Positions 1-64,000 of a stretch of DNA of 64,000 nt are shown in pieces. Positions within the stretch are counted from its first letter, which is position 1. Every line of letters starts with the position of its first letter. The stretch comes from an uncultured Cytophagia bacterium. GTDB taxonomy: Bacteria; Zhuqueibacterota; Zhuqueibacteria; Residuimicrobiales; Residuimicrobiaceae. Both the position numbers and the translations under genes were made by a program. Below the pieces are notes generated by a model. The model worked only from the letters and a program-made list of their open reading frames with translations, was not told the DNA's origin and made no database searches. Location of the stretch: contig CAZISM010000008.1 of NCBI GenBank assembly GCA_964541895.1, positions 13,920 through 77,919 on the forward strand, given 5' to 3'.

Positions 1-2094
1 CATGCGATTGGTGTTGTACACCGGGCTGTTGCGTTGAATGCTGCTTTTCATAACGCGTATCCACTCCCGCGGCAGGCCGGTGCCGCCGGAATAGAACAGC
101 GGCACCACATCATGCTCGAGGGCATGATAGAGCGCATCGGCTTCGTACTTGTCCTGATCTTCGTTTCTGGCATACTCTTCGCCGCGACCGATGGACCAGC
201 CCAGGGTGTTGCGGAACGCTTCATCCCACCAACCGTCGAGCACGCTGAGATTGATGGCGCCGTTGACCGCCGCTTTCATGCCGCTGGTGCCGCTGGCTTC
301 GCGCGGGCGACGCGGGTTGTTGAGCCAGACGTCGACGCCCTGCAGCATGTTGGCCGCCACTTCCATGTCATAGTCTTCCAGGAAGACGATGTGCGACCTG
401 AATTCTTCGCTGCGGATCAGACCGATGATGTCGCGGATGATGGCCTTGCCCACATTATCGCGCGGATGGGCTTTGCCGGCGATGATGATCTGAACCGGGC
501 ACTCTTTGTTGTTGACGATTTTATTCAGCCGTTGCAGATCATAGAACAGCAGTTTGGCGCGTTTATATTCGGCAAAGCGTCTGGCAAAGCCGATGGTCAG
601 CGCTTCGGGATCCAGAACCTCTTCGGCAGCGGCGATGTCGCTGGGATTGGCGCCGGCATTCTCCAGCTGGCGGCGCAGCTGTTTGCGGGCATAGGCCACC
701 AGGCGTTCGCGGCGGCGCTCGTGGGTTCGCCACAGCTCTTCATCCGGAATGGTCTGAACCCTGTCCCAGACGCTGGTGTTGGCCGGTTCATCGATCCAGC
801 GCGGGCCCAGGTAGCGGCCGTACAGCTCCGCCATGTCGGCCGAAATCCAGGTGGGAATATGGATGCCGTTGGTAACATGGCCGATGGGCACTTCATCCTC
901 CGGCAGTTCCGGCCAGAGATAGTTCCACATTTTGCGGGCCACTTTACCGTGCAACCGGCTGACGCCATTGATACCGCCGGACATCTGAATGGCAAAGATA
1001 GCCATGTTGAACTTGCCGCCGGTTTCCGCTCTGTGCACTCCGCCCAGACTGTGGAAATCATGCTGGGTCATATTGAGGCCGGCGTAATAGTCGCCCAGGT
1101 ACGAGTCGAGCAAGTGAGGTTCGAATTCGTCGATACCGGCGGGCACAGGGGTGTGGCTGGTAAAGACGTTGCTGCTGCGCGTCGCTTCCACCGCTTCATT
1201 AAAGGATGTTTTAAATTCTTTCATGAGAATGCGCGCCCGCTCCAGAGCCATAAAAGCGGAGTGCCCTTCGTTCATATGGCACACCTGCGGCCGAATCCCC
1301 AGGGTCTCGAGAGCGCGCAAACCGCCGATGCCCAGAACGATTTCCTGTTTAATGCGCATTTCGGTGTCGCCGCCATAGAGCTGATCGGTGATGTCCTGAT
1401 CTTTTTGCAGGTTCTCCTCAACGTTGGTGTCGAGCAGATAGAGAGGCACCCGCCCCACCTGCGCTTGCCAGATCTGGGCTTTCACCTCACGTCCCTGCAT
1501 CTGCACTGAAATCATCATGGGCGCTCCGGTTGCATCGAGCAGCCGTTTGATGGGCATATTGTAAAAATCGTTATCGACGTAGGATTCCTGCTGCCAGCCG
1601 TCTTTGGAGAGATATTGGTTAAAATAGCCCTGTTGATAGAGCAGGCCGACGGCTACCAGGGGCACGCCGAGATCGCTGGCTGCTTTCAGATGGTCCGCGG
1701 CCAGTACGCCCAGGCCTCCGGAATAGGTGGGAATGCCTTCGGTGATGCCATATTCCATGGAAAAATAGGCGATTCTGAAATCAGCGTTGCTGCCGTATTT
1801 TTCCTGGAACCAGGTCTTGCGTTTAAGATAATCATCCAGTTTTTGTTTGGCGCGGTGGAGGTGAGAAACAAAGCCCTCATCCTTGGCGCGGATTTCCAGC
1901 CGCTTCTGATCGATGCTGCCCAGCAGGCGGATGGGATCGTGCCCGGTCTGTTCCCATAAATCGCGATCCAGACGTTGAAACAGATTGCGAATTTCATGGT
2001 TCCAGGTCCAGTACAGGTTATAGGCTAATTCGTGCAGACAGGCCAATTCGGTTGGTAACGAAGGGACGACTTTGAACGTGCGGACATTGTACAT
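1..2094 (-). CDS. glgP: alpha-glucan (glycogen/maltodextrin) phosphorylase, GT35 family; C-terminal end of the gene runs off the window start
   Basis: Minus-strand frame reads MYNVRTFKVVPSLPTELA... from the ATG complement at 2092-2094, then ...NLSVLDGWWDEAFRN...VYNTNRM at the window edge, typical of the bacterial alpha-glucan phosphorylase family. It is absent from the ORF track because it has no stop inside the window. The + strand ORF 34..1509 is its antisense shadow. Confidence 0.85.
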   Translation of the reverse strand, partial: MYNVRTFKVVPSLPTELACLHELAYNLYWTWNHEIRNLFQRLDRDLWEQTGHDPIRLLGSIDQKRLEIRAKDEGFVSHLHRAKQKLDDYLKRKTWFQEKYGSNADFRIAYFSMEYGITEGIPTYSGGLGVLAADHLKAASDLGVPLVAVGLLYQQGYFNQYLSKDGWQQESYVDNDFYNMPIKRLLDATGAPMMISVQMQGREVKAQIWQAQVGRVPLYLLDTNVEENLQKDQDITDQLYGGDTEMRIKQEIVLGIGGLRALETLGIRPQVCHMNEGHSAFMALERARILMKEFKTSFNEAVEATRSSNVFTSHTPVPAGIDEFEPHLLDSYLGDYYAGLNMTQHDFHSLGGVHRAETGGKFNMAIFAIQMSGGINGVSRLHGKVARKMWNYLWPELPEDEVPIGHVTNGIHIPTWISADMAELYGRYLGPRWIDEPANTSVWDRVQTIPDEELWRTHERRRERLVAYARKQLRRQLENAGANPSDIAAAEEVLDPEALTIGFARRFAEYKRAKLLFYDLQRLNKIVNNKECPVQIIIAGKAHPRDNVGKAIIRDIIGLIRSEEFRSHIVFLEDYDMEVAANMLQGVDVWLNNPRRPREASGTSGMKAAVNGAINLSVLDGWWDEAFRNTLGWSIGRGEEYARNEDQDKYEADALYHALEHDVVPLFYSGGTGLPREWIRVMKSSIQRNSPVYNTNRM

Positions 2095-2481
2095 GTGAAT
2101 GACACCTCTGGTTGGTAGCGTGACAACGGCAAGGATAAAAATAGGCAAAAATTGCATGACCTACAAGAAAATTTACTCGGCAGCTGGTCCGGTTACGTAT
2201 TACTCTCTGGCATGCAAGTTGCAAAAAACAGTATAGGCCGTGGCAGTGCGGCCGCTAGCCAGGCATCAGCAAGCACGCATCGTTTTTCATCTCAGAATCT
2301 GCATCTTTAATAGATTAATAATTAATGAAATAGCGCATAGAGAACAAAAAGGAAAAATTTACGGATTTTGGCAAGGAGGTGAATGAGCAAAATAGTCGAG
2401 TACGATTCTGTATTGTACTGAGCACTCGTTTCAAGTAGAGACAAACCATACTCCATTTTACTTAATGTTCGGGAGGAAGTG

Positions 2482-3918
2482 ATGAAGTCGTTATCCAAAC
2501 GCCTGATCGTGTTGCCGGCTTTGGTGATTGCCTCCCTGCTGTGGCAGGAATCGCCGGCCGCTATCACGGGCGATACTCTGAAAATTGTCAACAGCAGCGG
2601 CTGGCCGGGGATGGGTGGTTATTCCATCCCCATCAGATTGAAAAATGCAACAACCTTGCGGGCTTTACAGTTCCGTTTTCAATGCAATCCGGACTCTTTG
2701 GTCATCACCGGTGTGAATACGACCGCTCGTACGGCCGGTTTTCAGGTTGATGCGGTGCAGATTCCCAAAGGGGCACGGGTCCTGTTAACCCCGACCAACG
2801 GCACGACGCCGTATCTGACGCCGGACTCGGCGGCTATCGTTAGCATCCAGGTATCGGTCAAAGCCAACACGCCGGGCGGCACCAAAGCGACCTTGAGCAT
2901 CGACTCGGTCGTGGCGGCCAACACCACCAATCAGGCCAAGGCGCTGGGAACCAGGTCCGGTTATTTCTGGTTCGGCACCAAAGGTGACGTCAAGTACGAT
3001 GCCGCCATCAATCTGTTTGACGTTTTGCGGCTGATCGACATCGCCCTGAGCATTCAGCCGGCGGCGTCGCTCTATGAATTGTGGGCCGGCGATTTGAACA
3101 TCGTCGACGGCGCCTATGTCGGTGATGGTCTGATCGACATCATTGATATCAGTCTCGCCCTGGACATGGTCGTGGCCGGTGTTGCCAGTCGCCAGCCAGT
3201 GGCGGAGCCGGCCAGTTACTCCGGCAGTTTGCGTCTGGATGTGCCTGCTTTGCCGCAGAGCTATATCGGAGAGCTGGACGTTCCGGTTTATTATCGGGCT
3301 TCTGCGCCTGTAAACGGCATCGAGCTCGTCCTTGACGCCACCGAGCAGGAGTTTCAGGTCGCGCCGCCGAAAAAGACGGCCTGGAGCAAGCACATGACCC
3401 TGCAGACGGCGGTGCGTGACGGCGAAATGCATATCATTTTATGCACGACCAACGGCCAGCCGTTGCCGGCCGGTGAAGGGGAGTTGCTTGCCCTGCCGGT
3501 CAATGTAGTTTCCGGTCTGAAAGAGAGCAGAACCATCGAGATCAAACAGGCCGTAGCCGGCTCGGCCAAAGCCGCGCCGCTGCAAACCATGTTTGGTCAG
3601 AGCCCCGTCCTGGAAAGCCAGGCGCCGGAATCGTTCAGCCTGAGCCAGAACTCGCCGAATCCATTCAATATGTCGACGACGCTGCGCTATGAAATTCCAA
3701 AATCTCAATCCGGATCTGTACCGGTGCGCGTCCTGGTGTACAACACCCAGGGGCAGCTGGTGCGAACCCTGGAAGAATCGGTGCGCGCCGCCGGCCGTTA
3801 TACCATCACGTGGAACGGTCAGGATGATTTTGGCCGTTATGTGTCCTCTGGTGTCTATTTTTACAAACTCATCACCGGGGATGTGGTGTTGACGAAAAAG
3901 ATGGCGGTGATGAAGTAG
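2482..3918 (+). CDS. secreted modular surface protein: cohesin-like domain, dockerin-like Ca-binding repeat pair, second cohesin-like domain, T9SS C-terminal sorting domain
   Basis: ATG at 2482 (track starts at GTG 2479) sits 5 nt after GGGAGG. Signal peptide MKSLSKRLIVLPALVIASLLWQESPAA. Dockerin-like segments GDVKYDAAINLFDVLRLIDIAL and GDLNIVDGAYVGDGLIDIIDISLALDMV (about 2981-3180). C-terminus SQNSPNPFNMSTTLRYEI...VYNTQGQLVRTL...SGVYFYKL matches the Por/T9SS CTD pattern. Confidence 0.7.
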   Translation: MKSLSKRLIVLPALVIASLLWQESPAAITGDTLKIVNSSGWPGMGGYSIPIRLKNATTLRALQFRFQCNPDSLVITGVNTTARTAGFQVDAVQIPKGARVLLTPTNGTTPYLTPDSAAIVSIQVSVKANTPGGTKATLSIDSVVAANTTNQAKALGTRSGYFWFGTKGDVKYDAAINLFDVLRLIDIALSIQPAASLYELWAGDLNIVDGAYVGDGLIDIIDISLALDMVVAGVASRQPVAEPASYSGSLRLDVPALPQSYIGELDVPVYYRASAPVNGIELVLDATEQEFQVAPPKKTAWSKHMTLQTAVRDGEMHIILCTTNGQPLPAGEGELLALPVNVVSGLKESRTIEIKQAVAGSAKAAPLQTMFGQSPVLESQAPESFSLSQNSPNPFNMSTTLRYEIPKSQSGSVPVRVLVYNTQGQLVRTLEESVRAAGRYTITWNGQDDFGRYVSSGVYFYKLITGDVVLTKKMAVMK

Positions 3919-3953
3919 CCGCTTCCATCAGGACTTTAGCGTGGAGAATAAAC

Positions 3954-5744
3954 ATGCGATACAAAACAGTTTACTTACTGTTGCTGATCATCATCGTCGG
4001 ACTGCATTCCGGTCTCTGGGCGCAGACGGTCGATGATTTCAACCGGTCCACCTTGGGCAGCAACTGGACCGCTGATCCCGAGTATGTGATCGCCAGCAAC
4101 ACGCTTGACAATAATGCGACCACGGCCACGTGGAACTATCTGGCGGTGTTTAACGCGGTGGTGAATCCGATCGAAGTGTCGTTCAAGTGGGCGGCAGCGC
4201 CGCTGTGCGATACGGAAGGCGCCAACTCGGGCGGCATTGTCATTTATCTCGATAGCCCATCGGTGTCGGCGAACGGCTATTTTATTTTGCGACGTTATTC
4301 GGCGCTGGATCTGCTTCCCATCGTGAGCGGAGTCATCGATCGTGCGACGACGATACATTCTGTCACACCGACCCAGCCCAATCCCGCGGCCGGGACGACC
4401 ATCAAGGTCGTAGCCTCGACCGATGCCAGCGGACACCATTTCGATTTTTATGTCAATGGCACCTTTGACGGCCGTTTGAACGATACCGCCAAGCGCTATG
4501 GCAACGGCACCTCGCTCTATGCCGGCGTCGGGCTCTATGGCAATCGCACCAACAACATCGATGATTTTACGGTCAAAACCTCGACCACCTCCTCGATCGT
4601 GGTTACTGCTCCCAACGGTGGTGAAACCTGGTATGCCAATTCGCATCGCAACATTACCTGGACCTCCACCGGCTTTACCGGGCCGGTAAAGCTCGAATTG
4701 TCGACCGACAGTGGCGCAACCTGGTCGCAGACCATCGTGGCTTCCACCGACAACACCGGCACCTATGACTGGACCGTGCCGGCGTTGGCCACCATGCCGG
4801 CCACCGGCTGCCGTATTCGGGTTTCCAATGCCGGCGGCGGCACGCCGCTGGATATCAGCAACAGCAATTTTTCCATTGCCGCGCCGCAGGTTCCGAAAGT
4901 ACTGAAACCCAACGGCAGTGAACTCTGGATCGCCAACACGAGCCAACAGATCACCTGGCAGGGCTTCGCCTCCAGCAACGTCCGTATCCGCTATCGCATC
5001 AAGGACACCGATCTGTGGTCGGACATCACCACCAGCACGCCCAACGACGGCCTGTACGAATGGACCGTACCGGCGCAATTTACCGAAACGGCTAAAATCA
5101 GGATCAGCGATCCGGCCGAGGTGACGGAATCGGATGAAAGTGACAATTATTTCATCATCACCGCCCTGGCCAAGCTCTCTGTTCCCGACGCCAGCGGTGA
5201 GCCTGGTACGACCGGCAACGTCGTCTACCTGTGGATGAGCAATCAAACCAATATCCGCGGCGTCTTTTTCGATCTGGAGGACAGCCTCAATGTCATGACC
5301 GGCGAACGGGTGATCTCTACCGGTCGCGCCAGCGGCTTTACGGTCAGCTACCGGGAAACCGGCAGCGTGGTGCGCGTGGCTATGGTGCACATGTCCGGTC
5401 AGGTCATACCGTCCGGCAACGGCGCCATTGCGCAGATTAATTATCTCACGGCCGGCGGCGCGGTCATCGGCTCGCACGCCAAACTAAAGCTGCAGAACGT
5501 GACCATCAGCGACGCCAACGGCAATCTGGTGTCACCGCAGTTGGTGGACGGCAAATTTTATTTTATGGAACTGGGCAACCTCGATGGGCTTGCCAGCGTC
5601 GATCCCGCTGATCTCGATATCGCTCGCGATCTGTTGTTAAAGGTCAGGCCGCCCACGGGCTATGAATTGCTGGCCGGCGATGTGGATCATGACCGGGATA
5701 TTGATCTGTTTGATTTTCTCCGCATTTTTGATATGATATACTGA
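3954..5744 (+). CDS. secreted modular protein: lectin/LamG-like N-domain, two ~60-aa beta-sandwich repeats, cohesin-like domain, C-terminal dockerin-like module; no T9SS CTD
   Basis: Signal peptide MRYKTVYLLLLIIIVGLHSGLWAQ. Repeats VTAPNGGETWYANSHRNITW...TGTYDWTVP and LKPNGSELWIANTSQQITW...DGLYEWTVP. C-terminal LASVDPADLDIARDLLL...LAGDVDHDRDIDLFDFLRIFDMIY resembles the dockerin duplicated Ca-binding segment. Confidence 0.65.
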   Translation: MRYKTVYLLLLIIIVGLHSGLWAQTVDDFNRSTLGSNWTADPEYVIASNTLDNNATTATWNYLAVFNAVVNPIEVSFKWAAAPLCDTEGANSGGIVIYLDSPSVSANGYFILRRYSALDLLPIVSGVIDRATTIHSVTPTQPNPAAGTTIKVVASTDASGHHFDFYVNGTFDGRLNDTAKRYGNGTSLYAGVGLYGNRTNNIDDFTVKTSTTSSIVVTAPNGGETWYANSHRNITWTSTGFTGPVKLELSTDSGATWSQTIVASTDNTGTYDWTVPALATMPATGCRIRVSNAGGGTPLDISNSNFSIAAPQVPKVLKPNGSELWIANTSQQITWQGFASSNVRIRYRIKDTDLWSDITTSTPNDGLYEWTVPAQFTETAKIRISDPAEVTESDESDNYFIITALAKLSVPDASGEPGTTGNVVYLWMSNQTNIRGVFFDLEDSLNVMTGERVISTGRASGFTVSYRETGSVVRVAMVHMSGQVIPSGNGAIAQINYLTAGGAVIGSHAKLKLQNVTISDANGNLVSPQLVDGKFYFMELGNLDGLASVDPADLDIARDLLLKVRPPTGYELLAGDVDHDRDIDLFDFLRIFDMIY

Positions 5745-5751
5745 TCGTTGT

Positions 5752-5843
5752 GAATCCCGGTTTTTAGCGACGCGAGGCAATTGGGCAAAGGTGCAACCGG
5801 GTGTCGGGTCGTTCATTTCAGCAGCGACTAAAAACCGGGATTC
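5752..5843. repeat. 16-bp perfect inverted repeat (GAATCCCGGTTTTTAG ... CTAAAAACCGGGATTC) separated by a 60-nt spacer, lying between the dockerin protein gene and the next cohesin-like gene
   Basis: Arms at 5752-5767 and 5828-5843 are exact reverse complements. The element starts 8 nt after the stop at 5744 and is followed by CGCATTTTG, then the RBS and ATG at 5871. Confidence 0.6.
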
Positions 5844-5870
5844 CGCATTTTGTGGAAGGGAAAGGGATTT

Positions 5871-6644
5871 ATGAAGAAATGGTTAATCATATTTCTGGTC
5901 GCATCGGCTCTGAGCGTGAGCAGGGCGGAATCGGTGCTGACCATGAGTGGCGGCAGCGGCGTGCCCGGGAGTCGGGACAACATTATCTCCGTTTCGTTGA
6001 CCAACCAGGAGCCGGTCAAAGGCATGCAGTTGTGGGTCGCCGATATTCCCAACGCCTTAAAGCCGGATTCGGTCTGGCTGACGAACCGCTGCAGCGGTTT
6101 TGATGTCTTTTATAACGACGTCGACGGGCTGCTGAACATCATCATTGTATCCACCAATCAGTTTCTCAGCCCGGATACCGGTGTGGTTCTCAAGATCAGC
6201 TATTCAGTCGTTACGGAGCAGAACGCAGCCAATCAGCTCGAGCTGCAGTTTGCCAAGCCGCCCAAGCTGGTCGGCCAGAACTATGTGGTGCTGCCGGTAC
6301 AGGCCATGAACAGCCAGTTTACCATTACCAGTGCGGCAGCGGTGGAGCAGACCACGAGCCAACCCGGCTCTTTTTCGCTTGGACAGAACTATCCAAATCC
6401 GTTCAATCCGACTACGCAGATCCCCTTTGAGATTGCAGCAGCCGGCTCGGTGCAACTGATCATTTATGACGTGCTGGGCCGCAGCGTGCGCACCCTGGTG
6501 CAGGGGCACTACACAGCCGGCGCTTACCGGATTACCTGGGACGGGCGTGACGACTCTGGAGAAGCGGTGGCGGGAGGCTTGTATCTGTGCCGGCTGGTCA
6601 GCAACGGCAGCAGTCAAACCAAACAGATGGTTTATATGAAATAA
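5871..6644 (+). CDS. secreted cohesin-like domain protein with T9SS C-terminal sorting domain
   Basis: ATG at 5871 after GGAAGGGAAAGGGA (track ORF starts at TTG 5850). Signal peptide MKKWLIIFLVASALSVSRAESV. The N-domain resembles the cohesin-like domain of the 2482 gene. C-terminus SLGQNYPNPFNPTTQIPFEI...LIIYDVLGRSVRTL...GGLYLCRL is a T9SS CTD. Confidence 0.7.
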   Translation: MKKWLIIFLVASALSVSRAESVLTMSGGSGVPGSRDNIISVSLTNQEPVKGMQLWVADIPNALKPDSVWLTNRCSGFDVFYNDVDGLLNIIIVSTNQFLSPDTGVVLKISYSVVTEQNAANQLELQFAKPPKLVGQNYVVLPVQAMNSQFTITSAAAVEQTTSQPGSFSLGQNYPNPFNPTTQIPFEIAAAGSVQLIIYDVLGRSVRTLVQGHYTAGAYRITWDGRDDSGEAVAGGLYLCRLVSNGSSQTKQMVYMK

Positions 6645-6671
6645 GCTGTGTTTTACATAGCGTTAAAATAG

Positions 6672-6701
6672 AAAACCCTCGGCGGAGATACCGAGGGTTT
6701 T
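6672..6701. terminator. rho-independent terminator, bidirectional (A-run, hairpin, T-run) between convergent genes
   Basis: AAAACCCTCGG-cggagata-CCGAGGGTTTT is a perfect 11-bp stem including the A/T flanks. It lies immediately downstream of the 5871..6644 gene and in the intergenic region downstream (3') of the convergent minus-strand M48 gene. Confidence 0.6.
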
Positions 6702-6880
6702 CCATTTGGCATCAGTTAGGAGGAGGAGAGAGGGAAACTTGAACTAAAATAGATCAGTTGATTCGTTTTCGATCACTTTGCAGCTTTTTTTCGAGCTTGA
6801 CTTCCATTCTATTATTATATTATGCAAAAAGCGGGCCACAATTTTTTTACACCGTTTCGTGTCTCCCTTGTTCTAAAGAT

Positions 6881-10597
<3,717 letters not shown>

Positions 10598-10769
10598 TCC
10601 CTTCTAGTTTGCCCTCATGACGGCGAAAATGGCGCATCATGATAACGGTTTTTACCACCAATGTCAAGCACAAACTCGATAAACCCCGGCCTGAAAAACA
10701 TTTTCTTGATTTTGTATTGACAAAGGATTATATTAATCTTCATTGTTATGACAAGGAGGACGCCCCTGG

Positions 10770-11558
10770 ATGGGGAAGGTTATCGCGATTGCAAATCAAA
10801 AAGGCGGAGTGGGTAAAACCACGACTTCTGTCAATTTGGCAGCCTGTCTGGCGGTCGCCGAATATCCGACGTTGTTGATCGATATGGATCCTCAAGCCAA
10901 CAGCACCAGCGGATTGGGCTTTAACCAGAAAGAGATGAAAAAAACCATCTATGACGTCCTCATTAACGAAGAACCAATCAACTCGATTGCCATAGAGACC
11001 GCTTTAAAGTATCTGCACCTGGCACCCTCGTCCATCAATCTGGTGGGGGCTGAAGTGGAACTGGTTTCCCTGATTTCACGGGAGCACCGCCTGATCCGTA
11101 AAATCAACGAGATCAGAAACCAGTACCGTTTCATTCTGATTGACTGTCCGCCTTCATTGGGTTTGTTGACCATCAATGCGCTCACCAGCGCCGATTCGGT
11201 TCTTATACCCATACAGTGCGAATATTATGCCCTGGAAGGCTTGGGACAGCTGCTCAACACCATTCGTCTGGTGCAGAAGCATTTGAATGAAAAGTTGCTT
11301 ATTGAGGGCGTACTGTTGACCATGTACGATGCCCGCTTGAACCTCTCCCGGCAAGTGGCGGAAGACGTACGTCGTTATTTTGAAGGCAAGGTGTTTGACA
11401 CGGTGGTGACGCGCAACGTACGCCTGAGCGAGGCTCCCAGTTTTGGCAAGCCGATCATTCTGTACGATGCGGTATCGTCCGGTAGTGAAAATTATATGAG
11501 TTTGGCTGAGGAAATCATCAAGAATGGCGAACAAGAAAGCTCTGGGGAGAGGTCTTAG
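10770..11558 (+). CDS. parA: chromosome partitioning ATPase ParA/Soj
   Basis: [28 protein letters not shown] deviant Walker A; RBS AAGGAGGA upstream. Confidence 0.9.
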
Positions 11559-12381
11559 CGCTCTCATTCCTGATACACCTGCTGAAGAGAAGCAATCCAA
11601 GCCCGTGCAGTTTGTTGAGGTCATGAAAGTGGCGCCGAACCCCTTTCAGCCTCGTGAGACGTTCAAGCCTGAAGCCTTAGCTGAACTAAAGCAATCCATC
11701 GCCGAGAAGGGGCTGGTGCAGCCGATCACGGTACGGCGCTACGGCGCCGGCTATCAGCTGATCGCCGGCGAACGGCGTCTGCGTGCGGTGCGGGATCTGG
11801 GGCTGGAATCGATTCCGGCCTATATTCTGGACGTATCCTCGGACGAGGATATGCTGGAGCTGGCCATCATTGAGAATATTCATCGCGAGGATTTGAATCC
11901 TGTCGAAGTGGCCCATGGTTATAAACGGCTCATGGACGAGTGCCATCTGACCCAGGAGGAGGTGGCGGTCAAAGTCAGCCGGGACCGGGCGTCGGTGGCC
12001 AATTTTCTGCGGCTGTTGAAATTGCCGCGCCGGATCCAGGAGAGTCTTCAGGACGGCGAGCTTGGGATGGGACACGCGCGCGCGCTGTTGTCGCTGGACA
12101 GCGCTGAAGAGCAGGTGCAGGTCTGGCAGAAAATTCTCAAAAACGCCCTGTCTGTGCGCCAGGTGGAAAATCTGGTCCGCAGCCAGACCAAGAAGGTTAA
12201 AGCCAAAGCCAAAAGCGCTTCTGCGCAATCCGCCTATATGACGGACCTGGAAAACCGCCTGCGCACCCGATTGGCCACCAAGGTCACTATCAAGGCACGC
12301 CAAAAGGGCGGTGTGATCGAAATAGACTACTATTCTGAAGATGAGCTGGACCGGCTTTCCGGTCTGCTGACAGGAGAATAG
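11524..12381 (+). CDS. parB: chromosome partitioning protein ParB/Spo0J
   Basis: [17 protein letters not shown]-terminus and the ParB box GERRLRAV; its start overlaps the parA 3' end by 35 nt. Confidence 0.9.
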
Positions 12382-12384
12382 TGG

Positions 12385-13314
12385 ATGGCTGATGAACTGG
12401 CAAAATATCTGAGCAAACCGGCGAAAAAGCGACATCGTCGCAGCCTGCGTATTTTGCTGATTCCGGACGATCAGAGCGAGCCACGCGCCTACAGCCTGAG
12501 CATACGCCAGCTGACGATGATAAAAGTTGTGGCCGGGCTGTTGGCCTGTCACATTGTTTTTGGATTTTACGCCTATTCGGCGATTTCGCGCCACGTGATG
12601 CGCATCAACAGTCTGGAAAAAACCAACCGGCAACTCAGCGAGAATAACCAGCGTATTCACGAACTGGCCAACGAGTTTAAAACCCTGCAAGAGACCGATG
12701 ACAAGATCCGGGCGGCTCTGGGGCTCGCCGCATCGGGCCAAAGCGGCGCCAACATCGAATCCATAGTCGGTTCGAGCGAGCTGTTGCCGCAACGGACGCG
12801 AATGGACAGCCAGCCCTCTTCTCTGGAACTGGCGTCTGCCGCCAGTCAGGTGAAACTGGCTGATCGGCTCAACATCCTGCAGCAACACAGTCAGAATGGT
12901 TTGCACGAGTTTTTGCGCTCGGTGCCGACCTATCTGCCTGTGGAAGGGGTTTTAACAAGAGATTATCAGCAGGAGGCCCAAACGCAAGGCAGTTCCAGCC
13001 ACAAGGGCATTGATATAGCGGCACCGCGTGGCTCCTTTGTGCGTGCTTCAGCGGATGGAATGGTGGTTTTTGCCGGCTGGACCGAAGATCTGGGGCATCT
13101 AGTCGTGCTTTATCACGGCGACGGCTATTTTACCTATTACGGCCACAATCAGCGTCTGCTGGTGCAGCGCAACACCTTTGTACGCAAGGCCGAAGAGATC
13201 GCCATGGTCGGCAGCACGGGAGAGAGTTCGGCACCCCACCTCCATTTTGAAATCTGGAAGGATGGCGTTCCGCTCGACCCCAAACAATATATACTTGCGT
13301 TCTCCGGTATGTGA
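12385..13314 (+). CDS. M23 family metallopeptidase (LytM-like), membrane-anchored
   Basis: HKGIDIAAPRGSFVRASADGMVVFAGW...YGHNQRLLV...GSTGESSAPHLHFEIWKDGVPLDP, the classic M23 HxxxD/HxH motifs. N-terminal TM helix. Immediately downstream of parB. Confidence 0.85.
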   Translation: MADELAKYLSKPAKKRHRRSLRILLIPDDQSEPRAYSLSIRQLTMIKVVAGLLACHIVFGFYAYSAISRHVMRINSLEKTNRQLSENNQRIHELANEFKTLQETDDKIRAALGLAASGQSGANIESIVGSSELLPQRTRMDSQPSSLELASAASQVKLADRLNILQQHSQNGLHEFLRSVPTYLPVEGVLTRDYQQEAQTQGSSSHKGIDIAAPRGSFVRASADGMVVFAGWTEDLGHLVVLYHGDGYFTYYGHNQRLLVQRNTFVRKAEEIAMVGSTGESSAPHLHFEIWKDGVPLDPKQYILAFSGM

Positions 13315-13354
13315 GAACCTTTAACCGTATTCGAATAGTGCAGGTGGATGACAT

Positions 13355-13738
13355 ATGAAAAATTCGGATAAACCGGGCGAATTGAGCACGATTTTAGGAC
13401 GTGGTTCAGTCGTGCAGGGCAACATCAAGGTCGAGCACTCGCTGCGTATCGACGGCAAGGTTAAAGGCGATGTTACTTCCAGCGACAGCCTGATCGTCGG
13501 TTCGGAAGGAGAGATCACCGGCAACCTGTCGGTGAAAAATCTGGTGCTGGGCGGTAAAATCTACGGATCCGTGGTGGCCCCAGGCCGGGTCGTGCTGGAG
13601 AGCAAGGCGGAATTTTACGGCGACATCAAGACCGCCAAGCTGGTGATCGACGAAGGCGCTGTGTTTGACGGCAAATGCACCATGACCGAAGCCGGCAAGA
13701 AAAAGAGCGGCCAGGACGAAGAGTCCATGATCAAATAG
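13355..13738 (+). CDS. bactofilin family cytoskeletal protein
   Basis: ILGRGSVVQGNIKVEHSLRIDGKVKGDVTSSDSLIVGSEGEITGNLSVKNLVLGGKIYGSVVAPGRVVLESKAEFYGDIKTAKLVIDEGAVFDGK is a beta-helical bactofilin repeat pattern. Confidence 0.85.
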   Translation: MKNSDKPGELSTILGRGSVVQGNIKVEHSLRIDGKVKGDVTSSDSLIVGSEGEITGNLSVKNLVLGGKIYGSVVAPGRVVLESKAEFYGDIKTAKLVIDEGAVFDGKCTMTEAGKKKSGQDEESMIK

Positions 13739-13842
13739 GCCCGCAGGCAGGCGGGGCCGGGTGCGGTTGTGTGCCCGAAAGAGCCGAGGCAAGAACCGGA
13801 GCAGGAACAGCTGCACCGGCAACCATGTAATCAACGACAGTC

Positions 13843-14079
13843 ATGCTTGTACCAAAGAACAAACGGACCAATATCGGACCGTTCCTGGATGTCGGTCTGC
13901 AGCTGGCAGCCGGTTTCGGGCTGGGCTTTGGTATGGGCTGGTGGGTGGACGGCAAACTGCACACGCTGCCGCTGTTTTCCATTCTGGGATTAATGCTGGG
14001 AGCAGCAGGCGGTTTGTTGAACGTGTATCGGGCCGTTTATCCAAGTAAAAAAAGAAACAAGGATGCTGACAAATCCTGA
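13843..14079 (+). CDS. AtpZ/AtpI-family small membrane protein preceding the F-ATPase operon
   Basis: 78 aa with two TM helices and the GxGxG-rich pattern (LAAGFGLGFGMGWW) typical of the atpZ family. First gene of the atp operon; overlaps the next ORF. Confidence 0.55.
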   Translation: MLVPKNKRTNIGPFLDVGLQLAAGFGLGFGMGWWVDGKLHTLPLFSILGLMLGAAGGLLNVYRAVYPSKKRNKDADKS

Positions 14080-14458
14080 TAACAAAAAGCGTGAGCTGAG
14101 GGCTGTTCTCCACACCCTGATCGCCTTTGGGGTGATCGTTATTCCGCTGTTTTTTTTTACGTCTGTGACTTTTGTTCTGTCGTTCATGCTTGGCTACGTG
14201 GTCTGCCTCGCCAACATCCTCTTCAGCATTGCCTCCCTGCGATGGGGATTTTCTAAAACCAGCAAGATATTTTATAAAGTGGTCTGGGGCGGCATGTTGC
14301 TGCGGCTGGCGGTGTTTTCCGTTATTCTGGTGGTGTTGCGCCGGTTCACCGACTGGCCGGTGAGCGGTTTTCTCATCGCCTTCGTTTTGTCGTACATCTA
14401 TTTACAATATCAGGAAATTCGTCTGGTTAACGAATCTTTAAGCAAAGCCAAATCATGA
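14063..14458 (+). CDS. atpI: ATP synthase protein I (AtpI-like) membrane protein
   Basis: 131-aa polytopic membrane protein between the atpZ-like gene and atpB; its stop overlaps the atpB start (ATGA at 14455). Confidence 0.5.
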   Translation: MLTNPDNKKRELRAVLHTLIAFGVIVIPLFFFTSVTFVLSFMLGYVVCLANILFSIASLRWGFSKTSKIFYKVVWGGMLLRLAVFSVILVVLRRFTDWPVSGFLIAFVLSYIYLQYQEIRLVNESLSKAKS

Positions 14459-15315
14459 TACAAGAAGCTGTTCAACAGGTGGTCGAGCACGGGCACAACG
14501 TCGCCCAGCAGGCAGCGGAGCACGGCGAAGCCGCCGCTCATGCGGCGGAACATGGCGGCGAGACCGGCGTCGGTTTCATGCTGCATCACATCATGGCGCA
14601 GCCTTTGATCCACCTGCCCAAGGTATGGGGTGTGGATATGACCATCACCAATCACACGGTGATGATCTGGATCGTCTCGGTGATTATGATCGTGGCCTTC
14701 GGGCTATCGTTCCGGCGTCGTGATTCGCTGGTGCCGCGCGGCCGTCTCGCCAACGCCCTGGAAGCGCTCGTGCTTTACATCCGCGATAATGTGATCGTTC
14801 CCAACCTCGGCCATCACGCCAACACCTATGCGCCCTATCTGCTGACGGCCTTCTTTTTTGTGCTGCTGTGCAATCTGCTGGGGCTGGTGCCGGGTGCTGC
14901 AACCGCCACCGGCAACATCGGCGTCACCGCTGGTCTGGCCCTTCTGACGCTGATCACGGTCATCTTTGCCGGCATCCGGCAGCACGGCCTCTTTGGCTAT
15001 ATGAAAACGTTTTTGCCGCACGGCATCCCCTGGTGGCTTTCGTTTGTGATGATTCCGGTCGAAGTGATGAGCCTGCTCACCAAGCATTTTGCCCTGACCA
15101 TTCGTTTGTTTGCCAACATGATCGCCGGCCATCTGACGATTCTGTCGCTGATGAGCATCATATTCATCTTTCGCAGTTATTATGTGGCGCCGTTTCCCCT
15201 GGCTATTATGATTTTTTCGTCGCTGCTGGAAATTCTGATCGCCTTCATTCAGGCCTATGTGTTCACGATTCTTTCTTCCGTGTTCATCAGCGGGTCGCTG
15301 GCTTCGGAGCATTGA
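14455..15315 (+). CDS. atpB: F0F1 ATP synthase subunit a
   Basis: LTIRLFANMIAGH motif with the conserved essential Arg; polytopic membrane protein. Confidence 0.9.
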   Translation: MIQEAVQQVVEHGHNVAQQAAEHGEAAAHAAEHGGETGVGFMLHHIMAQPLIHLPKVWGVDMTITNHTVMIWIVSVIMIVAFGLSFRRRDSLVPRGRLANALEALVLYIRDNVIVPNLGHHANTYAPYLLTAFFFVLLCNLLGLVPGAATATGNIGVTAGLALLTLITVIFAGIRQHGLFGYMKTFLPHGIPWWLSFVMIPVEVMSLLTKHFALTIRLFANMIAGHLTILSLMSIIFIFRSYYVAPFPLAIMIFSSLLEILIAFIQAYVFTILSSVFISGSLASEH

Positions 15316-15394
15316 TCAGCGGGGCGGACGCGAGATTTCTTTTTAAACGAGTAACAGACCAACCCAACAACAATCTATCTTTCAAGGAGGTAAC

Positions 15395-15622
15395 ATGGAT
15401 CCGAAAGCATTAGCGTATTTGGCCGCCGGTCTCGGAGCCGCGGGTGTAACTTTTGGTTGTGCGTACGGCATCAGCAAACTGGCGAGCGCCGCCATCAGCG
15501 GCATTGCCCGGCAACCGGAAGCCGCCGGTGAAATTCGTGGTGCGATGATCATCACCGCCGGTATGATCGAAGGTGTGGCTCTGTTCGCCGCCGCCATCTG
15601 TATCTTGCTCGCTTTCAAATAG
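15395..15622 (+). CDS. atpE: F0F1 ATP synthase subunit c
   Basis: 75-aa hairpin protein ...GIARQPEAAGEIRG...AGMIEGVALFAAA with the carboxylate in helix 2; RBS AAGGAGG upstream. Confidence 0.9.
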   Translation: MDPKALAYLAAGLGAAGVTFGCAYGISKLASAAISGIARQPEAAGEIRGAMIITAGMIEGVALFAAAICILLAFK

Positions 15623-15641
15623 TCCAACATAGGATCACGGC

Positions 15642-16136
15642 ATGGAACTCATGACCCCCAGCAGCGGTGCCATAGTTTGGCTCATTCTGACTTTTGCAGC
15701 GCTGCTCTTGATTTTACGCAAACTGGCCTGGAAGCCGTTGCTGCAGATGCTGGACGAGCGCGAAGGTCAGATTCGGGCTTCACTGGAACAGGCTGAAAAG
15801 GCCGGCCAGGAAGCGAAAAAAACGCTGGCCGAGCAGTCGGCGATTCTGGACGCTGCCCGTAAAGAGGCCCAGGATATCCTGGCCAAAGCACGACAGGCGG
15901 CGGAGCAGACGAAAGCGGACATTGTGCAGAAAGCCAACGCCGAAGCCATGCAGGCGGCCGAACGGGCGCAGCGTGAGATTCAGCTCAGCCGTGACAAGGC
16001 GATTACCGAGATCAAGGCGCTGGCTGTGGAGCTGTCGATGGCCGCCACCGGCAAGCTGATCGGCAAATCGCTGGATAAAAAAGAACACGAGAAATTGATC
16101 TCGGAATCCGTGCAAAAGGCAGGTGGACTGAATTGA
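15642..16136 (+). CDS. atpF: F0F1 ATP synthase subunit b
   Basis: N-terminal TM helix followed by a long charged coiled coil (AEQ...KAEA...), in operon position. Confidence 0.8.
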   Translation: MELMTPSSGAIVWLILTFAALLLILRKLAWKPLLQMLDEREGQIRASLEQAEKAGQEAKKTLAEQSAILDAARKEAQDILAKARQAAEQTKADIVQKANAEAMQAAERAQREIQLSRDKAITEIKALAVELSMAATGKLIGKSLDKKEHEKLISESVQKAGGLN

Positions 16137-16693
16137 GACCGCATCCCATAGCCCGACGTTACGCCAAGGCTCTGTTTGAATTGGCGGAACAGCAAAAGAG
16201 CGTGGACCGAATCAAAAAAGAGGTGGACGCATTCGGTCAGATGCTGGCAAGTGACGGCCGATTACGCGCCTTTCTGCTTTCGCCCGAGGTGGATAAACAA
16301 TCCAAGACGCGCGTTCTGGAACAAGCGATCAGCGGCAAGGTGTCGTCTCTTTTTTACCATTTTCTGCTGGTCCTGCTGCAAAAGGGCCGGCAGCCGTTGT
16401 TCCCTGAAATCGTATATGAATGGGGCCGTCTCTACGACAAAAAGAACAACCGGATGCGGGCGACCCTGGTCTCTGCCGTTGCGCTCAGCGATGCGCAGGT
16501 GCAAAAGATACGAAAACAGCTGGCTGAATCCACCAAGGCGGATCTGGTGGTTGATAACGAGGTCGATCCGGCGATTCTGGGTGGCTTGGTCATTCGTATG
16601 GATGGCCGGGTGCTGGATGCGAGTCTGGCCCACCAGCTGGAGCGCCTGCGCAAAGAGTTAGAAAATGTTCAATTGGAATCCACATCGCATTAA
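16133..16693 (+). CDS. atpH: F0F1 ATP synthase subunit delta (OSCP)
   Basis: MRPHPIARRYAKALFELAEQQ N-terminus typical of delta. The apparent TTG start overlaps the atpF stop. Confidence 0.8.
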   Translation: MRPHPIARRYAKALFELAEQQKSVDRIKKEVDAFGQMLASDGRLRAFLLSPEVDKQSKTRVLEQAISGKVSSLFYHFLLVLLQKGRQPLFPEIVYEWGRLYDKKNNRMRATLVSAVALSDAQVQKIRKQLAESTKADLVVDNEVDPAILGGLVIRMDGRVLDASLAHQLERLRKELENVQLESTSH

Positions 16694-16705
16694 AACCTTA
16701 TATGA

Positions 16706-18238
<1,533 letters not shown>

Positions 18239-18241
18239 GCT

Positions 18242-19105
18242 ATGGCGACGTTACGAAACATAAAGCGACGGATTGCCAGCGTCCGTTCGACGCAGCAGAT
18301 CACCAAAGCGATGAAGATGGTGGCCGCCGCCAAATTACGCAAGGCGCAGAATCGACTGATGAGCGCCCGGCCCTATGCGCGGGAAATGGAAGAGGTGCTG
18401 CGGCACGTCTCCGTGCGCCTGCGCAAACAGAGCCATCCGCTGCTGCAGGTGCGCAAGCCCAAAAAGATCCTGTTTGTGCTGGTCACCGCTGATCGCGGGT
18501 TGTGCGGCAGTTTCAACACCAACCTGATCCGGCGCTGTCAAAACGAAATGGAGAGCCATCCGGCCAAGGTCAAGCACCTGGTGACGATTGGACGCAAAGG
18601 CCACGAATTTTTCCGCCGCCGGCAGATCCCGATCAGGGATTCGGTCGTCGATCTGTTCAACCATCTGGAATTTAACCATGCCCAGAGCATTGCGGCCAAA
18701 CTGATCGAGTGGTACGGCAAAAAGCAGGTGGACCAGGTCCTGGTGATCTATAACGAATTCAAATCGGCGGTGCAGCAAAAGATCGTGGTGGAGCAGCTGC
18801 TCCCCCTGGTGCCGACCGAACCGGTGGACCCGCGCCGCTATCCTGTGGGTTTTCTTTTTGAACCCGGCCCGGCCAAGCTGCTGGACCAGCTCTGTCCGCT
18901 CAATCTGAACATCCAGATCTGGCGCATACTGCTGGAAAGCAACGCGTCCGAGTTCGGCGCGCGCATGACCGCCATGGAGTCGGCCAGCGACAATGCCGAG
19001 GATATGATCAAAGAGTTGCGCCTGTTCTACAACAAAACGCGCCAGGCCACCATCACCAAAGAGTTGAACGAGATCGTCACCGGCGCCAACGCTTTGCGCG
19101 GTTAA
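18242..19105 (+). CDS. atpG: F0F1 ATP synthase subunit gamma
   Basis: MATLRNIKRRIASVRSTQQITKAMKMVAAAKLRKAQ N-terminus, conserved gamma signature. Confidence 0.9.
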   Translation: MATLRNIKRRIASVRSTQQITKAMKMVAAAKLRKAQNRLMSARPYAREMEEVLRHVSVRLRKQSHPLLQVRKPKKILFVLVTADRGLCGSFNTNLIRRCQNEMESHPAKVKHLVTIGRKGHEFFRRRQIPIRDSVVDLFNHLEFNHAQSIAAKLIEWYGKKQVDQVLVIYNEFKSAVQQKIVVEQLLPLVPTEPVDPRRYPVGFLFEPGPAKLLDQLCPLNLNIQIWRILLESNASEFGARMTAMESASDNAEDMIKELRLFYNKTRQATITKELNEIVTGANALRG

Positions 19106-19123
19106 TCGGGCGCGACGAACTAG

Positions 19124-20593
<1,470 letters not shown>

Positions 20594-20631
20594 TGGCGCA
20601 GCCGAACACTCATACATAGACCTAGAACAAC

Positions 20632-21039
20632 ATGGATAAAACATTTACCCTTGAAATCATTACTCCGCAGCGGACGGTCTTTAAAGGCCAAGTGAAACAC
20701 GTCAAAGCCCCGGGTGCGGGTGGCAGCTTTGGCGTGCTCTATAACCATACGCCATTTTTGGTGGCGTTGAAAATCGGCGTTATTGAAATCGAAACCGAAT
20801 CGGGCAAATTGTGGTTTGCGGCCTGCTGCGGTTTTGCCGAGGTGATGGCCAATAAAATGACCATCCTGGTGGAAAACGCCGAAGCGGCCGGGGAAATCGA
20901 CATTGAACGCGCGCAACGGGCTCGCAACCGGGCCTGGAAACGGTTGCATGAGGATTTGAGCAAGGACATCGACGTGCCCCGCGCGCAGGCCGCCCTGGCC
21001 CGGGCGCTCAACCGCCTGGCGGTGGCCAGCCACTCCTGA
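20632..21039 (+). CDS. atpC: F0F1 ATP synthase subunit epsilon
   Basis: LEIITPQRTVFKGQVKHVKAPGAGGSFGVL N-terminal beta-sandwich pattern; last gene of the operon. Confidence 0.9.
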   Translation: MDKTFTLEIITPQRTVFKGQVKHVKAPGAGGSFGVLYNHTPFLVALKIGVIEIETESGKLWFAACCGFAEVMANKMTILVENAEAAGEIDIERAQRARNRAWKRLHEDLSKDIDVPRAQAALARALNRLAVASHS

Positions 21040-21126
21040 CCCTCCGCCTGCCCCAGCCCCGCCAAAGAATAAATTATTCACTTGACTCAAATTAAAATAA
21101 TCTTTAATATTATTCCAAATGTGAAC

Positions 21127-21158
21127 ACGGCGCCGAGTTTTCGCGCCGTTTTCGATTT
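21127..21158 (+). terminator. rho-independent terminator after atpC
   Basis: ACGGCGC-cgagttttc-GCGCCGT hairpin followed by TTTCGATTTTG. Confidence 0.55.
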
Positions 21159-21182
21159 TGGTGCGCGGAAAGAGGGCAGTAC

Positions 21183-24077
21183 ATGAATCATGGCCATGGT
21201 CAACCTGTGCTCAGCATCTGCATAAAGCGTCTCTGCTTACTGTTTCTGGCAATGGCAACGGTTTTTGTGTGGGGCGGAGCGCCTCTTCCGGTTCTGGGGC
21301 AGGGGCGCGACAGCCGTACCCCCACGGTTCCGTTTCAGGACCGCTTGCGCCACTACCTGGATGAAAACACCCAGGAGGTGGTGGAAGAGCTGGTCGCCAG
21401 AGAGCAGCAACTGCTGCAGCTGGTACAAAACATCCACCTGGAAGTCGCCAGCCGCGGCAAAGAGGGCGTGCACAAGGATCAGGCGGGATTTCGGCGACTG
21501 TACAGCCATCAGGACACCCTGATCCGTTCCTACCAGTATGAGCTGGAGCGGATGGTCCAGGTCTATGACGACCTGCAAAAGCTGAAGCGGGTGGCCGCCT
21601 ATCGCGGCAACCCCGGCCTGCTGTCGCAGGTGGAAGAGTCCACCTATGACGTGTTGCGCACTATGGACAACCGCTCCTTGTACAAAAAGGGCATCTACAC
21701 CTCTGCACGCGTCGGCGCCCTCATGGATGATTATACCAGCGAGCTTGATTCGCTGCTCACGATTTACGACGCTCTGGAACGGGCCCGGCTGCTGGCCGGC
21801 GCCCAGCAGAATCAGCAAGCGCTCGCAGATATTGACCGCCAGCAGGCGCAACTGTACCGCGTCCTGAGTTCGTGGAACAAGCTGGGACCGGTGCCGGATA
21901 CGACCTTTATGGATCTGCGCAGCGAGGCAGGCCACCTGAGCCGTGTCATGCAGCAGATCGATTCCCTGCAGGCCGGTGGCCGTGTCAGTGAGGCCGCCCG
22001 CCTGGAAGCGATTAAAGCCGCACTGCTGCAACGGGTCGACCGTTCGCTGATCGATCTGCTGAGCCAATCCGGCTATTCCCTTTCCGCTTACCCCACCGTG
22101 TCCGATTTCATCGATGTCTGGAAAAAAGAACGGCTGGTGGACATCAAGACCCGCCTGACAGAATACCTGGTCATGAATCGCACCCTGATCGACTCGGCGA
22201 CCCCGGAACAGCGCGACCGCATGCTCAATCGCGAACTCACGGCGCTGTCGGTGAATTTCGCCGAAGGCAAGTACCGGCTCACGGAGAATCAGATCAACGC
22301 CGTCCAGGAGCAGTATGGCCGCTATTATGCCTATATGACGCCGTTGACCTATTACCTCGCCGAATGCCGATACCACCGTCAGGCCCAGGAGGCCGCCCGG
22401 CCGCTCTATCTCTCCCTGGCGGCCGATACCAGCGCCGACCGCTTCCGGCCGGCCGCCCTGATCCGCCTGCTGCAGTACGAGCACACCTTTGATCTGCAGC
22501 GCGATTTTCTTGTCCATTATGACGCTCTCGGCAAGGATCGCCATGCCGATGCCGAGCAAAAACAGTATGCTCACTATCTGGCGGCTAACCGGTTTTTCGA
22601 CAAAGAGATGTGGAACGAGTGCCAGAGCGCCGTACACGCCGTACCGGCCGGGTCGCCCTATCGCATGCCGGCGCAGCTGCTCTCGGCCATCGCCTGGCTC
22701 AATCAGAACGATTTCGCTCAGGCGGTGCCGGTCCTGGAGTCTTTGATCGATGAGACCATTTACCCCTGGACCGATCTTCAGACCTCCTATATCCGCAACA
22801 CTGCTCTGTTGAAGCTGGGCATGGTGTACTATCAACGCGGAGAATTTCCCAGAGCCAATGATTTTTTCAACCGGGTATCGAAAGGATTTGCCGACCACGA
22901 TCAGGCGCTGATCGGCCAGGCCTGGGCCAGCCTCCGGCTCGGCGATTACAGCGCCTCTCTGTCGCGCACGCATCAGCTGCTCAACTCCTTTCTGGCATCC
23001 AATTTTACCTACGAAGCGCTGACGCTGGCCGGCCATTGCCGGCGGCTGATGAACCAGCCCCATGACGCTCTTAACGCCTATCGCTACGTCGTGCGCAGCC
23101 AGAACGAACGGGCGAAAAAGCAAGAGTACAATCAGGAGCGCGACCGTCTGAAGACGCAGAGCCGCGAACTCGATCGCCTGGAAAAAGAGTCCCTGGAACG
23201 GAGGCAGGTCGATCTCTATGCCGATGTGGAACGGATCAAAAATCAGATCAACGCCTATGTGGTCACCATCAACGAACGTACGGATACCGGCACACAGCTG
23301 CTGCAGGATTATTATGAAGAGCGCGTCGACCTCTTTGCCAAGCTGGATGAACTGCAGACCGTAATCGAAGTGGCCGAACGGGAAGAGCGGCCCGACATCG
23401 CCGACAAGGCGCGCAAACAGCTGGCCCGCTTGATCCGCGTGCTGCAGACCTATCGGTCTGATCAGAACGTGGTCAACACCGCTTTTCTCGTGGATTTCCC
23501 GCTGGCGGCCCGCGAAGCCAGCCAGGAATACAAGAGGAACAACCTCGCGTCAGTCTATCGCGATCTGGAAATGGAAAAGCGCCGGCTTGAGCGCAACGTG
23601 GAATTGGTGGCCGGTTTTGAACAGGCGGGTGAAAAATCCGTCGCCATGGCCTCCAGGAGCGATCTTGAAATCCTGCGCAGCGATCTGGATCACCTGCGCG
23701 ACCGCATGAGCGTGCTGCGCAAACGGGTGGTGGAGGAGCAGCCCGGGCCCGCTTCCTCGGACGCTGAAACGTGGAGCGATCTCTCCGGATTTGGCATGAC
23801 TGATATCATCTATTACGAACGGATGAAACGGCTGGCGACGATCGACAATTATGCGGTCCGGCTCAAGGGCATAGAAACCGTGCTTTCGGATCGGCGCCAT
23901 GACATCGAGGTCAAGCTGCAGATGTTTGAAGATGAAATCCGGGTGCTGCAGGACAACCTGCTGTCGCGCAAGATTCAACTGGATCAGATGGAACGGCGGA
24001 CCTATTTTGAAAAGTTCTATTTCGACGAGAAAGAACAAGAGGAATCCTGGGAACCACCGTCCACCACCAGGCCATAG
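21183..24077 (+). CDS. large secreted coiled-coil/TPR repeat protein (964 aa), function unknown
   Basis: RBS GAGGGC upstream. N-terminal hydrophobic signal/anchor RLCLLFLAMATVFVWGGAPLPVLGQG. Long heptad-rich segments and TPR-like repeats (e.g. LGMVYYQRGEFPRANDFFNRV). The complementary 628-aa antisense ORF lacks any such features. Confidence 0.6.
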   Translation: MNHGHGQPVLSICIKRLCLLFLAMATVFVWGGAPLPVLGQGRDSRTPTVPFQDRLRHYLDENTQEVVEELVAREQQLLQLVQNIHLEVASRGKEGVHKDQAGFRRLYSHQDTLIRSYQYELERMVQVYDDLQKLKRVAAYRGNPGLLSQVEESTYDVLRTMDNRSLYKKGIYTSARVGALMDDYTSELDSLLTIYDALERARLLAGAQQNQQALADIDRQQAQLYRVLSSWNKLGPVPDTTFMDLRSEAGHLSRVMQQIDSLQAGGRVSEAARLEAIKAALLQRVDRSLIDLLSQSGYSLSAYPTVSDFIDVWKKERLVDIKTRLTEYLVMNRTLIDSATPEQRDRMLNRELTALSVNFAEGKYRLTENQINAVQEQYGRYYAYMTPLTYYLAECRYHRQAQEAARPLYLSLAADTSADRFRPAALIRLLQYEHTFDLQRDFLVHYDALGKDRHADAEQKQYAHYLAANRFFDKEMWNECQSAVHAVPAGSPYRMPAQLLSAIAWLNQNDFAQAVPVLESLIDETIYPWTDLQTSYIRNTALLKLGMVYYQRGEFPRANDFFNRVSKGFADHDQALIGQAWASLRLGDYSASLSRTHQLLNSFLASNFTYEALTLAGHCRRLMNQPHDALNAYRYVVRSQNERAKKQEYNQERDRLKTQSRELDRLEKESLERRQVDLYADVERIKNQINAYVVTINERTDTGTQLLQDYYEERVDLFAKLDELQTVIEVAEREERPDIADKARKQLARLIRVLQTYRSDQNVVNTAFLVDFPLAAREASQEYKRNNLASVYRDLEMEKRRLERNVELVAGFEQAGEKSVAMASRSDLEILRSDLDHLRDRMSVLRKRVVEEQPGPASSDAETWSDLSGFGMTDIIYYERMKRLATIDNYAVRLKGIETVLSDRRHDIEVKLQMFEDEIRVLQDNLLSRKIQLDQMERRTYFEKFYFDEKEQEESWEPPSTTRP

Positions 24078-24087
24078 GTAACGGCGT

Positions 24088-27000
24088 ATGCTACGGGCTC
24101 GCACTAAACGGTATGAAAATCGCATGAAACTCTGCACCCTTTCCAGATCAGCAATCCTGTATGGCGTGTTGCTGACAGCGGCCGTGATCGAGCCGCTGCC
24201 GTTACAGGCGCAGGCCCCTTCATTGCCGGATTCGGCTCTGGCCTTTTTGGTACAGCGTGATTCGGTGCTCAATACGTTTTCCCTGGAAGAGCTGGAACGA
24301 TTTCGCAACTATTACACACGCGAAATCACCCGGCTGCAGAACGAACGGCTGGAGTTGCGTAAACGCGGTATCCGCGACGGCGAGCTGTTTCTGGCGCGAA
24401 AGCCGCAATCCAAAAACGGCGATAAAATCGTCATGCGGCTGGCCGAACTCTATTACGAGCAGGCGCAGGACGATTTTCAGATCGAAATGCAAGAGTACGA
24501 TCGCCTGTACGCGCTGTTTGAACGCGGGCAGCTGGCGCAGCCGCCCAAGGAACCGAGGAAGAACATCAACAAGGCGCTGGAGCTCTATGTCACCGTCGTG
24601 GAAAAATATGCCAACGGCGATCTGGTGGACGACGCCTTTTTCAACATCGGATTTCTCCTCGAAGAGGCCGGCCATGCCGACAGCGCCCGAACCTATTATG
24701 AAAAAGTGATCGCCGATTATCCCAAGAGCCCGCTGCGGCCGGACGCCCTGATGCGCATCGGCGAGTACTATTTCAATCCGCCCATGAACCTCGTGGAAAA
24801 GGCCATCGAGTATTTCGAACGCATCCTGCCCTTTATCGAAAGCCCGCGCTACAATGAGGCGCTCTACCGTCTGGGATGGTGCTATTATCGGATCAATAAT
24901 TATCCCAAAGCCATTTCCTTTTTTACGCTGCTGGCCGATGACGTGCAGAAAACCCGGCCCTACGATCCGATGCAAAAGTACACCAACCCCTCCCTCATGG
25001 ATGAATCGGTGGAGTACATCGGGCTCAGCTTTCTCGACTATGGCGGGCCGGACCGGGCGGCGGAATACCTGACCCGCATCGGCGGCCGCGCCTATGGCGT
25101 CAATGTACTGCGCCGGATCGGCGACGCCTATTTCAACGAAAAGGAAGATTATCCCAACGCCCTCAAGGCGTATGCGCTGTTGCTGCAGCTGTATCCCGAA
25201 GCGCCGGTGGCGCCGTCGGTGCAGAATCGCATCGTGCAATGCCACCGCCGCCTCGAGGACCAGACGAGTGCGTTTCTGGCGAGGGAAAAGTTATACAACA
25301 GCTACCGGGACGGCACCTCATGGTGGGATAAAAACAGCGACAAGGAAGCCCGCAAGCGGGCGCTGGTCTATGTGGAAAGCGCATTGCGCGACAACATCAC
25401 CGTGCTGCTCAATCGCGGCCAGGAAACCAATCAGCTCGAGTTCTTCAACCAGGCGGTGCTGCAGAGCCGGCGCTACCTGGCGACGTTCCCGACCGATTCC
25501 AGCGCCGCCCTGATTCACTGGAACATGGCGCTGACGCTGGACACCAAACTGAAACAGACCGCACAAGCTTTTGACGAGTATATCGAAATCAGCAATCTCT
25601 ATTGGGAGTCGCGCTATCAGCGCTTTGCCGCCGCCAACGCCGTGGCCATGGCCCGCGATGCGGCGGTCTCGGCCATTGCCGCGGCCGAGCAGGCCGCCAG
25701 GCGGTCGATCTCCCTGGCGGATCTGCAGAAGGAAACCAAAAATCCCCAGGGCGTCAAGTTTCGGGAAAAGATGAAGCTGGAGCCGAACGAACTGACCCTG
25801 GAAGAGACCCGCCTGGCGCAGGCGTATGACAACTATATAAAGCTCTTTCCCCACGACAAAGAAACGCCGATTTTTCTCGCCAATGCCGGCGCCCTCTATT
25901 ACCGACGCTATCAGTTCAAAGAGGCGTTGCGGTATTTCAATACTCTGCTGCGCCATTTCCCGGGCAGCGAGGAATTCGCCCAGGCGCGTTATGCCATCAT
26001 GGAGAGCTACTTCGGCAAGGCTGATTTCCGCAGTTCGGAAATTATCGCCCGCCGCATTCTCATCAGCGATGCGCCGGAAGAGGTGAAATCAAGAGCGCAG
26101 CGCCGGCTGGCAGAGTCCATCTATCTGTCTGCGGAAATGCTGGCGGAAGAGAACAAGCACCTCGATGCCGGCAACGAATATCGACGCGTAGTCCGCGAAG
26201 CACCCAACAGCGCCTTCGCCGACCTGGCTCTGTTCAACGCCGCGCTGGAATATGACAAGGCCGGTGAATTCAATCGCGCCATCGAAACCTACACCTCGTT
26301 GCTGGCCACACAGCCGCAATCGGCCTATGGGCTTGATGCCCAGAACAACCTGGCGTTTGATTATGCCGAGCTGCGCGATTATCGCAATGCCGCGCTCACC
26401 TATGAGCGGTTGGCCAATAATCAGCCCGATACCCTGAAAGCCCGGGACGCGCTTTTTAACGCCAGTCTCTATTTCAGCCGGGCCGAGGACTGGGAAAGCG
26501 CCATCAAAACAAACCGCACCTTTTTAAAACGATATCCCCGCGACGAACACGCCGATGAAGCGGCGTTTGACATCGCCGTTTTTTATCGCCGCCTCAATCA
26601 CTTTGACAAATCGGAAGAGGCCTTTCTGGATTTTGTCAAAGACTTTCCTGACTCGCCGCGGATCGTGGAAGCCTATTACCTTCGCGGCCGCCGCCTCTAC
26701 GAGACCGGCGACCGTAAAGCGGCCAGGCTGGAATTTCAACATGCGGTGGCTGCCAGTCAACAACTGGAGAAAAGGAATCTCGATCGCAACGATTTTTACG
26801 CCGCCGAATCCGAGTTTGATCTGGCCGGCCTTCTCTTTGACGAATCGGATCGGTTGCAGTTCAAGCTGCCCTTGGCGGATCTCAATCGCAACAAACAGCG
26901 TAAAAAAGAACTGTTGCTGGAGATCATTCACCACCTCAGCGCCTGCGCCGCCTATGGCACGCCGCGGGTGTACGAAGCGACCTACCAGGTGGGATTGGCG

Positions 27001-28608
27001 TACCAGAAATTCGCCGATACGTGGGCCGGTCAGGATCTGCCGGACATGGAGGCAAATCGCCGGATCGTAGCGCAGAAAGAGATCAACGATGCGGCGGTGG
27101 TGCTCTCCGAGCACGCCGCCGGCGTCTACCGCCAGGCCATCAAGGGCCTGCAGCGGCTGCGCGACAGCTACTACCAGAATTTGACCATGAGCATCGTGGA
27201 CTCGCTTCAGCGTCGTACGACGGTGCAGCAGGATACCATCCTGCGCATCGCCGACCGCTGGGTGGAGCGATCCAGAGAACGGCTGACCGAAGTGTATTAC
27301 AGTATGGGCGATCTCCGTTTTGAATCCGCGCGCATGGTGCAGGAGGCGCCGGTGCCACGGGGACTGAACGATCTGCAGCAACTGGTGTATCGTAAACAAC
27401 TGCTGCAGATCGGTACGGTGCCGCTGCTGAAGCAGGCGTTTGAAGAGCACAGCCGAAACGTGACCGTCGCGGATTCGATGAACTATGCTTCGACCTGGGT
27501 GGAGCTGTCCAGACAAAAGCTCGTCACCATCCACACCGCTGTGCCGGCCAGCTATACCAAACTGGCCCTGGACGGCCTGACGACGATCGCGGATAAATTT
27601 ATCGGCTATTCCAATCTCATTTACAGCGGTCGCTCCCTCGACGACCTGCTCGACGATCTGGCCGGCCACGGCCGGGATTTGGCCAACATGGTCGACTTTT
27701 GTCATGCCATCATGGACAGCGCCATCGTCGGTTACCATCATTCGATCGCTTCGGCCGGTCAGTGGCGGGCATCGCCGGAATCCATTGCAGCGGTGCAGGA
27801 TTCCCTCATGGAGCGCATACTGGATTTTTCGGCGCTCTGCGATTCGCTGGCTATGAACGCCAAAGGCAGAGCCAATATGGCGCGGCAGCGCTTCCTGGCC
27901 ACTCAGGATCCGGTGCTGGAGGAAGGGCTCTTTACCTTTGAGAGCAACTATTTCAGCTTGCGAAAGGCGAACAAAGAGGTGCTGGAGCGAGGTTATAACC
28001 TCGGCCGGGAGCTGGCGACCAATAGTCGCCACGACCAGCTGGTGCTGCTGCGGCTGGTGGCCCTGGATCCCGATACCTATGCCGCTCAGGCCGGCTTGAC
28101 CATCAGCGAAATGACGGTGGCGACCGATACAACCTGGCGGGCGGCTTCCACCTATTTTGAAGGTTGGACCGGAATCGGTTTCGATGCCTCCAGCTGGGCC
28201 ACAGCCGGCAAGGCCGACAGCAGTATCGCCGGCGCGGTCTGGCTCTACGAACCGTCGGCTGACACCACGGCTATCGCTGTCGTTCCGGTGACGCGGCTCT
28301 ATATGCGGCTCTATTTTAGCGTCCCCGGTTTGCCGGTCTCCTGCCGGCTGAACTACCAGGCGCCCCATCATGTCAGTTTTTACCTTAACGGGGAATCGAT
28401 CAAGCGAGTCAAAGCCGGCGAGCCGCAGGAGCCTGTTGATATGACCGATGTCATCAGCAGCGGCGGCAATCTGTGGGCCATGGAGGTGGTGCAGGCCGAA
28501 GGCTCAGCGCCGGGAATAGCCACTCAGATCGTGGTGCGCTATGTGCCGGGATGGGAGGAAAAAGTAAAGAGTCTAAATGTTCAGGCTGCCAGCGGCCGGA
28601 ATCCGTAG
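24088..28608 (+). CDS. very large secreted TPR repeat protein (about 1495-1506 aa) with YbgF/CpoB-like TPRs and a non-TPR beta-rich C-terminal domain
   Basis: Alternative start at 24124 (MKLCTLSRSAILYGVLLTAAV signal peptide). More than 15 TPR-like units (YPKSPLRPDALMRIGEYYFN, YPEAPVAPSVQNRIVQCH, FPDSPRIVEAYYLRGRRLYE...). The C-terminal ~170 aa (about nt 28100-28608) is a non-repeat domain. Confidence 0.65.
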   Translation: MLRARTKRYENRMKLCTLSRSAILYGVLLTAAVIEPLPLQAQAPSLPDSALAFLVQRDSVLNTFSLEELERFRNYYTREITRLQNERLELRKRGIRDGELFLARKPQSKNGDKIVMRLAELYYEQAQDDFQIEMQEYDRLYALFERGQLAQPPKEPRKNINKALELYVTVVEKYANGDLVDDAFFNIGFLLEEAGHADSARTYYEKVIADYPKSPLRPDALMRIGEYYFNPPMNLVEKAIEYFERILPFIESPRYNEALYRLGWCYYRINNYPKAISFFTLLADDVQKTRPYDPMQKYTNPSLMDESVEYIGLSFLDYGGPDRAAEYLTRIGGRAYGVNVLRRIGDAYFNEKEDYPNALKAYALLLQLYPEAPVAPSVQNRIVQCHRRLEDQTSAFLAREKLYNSYRDGTSWWDKNSDKEARKRALVYVESALRDNITVLLNRGQETNQLEFFNQAVLQSRRYLATFPTDSSAALIHWNMALTLDTKLKQTAQAFDEYIEISNLYWESRYQRFAAANAVAMARDAAVSAIAAAEQAARRSISLADLQKETKNPQGVKFREKMKLEPNELTLEETRLAQAYDNYIKLFPHDKETPIFLANAGALYYRRYQFKEALRYFNTLLRHFPGSEEFAQARYAIMESYFGKADFRSSEIIARRILISDAPEEVKSRAQRRLAESIYLSAEMLAEENKHLDAGNEYRRVVREAPNSAFADLALFNAALEYDKAGEFNRAIETYTSLLATQPQSAYGLDAQNNLAFDYAELRDYRNAALTYERLANNQPDTLKARDALFNASLYFSRAEDWESAIKTNRTFLKRYPRDEHADEAAFDIAVFYRRLNHFDKSEEAFLDFVKDFPDSPRIVEAYYLRGRRLYETGDRKAARLEFQHAVAASQQLEKRNLDRNDFYAAESEFDLAGLLFDESDRLQFKLPLADLNRNKQRKKELLLEIIHHLSACAAYGTPRVYEATYQVGLAYQKFADTWAGQDLPDMEANRRIVAQKEINDAAVVLSEHAAGVYRQAIKGLQRLRDSYYQNLTMSIVDSLQRRTTVQQDTILRIADRWVERSRERLTEVYYSMGDLRFESARMVQEAPVPRGLNDLQQLVYRKQLLQIGTVPLLKQAFEEHSRNVTVADSMNYASTWVELSRQKLVTIHTAVPASYTKLALDGLTTIADKFIGYSNLIYSGRSLDDLLDDLAGHGRDLANMVDFCHAIMDSAIVGYHHSIASAGQWRASPESIAAVQDSLMERILDFSALCDSLAMNAKGRANMARQRFLATQDPVLEEGLFTFESNYFSLRKANKEVLERGYNLGRELATNSRHDQLVLLRLVALDPDTYAAQAGLTISEMTVATDTTWRAASTYFEGWTGIGFDASSWATAGKADSSIAGAVWLYEPSADTTAIAVVPVTRLYMRLYFSVPGLPVSCRLNYQAPHHVSFYLNGESIKRVKAGEPQEPVDMTDVISSGGNLWAMEVVQAEGSAPGIATQIVVRYVPGWEEKVKSLNVQAASGRNP

Positions 28609-28641
28609 GGCAAGGCAGGTCAGGCGTTCAGCCAGGAGGTC

Positions 28642-28992
28642 GTGGTGCAAAAAAGATGGATGGTTATCTGTGTGGTCGCCGTTTGCGGGGTTCTGGGCGC
28701 CCAGGAAAAGGCGCCGCCGGCGGATTCAACGCATACCGCGGCCGCAGACTCGAGTGCCATCAAAGAGGTCTCGCTTGAAGATATCCACATTGATGCCGTG
28801 GTGGAAAAACCGGCGGTAACTCTGATTCCACGGCGGATTCCGCCGGAAATGGGCGATGCGCCGGAGATGAACCGTTCCTTTGATCGCGAGCTTAAACAGC
28901 GGCCGTCGTTCCTGAACGAGCTGGGCCGGGAAATGGAAAGCGGTCAGCGCCTGCAGACGGATAAAAAAAATCTTGCGAAAGAAAAGAAATAA
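28642..28992 (+). CDS. small secreted protein (about 116 aa), unknown function
   Basis: AGGAGG at 28634-28639 then a GTG start (28642/28645). N-terminus KRWMVICVVAVCGVLGAQE looks like a signal peptide, with a charged C-terminal tail. Lies between the giant TPR gene and tolQ. Confidence 0.4.
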   Translation: MVQKRWMVICVVAVCGVLGAQEKAPPADSTHTAAADSSAIKEVSLEDIHIDAVVEKPAVTLIPRRIPPEMGDAPEMNRSFDRELKQRPSFLNELGREMESGQRLQTDKKNLAKEKK

Positions 28993-29061
28993 AGATATAT
29001 TTATTTTTATTAACTGTTTTGTGCCACGAGGTCGTTGAAGGTATAGTCGTTGGGAGGTTCC

Positions 29062-29712
29062 ATGGCTGAACTGATTCGTAACTTTAGTCCGGATGTGGCC
29101 GGATATTTCTATATGTGGGCGTTGCTGGTCCCCATGATTTTCGCCGTCGCCATTGCCGTCGAGCGCGGGATCTATATTTTGCACCGCAGCGACATCAACG
29201 CGGAAAAATTCATGGCGGAAATCCGCAAACTGGTCACCGCAGGCAAAATGGAAGATGCGGTGAACCTGTGTGATCGCGCCAAGGACCGCGCCCTCCCCAA
29301 AGTGGTGGCCAGTGGCCTGCGCGCGGTGTTGAACAAGCAGCAGGTGGATTTTCGCACCATCCAGAACTCGGTGGACGAGGGCATGCTGGAGATCATTCCC
29401 AAACTGCAGGCGCGGACCAATTATCTGGCCATGTTGGCGAACATCGCGACGCTGCTGGGACTGCTGGGCACGATCTATGGTCTGATCATCGCCTTCCGTT
29501 CCATATCGGCGCCTGGTATCGATGCCTCGGAAAAAGCCCGTTTGCTGGCCGCCGGCATTTCTACGGCCATGAACACCACCCTGGTGGGTTTGTTCATCGC
29601 CATCCCAACCATATTTATGTATACCTTTCTAACCAATCGCACCAACAAGATCATCGACGAGATCGATGAACATATGGTAAAGCTCATTAACCTGCTGACC
29701 GGGAATCGTTAA
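29062..29712 (+). CDS. MotA/TolQ/ExbB family proton channel
   Basis: ATG at 29062 5 nt after GGGAGG (track start at 29050 is TTG). Three TM helices with the conserved C-terminal ...AAGISTAMNTTLVGLFIAIP... pattern. Confidence 0.85.
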   Translation: MAELIRNFSPDVAGYFYMWALLVPMIFAVAIAVERGIYILHRSDINAEKFMAEIRKLVTAGKMEDAVNLCDRAKDRALPKVVASGLRAVLNKQQVDFRTIQNSVDEGMLEIIPKLQARTNYLAMLANIATLLGLLGTIYGLIIAFRSISAPGIDASEKARLLAAGISTAMNTTLVGLFIAIPTIFMYTFLTNRTNKIIDEIDEHMVKLINLLTGNR

Positions 29713-29714
29713 GC

Positions 29715-30251
29715 ATGGCGTATAAACCGTCCAAACGGCGTCACCTGGAAGTCGAACAGATTGAACTTAATCTGTTTCCGGTGATGAACATGATGGTGGT
29801 GCTGATCCCGCTGTTGCTTTCCACCACCCAGTTTGTCAAATATGGTATTATCGAGCTCAACCTGCCGCGGGCGGCAGGGGGGCCGGTCAGCCAGACCACT
29901 CTGGCCAAAGAGAGCCAACTCAGTCTGGATTTGACCGTATCGATCACCAAGAGCGGTTTTTATATTTCCAGCTCGCAGGCGGTTTTGCGCGACCCTGCGA
30001 GCGGCGGGCCGACCATCGCGAAATTGGCGGATGACCGCTACGACTTTCAGGCGTTGAACCAAAAATTGTACGAGCTCAAACAGCGCATTGTCAAATCGTC
30101 GCTGGACACACGTCGGATCATCATTCAGGCGGAAATGAACATCGATTATCAGACTCTGGTGGACACGATGGATGCCGCGCGCAGCATCAAGATCGATAAT
30201 GTCGGGTACGAGCTTTTTCCTGAAGTGGTGATCAGCGCCGGCATTGTCTAG
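29715..30251 (+). CDS. biopolymer transporter ExbD/TolR (copy 1)
   Basis: KRRHLEVEQIELNLFPVMNMMVVLIPLLL N-terminal TM with the conserved Asp-region pattern, periplasmic domain follows. Start is 3 nt after the TolQ stop. Confidence 0.8.
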   Translation: MAYKPSKRRHLEVEQIELNLFPVMNMMVVLIPLLLSTTQFVKYGIIELNLPRAAGGPVSQTTLAKESQLSLDLTVSITKSGFYISSSQAVLRDPASGGPTIAKLADDRYDFQALNQKLYELKQRIVKSSLDTRRIIIQAEMNIDYQTLVDTMDAARSIKIDNVGYELFPEVVISAGIV

Positions 30252-30364
30252 CCGGATCGCGCCGTCCATTCAGTGATCGTTGGACTTTTCTCCATGTTTC
30301 GCCGACGTCGGCACAGGTGGTGCGGGCGAAACCATGGATCAAGACTTTAATCGGGTAATAGCGT

Positions 30365-30862
30365 ATGGCGTTTATCCCTTCACGAATCAAGCGCCACAAT
30401 ACCGGTGCGGCACCCAAAGTGGGTTTAAATTTGACCTCCATGATGGACATGTTTACCATCATTCTGGTGTTTTTGATCAAAACCTTCAGCACCGAAGGAC
30501 TGCTGTTGCATCCTTCGCAGGATTTGACGTTGCCCAAGTCCACGTCGGACAAGAGCCCGGAGGTGGCTCTGGATGTAACGGTGTCCCGTGAATGGATCAT
30601 GGTGAATGAAAAACCGGTCGAAAAACTGAGCAATGTGGTGAGCAGCAACGATTTGTTGATACCTCGCCTTTATGATGCGTTACAGAACTACTCCAAAGAA
30701 GCAAAACGCATGGAAGAGCAATATGGCATAAAGTTCACCGGCAAGGTAACCATTCAGGGTGATCAGAAATTGCCTTTCAGCACTTTGCTCAAGGTGATGG
30801 CCACCTGCGGGCGTTCGGAATATCCGAACATGCGCCTGGTGGTGTATCAGCGGGGAGGATAG
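30365..30862 (+). CDS. biopolymer transporter ExbD/TolR (copy 2)
   Basis: GLNLTSMMDMFTIILVFLI TM with the conserved Asp, ExbD-length (165 aa). Confidence 0.75.
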   Translation: MAFIPSRIKRHNTGAAPKVGLNLTSMMDMFTIILVFLIKTFSTEGLLLHPSQDLTLPKSTSDKSPEVALDVTVSREWIMVNEKPVEKLSNVVSSNDLLIPRLYDALQNYSKEAKRMEEQYGIKFTGKVTIQGDQKLPFSTLLKVMATCGRSEYPNMRLVVYQRGG

Positions 30863-31024
30863 CGGGGCTGCGCCGGCTTTGACGGAAGCCGAACGGCCAT
30901 GGGATGAAGGGTATATCGCGGTGATCCGGAGGGAGCCGCATCATAATCAAAGGAGCGGTATACGGTCGCAACACTGCCACAAGAGTATTACAGAAAACCA
31001 TTTGACCAGCTTGAGCGCGAGTTT

Positions 31025-32122
31025 ATGCTCATTCTGCTGGCTTCGTTCGTCCTGCATTTCAGCATTGTAGTCTTTTTTTTACTGAATCCGCCGGCGACGT
31101 CGGTGCCCGAATCCGCCATTCGCCAGATTCAGCAGCGGTATGCCAATCTGGTCCTGGATCAGGAAGAACAATCGGTTCGAATCGCCAATCAGTTGATCGA
31201 TAATATGGGCGGCAAAGAAACCCGCAAGCGCATTGCGGCGCCGGCGCGGCGCCGTGGCGCCGCGTCGCCGCAGGCAGGAGCCCGTCCGGCCGTTGACGAG
31301 CCCGCCCCAGCCGGCGAAGAGGTTTCAAGCCGTGAATCGACAGAGCGCCCAGCCCCGGCCTCCACTCTGGTCTTGCCGGCCGGCCCCACGAGCGGCGCTG
31401 TGCAGCAGGCGGAACAACAGATAGCCGGACAGGGTTTGTTGGGCATCCTGGCCAGCAACAGTCCGCAGGCCGGCCATGATCAGACCGTGCAGGATGTTCT
31501 GGGTCGCGGTGGCAAGGTCGGCCAGACCTCTGATCAGGTTTTTCAGAACATCGACCGACTGGCCAGTTCCGGTGCTTCTACTCGCGCACCGGCCAAGGGA
31601 GGCAGCGGATCAGCCTCGGCGGATCCGTTGACGACCGCGCGCGGCAGCCGCACGACCAGCAGCGGCGCCCGTATCGACCAGGTGGTCTCCGATCTGCCGG
31701 GCCACGGCGGTTCCGGAGGCGGCGGTGTAGGCCAGGTGGTGACTCGTAAAGAAACCATTGAAAAGGCCGGATTGTCGCCGCTGACCGAAGAGGGCGATGA
31801 AATTAAATCCGGCGGCTCACTCACCGGTGCCCGTGATGTGGCGCAGGTGTCTGCCATTGTCTACGGCCACAGCCAGGCGATTCAGTACTGCTATGAACGG
31901 GAATTGAAGCGCAATCCGGATTTGAAAGGGAAAGTGGTGGTTCGTTTTACCATTTTGCCCAACGGCACGGTGGCCAACCCCGTAATAATCTCTTCGACGT
32001 TGCACAATGAGGATGTAGAGCGTTGCCTGCTGTCCCGCATCAGCCGCTGGGACGATTTCGGCGCCATTGATGAGCGTCTGGGCAACGCTACCTTTCGGCA
32101 GGTATACACCTTTGGTTTTTAA
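31025..32122 (+). CDS. TonB family energy transducer with a long Ala/Pro/Gly/Ser-rich linker
   Basis: N-terminal TM helix (LILLASFVLHFSIVVFFLL), about 180 aa of low-complexity linker, and a C-terminal GKVVVRFTILPNGTVANPVIISS...WDDF TonB_C-like fold pattern. No alternative in-frame start exists upstream (stop at 30944-30946). Confidence 0.7.
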   Translation: MLILLASFVLHFSIVVFFLLNPPATSVPESAIRQIQQRYANLVLDQEEQSVRIANQLIDNMGGKETRKRIAAPARRRGAASPQAGARPAVDEPAPAGEEVSSRESTERPAPASTLVLPAGPTSGAVQQAEQQIAGQGLLGILASNSPQAGHDQTVQDVLGRGGKVGQTSDQVFQNIDRLASSGASTRAPAKGGSGSASADPLTTARGSRTTSSGARIDQVVSDLPGHGGSGGGGVGQVVTRKETIEKAGLSPLTEEGDEIKSGGSLTGARDVAQVSAIVYGHSQAIQYCYERELKRNPDLKGKVVVRFTILPNGTVANPVIISSTLHNEDVERCLLSRISRWDDFGAIDERLGNATFRQVYTFGF

Positions 32123-32237
32123 GCCGGCCTGGCTGTCCGGCCTTTTCTAGTTTATCGCATGGGGCGAGCGTCGCGCCTATCCGACCTGGTATCGGCTGAT
32201 CCCGGTTGACCCAATAGACAAGTGGTCGTAAGCAACC

Positions 32238-32266
32238 TGTCAGGTGGCCCCACCTGACTTTTTATT
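32238..32266 (+). terminator. rho-independent terminator after the TonB-like gene
   Basis: GTCAGGTGG-cc-CCACCTGAC hairpin followed by TTTTTATTT. Confidence 0.55.
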
Positions 32267-32289
32267 TATAAACAGGATGAGAATTGACT

Positions 32290-34050
32290 ATGAGGTGGAA
32301 ACGAACACATACGTGCGGGGAACTGCGCAAAGAGCGGCATGACGAGTCCGTCGTCCTGATGGGTTGGGTCGATCGGCGCCGTGATCACGGCAGTCTGATC
32401 TTTATCGATCTGCGGGACCGCTATGGCATTACGCAGATCCGGATTGATCCCGACAGCCCCGCTTATGAGGAGGGCAAGTCGCTGCGCAGCGAATATGTAG
32501 TGGCGGTCAAAGGCCGGGTGACGCTGCGTCCCGAAGGCATGATCAACAGCAAGCTGCTAACCGGAGACGTTGAACTGGCCGCCGACGAGATTGAGATTCT
32601 GAACACGGCCAAAACGCCGCCGTTTCCCATGAGCGGTGAGTCCAACGTATCTGAGGACCTGCGCCTGAAATATCGCTACCTGGATTTGCGACGGCCGGAC
32701 ATGCAGCACCATCTGCTGATCCGTCATCAGGTGGCGCAGATCGCTCGCCGCTATCTGTCGTCGAGAAACTTTCTCGAGATCGAAACGCCATTCTTGATGA
32801 AAAGCACACCCGAAGGCGCCCGTGATTATCTGGTTCCCAGTCGCGTCTGGAAGGGCCGTTTTTATGCGCTGCCGCAATCGCCGCAGACCTATAAGCAACT
32901 GCTCATGATCGCCGGTTACGACCGCTATTTCCAGATCGCCCGCTGTTTTCGCGATGAGGATCTGCGCGCCGACCGGCAGCCGGAATTTTCCCAGATCGAC
33001 GTCGAAATGTCCTTCATCGACGAAGAGGAGATCATGACTATGGTGGAAGGACTGGTGGAAACGATATTCCGCGAGATCCTCGACGTCCCCATCACGCTGC
33101 CGCTGCCGCGCATCCCCTACGACGAGGCCATGGCCATGTACGGCAGCGACAAGCCGGATCTGCGCTTCGGCATGACCATTCACGATATCAGCGATGTGGT
33201 TCGCGACAGCGACTTTCGCGTTTTTAGGGAAACCCTGGCCAAAGGCGGCCTGGTGGCAGGCATCTGTGCCGTCGGCTGCGGTCACTATTCCAGAAAGCAG
33301 ATTGATACCCTGACCGAATGGCTGAAAAACCGCGGCGCCTCCGGATTGGTGGCGATCAAGGTCAAGGGCGACGACTGGGACAGCTCTCTGAACAAATTCT
33401 TCAGCGACGGGGTGCGCAAGCAGGTGGTGCAGCGTTTTCAGGCCGGTGACGGCGATCTGCTGCTGATCGTGGCTGACCGGCGTGATACCGCGCTGACCCT
33501 GGCCGGCGCGTTGCGACTGGAAATCGCCGAACAGCTGCATCTGATCGATGAGAGCCGGCTGGGACTGGCCTGGATCGTCGATTTTCCGCTTTTCGAGTAC
33601 AGCGAGGAAGAAAAGCGCTACGTGGCCCGCCACCATCCCTTTACCTCGGCCAAACCCGATCAGCTCGATCTCATAACCTCCCGACCGGCCGAGGTTAAGG
33701 CGCGTGCCTATGACCTGGTCATGAGGGGGATGGAGATAGCCGGCGGCAGCATCCGAATTTATGACACCGAAACGCAGAAAAAGATGTTTCAGGCGCTGGG
33801 CATTGATGAGGCCGAGGCGCAGGAAAAATTCAGCCACCTGCTGGAAGCGCTGGCTTACGGCGCGCCGCCCCACGGCGGCATCGCTTTTGGCTTTGACCGC
33901 CTGGTGATGATTCTGGCCGGTTGCCAGTCGATTCGTGAGGTCATCGCCTTTCCCAAGACCGCCAGCGCCATGTCCTTGATGGACAACTGCCCGTCCGTGG
34001 TGCAGCCGCATCAATTGGAGGAGTTGGGCATCACCATCAGAGAATCCTGA
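32290..34050 (+). CDS. aspS: aspartate--tRNA ligase
   Basis: MRWKRTHTCGELRKERHDESVVLMGWVDRRRDHGSLIFIDLRDRYGITQ aligns with the AspRS N-terminus, with class II motifs downstream (FYALPQSPQ, GGSIRIY, GAPPHGGIAFGFDRLVM). The track starts at TTG 32284; ATG 32290 is preferred. Confidence 0.95.
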   Translation: MRWKRTHTCGELRKERHDESVVLMGWVDRRRDHGSLIFIDLRDRYGITQIRIDPDSPAYEEGKSLRSEYVVAVKGRVTLRPEGMINSKLLTGDVELAADEIEILNTAKTPPFPMSGESNVSEDLRLKYRYLDLRRPDMQHHLLIRHQVAQIARRYLSSRNFLEIETPFLMKSTPEGARDYLVPSRVWKGRFYALPQSPQTYKQLLMIAGYDRYFQIARCFRDEDLRADRQPEFSQIDVEMSFIDEEEIMTMVEGLVETIFREILDVPITLPLPRIPYDEAMAMYGSDKPDLRFGMTIHDISDVVRDSDFRVFRETLAKGGLVAGICAVGCGHYSRKQIDTLTEWLKNRGASGLVAIKVKGDDWDSSLNKFFSDGVRKQVVQRFQAGDGDLLLIVADRRDTALTLAGALRLEIAEQLHLIDESRLGLAWIVDFPLFEYSEEEKRYVARHHPFTSAKPDQLDLITSRPAEVKARAYDLVMRGMEIAGGSIRIYDTETQKKMFQALGIDEAEAQEKFSHLLEALAYGAPPHGGIAFGFDRLVMILAGCQSIREVIAFPKTASAMSLMDNCPSVVQPHQLEELGITIRES

Positions 34051-34092
34051 CATCTTTTTAACAAAAATGAGGGTATGTAAATACGAATATTC

Positions 34093-34121
34093 TTGACAAT
34101 TACCCAATTTTTTATTAAAAT
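34093..34121 (+). promoter_or_regulatory. sigma70-like promoter TTGACA-N17-TAAAAT
   Basis: -35 TTGACA at 34093-34098, 17-nt spacer, -10 TAAAAT at 34116-34121. It lies in an AT-rich intergenic region upstream of the lipoprotein/LysM gene pair, predicting a TSS near 34128. Confidence 0.4.
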
Positions 34122-34256
34122 GGACCAATGACATATACCGTTCATTCATACGGTGTAGGAAGTCTGAATGAACTTTTATTGGGGAATTACAAGTTTACAC
34201 ATACACCGTATAGGAAGAAGGTAGCAATCGTTCACGTGAAAGGAGGTGTAGCCTTG

Positions 34257-34529
34257 ATGAAGAAACTCTCCAACACCTACGTACGGTTAGCCGTATTTCT
34301 GGTAGTGATGGTCTCTCTCGTAGTCGTCGGCTGTAGCCGCGGACCAAACGAGAAGCAGCTGAAAGCTCTGGAGGATCAGAGAGCGGCCACGTTAGCCGCT
34401 GAGCAGAAGGCCTCTGACTGTGCAGGAGAAAAAGCCAAGATCGAAAAGCAGTTAGCAGAGCAGAAACAAAAGCTCGAGGCGATGAAACAGGAAAAAGTCG
34501 CCGTGGAAAAGAGATTGGCGTCGATGTAA
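34257..34529 (+). CDS. small coiled-coil lipoprotein (about 90 aa)
   Basis: ATG at 34257 preceded by AAGGAGGTG. MKKLSNTYVRLAVFLVVMVSLVVVGCS carries a lipobox, followed by heptad-rich QLKALEDQRAATLAAEQ...KQKLEAMKQEKVAVEKRL. The track ORF 34128..34529 is a spurious 5' extension through the leader. Confidence 0.5.
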   Translation: MKKLSNTYVRLAVFLVVMVSLVVVGCSRGPNEKQLKALEDQRAATLAAEQKASDCAGEKAKIEKQLAEQKQKLEAMKQEKVAVEKRLASM

Positions 34530-34567
34530 TCTAACATGTCTGAACTAAACCTTTCGGAGGGAAGCAA

Positions 34568-35419
34568 ATGAAATTCTCCAGCAAAGTAGTGCTTGTGTTA
34601 ACACTTGCGCTTTCCTTCTCGCTGCTTTTTGGATCCTATTCCGCTGCGCAACAGAAAAAGATGAGCATGGAAGAGTACAATGCTCAGCTTAAAGACTTGC
34701 AGACCAGAGAGGCCAATGCCAAGAAAGCGGCTGAGGAATGCGCAAAATCGGTTGCCAAAGCCAAGACCGAGTACGATGCGGCCAAAGCTGAAACCGACAA
34801 AATATGGAATGAAATTCTGGCTATGATCGGCACCGATCAGGCAGGTGTGGATGCGTTTCGCAAATCGTTGCAGGCCCTTGATGCTCAGGTGGACGGTTTG
34901 ATGGCTCTGTCTCCGGAAGAGCTGTTCAAAAAGCGCGATGAGCTGGCGGCCTGCGAAGCCAAACTGGCTGAAGCCAAGAAGAACAGAATCTCTGCTCTGA
35001 CCGAAATGCAAAATCTTATTGCTTCGATCGAGGGCAAGATCACCCAGTTAAAGAACAAGATGCCGAAAGCGTTGTACGATATGTACACCGTGGTCGTCGG
35101 TGATTACCTCTGGAAGATCGCCGGCAAAAAGGATATCTATGCCAATCCATATCAGTGGATGCGCATCTATTCGTACAACAAAGAACAGATCAAGGATCCG
35201 GATCTGATCTATCCGAAGCAGGAATTCAAAATCCAGCGCGAATGCGGACCGGACGAATATCTGATTGCCAAAGGCGATTATCTGAAAAAGATCGCGGCGG
35301 ATCCCAAAGTTCTGGGCGATCCGACGAAATGGACCAAACTGTACGAAAAGAACAAAGCCATCATCGGCGACGATCCCAGCAGATTGTATCCTTACACTGT
35401 GCTGGTAATCCCGCGCTAA
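34568..35419 (+). CDS. secreted coiled-coil protein with two C-terminal LysM domains
   Basis: Signal peptide MKFSSKVVLVLTLALSFSLLFGSYSAAQ and a coiled-coil N-half. Two LysM motifs: YTVVVGDYLWKIAGK...YPKQEFKI and YLIAKGDYLKKIAAD...LYPYTVLVIP. Confidence 0.7.
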   Translation: MKFSSKVVLVLTLALSFSLLFGSYSAAQQKKMSMEEYNAQLKDLQTREANAKKAAEECAKSVAKAKTEYDAAKAETDKIWNEILAMIGTDQAGVDAFRKSLQALDAQVDGLMALSPEELFKKRDELAACEAKLAEAKKNRISALTEMQNLIASIEGKITQLKNKMPKALYDMYTVVVGDYLWKIAGKKDIYANPYQWMRIYSYNKEQIKDPDLIYPKQEFKIQRECGPDEYLIAKGDYLKKIAADPKVLGDPTKWTKLYEKNKAIIGDDPSRLYPYTVLVIPR

Positions 35420-35614
35420 TACCGTGCTCCCGGGTGGCAAGGTCGACTTGCGATCCCCGTTTTCTGCCGGTTGCTCAGGGCAGACGCATGCCCCCGGAGC
35501 CATGATACATCGTAAACTCTCGATTCGGATGCTGACGCTCTGGATCGGGAGTTTTTTTATTGATCGGAGTGGTGGGTCGCGGCTGATACGACCCCAGCGA
35601 AGCATAGGGATGAT

Positions 35615-36595
35615 ATGATGCAGAAAAAAGCGGTGACCGACTCCGCCCTGGCGGAACGGCGGTTGATCATAAAGGGCATTGACCCCATGGCCGTGTTCGG
35701 CGCTCAGGACAGCAATCTGCGCCTGCTCGAGGCCGAACTGGGCGCCCAATTGATCGCCCGCGGCCAGGAGATCCTGGTGCGCGGCACGCCGGAGCGGGTA
35801 GAGCAGGCGGAAAAGGTGCTGAACGAGCTCATCTTTCTGGCCAATCGCAACGGTCTGGTTGTGGCGGATGACATTGAAGTGGTCACACGATTATCAGAAC
35901 TCGGGCAAAAAGGCGATGCCAAAGCCGACGCCGGCTCGGAACAGATCATCGTCTACACCAAGACCGGTTTTATCAAACCGCGCACCGAAGGGCAACAGGC
36001 CTATTTGAACGCCTGCCGGGCGAATGATATCGTATTCTCCATCGGGCCGGCCGGCACCGGCAAAACTTTTATGGCGGTAGCGCTGGCCGTGGCGGCGTTG
36101 CGCGACAAGATCGTCGATCGCATCGTACTGTGCCGCCCTGCCGTAGAGGCAGGGGAGAGCCTGGGCTTTCTTCCCGGGGACTTTCGCGAAAAGGTCGATC
36201 CCTACCTGCGCCCCCTCTACGATGCGCTCTATGATATGGTTCCGGCCGACAAGCTGAAGCGGTTCATTGAAACCCGGGTCATCGAAATCGTACCTCTCGC
36301 GTATATGCGCGGCCGGACATTGAACAACGCCTTTGTCATCCTGGACGAAGCCCAGAACACCACCTCGCTGCAGATGAAGATGTTCCTCACCCGCCTGGGC
36401 AACAACTCCAAAGCCATCATCACCGGCGACATCACCCAGATCGATCTGCCGGAAAAACTGGAATCCGGTCTGGTGCAGATTCAAAGCATTCTGCAGGGCA
36501 TCGAAGGCATCGGCTTTATCTATTTGAGCGAACGGGATGTCGTTCGCCATCACCTGGTTCGGAAAATCATCAAAGCCTATGAAAAGCTTTCGTAA
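35615..36595 (+). CDS. phoH: PhoH family ATPase (YbeZ-like)
   Basis: GPAGTGKTFMAVALAVAAL Walker A and the conserved C-terminal PhoH region; KH-like N-terminus. Confidence 0.9.
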   Translation: MMQKKAVTDSALAERRLIIKGIDPMAVFGAQDSNLRLLEAELGAQLIARGQEILVRGTPERVEQAEKVLNELIFLANRNGLVVADDIEVVTRLSELGQKGDAKADAGSEQIIVYTKTGFIKPRTEGQQAYLNACRANDIVFSIGPAGTGKTFMAVALAVAALRDKIVDRIVLCRPAVEAGESLGFLPGDFREKVDPYLRPLYDALYDMVPADKLKRFIETRVIEIVPLAYMRGRTLNNAFVILDEAQNTTSLQMKMFLTRLGNNSKAIITGDITQIDLPEKLESGLVQIQSILQGIEGIGFIYLSERDVVRHHLVRKIIKAYEKLS

Positions 36596-36624
36596 CAGGG
36601 CGGCCGGACCCGGCGGAGCGGCCC

Positions 36625-38931
36625 ATGAATAACCTGCGGCGCCGGCTAGACCGGCTGGCTTCTCTCTCCGTCGATGCGGTGGGACTTAATCATCGCGATG
36701 CGGCATCCGGATGGTTTCATCGCTATCGCTATCAGATCTATGGCGTGCTGCTGCTGACGCTGCTCATCATGCTGCTGTTTCCTTCCGCCAAAACGATGCA
36801 CTTTGGCGACCTGCGCGAGGGCCGCGTCTACATCGGCACCGAGATCATCGCCCCCTTTACCTTTCCGGTGAATAAAAGCCACGAAGAGTATGAAGCCGAT
36901 CTCTATCGCGCCCGCACCTCCATTGCGCCGGTGTTTCACCGCGACAGCACGGTGGCGCCGTTTCAGACGGAGGCGCTCGATCGCCTCTTTGCCGGCCTCT
37001 ATGATCTGTTGCGCAAGCCGACGATGGATCGTGCGGATCTGCAGGACTATTTTGAACAGAACGGCGTGGTCCTGTCCGGCGCGGATCTCAACTCGCTGCT
37101 GACCGGGGAGGGCAAAGGGGCGAACGGCGAAGCCCGCCCCGGCGGCCTGGCCGGCCGCGTCGCGGTTGCGCGCTCGCTGCACGCCGCCCTGGCGGCGTTG
37201 TTGAAAGAGGGTTATTCAGGCGGCGTTCTCAATGTGGAAAAGAACTCACTGCCGGCGGAATTCAGCCGCATCTCCATTCTGTTTCGCGGCCGTGAAATGC
37301 TGGAAGATAAGAATTACTATCGCGGTCCGCAGGAGGCGCAGGCCTGGCTGCTCAACGCGCTGCGCGCCAACGACGACCTGAGGGAAGAACAGGCGCGAGT
37401 AGCCTACAAAATCGGTTCGCATTTTCTCGCCGCCAATTTGTATTACAACGCGGCCGAAACCGTCAGCCGCCAGGAGCAGGCCATGGTCAATGTGCCGTTG
37501 GCCAAGGACCAGGTGCTGGCCGGCGAACGCATCATCGACAGCCATGAACGCATCACCAAACAGCATATCGACAAACTGAATTCCTTTGCCGCGGCGCGCG
37601 CCGAACGCAAAGAAACGGTCGGGTGGGGAACCTGGCTGGTCTTTCGCCTCTGCCAGTTCGCTTTCGTGCTTTTCGTGCTGGCCATTATGCTGGCGTTTCT
37701 CTATAAAACGCGCGCCGAGATCATCTCCTCTCCCAAACAGCTGCTGCTCATCGGCCTGGTGATGCTGGCCAGCGCCCTGACCGTCTTTCTGGTCAACGAA
37801 CTGAAACTGCCGCTGCTGGTATTGCCCATAACCACCGGCATCATCATCATCGCCGTGTTTTTTGATATTTATGTCGGACTGTTCTATGCCATATCGGTCA
37901 GCTTGCTGACCGGCGCCATGCGCGGACACGAGTACGGCATCACCTTCATTTCGCTGTTCACCGGTGTGATGGCGATTCTCTCCGTCAGCCGGGTCCGCAC
38001 CCGCCGTTGGGTCTTGCGCACCATGGTGGTGATCATGCTCGCCTATGTGGTGGCGACCTTTGTCCACGACACGCTCAATTACCTGCCGTTCCGCGAAGTG
38101 CTCGCCAACTGGGGTTTTGGATTGATCAACGGTTTCCTGTCGCCGATTTTCGCTTACGGTCTGGTCATGATTCTGGAATACGCCTTTAACATGACTACGG
38201 ACATGACGCTCCTGGAGCTGTCGGACCTCAATAATCCCCTGTTGCGGCAACTCGCCATGCAGGCCCCCGGCACCTATCACCATTCCATCATGGTGGGAAA
38301 TCTGGCCGAAGCGGCCACGGAATCCATCGGTGGCAACAGCCTGCTGGCGCGGGTGGGGGCCTATTATCATGATATCGGCAAAATGGAAAAGCCGGAATAT
38401 TTTGTCGAGAATCAACAGCGCGGCCGCAATCCCCAGGAAAAGCTGACGCCGACCATGAGCTCGCTGGTGCTGCTCAACCATGTCCGCAAGGGAGCGGATA
38501 TGGCCAGAGAATTCCGCCTGCCCAAGGTTATTGAAGCGTTTATTTACGAACATCACGGCACCAGTCTGATGAACTATTTTTATCAAAAAGCCCTGGAACA
38601 GAGCAAGGGCGAATACGTTTCCGATACCGAATTCCGCTATCCCGGTCCTAGGCCGCAAAGTCGTGAAACGGCCATCGTCATGCTGGCCGACGCCGTCGAA
38701 GCCATGTCACGGACGCTGAAAGACCCATCGCCCAGCCGCATCAAACAGATCGTCGAACACATGGTCGATGAACGATTCAAGAGCGGTGAACTGGACGACT
38801 CGCCCCTGACGCTGCAGGATTTATCCCGCATCTCGGACGCGTTCCAGAAAATATTGATCGGCATCTTTCACCGCCGCATCGACTATCCCAATTCACCAAC
38901 CAGTGTACCCGCCAAAGAGAGCACAGCATGA
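36625..38931 (+). CDS. 7TM-HD (HDIG) membrane phosphohydrolase, PgpH/YqfF-like
   Basis: Extracellular domain, 7 TM helices, then HD domain (HHSIMVGNLAEAATESIGGNSLLARVGAYYHDIGK...). Its stop overlaps the ybeY start. Confidence 0.8.
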   Translation: MNNLRRRLDRLASLSVDAVGLNHRDAASGWFHRYRYQIYGVLLLTLLIMLLFPSAKTMHFGDLREGRVYIGTEIIAPFTFPVNKSHEEYEADLYRARTSIAPVFHRDSTVAPFQTEALDRLFAGLYDLLRKPTMDRADLQDYFEQNGVVLSGADLNSLLTGEGKGANGEARPGGLAGRVAVARSLHAALAALLKEGYSGGVLNVEKNSLPAEFSRISILFRGREMLEDKNYYRGPQEAQAWLLNALRANDDLREEQARVAYKIGSHFLAANLYYNAAETVSRQEQAMVNVPLAKDQVLAGERIIDSHERITKQHIDKLNSFAAARAERKETVGWGTWLVFRLCQFAFVLFVLAIMLAFLYKTRAEIISSPKQLLLIGLVMLASALTVFLVNELKLPLLVLPITTGIIIIAVFFDIYVGLFYAISVSLLTGAMRGHEYGITFISLFTGVMAILSVSRVRTRRWVLRTMVVIMLAYVVATFVHDTLNYLPFREVLANWGFGLINGFLSPIFAYGLVMILEYAFNMTTDMTLLELSDLNNPLLRQLAMQAPGTYHHSIMVGNLAEAATESIGGNSLLARVGAYYHDIGKMEKPEYFVENQQRGRNPQEKLTPTMSSLVLLNHVRKGADMAREFRLPKVIEAFIYEHHGTSLMNYFYQKALEQSKGEYVSDTEFRYPGPRPQSRETAIVMLADAVEAMSRTLKDPSPSRIKQIVEHMVDERFKSGELDDSPLTLQDLSRISDAFQKILIGIFHRRIDYPNSPTSVPAKESTA

Positions 38932-39380
38932 ACTCTGGAGTGTTCCGTCACATCGACATTCAAGCGATGGTAAGCCACCGGATTGACCGGCCAATCCTGC
39001 TCGAGCTGGTGCACGGTGAGCTGCGCCGGCAAAAAAGCTGGCCCAATTATCAAATTTCCATTTTTCTCATCGATGACCGCCAAATCCGTGCCTTAAAGGC
39101 GCGTTACTTTGGCATCCGCACATCCACAGATGTGATCTCCCTCAACTACACCACCGTGAAGGGATTTCTCGAAGGTGAAATCCACATCAGCCTGGAGACT
39201 GCCCGTCGTCAGGCGAGAGAGTACCGCGTAACGGTGCAGGACGAGGTCCGCCGGCTGGCGGTGCACGGCCTTTTGCACCTGCTCGGTTATACCGACGACA
39301 CCCTCGAGGAGCGGCGGATCATGGCTGATTTTGAAAGTGCTGCACTGGTGCGACTTAAAAAGCGCTTGACATTAATCTAA
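38928..39380 (+). CDS. ybeY: rRNA maturation endoribonuclease YbeY
   Basis: 150 aa with ...ISIFLIDDRQIRALKARYFG...DVISLNY...HGLLHLLGYTD zinc-binding H-x3-H-x5-H motif. Confidence 0.9.
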   Translation: MNSGVFRHIDIQAMVSHRIDRPILLELVHGELRRQKSWPNYQISIFLIDDRQIRALKARYFGIRTSTDVISLNYTTVKGFLEGEIHISLETARRQAREYRVTVQDEVRRLAVHGLLHLLGYTDDTLEERRIMADFESAALVRLKKRLTLI

Positions 39381-39423
39381 AAAATGTATAGACTTAATAG
39401 AACTATTGTCGCAGAGGTGCACT

Positions 39424-40596
39424 ATGCAAGCCCTACGATTTGATGTTCGTGATCTGTTGCTCGCCCCGCGGCTGGCGTTCAGCCTTCAGCGTATGTGGAT
39501 TCAGTTCCTGGGCCTGGGTGCAGGGTATGTGTTATATCTGATCTTGACCTATCTTGGTTTTCTCTTTTCCGGCTTTACCTTTGCAGAGGTTTGGGCGTAT
39601 TTCGGTTTGCTGCCCTGTCTGTTCGCCTGTTCCGGCAGCGTGTCCTGGATCGGCTGGTTCTTTTACAGTCTGGCCTCTCTGGCCCTTTTTGTCGCTTTCC
39701 TGATGACCAACACCGCTGTCGGTCGTGCGGCTTATATGGCCATGAAAGGGCAGCCCTTCTATTCCTGGCGGGAAGCCATGGCGTTTGCCGCCCGCAAGTG
39801 GGCCTCTGTCGTCATGGCACCAGCCTCGCTGCTCACGCTGGTCGGCCTGGTAGTGTTGGCCGGTTTATGTGTAGGTCTTTTGGGAAAAATTCCCTATATT
39901 GGTACCTTGGGTGTGTCTTTTGTAACCGTCATTTGGTTTCTCGCCGCTCTTTTTTTGCTGTATATGCTCATGGTTCTGCTGGTTTCGATCTGGCTGGCGC
40001 CGGCTATCATCGCCACTTCCGATGAAGATGCGTTTGAAGTGGTATTTCAGTCGTTTTCGCTCACCTGGTCGCAACCGTGGCGGATTCTTGGCTATCAGAT
40101 GCTGGCTGTCTTTCAGGCTTTGCTGTCCCTGACGATAATGGCGATTCTGGGCAAGGGCGCGGTCCTGATCATGAATAGTTTACTGGCGGCCGCCATGGGG
40201 GCGCCCTACCTCTCCCTGGCCCATAACGGTTTGGCATTGCTGTACGATGCGCTGGCCGCTGCGCGGGAACTGGTTCAGGCGGCGTATGGATCGTTATGCC
40301 AGTTTGTCTATTTTTCGAAATCGTATCAGCATCCTGATTTTGCCAACATGCCGCCGACCATGGTATGGTCGTCCTGGCTGTATGCGGCTAACGTATTGTT
40401 CGTAATCGGCTGGATTCTTGCCTATGGCTTTGCAACCTATGCGGTAGGCAACGTTTTGTCTTATTTGTCGTTGCGCAAACGCAAGGACGGGGAAAATCTC
40501 CTCGAGCGCCATGACAAGGAGGAAGAACTGGACGAATCCGGGGAGGAGTCGACGGCGCCGGAGGGGGCTGGCGAACAGGCGGGCGCGCGTTCCTGA
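39424..40596 (+). CDS. polytopic membrane protein with an acidic C-terminal tail, unknown function
   Basis: ATG 39424 is 4 nt after GAGGTG (track starts at TTG 39406). About 8 predicted hydrophobic helices; tail ERHDKEEELDESGEESTAPEGAGEQ. Confidence 0.5.
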   Translation: MQALRFDVRDLLLAPRLAFSLQRMWIQFLGLGAGYVLYLILTYLGFLFSGFTFAEVWAYFGLLPCLFACSGSVSWIGWFFYSLASLALFVAFLMTNTAVGRAAYMAMKGQPFYSWREAMAFAARKWASVVMAPASLLTLVGLVVLAGLCVGLLGKIPYIGTLGVSFVTVIWFLAALFLLYMLMVLLVSIWLAPAIIATSDEDAFEVVFQSFSLTWSQPWRILGYQMLAVFQALLSLTIMAILGKGAVLIMNSLLAAAMGAPYLSLAHNGLALLYDALAAARELVQAAYGSLCQFVYFSKSYQHPDFANMPPTMVWSSWLYAANVLFVIGWILAYGFATYAVGNVLSYLSLRKRKDGENLLERHDKEEELDESGEESTAPEGAGEQAGARS

Positions 40597-40685
40597 CCGG
40601 CTCTATCATATCCGGTCCTGCTCAAATTTATTTCCGGCCTGCTGTAATTCCGTTACGCAAACCACTGCGTTGGGAGGTAATTGTA

Positions 40686-40889
40686 ATGTTGAAAGGCGTT
40701 ATCAAAAACTGGGACAACGCTAAAGGTTGGGGCTTTATCGTTACATCGGAAGAAGAAGATCTTTTTTTTCATGTCAGCGACCTTGATATTACTTTAAAAC
40801 CAAATGAAGTTCGGGCGGGGATGGTGGTCAAATTCGATGTTCGCCAGGACATGAAAGGGGCTAAAGCCGTCAGGGTGCGCAGGGCGTAA
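40686..40889 (+). CDS. cold-shock domain protein (CspA family)
   Basis: GVIKNWDNAKGWGFIVTSEEEDLFFHVSDL has the RNP1-like KGWGFI motif. RBS GGGAGG upstream; long 5' UTR. Confidence 0.85.
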   Translation: MLKGVIKNWDNAKGWGFIVTSEEEDLFFHVSDLDITLKPNEVRAGMVVKFDVRQDMKGAKAVRVRRA

Positions 40890-40926
40890 CGCGGTGCATT
40901 GAAAGCAGAGGAAAAGCGATTCTGGA

Positions 40927-42213
40927 ATGCCTGAACTCTTTGTAAAGCTTAACGATCAGCAGGCAAGACCTTACTCCATTTCGGAACTTCGCAAACTGGC
41001 TGTCAACGGAGAATTCAGTCAGGAAGATCTGGTTTTCAGCGAAGATACGCAAGAATGGGTGAAAGCGGCGAACATGAGCGAGCTGAAGCGTCTTTTTTTG
41101 GCGCCTGAGGTTCAAACGACACCGCGCACGGTCTTTGCCGTAGGTGGAGGCAAGGGTGGTGTGGGTAAAACCGTGCTGACCGCTTCCATAGGAATTGGGC
41201 TCGCTACCCTGGGCAACCAGGTAGTCATCGTCGATGCGGATCTGGGTGGGGCCAACCTGCACACCTGCATGGGCATTCTCGAGCCGGAGTATACTTTTTA
41301 CCATTTTTACACGCTGCAGAAAGAGACGCTGGCGGACATTATGCTGGATACGCCGGTGGAAAACCTCAAGCTCATCAGCGGCGCCTGCGGGACCCTGGGG
41401 CTGGCCAACCCCCGCTACTCGCAAAAATTGCGATTCATCAATGAGCTGCGGCGGGTGCAGGCGGACTATGTGCTTTTGGATCTTGGCGCCGGCTCTTCGT
41501 TCAACGTCATTGACTTTTTTGTTGCTGCCGATCAGGGGATCGTCGTCACCACCCCGGAGCCCATGGCCATTCAGGAGACCTTCAATTTCCTCAAAATTGC
41601 GGTGATGCGCAAGCTCATGCGCCATTTCAAGAACCGGCCGGATATTTCTCTGCTGTTTGATCAGGACACCTTTGCCGAACACAGCCGGCTCAACGCCTCT
41701 TTTGATGAAGTGGCCAGGCAAATCCGCGCCATCGACGCCTCGGCCGGCGATGAAGCGCAGCGCCTGCTGGCGGCGTTCAAGCCGTCTCTGATTCTGAACA
41801 TGGTGCACAGCCAGGAAGAGGTCAAAGAAGGGGTGGCCCTGGCGACCGCGGTGGAGGAGCTGCTTTCGATCAAACTGAATTTTCTCGGCTATATCGATTA
41901 CGACGAAAGCGTACGCCAGGCCGTAAAAGAGCTGCGGCCCTTTATGATTGATAATCCCAAATCCAAGGCGTCCAAAAGTCTGGCGCGGCTGATCTCTGTC
42001 GGCCTGCTCGGTCAATCCGGCTGGAAGGGCTTTATGGATCGGCGCAAAGTGCTGAAACAGGCCGGCGAAGAGGCCAAAAGCTATCCCATCAACCAGATTA
42101 AGGAAAGCGAAACCATTTGTTCCGTGCAGTGCTTTTACTGGGGGGATTGTGAATACCAAAACGGCGGCTATCCCTGCCCCGTTCGGCATCTCGATCCGAT
42201 TTTCCGGCGATGA
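40927..42213 (+). CDS. MinD/FlhG-like P-loop ATPase with an N-terminal GYF-like (DUF4339-type) domain and a Cys-rich C-terminus
   Basis: N-terminus LFVKLNDQQARPYSISELRKLAVNGEFSQEDLVFSEDTQEWVKAANMSELK. Deviant Walker A VGGGKGGVGKT and DADLGGANL like MinD/FlhG. C-terminus CSVQCFYWGDCEYQNGGYPCP. Confidence 0.75.
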   Translation: MPELFVKLNDQQARPYSISELRKLAVNGEFSQEDLVFSEDTQEWVKAANMSELKRLFLAPEVQTTPRTVFAVGGGKGGVGKTVLTASIGIGLATLGNQVVIVDADLGGANLHTCMGILEPEYTFYHFYTLQKETLADIMLDTPVENLKLISGACGTLGLANPRYSQKLRFINELRRVQADYVLLDLGAGSSFNVIDFFVAADQGIVVTTPEPMAIQETFNFLKIAVMRKLMRHFKNRPDISLLFDQDTFAEHSRLNASFDEVARQIRAIDASAGDEAQRLLAAFKPSLILNMVHSQEEVKEGVALATAVEELLSIKLNFLGYIDYDESVRQAVKELRPFMIDNPKSKASKSLARLISVGLLGQSGWKGFMDRRKVLKQAGEEAKSYPINQIKESETICSVQCFYWGDCEYQNGGYPCPVRHLDPIFRR

Positions 42214-42261
42214 GCGGGGAGATTTTTCTTTTACATTAACAATATTTTAAGTATAATAAAA

Positions 42262-42294
42262 GGTGAACATACTCTGCCGTGTTCACCTTTTTTT
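42262..42294 (+). terminator. rho-independent terminator after the MinD-like gene
   Basis: GGTGAACA-tactctgccg-TGTTCACC followed by TTTTTTT. It overlaps the GTG-initiated 5' part of track ORF 42279, implying the true trkH start is further downstream. Confidence 0.65.
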
Positions 42295-42317
42295 GTTCAC
42301 CGGACGACCAGACACGT

Positions 42318-43679
42318 ATGAATATCCTGATCACATTCTGGAAACACAGCACGCGTAAAATTTACCCACCCCAGCTATTGGCGGCCAGTTTTTTTCTGCT
42401 CATATTGAGCGGCGGTTTTGTCTTATCCCTGCCGATCAGTGCGGTCAATAAAGTGTCGTTCGTGGATGCGCTGTTTCTCTCCACTTCGGCGACCTGTGTG
42501 ACCGGACTGGCGCCGGTGGACATCGGCACGGAATTGACGACGTTCGGGCAGGTGGTGCTGTTGATCCTGATCCAGGTCGGCGGGCTGGGCTTTATGACCC
42601 TGTCCACATTTTTCGTCTACATTCTGGCCGGCCGGTTTTCCATCAGAGGCCGTGATCTGATCGAACAGAGCGTGGCCAGTCAGCCGTTGCCCTACCTGGG
42701 CAAGTTGCTGGTGTTTATCGTGATCGGCACTCTGCTCATCGAATCGATCGGTGGCCTGGTGCTCACCTTGCGCTTTATGCAGCACTATCCGCCGGGCCGG
42801 GCCGCTTATTTGGGATTTTTTCACGCCGTTTCAGCGTTCTGTAATGCGGGTTTTTCCCTGTTTCCGGATAATCTCATGTCGTTCCGGCAGGATGTCCTGA
42901 TCAACGCCACCATCATGACCTTGATCGTGCTCGGCGGCCTGGGATTTTGGGTGATTTATGATTTGAAGAATATCAGGCGCGGCTTTCACCGTCTGACCGT
43001 GCATACAAAAATCGTTTTGACGACCTCGCTCGGTCTGATCGTTGCCGGCACGGCCTTTATCGCCTTTTTTGATTGGCAGCGAACGCTGGCTGCTGATTCC
43101 ATTCCGGCAAAATTGATGGCGGCCGCTTTCCAATCGGTTACGGCGCGCACCGCCGGCTACAACACGCTTGCCATTGGCGACATGAGCCACGGCTCCATCC
43201 TCGTGCTCATGTTGCTGATGGGTATCGGCGCTTCGCCGGGTTCGTGCGGCGGCGGCATCAAAACATCCACCTTTGCGGTTCTGCTGGCGGCGGTCTTTTC
43301 CCGCTTGCACGATCAGCGACAGGTGCGTTTGTACCATCGCGGCGTGCCGGAGGCCATTATCTCAAAAGCGATGGGCATTGTATTTTTCTGGCTGGCCGCG
43401 GTCATCTTTTCCGTGATGATCCTTCTGGTGACCGAGGCGAACGTGCGGGAGCCGTTCGCGAGCTCGCTGCTGGTGCAGGTGTTTTTTGAATCCTTGTCGG
43501 CCATCGGCACCGTGGGCCTGAGTATGGGGATCACGCCGTTGTTGAGCGGGGCGGGGAAAACGGTCATTATCCTGCTCATGTACATCGGCCGTATCGGCCC
43601 CATCACGCTGGCGGTGGTCATTGCGCGCAACCGGACGGCCAATTACCGCTTTGCAGAAGAGAAAATCATTGTCGGATGA
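42318..43679 (+). CDS. trkH: TrkH/KtrB family potassium transporter membrane subunit
   Basis: Repeated pore-loop pattern (TCVTGLAPVD, GFSLFPDN, TAGYNTLAIGD, VGLSMGITP) typical of the TrkH/KtrB fourfold M1-P-M2 architecture. ATG at 42318 chosen downstream of the terminator. Confidence 0.85.
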   Translation: MNILITFWKHSTRKIYPPQLLAASFFLLILSGGFVLSLPISAVNKVSFVDALFLSTSATCVTGLAPVDIGTELTTFGQVVLLILIQVGGLGFMTLSTFFVYILAGRFSIRGRDLIEQSVASQPLPYLGKLLVFIVIGTLLIESIGGLVLTLRFMQHYPPGRAAYLGFFHAVSAFCNAGFSLFPDNLMSFRQDVLINATIMTLIVLGGLGFWVIYDLKNIRRGFHRLTVHTKIVLTTSLGLIVAGTAFIAFFDWQRTLAADSIPAKLMAAAFQSVTARTAGYNTLAIGDMSHGSILVLMLLMGIGASPGSCGGGIKTSTFAVLLAAVFSRLHDQRQVRLYHRGVPEAIISKAMGIVFFWLAAVIFSVMILLVTEANVREPFASSLLVQVFFESLSAIGTVGLSMGITPLLSGAGKTVIILLMYIGRIGPITLAVVIARNRTANYRFAEEKIIVG

Positions 43680-43710
43680 ATCGGCGTCCATCTGAAGGAA
43701 TGAAGATGCT

Positions 43711-44364
43711 ATGAGATCCTTTGCCATTATCGGGCTTTCCAGTTTCGGCTATTTTCTCGCCAAATCGCTGGCCGAAAGCGGCCATCGTATTATGACGATC
43801 GATATCAACGAAGACAAGATCGAAAAGATCCGCAACCATGTGGATCGGGCCGTGATCGCCGATGCCACCGACCGGGACACCCTGCAGTCTCTGGGCCTGC
43901 AGGAATTCGATATGGTGGTGGTCAGCCTGGGCGATAAAATCGACGCCAGCATTCTCGTGGTCCTCTACCTGCGTGAACTGAAAGTAAAACAGATTATCGC
44001 CAAAGCGTTGACCGAAGATCACGGAAAAATACTCGACATCATCGGCGCTACCCGGGTCATTTTCCCGGAGCGCGATGAAGCGTACCGACTGGCGAAAACC
44101 ATGGAAAGCGATTTTCTCCTCGATACCATTCCTCTGACCGATGGCATCAGTATCATAGAAATCGGCCCGCCGGAGCCCTGGCTGGGCAAAACTCTGGGTC
44201 AACTGGATTTGCGCAATCGGTATGGCGTGCTGGTACTGATGGTCAAAGAGCTGATCCCGGAAAAAGTGGTGCTGATACCCACAGCAGACCAGCTGATCAA
44301 GGACAGTGATATCCTCATCCTCATGGGCAAGGATGAAGATCTGGCCAAAATCAGAAATTTGTAG
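43711..44364 (+). CDS. trkA: TrkA/KtrA potassium uptake regulatory subunit (RCK domain)
   Basis: MRSFAIIGLSSFGYFLAKSLAESGHRIMTID is a Rossmann GxGxxG-type RCK N-domain, with an RCK_C domain following. Confidence 0.85.
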   Translation: MRSFAIIGLSSFGYFLAKSLAESGHRIMTIDINEDKIEKIRNHVDRAVIADATDRDTLQSLGLQEFDMVVVSLGDKIDASILVVLYLRELKVKQIIAKALTEDHGKILDIIGATRVIFPERDEAYRLAKTMESDFLLDTIPLTDGISIIEIGPPEPWLGKTLGQLDLRNRYGVLVLMVKELIPEKVVLIPTADQLIKDSDILILMGKDEDLAKIRNL

Positions 44365-44372
44365 GAGGTGGC

Positions 44373-44822
44373 ATGGCGATACAACTCATCCGTATCGTAC
44401 GCGAGCGGGCTGATCAGGGATCGCGCTCGGATCGTCAGGCGCGATGTTTTTTCTGTACCGGAGAAGGAGATGTGTATAGCGCGCAATGGGAACCGAACAC
44501 GGACATCATGGAGTGCCAGGATTGCGTCCTCATTCGCGTCGAGCTGCCGGGTATCGGGCGTGATGACGTTTCGATACATCTGAAAAACGGCCGTTTGGAA
44601 ATTCGCGGTGTACGACGCGAAAATCGACCGGGTGACCCGGTCCATTATCACCAGATGGAAATCGCCAAAGGCCCTTTTCTGAAGGTGATCGCCATACCGG
44701 AAGACATTGAGCACAACGAGATCGCCGCTGTACTGTCGGAGGGCATTCTGGATATCAGAATATCCAAGGCCAACGCGGTGATAGAAATTCCGGTGTCGGT
44801 GAACAATGCGGAAACCAAATAG
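44373..44822 (+). CDS. Hsp20/alpha-crystallin family small heat-shock protein
   Basis: WEPNTDIMECQDCVLIRVELPGIGRDDVSIHLKNGRLEIRG is the alpha-crystallin domain signature. Confidence 0.8.
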   Translation: MAIQLIRIVRERADQGSRSDRQARCFFCTGEGDVYSAQWEPNTDIMECQDCVLIRVELPGIGRDDVSIHLKNGRLEIRGVRRENRPGDPVHYHQMEIAKGPFLKVIAIPEDIEHNEIAAVLSEGILDIRISKANAVIEIPVSVNNAETK

Positions 44823-44838
44823 CAAGATGGGAGTGTAT

Positions 44839-47214
<2,376 letters not shown>

Positions 47215-47253
47215 CGCCCATCCGTTCAGCCTTGAGCCTAATCGGGACTTTGC

Positions 47254-48678
47254 ATGCAAAACCTGGAACAACACTACCTGCATTATCGAGAAAGGTTATC
47301 AGCCGTCGGGCAGGAACATGTCTTGCGATTCTGGTCCACGCTGACGCCCGAACAAAAACAGCAGCTGCTGAATCAGCTGGCGAAACTCCAGATTGAGCAA
47401 TTGGCCGAACAGGCCGAGCTGATCAAGGGCCGACGTCAATCCGCCGCCGTCTGCCTGGAGGGTCTGCAGCCGTATCCGGCCATACCGGTTCCGCAGAGCG
47501 AAGCGGAACGGCAGCAGCATCGTGAAGCGGCACACGTCGGTGTTGAACTGTTGCGGCAGGGCAAGGTCGCTGTTCTGGTGGTCGCCGGCGGTCTGGGCAC
47601 TCGACTGGGCTCGGAAGAACCCAAGGGCACTCTGGCCATCGGGCCGGTTAGCGGCCGCTCCCTTTTCCAGTTTCACAGCGAAAAAGTGGTCCGCCTCGGC
47701 TCGCGTTACGGGCGGCCGCTGCACTTTCTGCTGATGACGAGCGAGAGCAATCACAGCCGTACCGAGCTGTTTTTTCAGCAGCACCGCTTTTTCGGCCTCG
47801 AGCGCTCCCGCGTTACTTTTTTCTCCCAGTCCTCTCAACCCGCTTTTGACAACGAGGGCCGTATTCTGCTGAATGCGCCGCATTCGCTGGCGCTGTCGCC
47901 GGACGGTCACGGCGGCCTGCTGCGGGCGTTGCAGCGCGACCAGATCATCGAGCGACTGATGCAGGACGGCGTCGAATACCTCTATTACTTTCAGGTGGAT
48001 AACGTGCTCAGCCGCATTGCCGATCCGGTGTTCCTGGGATTCCATGTGCTGCACGGTTCAGAGATGTCCTCCAAATCGGTGGCCAAGCGCAACGCGGATG
48101 AAAAAGTGGGCGTCTTTTGCCTGTGCGACGGCCAGGCGGTGGTGAAAGAGTATTCCGAGTTTCCAGCCGAGCTGCGCCAGCAACAGGAGAGCGATGGCCG
48201 CCTGCGCTTCCGCGAAGGCAGCATCGCCATCCACATCTTCAGCCTTGCGTTCCTGCAGCGGCTGCAACAGTCCGGCATCACCCTGCCCTACCATGTGGCT
48301 CATAAAAAAGTGCCCTGCATCGATGACCAGGGGCAGCTGCAGGAACCGGGTACGGAGAACGGTTATAAACTGGAGCAGTTCATATTTGATGCTTTGCCTC
48401 ATGCCCGCGCGAGCATGGTCATGCAGACGAGTCGCGAGGATGAATTCAGTCCGGTAAAGAACAATGAAGGCGTCGACTCGCCGGCCACGGCCAGACAGGC
48501 GATGTGCGATCTGTTCGGCCGGTGGGTGGAGCAGGCCGGAGGTTCCGTGCTCAGAGATTCACAACAGCATGTTGCCGTCAACCTGGAGGTGCGACCTCTT
48601 TTCAGCCTTGATGCGGACGAGTTCGCAGCAAGGGTTCCGCACGGCATTCGCCTAAGCAGCGACCATCTTTTTGAATAA
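47254..48678 (+). CDS. UDPGP-family UDP-sugar (UDP-GlcNAc/UDP-glucose) pyrophosphorylase, eukaryotic-type
   Basis: LVVAGGLGTRLGSEEPKGTLAIGPVSGRSLFQ nucleotide-binding loop and overall UDPGP type-1 layout (...YFQVDNVL...). Confidence 0.75.
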   Translation: MQNLEQHYLHYRERLSAVGQEHVLRFWSTLTPEQKQQLLNQLAKLQIEQLAEQAELIKGRRQSAAVCLEGLQPYPAIPVPQSEAERQQHREAAHVGVELLRQGKVAVLVVAGGLGTRLGSEEPKGTLAIGPVSGRSLFQFHSEKVVRLGSRYGRPLHFLLMTSESNHSRTELFFQQHRFFGLERSRVTFFSQSSQPAFDNEGRILLNAPHSLALSPDGHGGLLRALQRDQIIERLMQDGVEYLYYFQVDNVLSRIADPVFLGFHVLHGSEMSSKSVAKRNADEKVGVFCLCDGQAVVKEYSEFPAELRQQQESDGRLRFREGSIAIHIFSLAFLQRLQQSGITLPYHVAHKKVPCIDDQGQLQEPGTENGYKLEQFIFDALPHARASMVMQTSREDEFSPVKNNEGVDSPATARQAMCDLFGRWVEQAGGSVLRDSQQHVAVNLEVRPLFSLDADEFAARVPHGIRLSSDHLFE

Positions 48679-48802
48679 CATCCGGGACTTGGCTGCTGTC
48701 CCTGCACCCAGAGGGCAGGGAGGAGGCGGGAGGGCCTGGCATTTTGTCATGGCAGCGATATCTGGTCAGGTGCAACGGATCAAACCGGTATGAATTAAAG
48801 CA

Positions 48803-51800
48803 ATGACAACTCGGAATCCACATACGGTTGACAGCAGCGTGACGCCGCGAAAGAAAAGGCGTCTGTGGCGATGGCTGGCCTGGTTCGTGATCGCGACGGC
48901 GCTCTTGCTCCTGGTCGTAACGCTGGTCGCACGCCACTATTTGCGGCCGGATCGGTTGCGCCGCCTGGCGATCGAGACGGTCGAGAAAAGCATGCCGCGC
49001 AAAATGCACATCGCCGATTTCGATTACCATCTGCTCCACGGCCTGGTCCTGAAGGGGGTGAGCATCCATGCCGCCGACAGCCTGCAGGACCTCTTTCCGC
49101 TCCGTCATCTTTCTTTCAGAGAGATGCGTCTGCAGTACAGCCTGCGCGACCTGCTGCAGCGGCGATTCATCGTCAACGAGATCAGCCTGCTGGAGCCGGA
49201 GCTGGAGCTCTTTGTCGATATGTCCACTCCCAGCGCGATCGATCTGGAGGCTCTGCTGGCCACCAGCCTGCCGATCGACTTTGATGTCAAAAAAATTCGC
49301 CTGCAGGATGCGAAATTCAAGATCGTGCTGGCGGATTCACAATACAATCAATCCTATCGTGTCGGCCAGATGAGCATCCTGGTCGATGAACTCCATCTTC
49401 CCCAAAAGGGCTGGTCGGCCAACGATTCGCTGCTGCACGGCACTCTGCGCGTTCTCTGCGAACATACCTCCCTTCATGTGGAATACCTGGACATTCCCAG
49501 CAGCGCCCGCATGCAGCTGGACTCGGATCTTAATGTCGACAGTCGAATCGATATCCATTCCTTCCGCCGCATCAGGCTGAACACGGCGTTAAAGCTTGGT
49601 AATCTGCACCTGCTCTATGAACCTCAAACCGTTACCCTGCCGACGACCTTTAGCCTTGGCCTGGATGCGGACATAAACGCGAGAGAGGGCAACGTGGCTG
49701 TGCAAACGCGCCTGGCGGTGGATGACCGTGAATGGCTGGCGGCGACGGTCGCGGTGGACTCTCTTTTTCAGCAGCCGAAATATCGTGTGCATGTCAGCCA
49801 CGGCGAGATACCGCTGGCGCAGCTGTTACAGATGACCCGGCACGTTCTGCCGGATTCCCTCATCCCGGTCACGATTACCGAGAGTGCGCAGCCTGTGTTT
49901 CGCTGCGACGGCATGGTGCTGGAGGGGCGGCTGCCGTCTCCATCCTCGGACGGCAAAATGGATTTCAGAGTGAACGGACGTCTGAGCCACACCGATTTTT
50001 TCGATCCGGGCCGCTCCTGGCTGGCGCGCGGCGTCGGCTTTTCTGTCCAGGCCGAAGGACACGGCAACGGCAAAAGCTTGCACACGCTCACCCTGCAGGC
50101 CAATGCCGATCTGGACAGTCTGCACTATGCCCTGAATGATACCATGGCGGTTTTCTCCGGCCATGGACAGCTGTACTTTTATTCACGACTGAACGAGCGC
50201 TTGTTGCCCGAAAAAACCAGACTATCCTTTACCTTGGCCAACTGCATGGGCGGAGCCATGGAAGGCGAAATGGACTTGACCGGCGAGTTGGCCCTGGCCC
50301 GTTTGGCGGGCAAGGGTCGTTTTAGCTGGCTGGATATTCCGCTGCACCATCTGGCCGCCACGCCGGTGCAGGGCAACCTCTCCCTGCGTTCCGATTTCAG
50401 CCTGTCCGGATTGGACCACCTGGCGGCGACGGTCCAGCTGTCCACCACACCGCTGCTGGTGGCCACGGAGGAACGTCCGCTCTCGGTGTCCGGCTTGAGA
50501 TTCATCGGCCGTGTCAGAGCCGGGGTGGATACGACGTTTTCCCGAATGCATCTTGATTCCATCCGGATCAACCTGAACGACATCGCGCGGATGCACGGCC
50601 GTGCCGATGTGGATCTCGCCGCTGGAAATTTCACCGTGGACCTGGACGAAGCCCTGCTGGAACACAGCGCTTTGCTGAACTGGCTTCCCGGCAGCCTGAT
50701 AGAACAGTACGGTGAACTGGCCGTCACCGGTCAAACACGGTTGCAGGTGCATGGCAAAGGCTCCATGACGAACCGGCCCTTGCAGTATTATCTCACCGGC
50801 GCGCTGACAACACGGAATACCAGCTTTTATGATCCTGACCATTTTTTGGCGATCGGCGGACTGGGCGTTCAAGCCGCCTGGCAGGTCGATGATCGCTCCG
50901 GTTTAGCCGCGCAATTGCAGGTGACCGTTGACAGCCTGACCCTGTCCGGTGGCACCAATATCAGCTACCTGAACAATCACATAGCGTTGCAGTTATCCAG
51001 TCCGGATTTTGCCGGCTATACGATCAGCAAGGGCGAGCTGGCAATCCCTGATGTGCGATCCACGGCTACGTTCACCGCACACTGGCAGGACAGCACCGTC
51101 ACGGCGCAGCTGGCCATCCACCAGGCCATTCCGGATAGTTTTGTCATCCGCGATCTGGTCATGCGCGGGGCGACGGATGTGGTGCTGGGTGTACACGCGG
51201 ATCCTGCGCTGGTGAATGTCCTCGCCGAGATCCACAGCCGCAACTGGTCTCTGTCCATGCCGGGCCTGGCGGATGTGCGCGGTTTGCAGGCTGATCTGTT
51301 TGTTCAGCAGCTCTATGACGTGCGCAAAGGGCAGTTCCTCGGCAGCGACGAATATCTCATCGCCACGCCGGCGCATGGCGTGCTCGATTATTTTTTGTAT
51401 CGGGATTTTTTCCGCCAGCGGCAGCCCCACCTGTCGCGCATCACCATCGAGCAGGTGGAGATTATGAGCTATGCGCTGCAAAACATCCGCCTGGAGTTGT
51501 TGGCCGATCAGGGACGCATCGAAGTTCCGGCCCTTGAAGCCACCCTGCTGGGCGGGAACGTTACCGGACGTTTGAGCGTCGATCTGGCCGGCGGTGATCT
51601 GGCCGGCGCCAGCTATCGTATGAGCGGACATTTTGCCAACATCAATTCGTACCTGTTAACCCGGTACGCCGCCATTCCCAGGGACGACGGCGTGGTCAAC
51701 GGCAATCTTGAATTTCGTGGTTCCGGGCTGAACCCGGAAGAACAGATGGTGCTGGACGGCCATTTTTATATCACTCAAATCGGTCCTACGGCTGCGGCCA

Positions 51801-52054
51801 ATTTGTTGAACTATCTCGATCCCGAAGCCAAAGACAGCGGCATCAGCACCTCGCGCATGCTGATCCGAAACGGCTTTAAGCCGAAACTGATGTCGTTTGA
51901 TTTTCGCAACCTGCACATGTACCCGGTGATCGAGTTCGCCAAGCCGTGGTATCTGCCGCGCGGGTTGGATCGTATCGAGCTCAATCGTATTCCGTTGCAG
52001 TTTTTCATGAATCGTATGCGGGCGCGCGCCGGCTGGGAAACCGCCAGCCGCTAG
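48803..52054 (+). CDS. AsmA-like/TamB-like inner-membrane-anchored large beta-rich protein (1083 aa)
   Basis: N-terminal anchor RRLWRWLAWFVIATALLLLVVTLVARHYL followed by an about 1000-aa Gly/Leu/Ser-rich beta-strand-prone sequence with no other TM. Architecture of AsmA/YdbH/TamB family lipid-transfer proteins. Confidence 0.65.
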   Translation: MTTRNPHTVDSSVTPRKKRRLWRWLAWFVIATALLLLVVTLVARHYLRPDRLRRLAIETVEKSMPRKMHIADFDYHLLHGLVLKGVSIHAADSLQDLFPLRHLSFREMRLQYSLRDLLQRRFIVNEISLLEPELELFVDMSTPSAIDLEALLATSLPIDFDVKKIRLQDAKFKIVLADSQYNQSYRVGQMSILVDELHLPQKGWSANDSLLHGTLRVLCEHTSLHVEYLDIPSSARMQLDSDLNVDSRIDIHSFRRIRLNTALKLGNLHLLYEPQTVTLPTTFSLGLDADINAREGNVAVQTRLAVDDREWLAATVAVDSLFQQPKYRVHVSHGEIPLAQLLQMTRHVLPDSLIPVTITESAQPVFRCDGMVLEGRLPSPSSDGKMDFRVNGRLSHTDFFDPGRSWLARGVGFSVQAEGHGNGKSLHTLTLQANADLDSLHYALNDTMAVFSGHGQLYFYSRLNERLLPEKTRLSFTLANCMGGAMEGEMDLTGELALARLAGKGRFSWLDIPLHHLAATPVQGNLSLRSDFSLSGLDHLAATVQLSTTPLLVATEERPLSVSGLRFIGRVRAGVDTTFSRMHLDSIRINLNDIARMHGRADVDLAAGNFTVDLDEALLEHSALLNWLPGSLIEQYGELAVTGQTRLQVHGKGSMTNRPLQYYLTGALTTRNTSFYDPDHFLAIGGLGVQAAWQVDDRSGLAAQLQVTVDSLTLSGGTNISYLNNHIALQLSSPDFAGYTISKGELAIPDVRSTATFTAHWQDSTVTAQLAIHQAIPDSFVIRDLVMRGATDVVLGVHADPALVNVLAEIHSRNWSLSMPGLADVRGLQADLFVQQLYDVRKGQFLGSDEYLIATPAHGVLDYFLYRDFFRQRQPHLSRITIEQVEIMSYALQNIRLELLADQGRIEVPALEATLLGGNVTGRLSVDLAGGDLAGASYRMSGHFANINSYLLTRYAAIPRDDGVVNGNLEFRGSGLNPEEQMVLDGHFYITQIGPTAAANLLNYLDPEAKDSGISTSRMLIRNGFKPKLMSFDFRNLHMYPVIEFAKPWYLPRGLDRIELNRIPLQFFMNRMRARAGWETASR

Positions 52055-52088
52055 ACACCATGCGCGCCGTTTAGTAGGGAGGTATGGT

Positions 52089-52661
52089 ATGATGCGAAGG
52101 ATAGGGATCGTTCTCTTCGCCTCGGCGACTCTTTGGCTCGCCTGTTCGGTCAAGTTGCCGGAATTGACCTTCACCGGCGAAAAAACCGCTCTGGAGAACC
52201 AGGTCCTCGGCACCTATCAGCAGATCCAGAGCGATGCCTGGTTGATTGCATCGACGCGCTCCTTCGGCAGCGCGACCACCGATCTGTCAGCACCGAAACA
52301 GGAGGTGCTCGAAGCGGTGCAAAACCGCAAATTCAACAAGGACGACATCGACGAGTTCAAACGCGGCAGACTGGTCGGGGAGAACAATAAAGGCTATCTG
52401 ACCATTCTGGAAGGCAAAGAGTACACCGAAAAGGCGGAAGTCAAACGGGTGGTGGATCAGATCGTCAGCGAAGAAAATCGCGACCGCCAGATCATCTACG
52501 AACGGGTGATGGCGGTGAACATGGCCGCCAACCAGGCCGGAACGAACCGGGTGACCGAGATCTTTACCAAATTGAATTATGATGCTTCCGAGCCCGGCAC
52601 GCTGATCCAGACGGCGGACGGGCAGTGGATCGAAAAACCAAAACCGGGCAAGCAAGAGTGA
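52089..52661 (+). CDS. DUF1318 (YdbL-like) periplasmic lipoprotein
   Basis: AGGGAGG RBS 6 nt upstream. Lipobox LWLACS. C-terminal half KRGRLVGENNKGYLTIL...ENRDRQIIYERVMAVNMAANQAG...TADGQWIEKP aligns by eye with E. coli YdbL (GRVGETFYGYLVAL...NAERKASYQQLAKQN...INGKWVRK). Confidence 0.6.
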   Translation: MMRRIGIVLFASATLWLACSVKLPELTFTGEKTALENQVLGTYQQIQSDAWLIASTRSFGSATTDLSAPKQEVLEAVQNRKFNKDDIDEFKRGRLVGENNKGYLTILEGKEYTEKAEVKRVVDQIVSEENRDRQIIYERVMAVNMAANQAGTNRVTEIFTKLNYDASEPGTLIQTADGQWIEKPKPGKQE

Positions 52662-52787
52662 TTTTTTGCGGCAGAGCAAAAATGGATCAGCTCGTCAGGA
52701 GTGGTCTTGCACGTAACATGTTTAAATTTTTGAAAGCACGAAAGTCGGGCAGGTAATCGGATTCTCATCAAGATATTCTAATCTCGA

Positions 52788-55700
52788 ATGACGCTTGCAA
52801 ATAAAATATCCGGTCTCTTTTGCGGTCTATTTTTTTCCGCTGTCGCCATAGTGTCCGCCCAGCCGGCCGTGCCCGGGAATCGGGTCGATTTTCGCCAGGT
52901 CACCACGCATCCGGACGTGGATTTGTCACCGCGGTTGTCACCGGACGGCAAATGGCTGGCCTATGTGTCGCGGCAAACCTACAATTTTGATATCTGGATC
53001 CAGTCCAGCGGCGGCGGCCGCGCCCGCCAGATCACGCTTAACAAGGCGGATGATTTTTATCCGGTCTGGTTTCCGGACGGCAAGGCCCTGGCTTTTGTTT
53101 CCCACAGCAGCGATGCCGCCGGCGATATCTATCGCATCCGCTTCAAAGAGGTGGACGGACAGCTCATTCCCAGAGAAGAGCCGCACCGAATCACCTCCTA
53201 TCTGGGCTATGACGGCTATCCCACCGTTTCTCCGGATGGTAAAAAGATCGCCTTTGTCTCCAACCGCTCCGGCCGCGATGAAGTCTGGTTCTGGAACGAA
53301 ACCACCGCCAAAACCAATCAGCTGACGTTTCTTGGCGGCACGCAACCGGCCTGGAGCTCCAATCAGGAATTGATCGCGTTCACCTCGTTTCGTGCCGATT
53401 CCAGTGACAACGGCGATATCTATCTGATGAATCTTTCCGGGCCCAAACCCGCAGCCCCTTCTGCCCTGTGGGACGAGCGGGAGTTGCCGGTGTATCGCAT
53501 TACCACCGGCGTGGCGGTGGACGGATTTCCCGCCTGGTCCAAAAATGCGGATCGCCTGGCGTTTTTGCGATTCAACGACGATACCAACCATGACGGCTTG
53601 GTCACCCCGGCGGACCGCGGCTGTCTGTGGGCGGCGGATGTTTTCCCCTTCCCGCAAAACGCAGCCACCCTGTTCGCGAAACCGCTGCTGGCCGAGTCGT
53701 TCAATCCTTTGCTGGTGCGGGCCGCCATGGCCCTGACCTCCGGCGCCGAGCAGGTTATGCAACCCTGGTATGGCGCTGATCGGCGTGTCTATTTCACCTC
53801 CGACCGCGGCGGCAATCTCGATATCTGGTCGGTGCCGGACAGCGGCATGGTGAAAAAGATGAGCAATGCAACGGCACAGCGTGCGCTGGCGGACGAGGTG
53901 TTCCCCCTGGCATCCCGGTTTACGCGGCAGCAGCGGGGTCCGCTCTTTCTCGCCTACCGACAGCAGCCGGTGGATGAAGCCGATTATAAAAGATTGTGTG
54001 AGCGGCGGTTGGCGTTCGAGCGGGTGCTGGACTATTGCAGCGACGATGCGGCGCTCAGCGCCGAAGCCCTGTATGAGATCGGTTTGTGCCATTTGTATCT
54101 GGGCCGCCCGGCCAAAGCGCTCACCTACTGGCATTGGCTTCTGACCAGCCACAAACAGCAGCGCGAGATGTGCGCTTATACCGAGCTCGCCCTCCTGGGC
54201 TTGCAGGTGCAGGGAGAGGTGAGCCATCCCCGGACGCTGACGCGGGTGCGCACTCAGCTGGACAGTCTGATCCGCGTCTATGGCGATCAACCGCAGCCGG
54301 CCAGCGAGGCGCAGATCACCATCGGCGATCTCTATTTTCATGCCGGCGATTTCCAGCGGGCGTTTCGCGAGTACAGCAGGGTTCAGAAAGAGTACGCTTC
54401 GCAGCGGGACGCCTGCGCCCAGAGCCAACTCAAGATGGGCGATGTGTTTCAGCGTTACGCCACCCGCGATGAAGTGATCCGCACCTACCTGAGCGTGATC
54501 GAAAACTATCCTGAGCAGCGGCAATGGATGCAACCGGCGCGCGATCGCATTCTGGAGCTGCTCACGCGCGATGTCCGCAACGATGACGAACGCATCAGCC
54601 GCTATCGCGAAATTGTCGGCCAGTACAGCCGTTTTGCCTTGTTGGCTGCCGCCGCGCAACTGCGTATCGCCGACCAGCTCTACCAGAACGGCGAGTATCG
54701 CGCCGCCATCCGGGAATACGAGCTGGTCGAATCACTGTTTCCGGCGCTGACGGAGGAGGTGTTCGCCAGCCAGATGGCCAGCAGCCGCGCTTATCTGAAG
54801 CTCGGCGAAAACCTGGCTGCGTTTTCCCAGCTGCAAACGCTTTATGAAACGTACACCTCCAGCCGGCCTGACCTGGCGGAGCAGACGCGGGCGGCGCTGT
54901 TGTCCGCGCTGCTGGCCTCTGCGGATCAGCTGAAAGACAGCCGCGATTATGAACTGGCGTTGACGCGTTACCGGCTGGCGCGCGACTATGACCTGCGCAA
55001 CCTGCATGCCCATCGCGGTTATATCGAATGTATGTATTATTTGAAGCAGATCCATAACGCCGAAGTCGAATACGATGCGCTCAACCGCAAACATCCCCGT
55101 GACAACGTGCTGACCTATGCGTTGGGCCTGGTCTATTCCTACTGCGGCACCGAGCGCGCCGAACTGTACGGCGAGGCGGACGGCCTGGACCCGGAGTACC
55201 TGGTGCACAAGTCCAGCGCCACCATCGCCCGGGCGCTCTCCTACGATTACACCATGGTGCAGGCCTATCTCACCATCAGCTACAATTATGAAATGATGGA
55301 GAATTACGAAGGGCGCCGTCGCGCCAAACCAAAGCCGTGGTATAAAAAATTTTACAACACCGTCACAGCGCCGCTGGTGACCCTGTACCGCACCCTGACG
55401 TTTTATGAAGAGAGCCGGCCCAAACCCTACTATGAACGGGCCATTCACGAGCTCAACAAAGCGATCGTGCTCAATGATGAGAGCAAGGATCCCTATCTCG
55501 AAGCCGGCCTGGCCCTCAACCTGGCCAACAACTATTACAATCTCGGTGAATTCGGTTTTGCCAAAGCGTACGAGTTCTATCACATCAAGCTGAAATACGA
55601 TTCCACCTTTAATGATCCGAGACGGGAAGCGCTGATCTATGAACATATGGGCCATTGCGCTCTTGTCACCGAAGATGTGGAGCGGGGCCCGCGCTACCTG

Positions 55701-58700
55701 CAGCGCGCCATCAGCCGCTACCAGGCCATGGGCAAGGAGGAGTCGGTCCGCATCAACACCAAACGGCTGGCGCTGTTATACGAAATCGCACACCAGTACG
55801 ATCGCGCCATCGATCAGTACCAGGCGGCGGCCGAGATGGAGCAGCGCTCCCGACGTTATGACGATCTGATGCGCAGCTATCGCAGCATCGCCTATAATTA
55901 TCTGCAGTTGGGAGAACCGCGGGATGCCATGCACTGGGCCAACCGCGCCCTGGCGCTGATCGATCAGGGCCAGGTCAAAATGGTCAAGACCAAAGCCAAT
56001 CGCGTCCAGATCGGATTTTTCGGTTTGTACGTGCCGGTGCCGTTCGTCAATCTCAGCAGCGCTTTTACCCGTTTTACCACAGCGGATGAGAAAGCGCTGC
56101 TGTTCACCATTATCGGCGAGAGCTGGGAACAGCTGAAGGATTTTGATCAGGCCATCCGTTTTCTGGAAAAAAAGATCGCCCTGTATCGCGAACGAAGCGA
56201 TCGCTGGTCGGAATCCATTTTCCTCAACAATGTGGGTTATCTCTACTATTTGAAAGGCGATCCCCGACAGGCGGCCTCTTTTTTCAAGCGATCGCTGGAA
56301 CTGTCGGAAAAGGAGGGCATCACCCAGGGCATCGTTCTCAACAGCCTGTCGCTGGGCCGGCTGACGACCGGTCGCCTGCGCGCCCAGCAGTTGCAGCCGG
56401 CGGCGATCGCGATGGACGCCCGCGAACGGCAGGCGGAGATAGAGCTGGCGGCTGAAAAAATCAACCTGGCGTTGCGGCATCTGGATCAATCGCTGGCCGT
56501 CTATGCGCGCACCCGCTGCCAACTGCTGTTGCTTCTGGCCGAGCTGGCCATGGCTGATTCCGCTGCGCCGGATCAGGCTGCGGCTGGGCAGATTGCCGCC
56601 TCGTTTCAATTTCTGCACAACAGCAGCGATGCCCGCGCCTATCTGGAGGAAGCGCTGCAGGTGAGCCGGGAACAGTACCTGCATCCTGAAGAAACCCAAA
56701 CCACCTTTGCGTTGGCCGACCTGTTCGCGCGGCTGGGTGACCTGGCCGATTCCTACCGGTATGCCCAACGCAGCCGCAAACTGGCGCTGCGTTTCGGCGT
56801 ATACGATGTGGTGTGGCAGGCGGATGTGCTCATCGGCGACCTGATCGATCGCATGAGCCCGGCCGATCGGCGTTCGCTTCTGGTTCAGCTGGATCCTCTG
56901 GAATGCTACCAGGAAGCGATCGCCGTGATGGAGGCGCACCCGCAAACCCGCAAGGGGCTGGAGGCGGCCTCCCAGCGCCTCTCACAGCGGATACCGTATC
57001 AACGCGCGTTTGCTTATCTGCTGCGGCTCGGCGATGTGGAGGGAGCTCTGGCCTTTGCAGAGCGAATGCGCGCCAAAGCCTATTATGATCTGGTGCAGTC
57101 GGAAGAGATCGAGCTGCGCAAAGAACGTCACAAAGTATTTTTTGGCAACGCCCGGTTTCTGCACAATCAGCTGAAAAAGCTGGAAGCCGATCTGATGGCC
57201 GGTCGACAGAACGACCAGATCACGGCGCGCCAGATCAAAGAGTGGGAGCAGAAACAGAGCGAGTACAACAGCGAATTTGAAGCTATTCTCAAACAGGTGC
57301 GTCAGGAAGTGCCGGAGCTGGAAACCCTGATCCGGATCAAACCGGTGGCTGTGCCGGATCTGCAGAAAAAGCTGCGGCCCAAAGATGTTCTCTACTTTTA
57401 CGCGCTCGGCGACAGCGCCGGCGTCTGGCGCATCACCGGTCAGGCTATCACCTATAACTCTCTGCCGCTTTCTCTGCTGGACCTGGCACCACTGTTGCAG
57501 GCGTATAACGGACAAGCACATTCGGCAACGGCCGACAGCACGCCCCTCCTGCGCCGGTTGCTGGCTCCGGTCGTGGCACAGACCATGCCCGAGCAGCATA
57601 TCGTCATCGCGGCGGATGAAGAGCTGATGCTGCTGCCCTGGGCGGGTTGGCTGCATCGGCAGGCGAACCTGGCTAATGACGTTTCGGTGGTTTCCAGTCT
57701 TACGGCGTACCAGGAAGCGCTGCAGAAACGACGCCTGCCCGGCATCCGCCTGTACGCGGCGGATGATCGAGCCATCACCGATGCCCTGGCAACGCAAGAG
57801 TATGCTCTGCTCTATCCGGTGCCGGGGCAAATGGAAAACAGTTTTGCCGGCCAGATGGCGGCCATGGCGCTGGCGGATATTGTGCATCTGCGCGTGGAGA
57901 GCGACTGGCGCGGTCTTGACCCGCTGCAATCACGATTCGGCTTTACCATTCCGCGATCGGCACCGGCCCAGTTCTCGGTCAAGCAACTGTACCAGGTGAA
58001 CCTGGCGGCCAGCCTGCTGTCGTTGACCAATCGACGCACGCAGACGCCGCTGCAGGAGCCGGCTTCGGTGCTGGCTCTGGAGCGCAGTGCGCTCTACAGC
58101 GGCACCGCCGCAGTTCTGCTGTCTCTCTGGCCAGGGACGCTGGAACAGGACCGAACTTTTTTCACGGCCTTTTATGCCCATCTGAAATCCATGCCGCCGG
58201 CGGCGGCCCTGGCCGCCACCCAGCATGCCCTGCGTGACTCGATGAATATCGACCGATTTCAGCTCTATGGTTTCGGCGGCATGAGCACGGATGAAGAGAT
58301 TCATTATGCCGAAGAGGGCTTTGAAACCAAAGTGCGCCGCGGCCACAGCGCCTTTGACATGGGCGACTGGAGCGAAGCCATACAGGCCTACGAAGAGGCG
58401 CTGCAGATGGCGGAAAAACAGCACAACAGCGCCAGCCGGGCCATGCTGAACGACCGCCTTCTCGAGAGCGCCGTGAACGGCCGTTTGTGGGCCAAAGCCA
58501 TTGAGGTGCAGAGCCGGATCCTGCACAGCGCCGAGGAGGCCAACGATCTGGACGCCATGGCAACCGCATATAACAATCTATCCTACTTTTATACCCAAAA
58601 CAGGGAATTCGAGCAGGGGATCGCCTACAAGAACCGGTTTTTTGCCATGGCGCAAAAGTACGGCTTGAAAGAGGAAGAGGCCGCGGCATTGCGTGACATG

Positions 58701-61187
58701 GCTCTGATTTACGAGCGCGGCGGTAATGCAAAGCAGGCGATGGCGTTGTATCAACAGGCTTTGGAGAAATATCAAACCCTGACCAGTGTAAAACATGTGG
58801 CCATGTGTTTGCGCGATTTGGGGCGCATAGAATTCCTTTATCTCGACCACTATCCGGCGGCCCTGGCCCATCAGCAGGAAGCCCTGCGTCTGCTGCCGGT
58901 GGAGCCGGCCACGGCAGCCGATCGCATCGACATGCTGCAGAACCTGGGATTGATTTATGAGCGCATGGGTCTGTATGATCCGGCGCTGACCGCCCAAACC
59001 GAGGCGTTGACGCTGGCGCTAAACTTGAAGAACGAAAAGCTGCAGGGGTTGAGTCGCCAGTATATGGCCAATCTGTACTGGAAAATGGGTGACTATTACA
59101 ATGCCTTGCAGCAACAACAGTCGGCAGAGACCATTTTTAACGCTCTTCACGACGACAAATTGCGCCAGGTCGCACTGGCTACCCGCGGATTGCTGGCGCT
59201 GAGTCTGGGTATGCCGGAAGAGGCATTGCGTCATGAACAGGCCGCTTTGGAGCTGGCCATAGCCAATGACGACCGCCAGGATCAATCCACTATTTATAAA
59301 AACCTGGCCACCATCAACCGCACGCAGAAAAAGTATGAAACAGCTTTGGCGCAACTGGAGCAGGCGGCGCGGCTGGATTCCAGTTTGAATTCCAGGCGCG
59401 GCATGGCCTATAACCTGCGCAATCTGGCGGCGCTGCATCTGGACCGGCAAGAGACCGCTGCAGCGAAGGCTTTGGCCCATGATGCCTTGCGGGTCAGTAT
59501 CGAGTTACAGGACCTGCGCAATCAGGCGCAGAGCAGTCTGGTGCTGGCCAAAGCCTGGCGCGCTCTCGGCGCCGCTGATTCGTGCTCCCACTATCTCGAG
59601 CAGGCGTTCACGATTGCCGAACGAGCGCTCATGCCGGAGATCGCCTGGCGTGCCCTGCAGGAACGCGCGCAGCTGTCGCTGGACGAAAAAAATTCCGCCC
59701 AGGCGGTGGAATCGCTGTTTCAGGCCATCGGGATCATCGAGTCCATGCGCAGCCGCATTAAAGTGGAGGATCACAGCGCCGGCTTTATGGATGACAAGCT
59801 GTATGTGTACGATCAGCTGGTTGTCCTGCTGCTGGATCAAAACAGATATACGGAAGCCTGGCAAGTGACCGAACGGGCCCGGAGCCGGCGTTTTCTCGAT
59901 CTGCTCGGTAATCGCCGCGTGCGCCTGGGCCGCAGCCAGGATAACCGCCTGTTGGTGAGAAAAGACAGCCTGCAGAGTCTGTTGCAGCAGGCGGAGAGCG
60001 AACTGGTTTTTCAGATGAGTCAAACCGATTCTGTGCCGGCCGGCGTCAGAGCCGATGCCGAAACGCGGGTGCGTTCTTTGCGCGCCGATCTGAGCGACCT
60101 GCTTCGCGCCATGGCCGCCCAGAATCCGCAGCTGGCCGAACTGGTGCAGGTGGCGCCGCCGGAGGTAGCGCAGGTGCAAAAAGCGCTGAGCGACCGCACC
60201 GCCATGCTGATCTATCATCAAATGAAGGAGCGGTTGATCGTATTTTATGTCGATTCGGCATCATGCAATTCGGCAACGCTGGCGTTGAGCGATTCGTTGC
60301 TCAGCCACCAGGTGGAAACACTGCGCAAAGGCTTGCAGCGACAACTTGCCATTCAGGAGTCAGCGGCGGAATTGTATCAGGAACTGATCAAGCCGTTTGA
60401 GGTCGAACTGGCGTCGGTCCGTCATATCGTCATCGTGCCGTCCAACAGCCTGCATTACCTGCCCTTTAATGTTTTGCAGGATGCCGGCGGCGACTACATG
60501 GGATTGCGCTGGTCATTGTCGCTGGCGCCCAGCAGCAGCGTCTGGCTGCACTGCCTGCGGCAGGGTGGCAGGCCGGCAACGGAGCAGGTGCGCCAGTTTA
60601 AAGTGACGGCGTTCGGCAATCCGTCACTGGGCGACAGCAAATGGGACCTGCCCTTTGCCGCCCGGGAGGTCAGGAGCCTGCAGCGCTACTTTCCAACCGT
60701 GCAATCCTATTTAAACGCCAGGGCCACCGAAACAGCGGTCAAACAGCAGGCCTTGTCGCCGTTGCTGTTGTTCAGCTGCCATGGCGAATACGACAGCCGC
60801 CATCCGCTGATGTCGGCGCTGCTGCTGACCGGTGACAAGCAACAGGACGGCCGGTTGAGCGCCCATGAAATCATGGGGCTGGATTTAAACGCCTACCTGA
60901 CCGTCGTCAGCGCCTGCGAGACGGGCCTGGGCACCGTACGCAGCGGCGATGAGGTGGAGGGATTGGTGCGCAGTTTCATCCTCGCCGGCAGCTCGTCGGT
61001 AGTGACCAGTTTGTGGAAAGTGGATGATTTGGCAACAGCAGTCCTCATCAAGCGTCTGTTCCGTTATCTGGCCGAGGGCGACAGCAGAGCGGAAGCGTTA
61101 CGAAAAGCACAACGGGTCGTTTTTACAGAAATCAACCCCTATCCCTCCTACTGGGCGGGATTCCATATCACAGGAGATTTTCGCTGA
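52788..61187 (+). CDS. giant (2799 aa) signal-peptide protein: TolB-like PD40 beta-propeller, TPR array, degenerate CHAT-like domain, TPR array, C-terminal CHAT peptidase domain
   Basis: Signal peptide GLFCGLFFSAVAIVSAQPAVPG. PD40 repeats (SPDGKWLAYVS, FPDGKALAFVS, SPDGKKIAFVS). Dozens of TPRs. C-terminal CHAT with SCHG (His2665, nt 60780) and VVSACETGLG (Cys2710, nt 60915). An internal CHAT-like copy at about aa 1600-1820 (nt 57590-58250) lacks the Cys. Confidence 0.8.
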   Translation: MTLANKISGLFCGLFFSAVAIVSAQPAVPGNRVDFRQVTTHPDVDLSPRLSPDGKWLAYVSRQTYNFDIWIQSSGGGRARQITLNKADDFYPVWFPDGKALAFVSHSSDAAGDIYRIRFKEVDGQLIPREEPHRITSYLGYDGYPTVSPDGKKIAFVSNRSGRDEVWFWNETTAKTNQLTFLGGTQPAWSSNQELIAFTSFRADSSDNGDIYLMNLSGPKPAAPSALWDERELPVYRITTGVAVDGFPAWSKNADRLAFLRFNDDTNHDGLVTPADRGCLWAADVFPFPQNAATLFAKPLLAESFNPLLVRAAMALTSGAEQVMQPWYGADRRVYFTSDRGGNLDIWSVPDSGMVKKMSNATAQRALADEVFPLASRFTRQQRGPLFLAYRQQPVDEADYKRLCERRLAFERVLDYCSDDAALSAEALYEIGLCHLYLGRPAKALTYWHWLLTSHKQQREMCAYTELALLGLQVQGEVSHPRTLTRVRTQLDSLIRVYGDQPQPASEAQITIGDLYFHAGDFQRAFREYSRVQKEYASQRDACAQSQLKMGDVFQRYATRDEVIRTYLSVIENYPEQRQWMQPARDRILELLTRDVRNDDERISRYREIVGQYSRFALLAAAAQLRIADQLYQNGEYRAAIREYELVESLFPALTEEVFASQMASSRAYLKLGENLAAFSQLQTLYETYTSSRPDLAEQTRAALLSALLASADQLKDSRDYELALTRYRLARDYDLRNLHAHRGYIECMYYLKQIHNAEVEYDALNRKHPRDNVLTYALGLVYSYCGTERAELYGEADGLDPEYLVHKSSATIARALSYDYTMVQAYLTISYNYEMMENYEGRRRAKPKPWYKKFYNTVTAPLVTLYRTLTFYEESRPKPYYERAIHELNKAIVLNDESKDPYLEAGLALNLANNYYNLGEFGFAKAYEFYHIKLKYDSTFNDPRREALIYEHMGHCALVTEDVERGPRYLQRAISRYQAMGKEESVRINTKRLALLYEIAHQYDRAIDQYQAAAEMEQRSRRYDDLMRSYRSIAYNYLQLGEPRDAMHWANRALALIDQGQVKMVKTKANRVQIGFFGLYVPVPFVNLSSAFTRFTTADEKALLFTIIGESWEQLKDFDQAIRFLEKKIALYRERSDRWSESIFLNNVGYLYYLKGDPRQAASFFKRSLELSEKEGITQGIVLNSLSLGRLTTGRLRAQQLQPAAIAMDARERQAEIELAAEKINLALRHLDQSLAVYARTRCQLLLLLAELAMADSAAPDQAAAGQIAASFQFLHNSSDARAYLEEALQVSREQYLHPEETQTTFALADLFARLGDLADSYRYAQRSRKLALRFGVYDVVWQADVLIGDLIDRMSPADRRSLLVQLDPLECYQEAIAVMEAHPQTRKGLEAASQRLSQRIPYQRAFAYLLRLGDVEGALAFAERMRAKAYYDLVQSEEIELRKERHKVFFGNARFLHNQLKKLEADLMAGRQNDQITARQIKEWEQKQSEYNSEFEAILKQVRQEVPELETLIRIKPVAVPDLQKKLRPKDVLYFYALGDSAGVWRITGQAITYNSLPLSLLDLAPLLQAYNGQAHSATADSTPLLRRLLAPVVAQTMPEQHIVIAADEELMLLPWAGWLHRQANLANDVSVVSSLTAYQEALQKRRLPGIRLYAADDRAITDALATQEYALLYPVPGQMENSFAGQMAAMALADIVHLRVESDWRGLDPLQSRFGFTIPRSAPAQFSVKQLYQVNLAASLLSLTNRRTQTPLQEPASVLALERSALYSGTAAVLLSLWPGTLEQDRTFFTAFYAHLKSMPPAAALAATQHALRDSMNIDRFQLYGFGGMSTDEEIHYAEEGFETKVRRGHSAFDMGDWSEAIQAYEEALQMAEKQHNSASRAMLNDRLLESAVNGRLWAKAIEVQSRILHSAEEANDLDAMATAYNNLSYFYTQNREFEQGIAYKNRFFAMAQKYGLKEEEAAALRDMALIYERGGNAKQAMALYQQALEKYQTLTSVKHVAMCLRDLGRIEFLYLDHYPAALAHQQEALRLLPVEPATAADRIDMLQNLGLIYERMGLYDPALTAQTEALTLALNLKNEKLQGLSRQYMANLYWKMGDYYNALQQQQSAETIFNALHDDKLRQVALATRGLLALSLGMPEEALRHEQAALELAIANDDRQDQSTIYKNLATINRTQKKYETALAQLEQAARLDSSLNSRRGMAYNLRNLAALHLDRQETAAAKALAHDALRVSIELQDLRNQAQSSLVLAKAWRALGAADSCSHYLEQAFTIAERALMPEIAWRALQERAQLSLDEKNSAQAVESLFQAIGIIESMRSRIKVEDHSAGFMDDKLYVYDQLVVLLLDQNRYTEAWQVTERARSRRFLDLLGNRRVRLGRSQDNRLLVRKDSLQSLLQQAESELVFQMSQTDSVPAGVRADAETRVRSLRADLSDLLRAMAAQNPQLAELVQVAPPEVAQVQKALSDRTAMLIYHQMKERLIVFYVDSASCNSATLALSDSLLSHQVETLRKGLQRQLAIQESAAELYQELIKPFEVELASVRHIVIVPSNSLHYLPFNVLQDAGGDYMGLRWSLSLAPSSSVWLHCLRQGGRPATEQVRQFKVTAFGNPSLGDSKWDLPFAAREVRSLQRYFPTVQSYLNARATETAVKQQALSPLLLFSCHGEYDSRHPLMSALLLTGDKQQDGRLSAHEIMGLDLNAYLTVVSACETGLGTVRSGDEVEGLVRSFILAGSSSVVTSLWKVDDLATAVLIKRLFRYLAEGDSRAEALRKAQRVVFTEINPYPSYWAGFHITGDFR

Positions 61188-61189
61188 TC

Positions 61190-62464
61190 ATGAAAAAGAC
61201 ACTAGCCATGATTCTGGCCGGCGGCCGGGTGGACGAGTTGTCCGTCCTGACGTTGTACCGGCCGAAATCCGCTCTGCCGTTCGGCGGCATGTATCGCGTG
61301 ATCGATTTCCCGCTGAGCAACCTCATGCACTCGGGCATCGAACGAATCGGAATTCTCTCCCAGTATCGTTCCGACTCTCTCATCACGCACATCGGCTCCG
61401 GCCGCAGCTGGGATATGGTCGGCAGCCAGCGCGGCGTGCACCTGTTGCCGCCGATGAAGGGCACGGTCAGTTCCGACTGGTATCGCGGTACGGCGGATGC
61501 GGTGTATCAAAACAAAGAATTCATTTACCGTCATAATCCAAATTATGTCCTCATTCTTTCCGGCGATCACGTCTACAAAATGGATTATGCCGAGATGATC
61601 GCGTTTCATGAAGAGGTCAAGGCCGATGTGACCGTGGCGTTTGTCAATGCCGAGGGCGACGGCCTGGACCGCTTCGGCCAGGGCGTGATCGAGGACGGCC
61701 ACAGCAAAGGCGGACGTTTGCTGCGCTATGTGGAGAAACCGAGCCAGCCGCTCTCGTCCTGGGCCTCCATGACCATCTATCTGTTCAGCCTCTCCGCCCT
61801 GCAATATGTTCTCGATGAGATGATGAAGCCGCCGGCGACCGAACATTTTGGTCGCGACATCCTGCCGGTGCTGTTGGAGAAGAAGCGGGTGTTTGGCTAT
61901 AAATTTCACGGCGCCTGGGCCTATTCGCGCACCATCGATGAATACTGGGCGGCGAACATGAGCCTGCTGCAAACGCCGACGCTGTTTAATATCGATGAGT
62001 GGCAGGTGCGCACCAACCTGGACAACGAGCGGGTGCGGGATAGGGCCCCGGCTATCATCGGCCAGAATGCGCGGGTGGTGCAGAGCCGCATTAACCATGG
62101 TTGTGTGATTCACGGCACGGTGCGCAATTCCATCCTTTTCCCTGGCGTCTGTGTGGAGGAGGGCAGTGTCGTGGAGGATTCCATCCTCATGTACGACAGC
62201 TGTGTCGGCCGCAATGCCCGGCTGCACAAGGTCATCGCCGATGTACAGGTAACGGTCGATCGCGAGGCGGTAGTCGGTGCCGGCCGCAACCTCGGGGCCA
62301 ACAAAGAGTATCCGGATCTGTTGAATTCCGGCATCACCATCATCGGCCGCAATACGGTCATCCCCGCAAGTGCCCGGATCGGCGCCAATTGCATCATTTA
62401 TCCCAACAAAACCGCAAAGGATTTTCCGCAACCGACCATGGCGAGCGGGAGGACATTGAAATGA
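61190..62464 (+). CDS. GlgC-family protein with a degenerate nucleotide-binding loop (GlgD-like regulatory subunit of ADP-glucose pyrophosphorylase)
   Basis: MILAGGRVDELSVLTLYRPKSALPFGGMYRVIDFPLSNLMHSGIERIGILSQY has the GlgC fold pattern, but the Gly-rich GGxGxRL loop is replaced by GGRVDEL. Left-handed beta-helix C-domain present. Confidence 0.75.
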   Translation: MKKTLAMILAGGRVDELSVLTLYRPKSALPFGGMYRVIDFPLSNLMHSGIERIGILSQYRSDSLITHIGSGRSWDMVGSQRGVHLLPPMKGTVSSDWYRGTADAVYQNKEFIYRHNPNYVLILSGDHVYKMDYAEMIAFHEEVKADVTVAFVNAEGDGLDRFGQGVIEDGHSKGGRLLRYVEKPSQPLSSWASMTIYLFSLSALQYVLDEMMKPPATEHFGRDILPVLLEKKRVFGYKFHGAWAYSRTIDEYWAANMSLLQTPTLFNIDEWQVRTNLDNERVRDRAPAIIGQNARVVQSRINHGCVIHGTVRNSILFPGVCVEEGSVVEDSILMYDSCVGRNARLHKVIADVQVTVDREAVVGAGRNLGANKEYPDLLNSGITIIGRNTVIPASARIGANCIIYPNKTAKDFPQPTMASGRTLK

Positions 62465-63717
62465 GACAAACCGTAGCGTTCTTGCTGGCTGGCGGCGTCG
62501 GCAGCCGGCTCAATATTCTGGGCTGGATGCGCGCCAAACCGGCGGTACCCTTTGGCGGCTGCTACCGCCTCATCGATTTCACCATGAGCAACGCCATGAA
62601 TTCCGGCGTGCAACAGATCGGTATTCTCACCCAGTATCGCCCCTATTCGCTCATGGGCCATATCAGCTCCGGCGAAGCCTGGGACCTGGTCGGCCGCCGC
62701 CGCGGCGCCCGCATCCTGCCGCCCTCCACCGGCCGGGAGGATTTTGACTGGTACCGCGGCACGGCCGATGCGGTGGCGCAGAATCTGGCTTTTGCGGAAA
62801 ATTACGGCGCCAAACGCATTCTTGTGCTGTCCGGCGACCATATTTATAAAATGGACTATGCGCCGATGGTGGAATTCCATCAGCAGAAAAAAGCGGATAT
62901 CACCATTGCCACCATGCAGGTGCCGTGGGAGGACACGCACCACTTTGGCATCGGCATCACCGACGAACACCAGCGCATCATCGACTGGGAAGAGAAACCA
63001 AAGAAAGCCAAAAGCAACCTGGCCTCCATGGGCGTGTATGTGTTCGATTATGGATTCCTTAAAAAAGCCCTGGAGCAGCGGCAGGGACACGATTTCGGCA
63101 AAAACATCATCCACGATGCCATCAAAAGCGCCAACGTCTATGCCTATCAATTCAACGGCTATTGGGCGGATGTAGGCACGCTCAAGGCCTACTGGCAGGC
63201 GAGCATGGACATCCTGCAGCCGGATTCAGGACTGGATCTGGCCACCTGGGGCGTGCGCACCAACTATGAAGAGGAGGGGCTGGCCGGCGACCGGCCGACC
63301 GCGTTCATGGGGCCGCAGGCCAAAGTGGTCAACTCGGTGATTTCCATCGGCTGTGTGGTGCATGGCACGGTGATCAATTCCATTTTATCGCCGGGCGTGC
63401 ACGTGCAAGCCGGTGCTGTGGTGAAGGATTCCGTGATCATGCACGACGCCCATATCGGTCGCCAGGCGAAACTGCAGGCTGTGCTGGCGGATAAAAACAG
63501 CAGCTTCGGCAACGGCTGCCAGGTGGGCATTGGCGACGCCTCGCACCCCAATGAACTGTTCCCCGAACATCTGTTCAGCGGCCTGACCGTGGTGGGCAAA
63601 AAAGCAATGGTGCCGGACAATAAAAAGATTTTTACCAATTCGATTATCGAGCCGCTGGTGAACAAGGAGAGCTATCTCGGCATCAAGCTGGGTGAAGGGG
63701 CGTATGTAAAAAGATAG
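62461..63717 (+). CDS. glgC: glucose-1-phosphate adenylyltransferase (catalytic subunit)
   Basis: MRQTVAFLLAGGVGSRLNILGWMRAKPAVPFGGCYRLIDFTMSNAMNSGVQQIGILTQY with intact GGxGSRL and RAKPAVPFGG motifs. Its ATG overlaps the stop of the upstream gene (ATGA). The track ORF 62101..63717 is a 5' over-extension. Confidence 0.85.
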   Translation: MRQTVAFLLAGGVGSRLNILGWMRAKPAVPFGGCYRLIDFTMSNAMNSGVQQIGILTQYRPYSLMGHISSGEAWDLVGRRRGARILPPSTGREDFDWYRGTADAVAQNLAFAENYGAKRILVLSGDHIYKMDYAPMVEFHQQKKADITIATMQVPWEDTHHFGIGITDEHQRIIDWEEKPKKAKSNLASMGVYVFDYGFLKKALEQRQGHDFGKNIIHDAIKSANVYAYQFNGYWADVGTLKAYWQASMDILQPDSGLDLATWGVRTNYEEEGLAGDRPTAFMGPQAKVVNSVISIGCVVHGTVINSILSPGVHVQAGAVVKDSVIMHDAHIGRQAKLQAVLADKNSSFGNGCQVGIGDASHPNELFPEHLFSGLTVVGKKAMVPDNKKIFTNSIIEPLVNKESYLGIKLGEGAYVKR

Positions 63718-64000
63718 GGTTTATTGTTGTGCCTGGACCAAAAAGCCATTAACCGCGAATAACCGCGAATTAATCTTTATATGTTGCCAGACGTAATCCT
63801 GGGCTGCAGTCGCTCGCAGGCTTTCGAACAGTATTTCAAAATTTTAAGCGATCGTCCCTCTGCGTTCTTTACGGTGAATGCTTCAGGCTGATCAAGCAGC
63901 AATACACAATTTTTTCTGCTCAGTACGCCCCTGACTAATTGATTTTGGTCACTTTAAATAGACCATTTTGATGCTTTTGCGAAACACGCTACCGTATCGT

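Follow-up and report, generated by a model that had tools for sequence, protein, structure and literature searches.

The seven co-directional genes at positions 21,183 to 32,122 (+ strand) of the 64-kb stretch of DNA analysed here (the window) are best read as the Agl-Glt core complex of candidate phylum KSB1, a Tol/Ton-like envelope machine, and we put the probability of this reading at roughly 70%. Judged by sequence comparison, their products are homologues of GltC, GltD, GltF/CglF, the TolQ-like protein AglR, two TolR-like stator subunits and GltG. The core complex, described in 2011 by Luciano et al. (PMC3169522; also PMC3858216), first came to notice as the kernel from which the gliding (Agl-Glt) and spore-coat (Agl-Nfs) machineries of Myxococcus xanthus evolved (PMC3169522, PMC3858216). 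As published it comprises the Group B genes gltC, gltD, gltE, gltG, aglR, aglQ and aglS together with one extra small gene, and stand-alone clusters occur in Fibrobacter succinogenes (Fisuc_1892-1897), Geobacter, Methylibium and several Gammaproteobacteria (PMC3169522); no function has been demonstrated for any of them (PMC3169522, PMC3858216). That the seven-gene unit has been known since 2011 makes the preliminary description of this DNA less novel, and equally correct: the core complex is an already established type of system, present also in non-gliding bacteria.

Organisation and conservation of the locus

A check of the sequence and its open reading frames (ORFs) reproduced the arrangement in the preliminary description, namely seven + strand genes (g1 to g7) in a given order and at given coordinates between two hairpins. 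The upstream boundary is a terminator-like hairpin (21,127–21,158, + strand) that comes after the ATP synthase epsilon gene and was read directly as a 7-bp stem (ACGGCGC/GCGCCGT) and a 9-nt loop followed by TTTTCGATTTT; the terminator scan, whose loop limit is 8 nt, missed this hairpin. The block ends, upstream of aspS, in an intrinsic-terminator-like hairpin that the scan did return (32,239–32,258, + strand), with an 8-bp stem containing five G-C pairs, a 4-nt loop and a T-run tail (TTTTTATTTA). Terminator-like sites inside the block are weak and not commoner than expected (18 against 13.6 ± 4.1 in shuffled sequences), and the gaps between successive genes measure 10, 33, 57, 2, 113 and about 99–162 nt.

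The block is not a product of chance, as it turns up again in 72 species-level genomes. Loss of synteny in relatives had been put forward as grounds for rejecting the original reading, and the comparison did not refute it: order and strand are kept in 49 of the 50 loci long enough to judge (48 complete by tblastn and one completed by eye) in KSB1/Calditrichota-type genomes, and every truncated locus is truncated at a contig end. Among the related loci, ATP synthase genes lie upstream in 21 and aspS downstream in 34. In one locus (L001), ParAB, M23 peptidase and bactofilin genes are found close to the core block.

Periplasmic components

The sequences used for comparison came from Glt clusters of MAGs and of Corallococcus, while Fibrobacter, Geobacter and Methylibium were likened by published gene order and protein sizes. 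The reference clusters are of Glt type according to named models (GltE 120–150, GltG 157–198, GltC 42–74 and CglF 30 bits), and the diagonal of the profile-profile matrix obtained with hhalign gave E values of 2.6e-21 for GltC, 8.3e-98 for GltD, 1.4e-5 for GltF and 1.6e-38 for GltG. For GltC and GltF the assignment comes from comparing profiles against three references apiece, and g1 and g3 fall short of every curated family cutoff.

Gene g1 (21,183–24,077, + strand) codes for a GltC-like periplasmic protein of 964 aa with a hydrophobic, signal-like N-terminal segment, helical arms at about residues 50–360 and 650–950, and a central GltC-like TPR core (residues 362–651, nt 22,266–23,135). Its top NCBIfam match was gliding_GltC (1.9e-7), where its 30 bits fall well short of the equivalog cutoff, 450, and the hhalign match to the GltC-like proteins from three Glt clusters (99.4%, 283 columns) was stronger than those to GltD (E 1.5e-9) and GltE (E 2.7e-6). 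It had been described as a secreted coiled-coil/TPR protein; the ORF and the TPR core stand, while the coiled coil drew little support from a single-sequence AF2 model that was all-helical and unreliable (pLDDT 43.5). The protein is longer than the GltC-like proteins of published core complexes (626–746 aa).

Gene g2 (24,088–28,608, + strand) codes for a GltD-like periplasmic scaffold of 1506 aa, whose signal peptide ends in LQAQA, before PS. The GltD-homologous core (residues ~70–1025, nt 24,295–27,162) contains the YbgF/CpoB-like TPRs already ascribed to this protein (TIGR02795 136 bits, in five to seven stretches; CpoB 61 bits). It aligned with GltD-like proteins of Glt-type clusters at 26–27% identity over 985–1029 collinear columns in BLASTP (E 4e-77 to 5e-77) and matched them in hhalign (100%, 924 columns), and an exhaustive profile search matched a Myxococcota protein of 1190 aa in a single stretch (E 3.6e-120). 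Within KSB1 the protein is kept over its full length at 37–68% identity. Residues 1026–1339 form a KSB1-type helical extension, and the beta-rich C-terminal domain noted earlier proved real, being modelled by AF2 as a beta-sandwich (residues ~1340–1487, nt 28,105–28,548, + strand; pLDDT 87.5). This domain is predicted to be a jelly roll of the galactose-binding-domain-like or carbohydrate-binding-module type, that is, a lectin-type fold, and carries no attached catalytic domain; that it binds glycans is a guess, since jelly rolls of the GH2 N-terminal type do not always bind sugars in their own right. The C-terminal extension of about 480 aa is a KSB1-specific trait, and it is on account of the helical extension and the beta-sandwich that g2 exceeds the 941–1292 aa of GltD-like proteins in published core complexes.

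The secreted 116-aa product of g3 (28,642–28,992, + strand, GTG start) was assigned as GltF/CglF-like by position and hhalign; no Pfam or NCBIfam model matched it. It is found between g2 and the TolQ gene in essentially all related loci, with the conserved core IxIEAVIEKPxVxxIPKR…RSFxxELK. Glt clusters encode proteins of 86–91 aa in the corresponding position, to which hhalign matched g3 (80.3%, 43 columns, against at most 1.8% for GltC, GltD, GltE or GltG), and one of these proteins matches NCBIfam gliding_CglF (4e-7) over its full length.

Motor and transducer

The channel and the two ExbD/TolR paralogues of the preliminary description were recovered by Pfam. Gene g4 (29,050–29,712, + strand; 220 aa from a TTG, with an ATG also at 29,062) codes for a TolQ/ExbB/AglR-like proton-channel subunit (MotA_ExbB, 3e-26). 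The first TolR/ExbD paralogue, g5 (29,715–30,251, + strand, 178 aa; ExbD, 6e-15), lies in the AglQ position and the second, g6 (30,365–30,862, + strand, 165 aa; ExbD, 1.2e-13), in the AglS position. In g5 the protonatable Asp of TolR/ExbD is replaced by Asn25 (nt 29,787–29,789), its family having Asn in 54 and Asp in 6 of 60 members, whereas Asp28 of g6 (nt 30,446–30,448) is conserved in 59 of 59. Compared with the Glt-type cluster L078 of another phylum, which has the order GltC-GltD-GltE-small-TolQ-TolR-TolR-GltG, g4 is 49% identical to TolQ over 200 aa, g5 42% identical to the first ExbD, which likewise has Asn (PIMNLVL), and g6 33% identical to the second (E 1e-22).

Gene g7 (30,962–32,122, + strand) codes for a GltG-like, TonB-type transducer. 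The TonB-like nature given to it before has become more specific, and its start is probably not the first canonical ATG (31,025–32,122, 365 aa) but an upstream ACG at 30,962, after a Shine-Dalgarno sequence AAGGAG (30,950–30,955), giving 386 aa. A short cytoplasmic motif (LPxEYxRKPFxxLxREF) precedes a transmembrane helix bearing SxxxH; then come a linker rich in Gly, Ala, Ser and Pro and a C-terminal domain of AgmX/PglI type (nt 31,835–32,098) in which two Cys are conserved; the SxxxH motif and both Cys are common to GltG-like proteins. The domain scored 82.5 bits against NF033768 (1.7e-23, cutoff 40), and gliding_GltG matched the C-terminus with 65 bits; the NCBIfam equivalog cutoffs for GltG, as for GltC, were far from reached. 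GltG-like proteins matched it in hhalign (100%, 323 columns) and in BLASTP at 28% identity over 348 columns (E 7e-20). No FHA domain is present in g7.

Comparison with known systems and alternative readings

The block shares with stand-alone core complexes the order GltC-like, GltD-like, small gene, TolQ, TolR, TolR, GltG-like, the protein classes, with motor and GltG-like parts of similar size (212/164/308 aa in Fibrobacter, 220/178/165/365–386 aa here), and a GltG-like protein without an FHA domain. It has no GltE gene, which belongs to the published definition, and neither has the Fibrobacter cluster an assigned one; the KSB1/Calditrichota lineage lies outside the 2011 survey. With the M. 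xanthus Agl-Glt and Agl-Nfs systems the block has in common homologous GltC, GltD, GltF/CglF and GltG, the one-TolQ-plus-two-TolR motor, the SxxxH anchor and the AgmX/PglI domain with its two Cys. The evidence bears out the earlier view of an envelope machine powered by the proton-motive force, with the giant TPR proteins as its periplasmic parts, whose logic is nearer to Tol-Pal/CpoB and to the one-TolQ-plus-two-TolR Agl motors than to siderophore uptake through TonB. In contrast to M. xanthus Agl-Glt, where the motor genes occupy a separate locus, those of the block adjoin the glt-like genes. The KSB1-specific features are the lack of GltE, the lack of FHA on the GltG-like protein, the GltD-like extension, the Asn-bearing TolR and the probable ACG start.

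The strongest competitor, which we nevertheless regard as unlikely, is a functional analogue of Tol-Pal serving house-keeping outer-membrane attachment and constriction at division in KSB1. On this reading, the 1506-aa multi-YbgF/CpoB-like protein would coordinate peptidoglycan synthesis, with g7 in the part of TolA. In its favour are a single locus conserved phylum-wide amid house-keeping genes (ATP synthase, aspS), a setting that suits a Tol-Pal-like role equally well; the strong YbgF/CpoB-type repeats of g2; the best named NCBIfam matches, TolQ in the case of g4 and TolR in that of g5 and g6; the TolA/TonB-like SxxxH anchor of g7; and the lack of separate Tol-Pal genes in the window. Tol-Pal with CpoB (YbgF) likewise combines a TolQ-TolR stator powered by protons, a TonB/TolA-like C-terminal domain on an anchored transducer, YbgF-type TPR modules in the periplasm and a genomic setting among house-keeping genes. 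However, all Tol equivalog cutoffs were missed widely (TolQ 66.9 against 221, TolR 33.5 against 127), and TolB and Pal are absent from the block and from the core of the 72 related loci. The block has two distinct TolR paralogues, a many-repeat TPR protein with a lectin-type domain, an AgmX/PglI-type transducer domain and specific collinear homology to GltC, GltD, GltF and GltG. The Tol-Pal proposal is about function and can be reconciled with core-complex ancestry.

That KSB1 cells glide on a working motor, with outer-membrane and cytoplasmic parts encoded elsewhere, appears highly improbable. Every periplasmic and inner-membrane part of the Glt/Agl core is present, and two related clusters (L077, L078) adjoin MglA/MglB-like genes. 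Against this, g7 is without the FHA domain that joins GltG to the cytoplasmic platform, the GltG and GltC cutoffs are missed, and no GltE, GltA/B/H outer-membrane barrels, GltK, CglB, GltI, GltJ, AglZ or MglA/B-like domains, nor any other outer-membrane partner, were found in the 64-kb window; moreover, core genes alone are insufficient for motility and are present in non-gliders (Luciano et al., PMC3169522).

Least probable is the already disfavoured ordinary TonB-ExbB-ExbD system for nutrient uptake, with the TPR genes adjacent by chance: the MotA_ExbB and ExbD matches, weak g7 hits to TonB_C (21.3, cutoff 24.6) and tonB_Cterm (26.7 bits) and several homologues annotated 'energy transducer TonB' speak for it, but both TonB models fall below cutoff with AgmX/PglI well above, the equivalog models for ExbB and ExbD give very low scores (g4 ExbB 40.6 against 206), one TolR has lost its Asp, unlike homodimeric ExbD, the conservation of the four motor/transducer genes is strictly tied to that of the three Glt-like genes, and the domain scan returned neither a TonB-dependent receptor nor TolB or Pal, whether from the block, as had been stated, or from the ~37 other ORFs of the window that it covered.

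Proposed mechanism

[quoted passage not shown] The stator would use proton flow to set in motion the GltG-like protein, bound to it through the SxxxH helix. The long flexible linker of that protein would span the peptidoglycan, its disulfide-type TonB-like C-terminal domain would dock on the GltD-like scaffold at the helical N-terminal part, and the GltF-like peptide and GltC-like protein may complete the periplasmic assembly beneath the outer membrane. Because g7 has no FHA domain and the GltD-like protein carries a carbohydrate-binding-type beta-sandwich, our best guess is that the machine is energised to move, tether or organise a polymer mechanically, either a glycan of the envelope or one associated with the outer membrane; in our view its task is neither focal-adhesion gliding nor siderophore import. 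[quoted passage not shown]

Results and discussion

Gene block and reference clusters

The block at 21183-32122 had been presented in a preliminary description as seven co-directional genes, and all seven open reading frames (ORFs; here g1 to g7) were confirmed, in place and on the + strand, with gaps of 10, 33, 57, 2, 113 and 162 nt between consecutive genes. Pfam models identified a MotA_ExbB domain in g4, an ExbD domain in both g5 and g6, many TPR families in g2 and a few TPRs in g1; no Pfam match was found for g3. A 186-aa ORF on the - strand (29709-30269) covers the whole of g5 and is slightly longer, and longest-ORF calling would choose the wrong strand here; the + strand is favoured because of the ExbD Pfam match and its conservation. 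The terminators that had been placed on both sides of the block were also recovered. On the 3' side a hairpin at 32239-32258 was picked up by a terminator scan, and on the 5' side a hairpin followed by a T-run (21127-21158) was read in the sequence; its stem has 7 bp, and because its loop of 9 nt exceeds the 8-nt limit of the scan, it is absent from the scan output. Terminator-like and promoter-like sites inside the block were weak consensus matches, near the shuffled expectation. Rfam and tRNA scans of the whole window gave no match. An F-type ATP synthase operon lies immediately upstream of the block, with DNA ligase and ParA genes farther upstream, and genes for aspS, PhoH, a 7TM-HD protein, YbeY, TrkAH, Lon, Hsp20 and nucleotidyl transferases are found downstream; the remainder of the window consists of house-keeping genes.

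Matches of the block proteins to NF033768 and to the GltG and GltC models gave the first pointer to the gliding system of Myxococcus. The core complex of this machine was defined by Luciano et al. 2011 (PMC3169522) as gltC, gltD, gltE, gltG, aglR, aglQ and aglS, and was reported, together with one further small gene, as a single cluster in Geobacter, Methylibium, Fibrobacter and several Gammaproteobacteria. Table S3 of that paper lists GltC, GltD, GltE, one gene, TolQ, TolR, TolR and GltG for Geobacter and Methylibium, and for Fibrobacter succinogenes a 746-aa GltC-like protein, a 1292-aa GltD-like protein, a 212-aa TolQ, one gene, a 164-aa TolR and a 308-aa TonB-family GltG-like protein.

Three reference clusters were compared with the block: L076, from a Myxococcota MAG (822-aa TPR, 1186-aa, 496-aa, 86-aa and 467-aa proteins); L077, from Corallococcus sp. 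M34 (MglB-like protein, Arf-like GTPase, then 260, 803, 1114, 492, 91 and 448 aa); and L078, from a MAG labelled Pseudomonadota (MglB-like protein, Arf-like GTPase, 260-aa, 641-aa TPR, 1119-aa, 547-aa TPR and 90-aa proteins, MotA_ExbB, ExbD, ExbD and a 456-aa protein). Named models mark all three as Glt-type (GltE 120-150, GltG 157-198, AgmX/PglI tail 96-105 and GltC 42-74 bits), and the model for CglF (as GltF was formerly called) was matched over its full length at 30 bits. Directly 5' of the GltC-like gene, L077 (5614-7575) and L078 (5567-7565) carry the genes for an MglB-like (Robl_LC7) protein, an Arf/MglA-like GTPase and the conserved 260-aa protein; L076 has a 245-aa gene at that position, and nothing comparable stands in front of the cluster in KSB1, the candidate-phylum lineage of the window's organism.

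Homology of the block proteins to the core complex

Family alignments from KSB1 were compared, profile against profile, with reference alignments of three members each. The matrix of g1, g2, g3 and g7 against GltC, GltD, GltF-like and GltG showed a clean diagonal, with generic TPR similarity or noise elsewhere.

The 1506-aa g2 product was assigned as the GltD-like large periplasmic TPR scaffold, with an hhalign probability of 100% (E 8.3e-98) and BLASTP identities of 26-27% to GltD-like proteins over 985-1029 collinear columns (E 4e-77 to 5e-77). Word-indexed homology searches with g2 and g7, a method without reach into other phyla, returned only KSB1-type proteins; the close homologues of g2 and g7 had source names such as candidate division KSB1, Calditrichaeota and Candidatus Zhuqueibacterota, which places the window in a KSB1-type member of the FCB group. 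When residues 50-1249 of the g2 family were used as the profile in an exhaustive search, 2037 proteins matched at E<=1e-30; apart from the KSB1 family these included many proteins of 1100-2400 aa matching the entire profile, such as a 1190-aa Myxococcota protein aligned in a single stretch (E 3.6e-120), and a search around them led to members from Corallococcus, Vitiosangium, Pyxidicoccus, Hyalangium and Archangium. Against NCBIfam at E<=10, g2 matched no GltD or GltE model and g3 matched no model at all; a GltD model probably does not exist in NCBIfam, since the GltD-like proteins of Myxococcota match none either. The protein begins with a cleavable-looking signal peptide, followed by the GltD-homologous core (residues ~70-1025, rich in YbgF-type repeats) and a helical extension. 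The beta-rich C-terminal domain noted earlier corresponds to a beta-sandwich at residues ~1340-1487 (AF2 pLDDT 87.5) of carbohydrate-binding or lectin type, with no catalytic domain joined to it, and a 1614-aa relative from outside KSB1 has a similar C-terminal domain. We considered the C-terminal extension as a fused GltE and rejected this, because GltE matches were of the generic TPR kind and confined to residues 704-891. A GltE-like TPR protein was found nowhere in the block: there is no gene between g2 and g3, and the similarity of GltE-like profiles to g2 (5e-5) and g1 (2.7e-6) in hhalign is due to generic TPRs only.

Just upstream of g2, the 964-aa g1 product was matched to GltC-like proteins by hhalign (99.4%, E 2.6e-21), clearly ahead of GltD or GltE. 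GltC was also its best NCBIfam match, at just 30 bits, and pairwise BLASTP similarity was weak (E 4.5e-6). A hydrophobic N-terminus precedes a GltC-like TPR core in the middle of the protein (residues 362-651), flanked by what appear to be two long charged helical arms in an AF2 model that was built from the single sequence without an alignment, is unreliable (pLDDT 43.5) and served for secondary structure only. In a related locus from a Calditrichota MAG (L003, 4077-6996) the GltC-like gene was called as two ORFs of 330 and 654 aa with a 38-nt overlap, which a frameshift, a misassembly or a genuine split of the gene might explain.

The small g3 protein (116 aa), previously described as secreted, does have a signal-like N-terminus. 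Its conserved core, IEAVIEKPxVxxIPKR…RSFxxELK, aligns with (V/I)EGRIQKPQAFxxLQR…SF of GltF/CglF-like proteins (hhalign 80.3%, E 1.4e-5), so by its sequence this 'extra' gene resembles a GltF/CglF that has diverged. If it is one, the periplasmic C-D-F-G module may predate earlier estimates.

The last gene, g7, encodes a GltG-type transducer in which a long linker lies between the only transmembrane helix and an AgmX/PglI domain. Its C-terminus scored 82.5 bits against NF033768 (AgmX/PglI C-terminal domain; cutoff 40), and the second-best match, to the full-length NCBIfam GltG model, reached 65 bits, far below the equivalog cutoff of that model. Comparison with GltG-like proteins gave 100% and E 1.6e-38 over 323 columns in hhalign, and 28% identity over 348 columns (E 7e-20) in BLASTP. 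Scores for TonB C-terminal models fell just under their cutoffs (Pfam TonB_C 21.3 vs 24.6; TIGR01352, tonB_Cterm, 26.7 vs 27.1). Like the myxobacterial GltG-like proteins, g7 has a juxtamembrane D-x-x-F, an SxxxH transmembrane motif, which is of the TonB/TolA kind, and a C-terminal domain with two invariant Cys; whereas those proteins carry a cytoplasmic FHA region of ~150 aa, g7 has none and only ~25 cytoplasmic residues. The lack of FHA would set the periplasmic machine apart from the cytoplasmic focal-adhesion platform. The reading frame is open 5' of the first ATG (31025), where it encodes TLPQEYYRKPFDQLEREF and contains no ATG, GTG or TTG, and the cytoplasmic motif encoded there (LPxEYxRKPFxxLxREF) is conserved in relatives. 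A Shine-Dalgarno sequence, AAGGAG (30950-30955), is followed six bases on by an ACG at 30962. The same layout was seen in four related loci (L004, L005, L013 and L008), and ATT/ATC-type candidates in two more (L010 and L011). It is thus plausible, from these sequence features, that g7 starts at the non-canonical ACG 30962 to give a 386-aa product, in which case the gap between g6 and g7 would be ~99 nt instead of 162 nt.

The TolQ/ExbB-like gene g4 and the two distinct TolR/ExbD-like genes g5 and g6 together form a set like that of AglR, AglQ and AglS. BLASTP against L078 gave 49% identity over 200 residues for TolQ (E 4.5e-44), 42% over 182 for the first ExbD (E 3.5e-40) and 33% for the second (E 1e-22). 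Of 60 family members of the first TolR, 54 have Asn at the position of the protonatable Asp, as does L078; the second TolR retains the Asp throughout (59/59). By analogy, this asymmetry fits a TolR heterodimer within a TolQ pentamer in which one subunit would accept protons. AglR5-AglQ-AglS has been modelled as a heterodimer within a pentamer (PMC11761067), and the M. xanthus literature reports the proton-binding site of AglQ to be essential; our literature search found no statement on retention of the Asp in M. xanthus AglS. Loss of the Asp from one TolR, which the block shares with a distant Glt cluster, may place a constraint on heterodimeric stator models.

The gene order gltC-gltD-(gltE)-small gene-aglR-aglQ-aglS-gltG is shared by the block with L078 and with Table S3 of PMC3169522. 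Judged by sequence, the block is a member of the core-complex family, five of the six defining features that were tested being found in it. It differs from published core complexes, for which GltE is listed, in having no GltE (none is listed for the published Fibrobacter cluster either), and also in its larger GltC- and GltD-like proteins, its carbohydrate-binding-type domain, its lineage and its house-keeping context. The stand-alone core has been known since 2011 and our literature search found no description of the cluster in KSB1 or Caldithrix.

Conservation among relatives

One genome per species was scanned with the g2 family, and the resulting loci were searched by tblastn with the seven window proteins. 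The scan gave 72 loci, all in KSB1/Calditrichota-type MAGs, of which 48 had all seven genes in order on one strand; incomplete ones stop at contig ends. Gene order was kept in 49 of the 50 informative loci, so that the synteny on which the preliminary description had made its grouping depend holds in related genomes. Two seeming gaps were sensitivity failures in which the small gene was missed, its motif being legible in one of them (L067). The sole true exception (L057, a Caldithrix sp. MAG, 16474-17968) is intact to the second TolR and then has a short-chain dehydrogenase, not a GltG-like gene. The next gene downstream is aspS in 34 loci; in 21, the cluster is preceded by the gene for ATP synthase epsilon. 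The core thus appears fixed among house-keeping genes across this whole uncultured lineage. Several MAG records with a KSB1-type locus (L032, L072, L004, L039 and L019) carry titles that name Actinomycetota, Cytophagia, Deferribacteres or Bacteroidetes, which probably reflects mis-binning or coarse automatic naming, not genuine occurrence in such phyla.

Possible function

By analogy with the stators of Tol/Exb/Mot systems and with the model published for Agl-Glt, protons passing through TolQ5-TolR1/TolR2 would power conformational work in the GltG-like protein. The flexible linker of the latter would cross the periplasm, allowing its C-terminal domain to engage the GltD-like scaffold, and the GltF-like and GltC-like partners would round off a sub-outer-membrane assembly. 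The predicted carbohydrate-binding-type domain on the scaffold points to glycan as the substrate. Because of this lectin-type domain, the lack of FHA and the lack of cytoplasmic or outer-membrane Glt parts nearby, we consider it most likely that a glycan of the envelope, or a polymer linked to the outer membrane, is what the KSB1 machine handles or anchors.

The main functional rival, which keeps some probability, is a Tol-Pal-like house-keeping role. The motor and scaffold do recall Tol-Pal components, but they fall far short of the equivalog cutoffs (TolQ 66.9 vs 221, TolR 33.5 vs 127, CpoB 61 vs 383), and a scan of the ~37 other ORFs of the window revealed no TolB or Pal domain, nor any TonB-dependent receptor, MglA or MglB domain. 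A true gliding motor, to which the homology with the Agl-Glt proteins would lend itself, is less likely, given that g7 lacks FHA and that no GltA/B/H/K, GltI or GltJ was found in the block or the scanned window ORFs. TonB-dependent uptake is also less likely despite the near-cutoff TonB scores of g7, as ExbB (40.6 vs 206) and ExbD (28.5 vs 123) equivalogs were not matched and the window has no gene for a TonB-dependent receptor.

Envelope glycan handling can be extended to a broader proposal, to which we give a probability of roughly one in five. The Agl-Glt core of KSB1/Calditrichota would serve as a house-keeping envelope machine throughout the phylum rather than as an accessory one, forming a third Tol/Ton branch beside Tol-Pal and TonB. 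Its heterodimeric TolR stator with one Asp, together with a GltG arm, would move or tension a GltD-GltC-GltF shaft whose lectin-type end grips a glycan of the cell envelope, be it peptidoglycan, capsule or a polymer linked to LPS. Gliding and spore-coat assembly would have arisen later from this ancestral activity, which might also take the place of Tol-Pal in KSB1/Calditrichota. Fibrobacter, Cellvibrio and Geobacter are tractable carriers of the core complex in which such predictions are testable.

Other features of the window

A 1083-aa ORF (48803-52054, +) with weak DUF748 and AsmA-family matches shares with the block an envelope-related neighbourhood and may, by sequence, encode an AsmA-like inter-membrane lipid-transport protein. 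In a 2799-aa ORF (52788-61187, +), PD40/WD40-like beta-propeller repeats at the N-terminus occur together with a long array of TPR_12 and, at the C-terminus, a domain like the CHAT protease (Pfam CHAT, 5e-73). FlgD_ig-type C-terminal domains often label a protein as cargo for type IX secretion among FCB bacteria, and two ORFs (2479-3918 and 5850-6644, +) were found to end in Ig-like domains of this type, one of them with an additional cohesin-like domain.

Follow-up and report, generated by a model that had tools for sequence, protein, structure and literature searches.

The TPR-CHAT proteins described so far are tightly gated switches: separase acts in mitosis, craspase in CRISPR immunity and DdvA in phage sensing. 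Craspase TPR-CHAT (Csx29) of the type III-E CRISPR systems (PDB 8d9f, 7y8t, 8eex) is a cytoplasmic protein of ~700 aa with the order TPR then CHAT, which is bound to gRAMP/Cas7-11 and works as a site-specific, gated protease activated by target RNA. Separase (Peptidase C50; PDB 5fby, 7nj1, 5u1t) is eukaryotic, nuclear or cytoplasmic, and has cohesin as substrate; a very large scaffold of helical repeats precedes its caspase-like domain. It is controlled by tightly bound securin. Reportedly, it also has a non-catalytic protease-like domain beside the active one. DdvA is a transmembrane anti-sigma factor of M. xanthus of ~990 aa with a cytoplasmic zinc anti-sigma domain, a TM helix and a periplasmic TPR-CHAT domain with a His-Cys dyad; it is paired with an ECF sigma factor and controls a CBASS/CRISPR island. 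The structure of the periplasmic domain was solved (PDB 8rot/8rw5), and TPR-CHAT proteins keep their active sites in an inactive geometry before triggering (PMC11506125).

Two further systems are relevant for the locus described here. The E. coli operon ydbH-ynbE-ydbL encodes an AsmA-like, inner-membrane-anchored protein and a DUF1318 protein, YdbL. The latter, a chaperone-like protein, is a binding partner of the outer-membrane lipoprotein YnbE and has a modulating effect on the YdbH-YnbE bridge; its amount is critical, and it is degraded by DegP in vitro (PMC13464000, PMC11126948). PD40-type beta-propellers are found in tricorn and in TolB, which is periplasmic.

The locus and its features

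The window, i.e., the whole stretch of 64,000 nucleotides that was analysed, carries the gene of a giant protein which is preceded by genes for an AsmA-like protein and a DUF1318 lipoprotein. Domains were assigned by a Pfam profile search with the whole giant protein and six segments of it. The features are:

48803..52054, + strand: AsmA-like protein, 1083 aa, with N-terminal membrane anchor (AsmA 32.2 bits, cut-off 29.8)
52089..52661, + strand: DUF1318 (YdbL-like) lipoprotein, 190 aa (PF07027, E 1e-12, 48.8 bits, cut-off 27 bits)
52788..61187, + strand: complete gene of the giant, 2799 aa, secreted propeller/TPR/dead CHAT/TPR/live CHAT protein (intact ORF, collinear homologues)
52788..52859, + strand: predicted Sec-type signal peptide, aa 1-24, with predicted cleavage between VSA and QP (sequence features, conservation)
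52890..53987, + strand: PD40 (TolB/tricorn-type) beta-propeller, aa ~35-400, with six recognisable blades (Pfam, blade motifs)
54045..57107, + strand: TPR array 1, aa ~420-1440 (Pfam TPR_6/2/12)
57135..58307, + strand: internal CHAT-like module, aa 1450-1840 (Pfam CHAT aa 1587-1822), without catalytic His/Cys (Pfam, AF2, Foldseek)
58320..59777, + strand: TPR array 2, aa ~1845-2330 (TPR_12, E 3.5e-32; TPR_1/2/8/10)
59928..61184, + strand: C-terminal CHAT module, aa 2381-2799 (Pfam CHAT aa 2523-2797), with intact dyad (Pfam, AF2, Foldseek)
60780..60782, + strand: codon CAT of the catalytic His2665 (His in 106 of 113 aligned members)
60915..60917, + strand: codon TGC of the catalytic Cys2710 (Cys in 105 of 113 aligned members)

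Integrity of the gene

The giant is a real protein encoded by an intact ORF. The reading frame 52788-61187 (+ strand) comprises 2799 codons without an internal stop and has an even GC content; its start at 52788 gives the longest possible reading, because a stop codon lies just upstream. The length is unusual, and public gene calls of close relatives sometimes use another Met (P0001 begins with MVSAQ), which could be taken as signs of an assembly or annotation artefact that merged several genes via missed stops or frameshifts. Against this stand not only the stop-free frame but also collinear proteins of 2.6-2.9 kaa and 25-98% identity from more than 100 independent assemblies, as well as a protein identical to the giant on an 85.6-kb NCBI contig. 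Because more than 100 homologues are collinear and of the same length, a chimera of several genes, named as a possible pitfall in an earlier interpretation of this DNA made from the letters alone (the sequence-only reading), is excluded, and an artefact has so minute a probability that we regard it as refuted in practice.

The same homologues put the fusion, which had looked unique, into perspective: the architecture was borne out, but the protein comes from a family of conserved length that is represented by more than 100 public sequences. Literature on KSB1 and CHAT, on DUF1318 and CHAT and on CHAT with TolB or propellers yielded no published description of it; this family from KSB1-type bacteria is thus uncharacterised.

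Export, propeller and TPR scaffold

The N-terminus, MTLANKISGLFCGLFFSAVAIVSA followed by QP, is the sole hydrophobic stretch of the giant, which has no other TM segment. An equivalent hydrophobic N-terminus was present in 90 of 112 full-length homologues, and most of the others are visibly truncated gene calls. Eight of those 90 have a lipobox instead, these variants occurring in one clade. The giant is predicted to be exported via its signal peptide and to be a periplasmic or cell-envelope protein.

Within aa 1-420, Pfam returned five PD40 matches (E 1.5e-36), and six blade motifs begin at aa 51, 94, 148, 189, 250 and 327. The propeller, which is among the best-conserved parts of the family, also matched DPPIV_N (E 6.5e-10), and precomputed Tricorn_N/Tricorn_2nd matches are found on the N-terminus of homologues. 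The likeness to TolB holds at the level of the fold only: with TIGR02800 a score of 105.5 bits was reached against a cut-off of 343 bits, solely model positions 184-356 (the propeller) were matched, and the N-terminal TolA-binding domain of TolB was unmatched, so that an identity as TolB equivalog was rejected. The locus further differs from TolB and tricorn in that there is no tol-pal nearby and the giant has no tricorn PDZ/S41 catalytic domains.

Pfam TPR families extend across aa ~420-1450 and 1850-2320, and the repeat scaffold accounts for more than 2000 aa of the protein. Array 1 contains a highly conserved, family-specific stretch at aa ~700-1200 with a conservation peak at aa 800-1000. 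About 60 of the best 150 representatives (50%-identity clusters) match this stretch near end to end and at the same position; almost all proteins with such a match are ~2.6-2.9 kaa long or are fragments. The signal peptide, the TolB-like PD40 propeller and the two TPR arrays had all been proposed from the letters, and each was recovered here with the values given above.

A propeller combined with a peptidase is the typical arrangement of tricorn, DPP-IV and prolyl oligopeptidase enzymes. With its PD40, DPPIV_N and Tricorn matches at the N-terminus, the giant could by analogy be a secreted nutritional peptidase whose propeller filters peptides into the protease. However, ~2100 residues with the TPR arrays and the dead module lie between propeller and live CHAT, the characterised TPR-CHAT proteases (separases, craspases) are site-specific (PMC11506125), the Pfam search of the giant found no secretion-tail domain of the Por_Secre_tail type, and a scavenging role would leave the close operon link to a YdbL-like lipoprotein without a place. 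We consider a nutritional function highly improbable.

The C-terminal CHAT module

The C-terminal segment matched CHAT (PF12770) over model positions 1-289 of 289 with E 2.1e-60 and 205 bits. Its AF2 model (pLDDT 88.8, pTM 0.82) retrieved craspase TPR-CHAT (3.6e-15), DdvA (1.9e-11), separase (1.4e-10) and gingipain (1.2e-6) in Foldseek; all of these matches and that to SAVED-CHAT had a probability of 1.00. According to the model, the module has a caspase/separase-type fold. Peptidase_C50 stayed below its cut-off of 27.8 bits, the C-terminal segment scoring 27.1 and the whole protein 19 bits, and with fold matches of 1e-10 to 1e-8 to the giant's modules separase appears as a structural relative, the giant not being a member of its family.

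His2665 lies within SCHGEY and Cys2710 within SACETG, and in phmmer CHG and ACET align with the Csx29 chains. As judged from these residues, the C-terminal CHAT retains the His-Cys dyad of caspase-like (clan CD) peptidases and is predicted to be an active protease. The dyad, its SCHG and SACETG flanks and the C-terminal CHAT form the most conserved part of the protein with 2.5-3.0 bits per column, and the dyad is kept in ~93% of the family; this retention, together with the conservation of the flanks, implies selection on catalysis. Nine of 113 aligned members are without the C-terminal dyad, one of which (P0057) is a truncated sequence. The two dyad-less members that were examined, P0060 and P0066, are still encoded within the AsmA-like/DUF1318/giant operon, and proteolysis would therefore be dispensable for whatever the family does.

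These members, the repeat scaffold of more than 2000 aa and the observation that the propeller and TPR stretch aa 800-1000 are conserved about as strongly as CHAT may alternatively suggest a chiefly non-catalytic envelope scaffold or tether. The propeller of TolB binds the lipoprotein Pal, and the giant could organise the periplasm or the AsmA-like bridge in the manner of TolB/Pal; the DUF1318 lipoprotein would be its anchor in the outer membrane, and CHAT activity would be secondary or limited to self-processing. The top conservation of the catalytic module and the ~93% retention of its dyad argue against such a role, which we rate as unlikely.

The internal module and the duplicated unit

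For the internal module, CHAT (PF12770) was matched at aa 1587-1822 with E 1.8e-14 and 54.3 bits (cut-off 24 bits). The AF2 model (pLDDT 90.3, pTM 0.86) retrieved Csx29 (1.1e-10), separase (1.2e-8) and DdvA (5.1e-8). Both modules thus match CHAT and caspase-like folds, in agreement with the sequence-only reading, which had identified the C-terminal CHAT with its His and Cys as well as a second, internal copy. Aligned with each other by BLASTP (E 7e-6, 21% identity, 351 columns), the two CHAT regions yielded the same segment pairs that had been noticed before, HIVIAADEELMLLPW/HIVIVPSNSLHYLPF and ...LLSLW/...VTSLW.

Opposite the dyad of the C-terminal module, Glu1704 takes the place of His2665 and Thr1747 that of Cys2710. 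Across the 113 aligned members no conserved His or Cys was found at these positions of the internal module, and a single member combines a His with a Cys near the dyad columns. By the residues in these columns, the internal CHAT is a pseudo-protease that is dead throughout the family, which extends to all members what had been suspected for this one copy.

The duplication was larger than assumed. A pair of one dead and one active domain does exist, but in BLASTP the halves of the giant are collinear from ~aa 988-1781 and 1899-2743 (886 columns, E 5e-5), TPR array 2 being collinear with the C-terminal part of TPR array 1. It follows that a whole TPR-CHAT unit was duplicated; on this alignment, the tandem duplication covered roughly 800-900 aa and not the CHAT domain alone.

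Comparison with described TPR-CHAT systems

Craspase TPR-CHAT/Csx29 is the best structural match to both modules, and its chains are the only sequence-level matches in the PDB. Unlike Csx29, the giant is exported and four times larger; an identity as craspase was rejected, there being no CRISPR genes (gRAMP/Cas7-11, Csx30/31) beside the giant and a signal peptide being present. DdvA, the folds of which match the C-terminal module with E 1.9e-11 and the internal one with 5.1e-8, resembles the giant in its periplasmic TPR-CHAT with a His-Cys dyad and in having two TPR-CHAT units side by side, formed by a homodimer in DdvA and by a tandem within one chain in the giant. In contrast to DdvA, the giant is without the anti-sigma, membrane and sigma-pairing features and the defence island, additionally contains a PD40 propeller and a further ~1000 aa of TPR, has one dead unit and belongs to a housekeeping envelope operon. 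It is not an anti-sigma factor of the DdvA type, since it has no zinc anti-sigma domain, no TM helix and no flanking sigma gene. A periplasmic CHAT protein is indeed unusual, as had been stated from the sequence, DdvA being the only described case in the literature searched, but with DdvA a precedent exists (PMC11506125). Separase shares with the giant the large repeat scaffold ahead of a caspase-like domain, and its control by securin offers a possible analogy to the DUF1318 protein. The dead and live modules of the giant, however, are ~700 aa apart, and each has its own TPR array.

CHAT domains are frequent in conflict systems. The nearest solved folds are those of craspase Csx29 and DdvA, and DdvA, a periplasmic TPR-CHAT protein, is a proposed sensor of a phage-associated protein (PMC11506125), so that the giant might likewise be a periplasmic conflict or defence sensor-protease that senses a phage or competitor protein via its TPRs or propeller and sets off a response by proteolysis. 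Yet it has neither an anti-sigma domain nor a second TM segment, its flanks contain no ECF sigma, CRISPR, CBASS or other defence gene, PADLOC returned a generic TPR model match only, and synteny with housekeeping genes is kept across 25-98% identity of the giant. A defence function therefore appears improbable.

Genomic context and operon partners

Neighbours of the giant in the window are genes for Lon, UDPGP, the AsmA-like and DUF1318 proteins and sugar nucleotidyltransferases; with the homologue loci included, the flanks encode Lon, HSP20, TrkA, UDPGP, ATP synthase and AspRS. The synteny with such genes suggests vertical inheritance and not a mobile island, and the locus is, on its gene content, housekeeping and not mobile.

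That the giant is encoded downstream of genes for AsmA-like and DUF1318 proteins, as had been noted before, was confirmed, and the survey of gene neighbourhoods revealed a stronger link to this envelope module than had been recognised. In 11 of 13 homologue loci, the gene immediately preceding that of the giant, in the same orientation, encodes a DUF1318 lipoprotein of 180-210 aa, and the adjacency holds down to 25-30% identity of the giant; the DUF1318 gene was missing at the two most distant loci (L086, L088). The DUF1318 stop overlaps or abuts the start of the giant in five of nine loci measured (L001, L004, L005, L006, L008), and the called genes likewise overlap or abut at L087, L090 and L091. 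In the window the gap is 126 bp. A promoter and terminator scan across the operon gave nothing above shuffle expectation, with none in the 126-bp gap, which is compatible with co-transcription.

The DUF1318 protein carries a lipobox (LWLAC) whose Cys is invariant and, at its N-terminus, a conserved extension of ~60 aa (nine of nine aligned orthologues), its domain can be aligned with all of mature E. coli YdbL (PDB 28oj), and with 39-52% identity its orthologues are better conserved than the giant. These comparisons identify the putative DUF1318 lipoprotein as the conserved gene partner of the giant, a coupling that is newly recognised here.

The AsmA-like gene precedes DUF1318 in eight of the 13 homologue loci and is missing from five; in the window the spacing is 34 bp. 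Its product has a TM-like N-terminus and reached 38 bits with DUF748, which is under the cut-off. Orthology to YdbH is not supported, and because BLASTP against E. coli YdbH gave E 0.3, we call the 1083-aa protein only AsmA-like. No gene for a small YnbE-like outer-membrane lipoprotein was found at the locus. That the ~60-aa extension of DUF1318 might be a fused YnbE is not supported, as it gave no Pfam hit and no HMM similarity to YnbE beyond the lipobox. The locus thus resembles the E. coli operon in an AsmA-like gene followed by DUF1318, but differs from it by the missing ynbE, by a DUF1318 protein that is itself a lipoprotein with an extension and by the gene for a 2799-aa protease with which the operon continues.

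Proposed function

We infer, at a little short of even chances, that the giant combines a periplasmic scaffold with a gated protease and has the YdbL-like lipoprotein and the AsmA-like bridge as its working partners. By analogy to separase, craspase Csx29 and DdvA, it would be a site-specific protease gated by a ligand or partner and not a bulk degrader. The dead TPR-CHAT unit may serve as non-catalytic partner of the live one, for binding of a substrate or regulator, and both units may pair within the chain, forming a pseudo-dimer similar to the homodimer of DdvA. The propeller and the conserved TPR stretch at aa ~800-1000 would dock a partner, most likely the DUF1318 (YdbL-like) lipoprotein encoded directly upstream, and via this lipoprotein the giant could act on the AsmA-like protein of the same operon, a putative bridge from inner to outer membrane. 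Its task would be to hold a component of the AsmA-like/DUF1318 module and, in most lineages, to cleave it. Such cleavage might tune assembly or stoichiometry of the module, similar to the proposed proteolysis of YdbL by DegP in E. coli.

A more specific version, in which the giant serves in the periplasm as the dedicated regulator of lipid transport between the membranes by an AsmA-like bridge, is possible but rather doubtful. Here its propeller or conserved TPR groove would bind the YdbL-like lipoprotein, and its live CHAT, paired within the chain with the dead TPR-CHAT unit, would set the assembly of the bridge by cleaving the lipoprotein or the bridge protein. It would amount to a caspase-like checkpoint on outer-membrane lipid homeostasis without counterpart in model bacteria. 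Against the inferred function as a whole speak that gene adjacency does not amount to interaction, that five of 13 loci are without the AsmA-like gene and the two most distant ones without DUF1318, that the AsmA-like protein is not detectably YdbH and a YnbE-like lipoprotein is absent, and that ~8% of the members have no C-terminal dyad.

With this family, a TPR-CHAT switch would be a constitutive part of the periplasm throughout an uncultured lineage (KSB1, Zhuqueibacterota and relatives), with a dead/live pair on one chain and a genetic coupling to a YdbL-like lipoprotein and a putative AsmA-like lipid bridge. For the control of assembly and stoichiometry of such bridges, only the degradation of YdbL by DegP has been proposed in E. 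coli. If the coupling is functional, the locus would offer a natural system with a dedicated protease for the study of bridge control and, next to DdvA, another periplasmic CHAT protease of a very different kind. Even with an indirect operon link, the dead/live tandem of TPR-CHAT units would be a useful case for pseudo-protease regulation.

Distribution of the family

Taxon names of the homologues were taken from the source labels in the homologue search; where named, they read candidate division KSB1, Zhuqueibacterota or Calditrichaeota. A scan of genome contigs with the family alignment was dominated by a generic PD40 peptide pattern and yielded only three true family loci (L006-L008). In public records, more than 100 members of the family carry the generic name 'CHAT domain-containing protein'.

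Domain architecture and predicted export of the giant CHAT protein

The ORF of the giant protein opens with the earliest start codon that follows a stop, runs uninterrupted over 2799 codons and is of uniform base composition from end to end, in agreement with the sequence-only reading, which took it for one fusion protein of 2799 aa. Pfam was run on the entire protein and on six overlapping segments, and recovered both the N-terminal PD40 propeller and the C-terminal CHAT domain described in that reading:

Domains of the giant protein (52788-61187, + strand, 2799 aa)
aa 1-420, PD40 repeats (Pfam E 1.5e-36); six blade motifs begin at aa 51, 94, 148, 189, 250 and 327
aa ~420-1450 and ~1850-2320, TPR families (Pfam)
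aa 1587-1822, internal CHAT (Pfam, 54.3 bits at a gathering score of 24; weaker yet significant)
aa 2523-2797, C-terminal CHAT (Pfam, full-length match, E 2.1e-60)

The N-terminus, MTLANKISGLFCGLFFSAVAIVSA|QP, is the sole hydrophobic stretch of the whole protein. A hydrophobic N-terminal signal is present in 90 of 112 full-length homologues, eight of which carry a lipobox replacing the signal-peptidase I site, and the other 22 are mostly gene calls beginning within the mature protein. From these N-terminal features and their conservation in the homologues we infer that the giant is exported. The public gene calls of three 98% identical relatives (P0001, P0122 and P0125) begin 20 codons downstream, at MVSAQP, and therefore lack the signal peptide, so that automated localisation on those records would wrongly give a cytoplasmic protein.

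Two tandem TPR-CHAT units

Comparison of the two CHAT regions by BLASTP (E 7e-6) recovered the segment pairs of the sequence-only reading and placed Glu1704 opposite the catalytic His2665 (codon CAT at 60780) and Thr1747 opposite Cys2710 (TGC at 60915). When aa 900-1840 were aligned to aa 1841-2799 by BLASTP, a single collinear alignment of 886 columns resulted (E 5e-5, 20% identity), which pairs ~aa 988-1781 with ~aa 1899-2743 and takes in TPRs, helical lead-in and CHAT domain alike. What was duplicated is thus the whole TPR-CHAT unit, and the architecture is a signal peptide, a propeller, a TPR array and a tandem pair of TPR-CHAT units, of which the first is dead and the second live.

AlphaFold2 models built with a 43-sequence family alignment were confident for both the C-terminal module (aa 2381-2799; pLDDT 88.8, pTM 0.82) and the internal module (aa 1450-1840; pLDDT 90.3, pTM 0.86), and both matched known caspase-like structures:

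Foldseek matches of the two modules against the PDB
craspase TPR-CHAT / Csx29: C-terminal 3.6e-15, internal 1.1e-10
DdvA (periplasmic TPR-CHAT anti-sigma factor): C-terminal 1.9e-11, internal 5.1e-8
separases: C-terminal 1.4e-10, internal 1.2e-8

The C-terminal module additionally matched gingipain and SAVED-CHAT. The alignments span 350-500 columns each, which suggests that the modelled ~400-aa modules extend beyond the catalytic core. By sequence alone, only Csx29-type chains were found as PDB relatives, and their CHG and ACET motifs line up with those of the giant.

Across an alignment of 113 family sequences, conservation is highest in the C-terminal CHAT, next highest in the first propeller blades and aa 800-1000, and lowest in the internal CHAT. 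The C-terminal dyad lies within conserved SCHG and SACETG motifs, with His in 106 and Cys in 105 of the sequences. At the internal dyad positions no residue is conserved across the 113 sequences and only one of them has both His and Cys nearby, which marks the internal CHAT as an old pseudo-protease throughout the family and upholds the earlier view of a dead copy. The C-terminal CHAT is thus recognised by profile, dyad and fold, the internal one by profile and fold and not by dyad. The C-terminal dyad is also absent in nine of the 113 members, one of which, P0057, is a truncated sequence. Both CHAT modules are dead in P0066 (L090 6001-14385), P0060 (L091 6001-13953), P0053, P0056, P0059, P0067, P0069 and P0092.

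A family of collinear homologues

Over 100 homologues that are collinear with the giant, 2.6-2.9 kaa long and 25-98% identical to it came out of a search of 5.8 billion proteins, and an identical protein is recorded for an NCBI contig of 85.6 kb. Where the source gives a name, it is "CHAT domain-containing protein" from candidate division KSB1, Candidatus Zhuqueibacterota, Calditrichaeota or an unclassified "bacterium"; the sequences of the family are already public, under a generic name. The family-specific stretch aa 700-1200 was used for an exhaustive HMMER search of 1.84 billion cluster representatives. Of the 150 best matches about 60 cover this stretch almost completely and at the same position, nearly all in proteins of ~2.6-2.9 kaa or fragments, and the rest match generic TPR repeats only. 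The collinear homologues and these same-position matches rule out a chimera of several genes, the weakness that the sequence-only reading had allowed for. The giant is a member of a modest-sized, length-conserved family of one lineage and not a one-off fusion. A distant subgroup of ~2555-2620 aa (P0100 at L086, P0107 at L088) has the same domain types.

Genomic context

Upstream of the giant the window encodes TrkA, HSP20, Lon, a UDP-sugar pyrophosphorylase (UDPGP) and, as noted before, an AsmA-like/DUF1318 module; ATP synthase and AspRS lie farther upstream.

Genes next to the giant
48803-52054, AsmA-like protein, 1083 aa
52089-52661, DUF1318 (YdbL-like lipoprotein)
61190-62464 and 62101-63717, tandem NTP_transferase + hexapeptide genes (GlgC/GlmU-like sugar-1-phosphate nucleotidyltransferases)

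Context was surveyed at 13 loci whose homologues are 25-46% identical to the giant. In 11 of the 13 the gene immediately before the giant, on the same strand, codes for a DUF1318 protein of 180-210 aa, and in eight an AsmA-like gene precedes that one. In five of nine loci measured (L001, L004, L005, L006, L008) the stop codon of DUF1318 overlaps the start of the giant or abuts it, and the called genes do so in L087, L090 and L091 too. The two loci without DUF1318 (L086, L088) belong to the most distant ~2600-aa subgroup; at L086 a 91-aa hydrophobic ORF overlaps the giant's start, and at L088 a 407-aa protein with no Pfam match lies upstream. No promoter- or terminator-like site was found in the 126-bp gap of the window.

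The order TrkA/HSP20/Lon/UDPGP/AsmA-like/DUF1318/giant is common to the window (44373-47214 and 43711-44364) and L001 (1058-4656), a 6.5-Mb contig with a giant of just 46% identity, and thus points to a stable neighbourhood on the chromosome.

In this lineage the DUF1318 proteins (window, L001-L008, L087, L090, L091) are lipoproteins: in all nine aligned orthologues the lipobox Cys is invariant and an extension of ~60 aa (C-S-[VI]-K-x-P-E-V-x-V-T-G-E-K-T-A-L-E-x-x-V-L-G-T-Y...W...A-S-T-R-S), strongly conserved, stands before the YdbL-like domain. That domain aligns to E. coli YdbL (PDB 28oj) over its entire mature length; YdbL itself is a soluble protein of 108 aa. Neither a Pfam match nor any similarity to YnbE was found for the extension, and no YnbE-like gene or domain is present. 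The AsmA-like protein carries a membrane anchor at its N-terminus and is not detectably YdbH.

Comparison with known systems and proposed function

Assignment to known families was rejected for TolB (105 bits against a cut-off of 343), Csx29 (CRISPR context absent, the giant predicted to be exported), DdvA (anti-sigma domain, TM helix and ECF sigma missing) and separase (score under the C50 cut-off). No paper on the family or on a DUF1318-CHAT association was found in the literature, in line with the earlier statement that no system of this architecture is described. That a periplasmic CHAT protein is unusual was a fair statement but not an absolute one, as DdvA is the one described precedent.

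The predicted working of the giant is that of TPR-CHAT proteases, whose resting geometry is inactive until a partner or ligand switches them on; DdvA acts as a dimer, and each of its active sites is proposed to be completed by the adjacent protomer (PMC11506125). In E. coli, an intermembrane bridge is made of AsmA-like YdbH and the lipoprotein YnbE. [quoted passage not shown]

The conserved operon partner of the giant is the YdbL-like lipoprotein, mostly together with the AsmA-like protein. Our leading reading, held tentatively and at slightly under even chances, is that the giant would be a periplasmic scaffold and gated site-specific protease acting with, or on, this lipoprotein and the AsmA-like bridge, and that the dead TPR-CHAT unit would be the non-catalytic partner of the live one. 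Its specific version, the giant as a regulator of the bridge, is rather doubtful. The dyad-less P0060 and P0066 retain the AsmA-like/DUF1318/giant operon, which speaks for the main rival, a chiefly structural protein with catalysis secondary; we consider it unlikely. PADLOC detected nothing defence-specific. A defence sensor fits the genomic context poorly and is quite improbable, and the same holds for a nutritional peptidase.

Further genes of the window

The first nucleotidyltransferase gene begins 2 bp past the stop codon of the giant. In its listed form the second ORF overlaps this gene, and its Pfam match starts at aa 126; its true start is therefore probably near 62470. The pair is also found downstream of the giant in L091 and not in the other loci. 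Elsewhere in the window two large TPR ORFs are adjacent (21183-24077, 964 aa; 24088-28608, 1506 aa), the latter with a YfiO/BamD-type outer-membrane-lipoprotein TPR match, and the window therefore has another large TPR envelope-protein pair.
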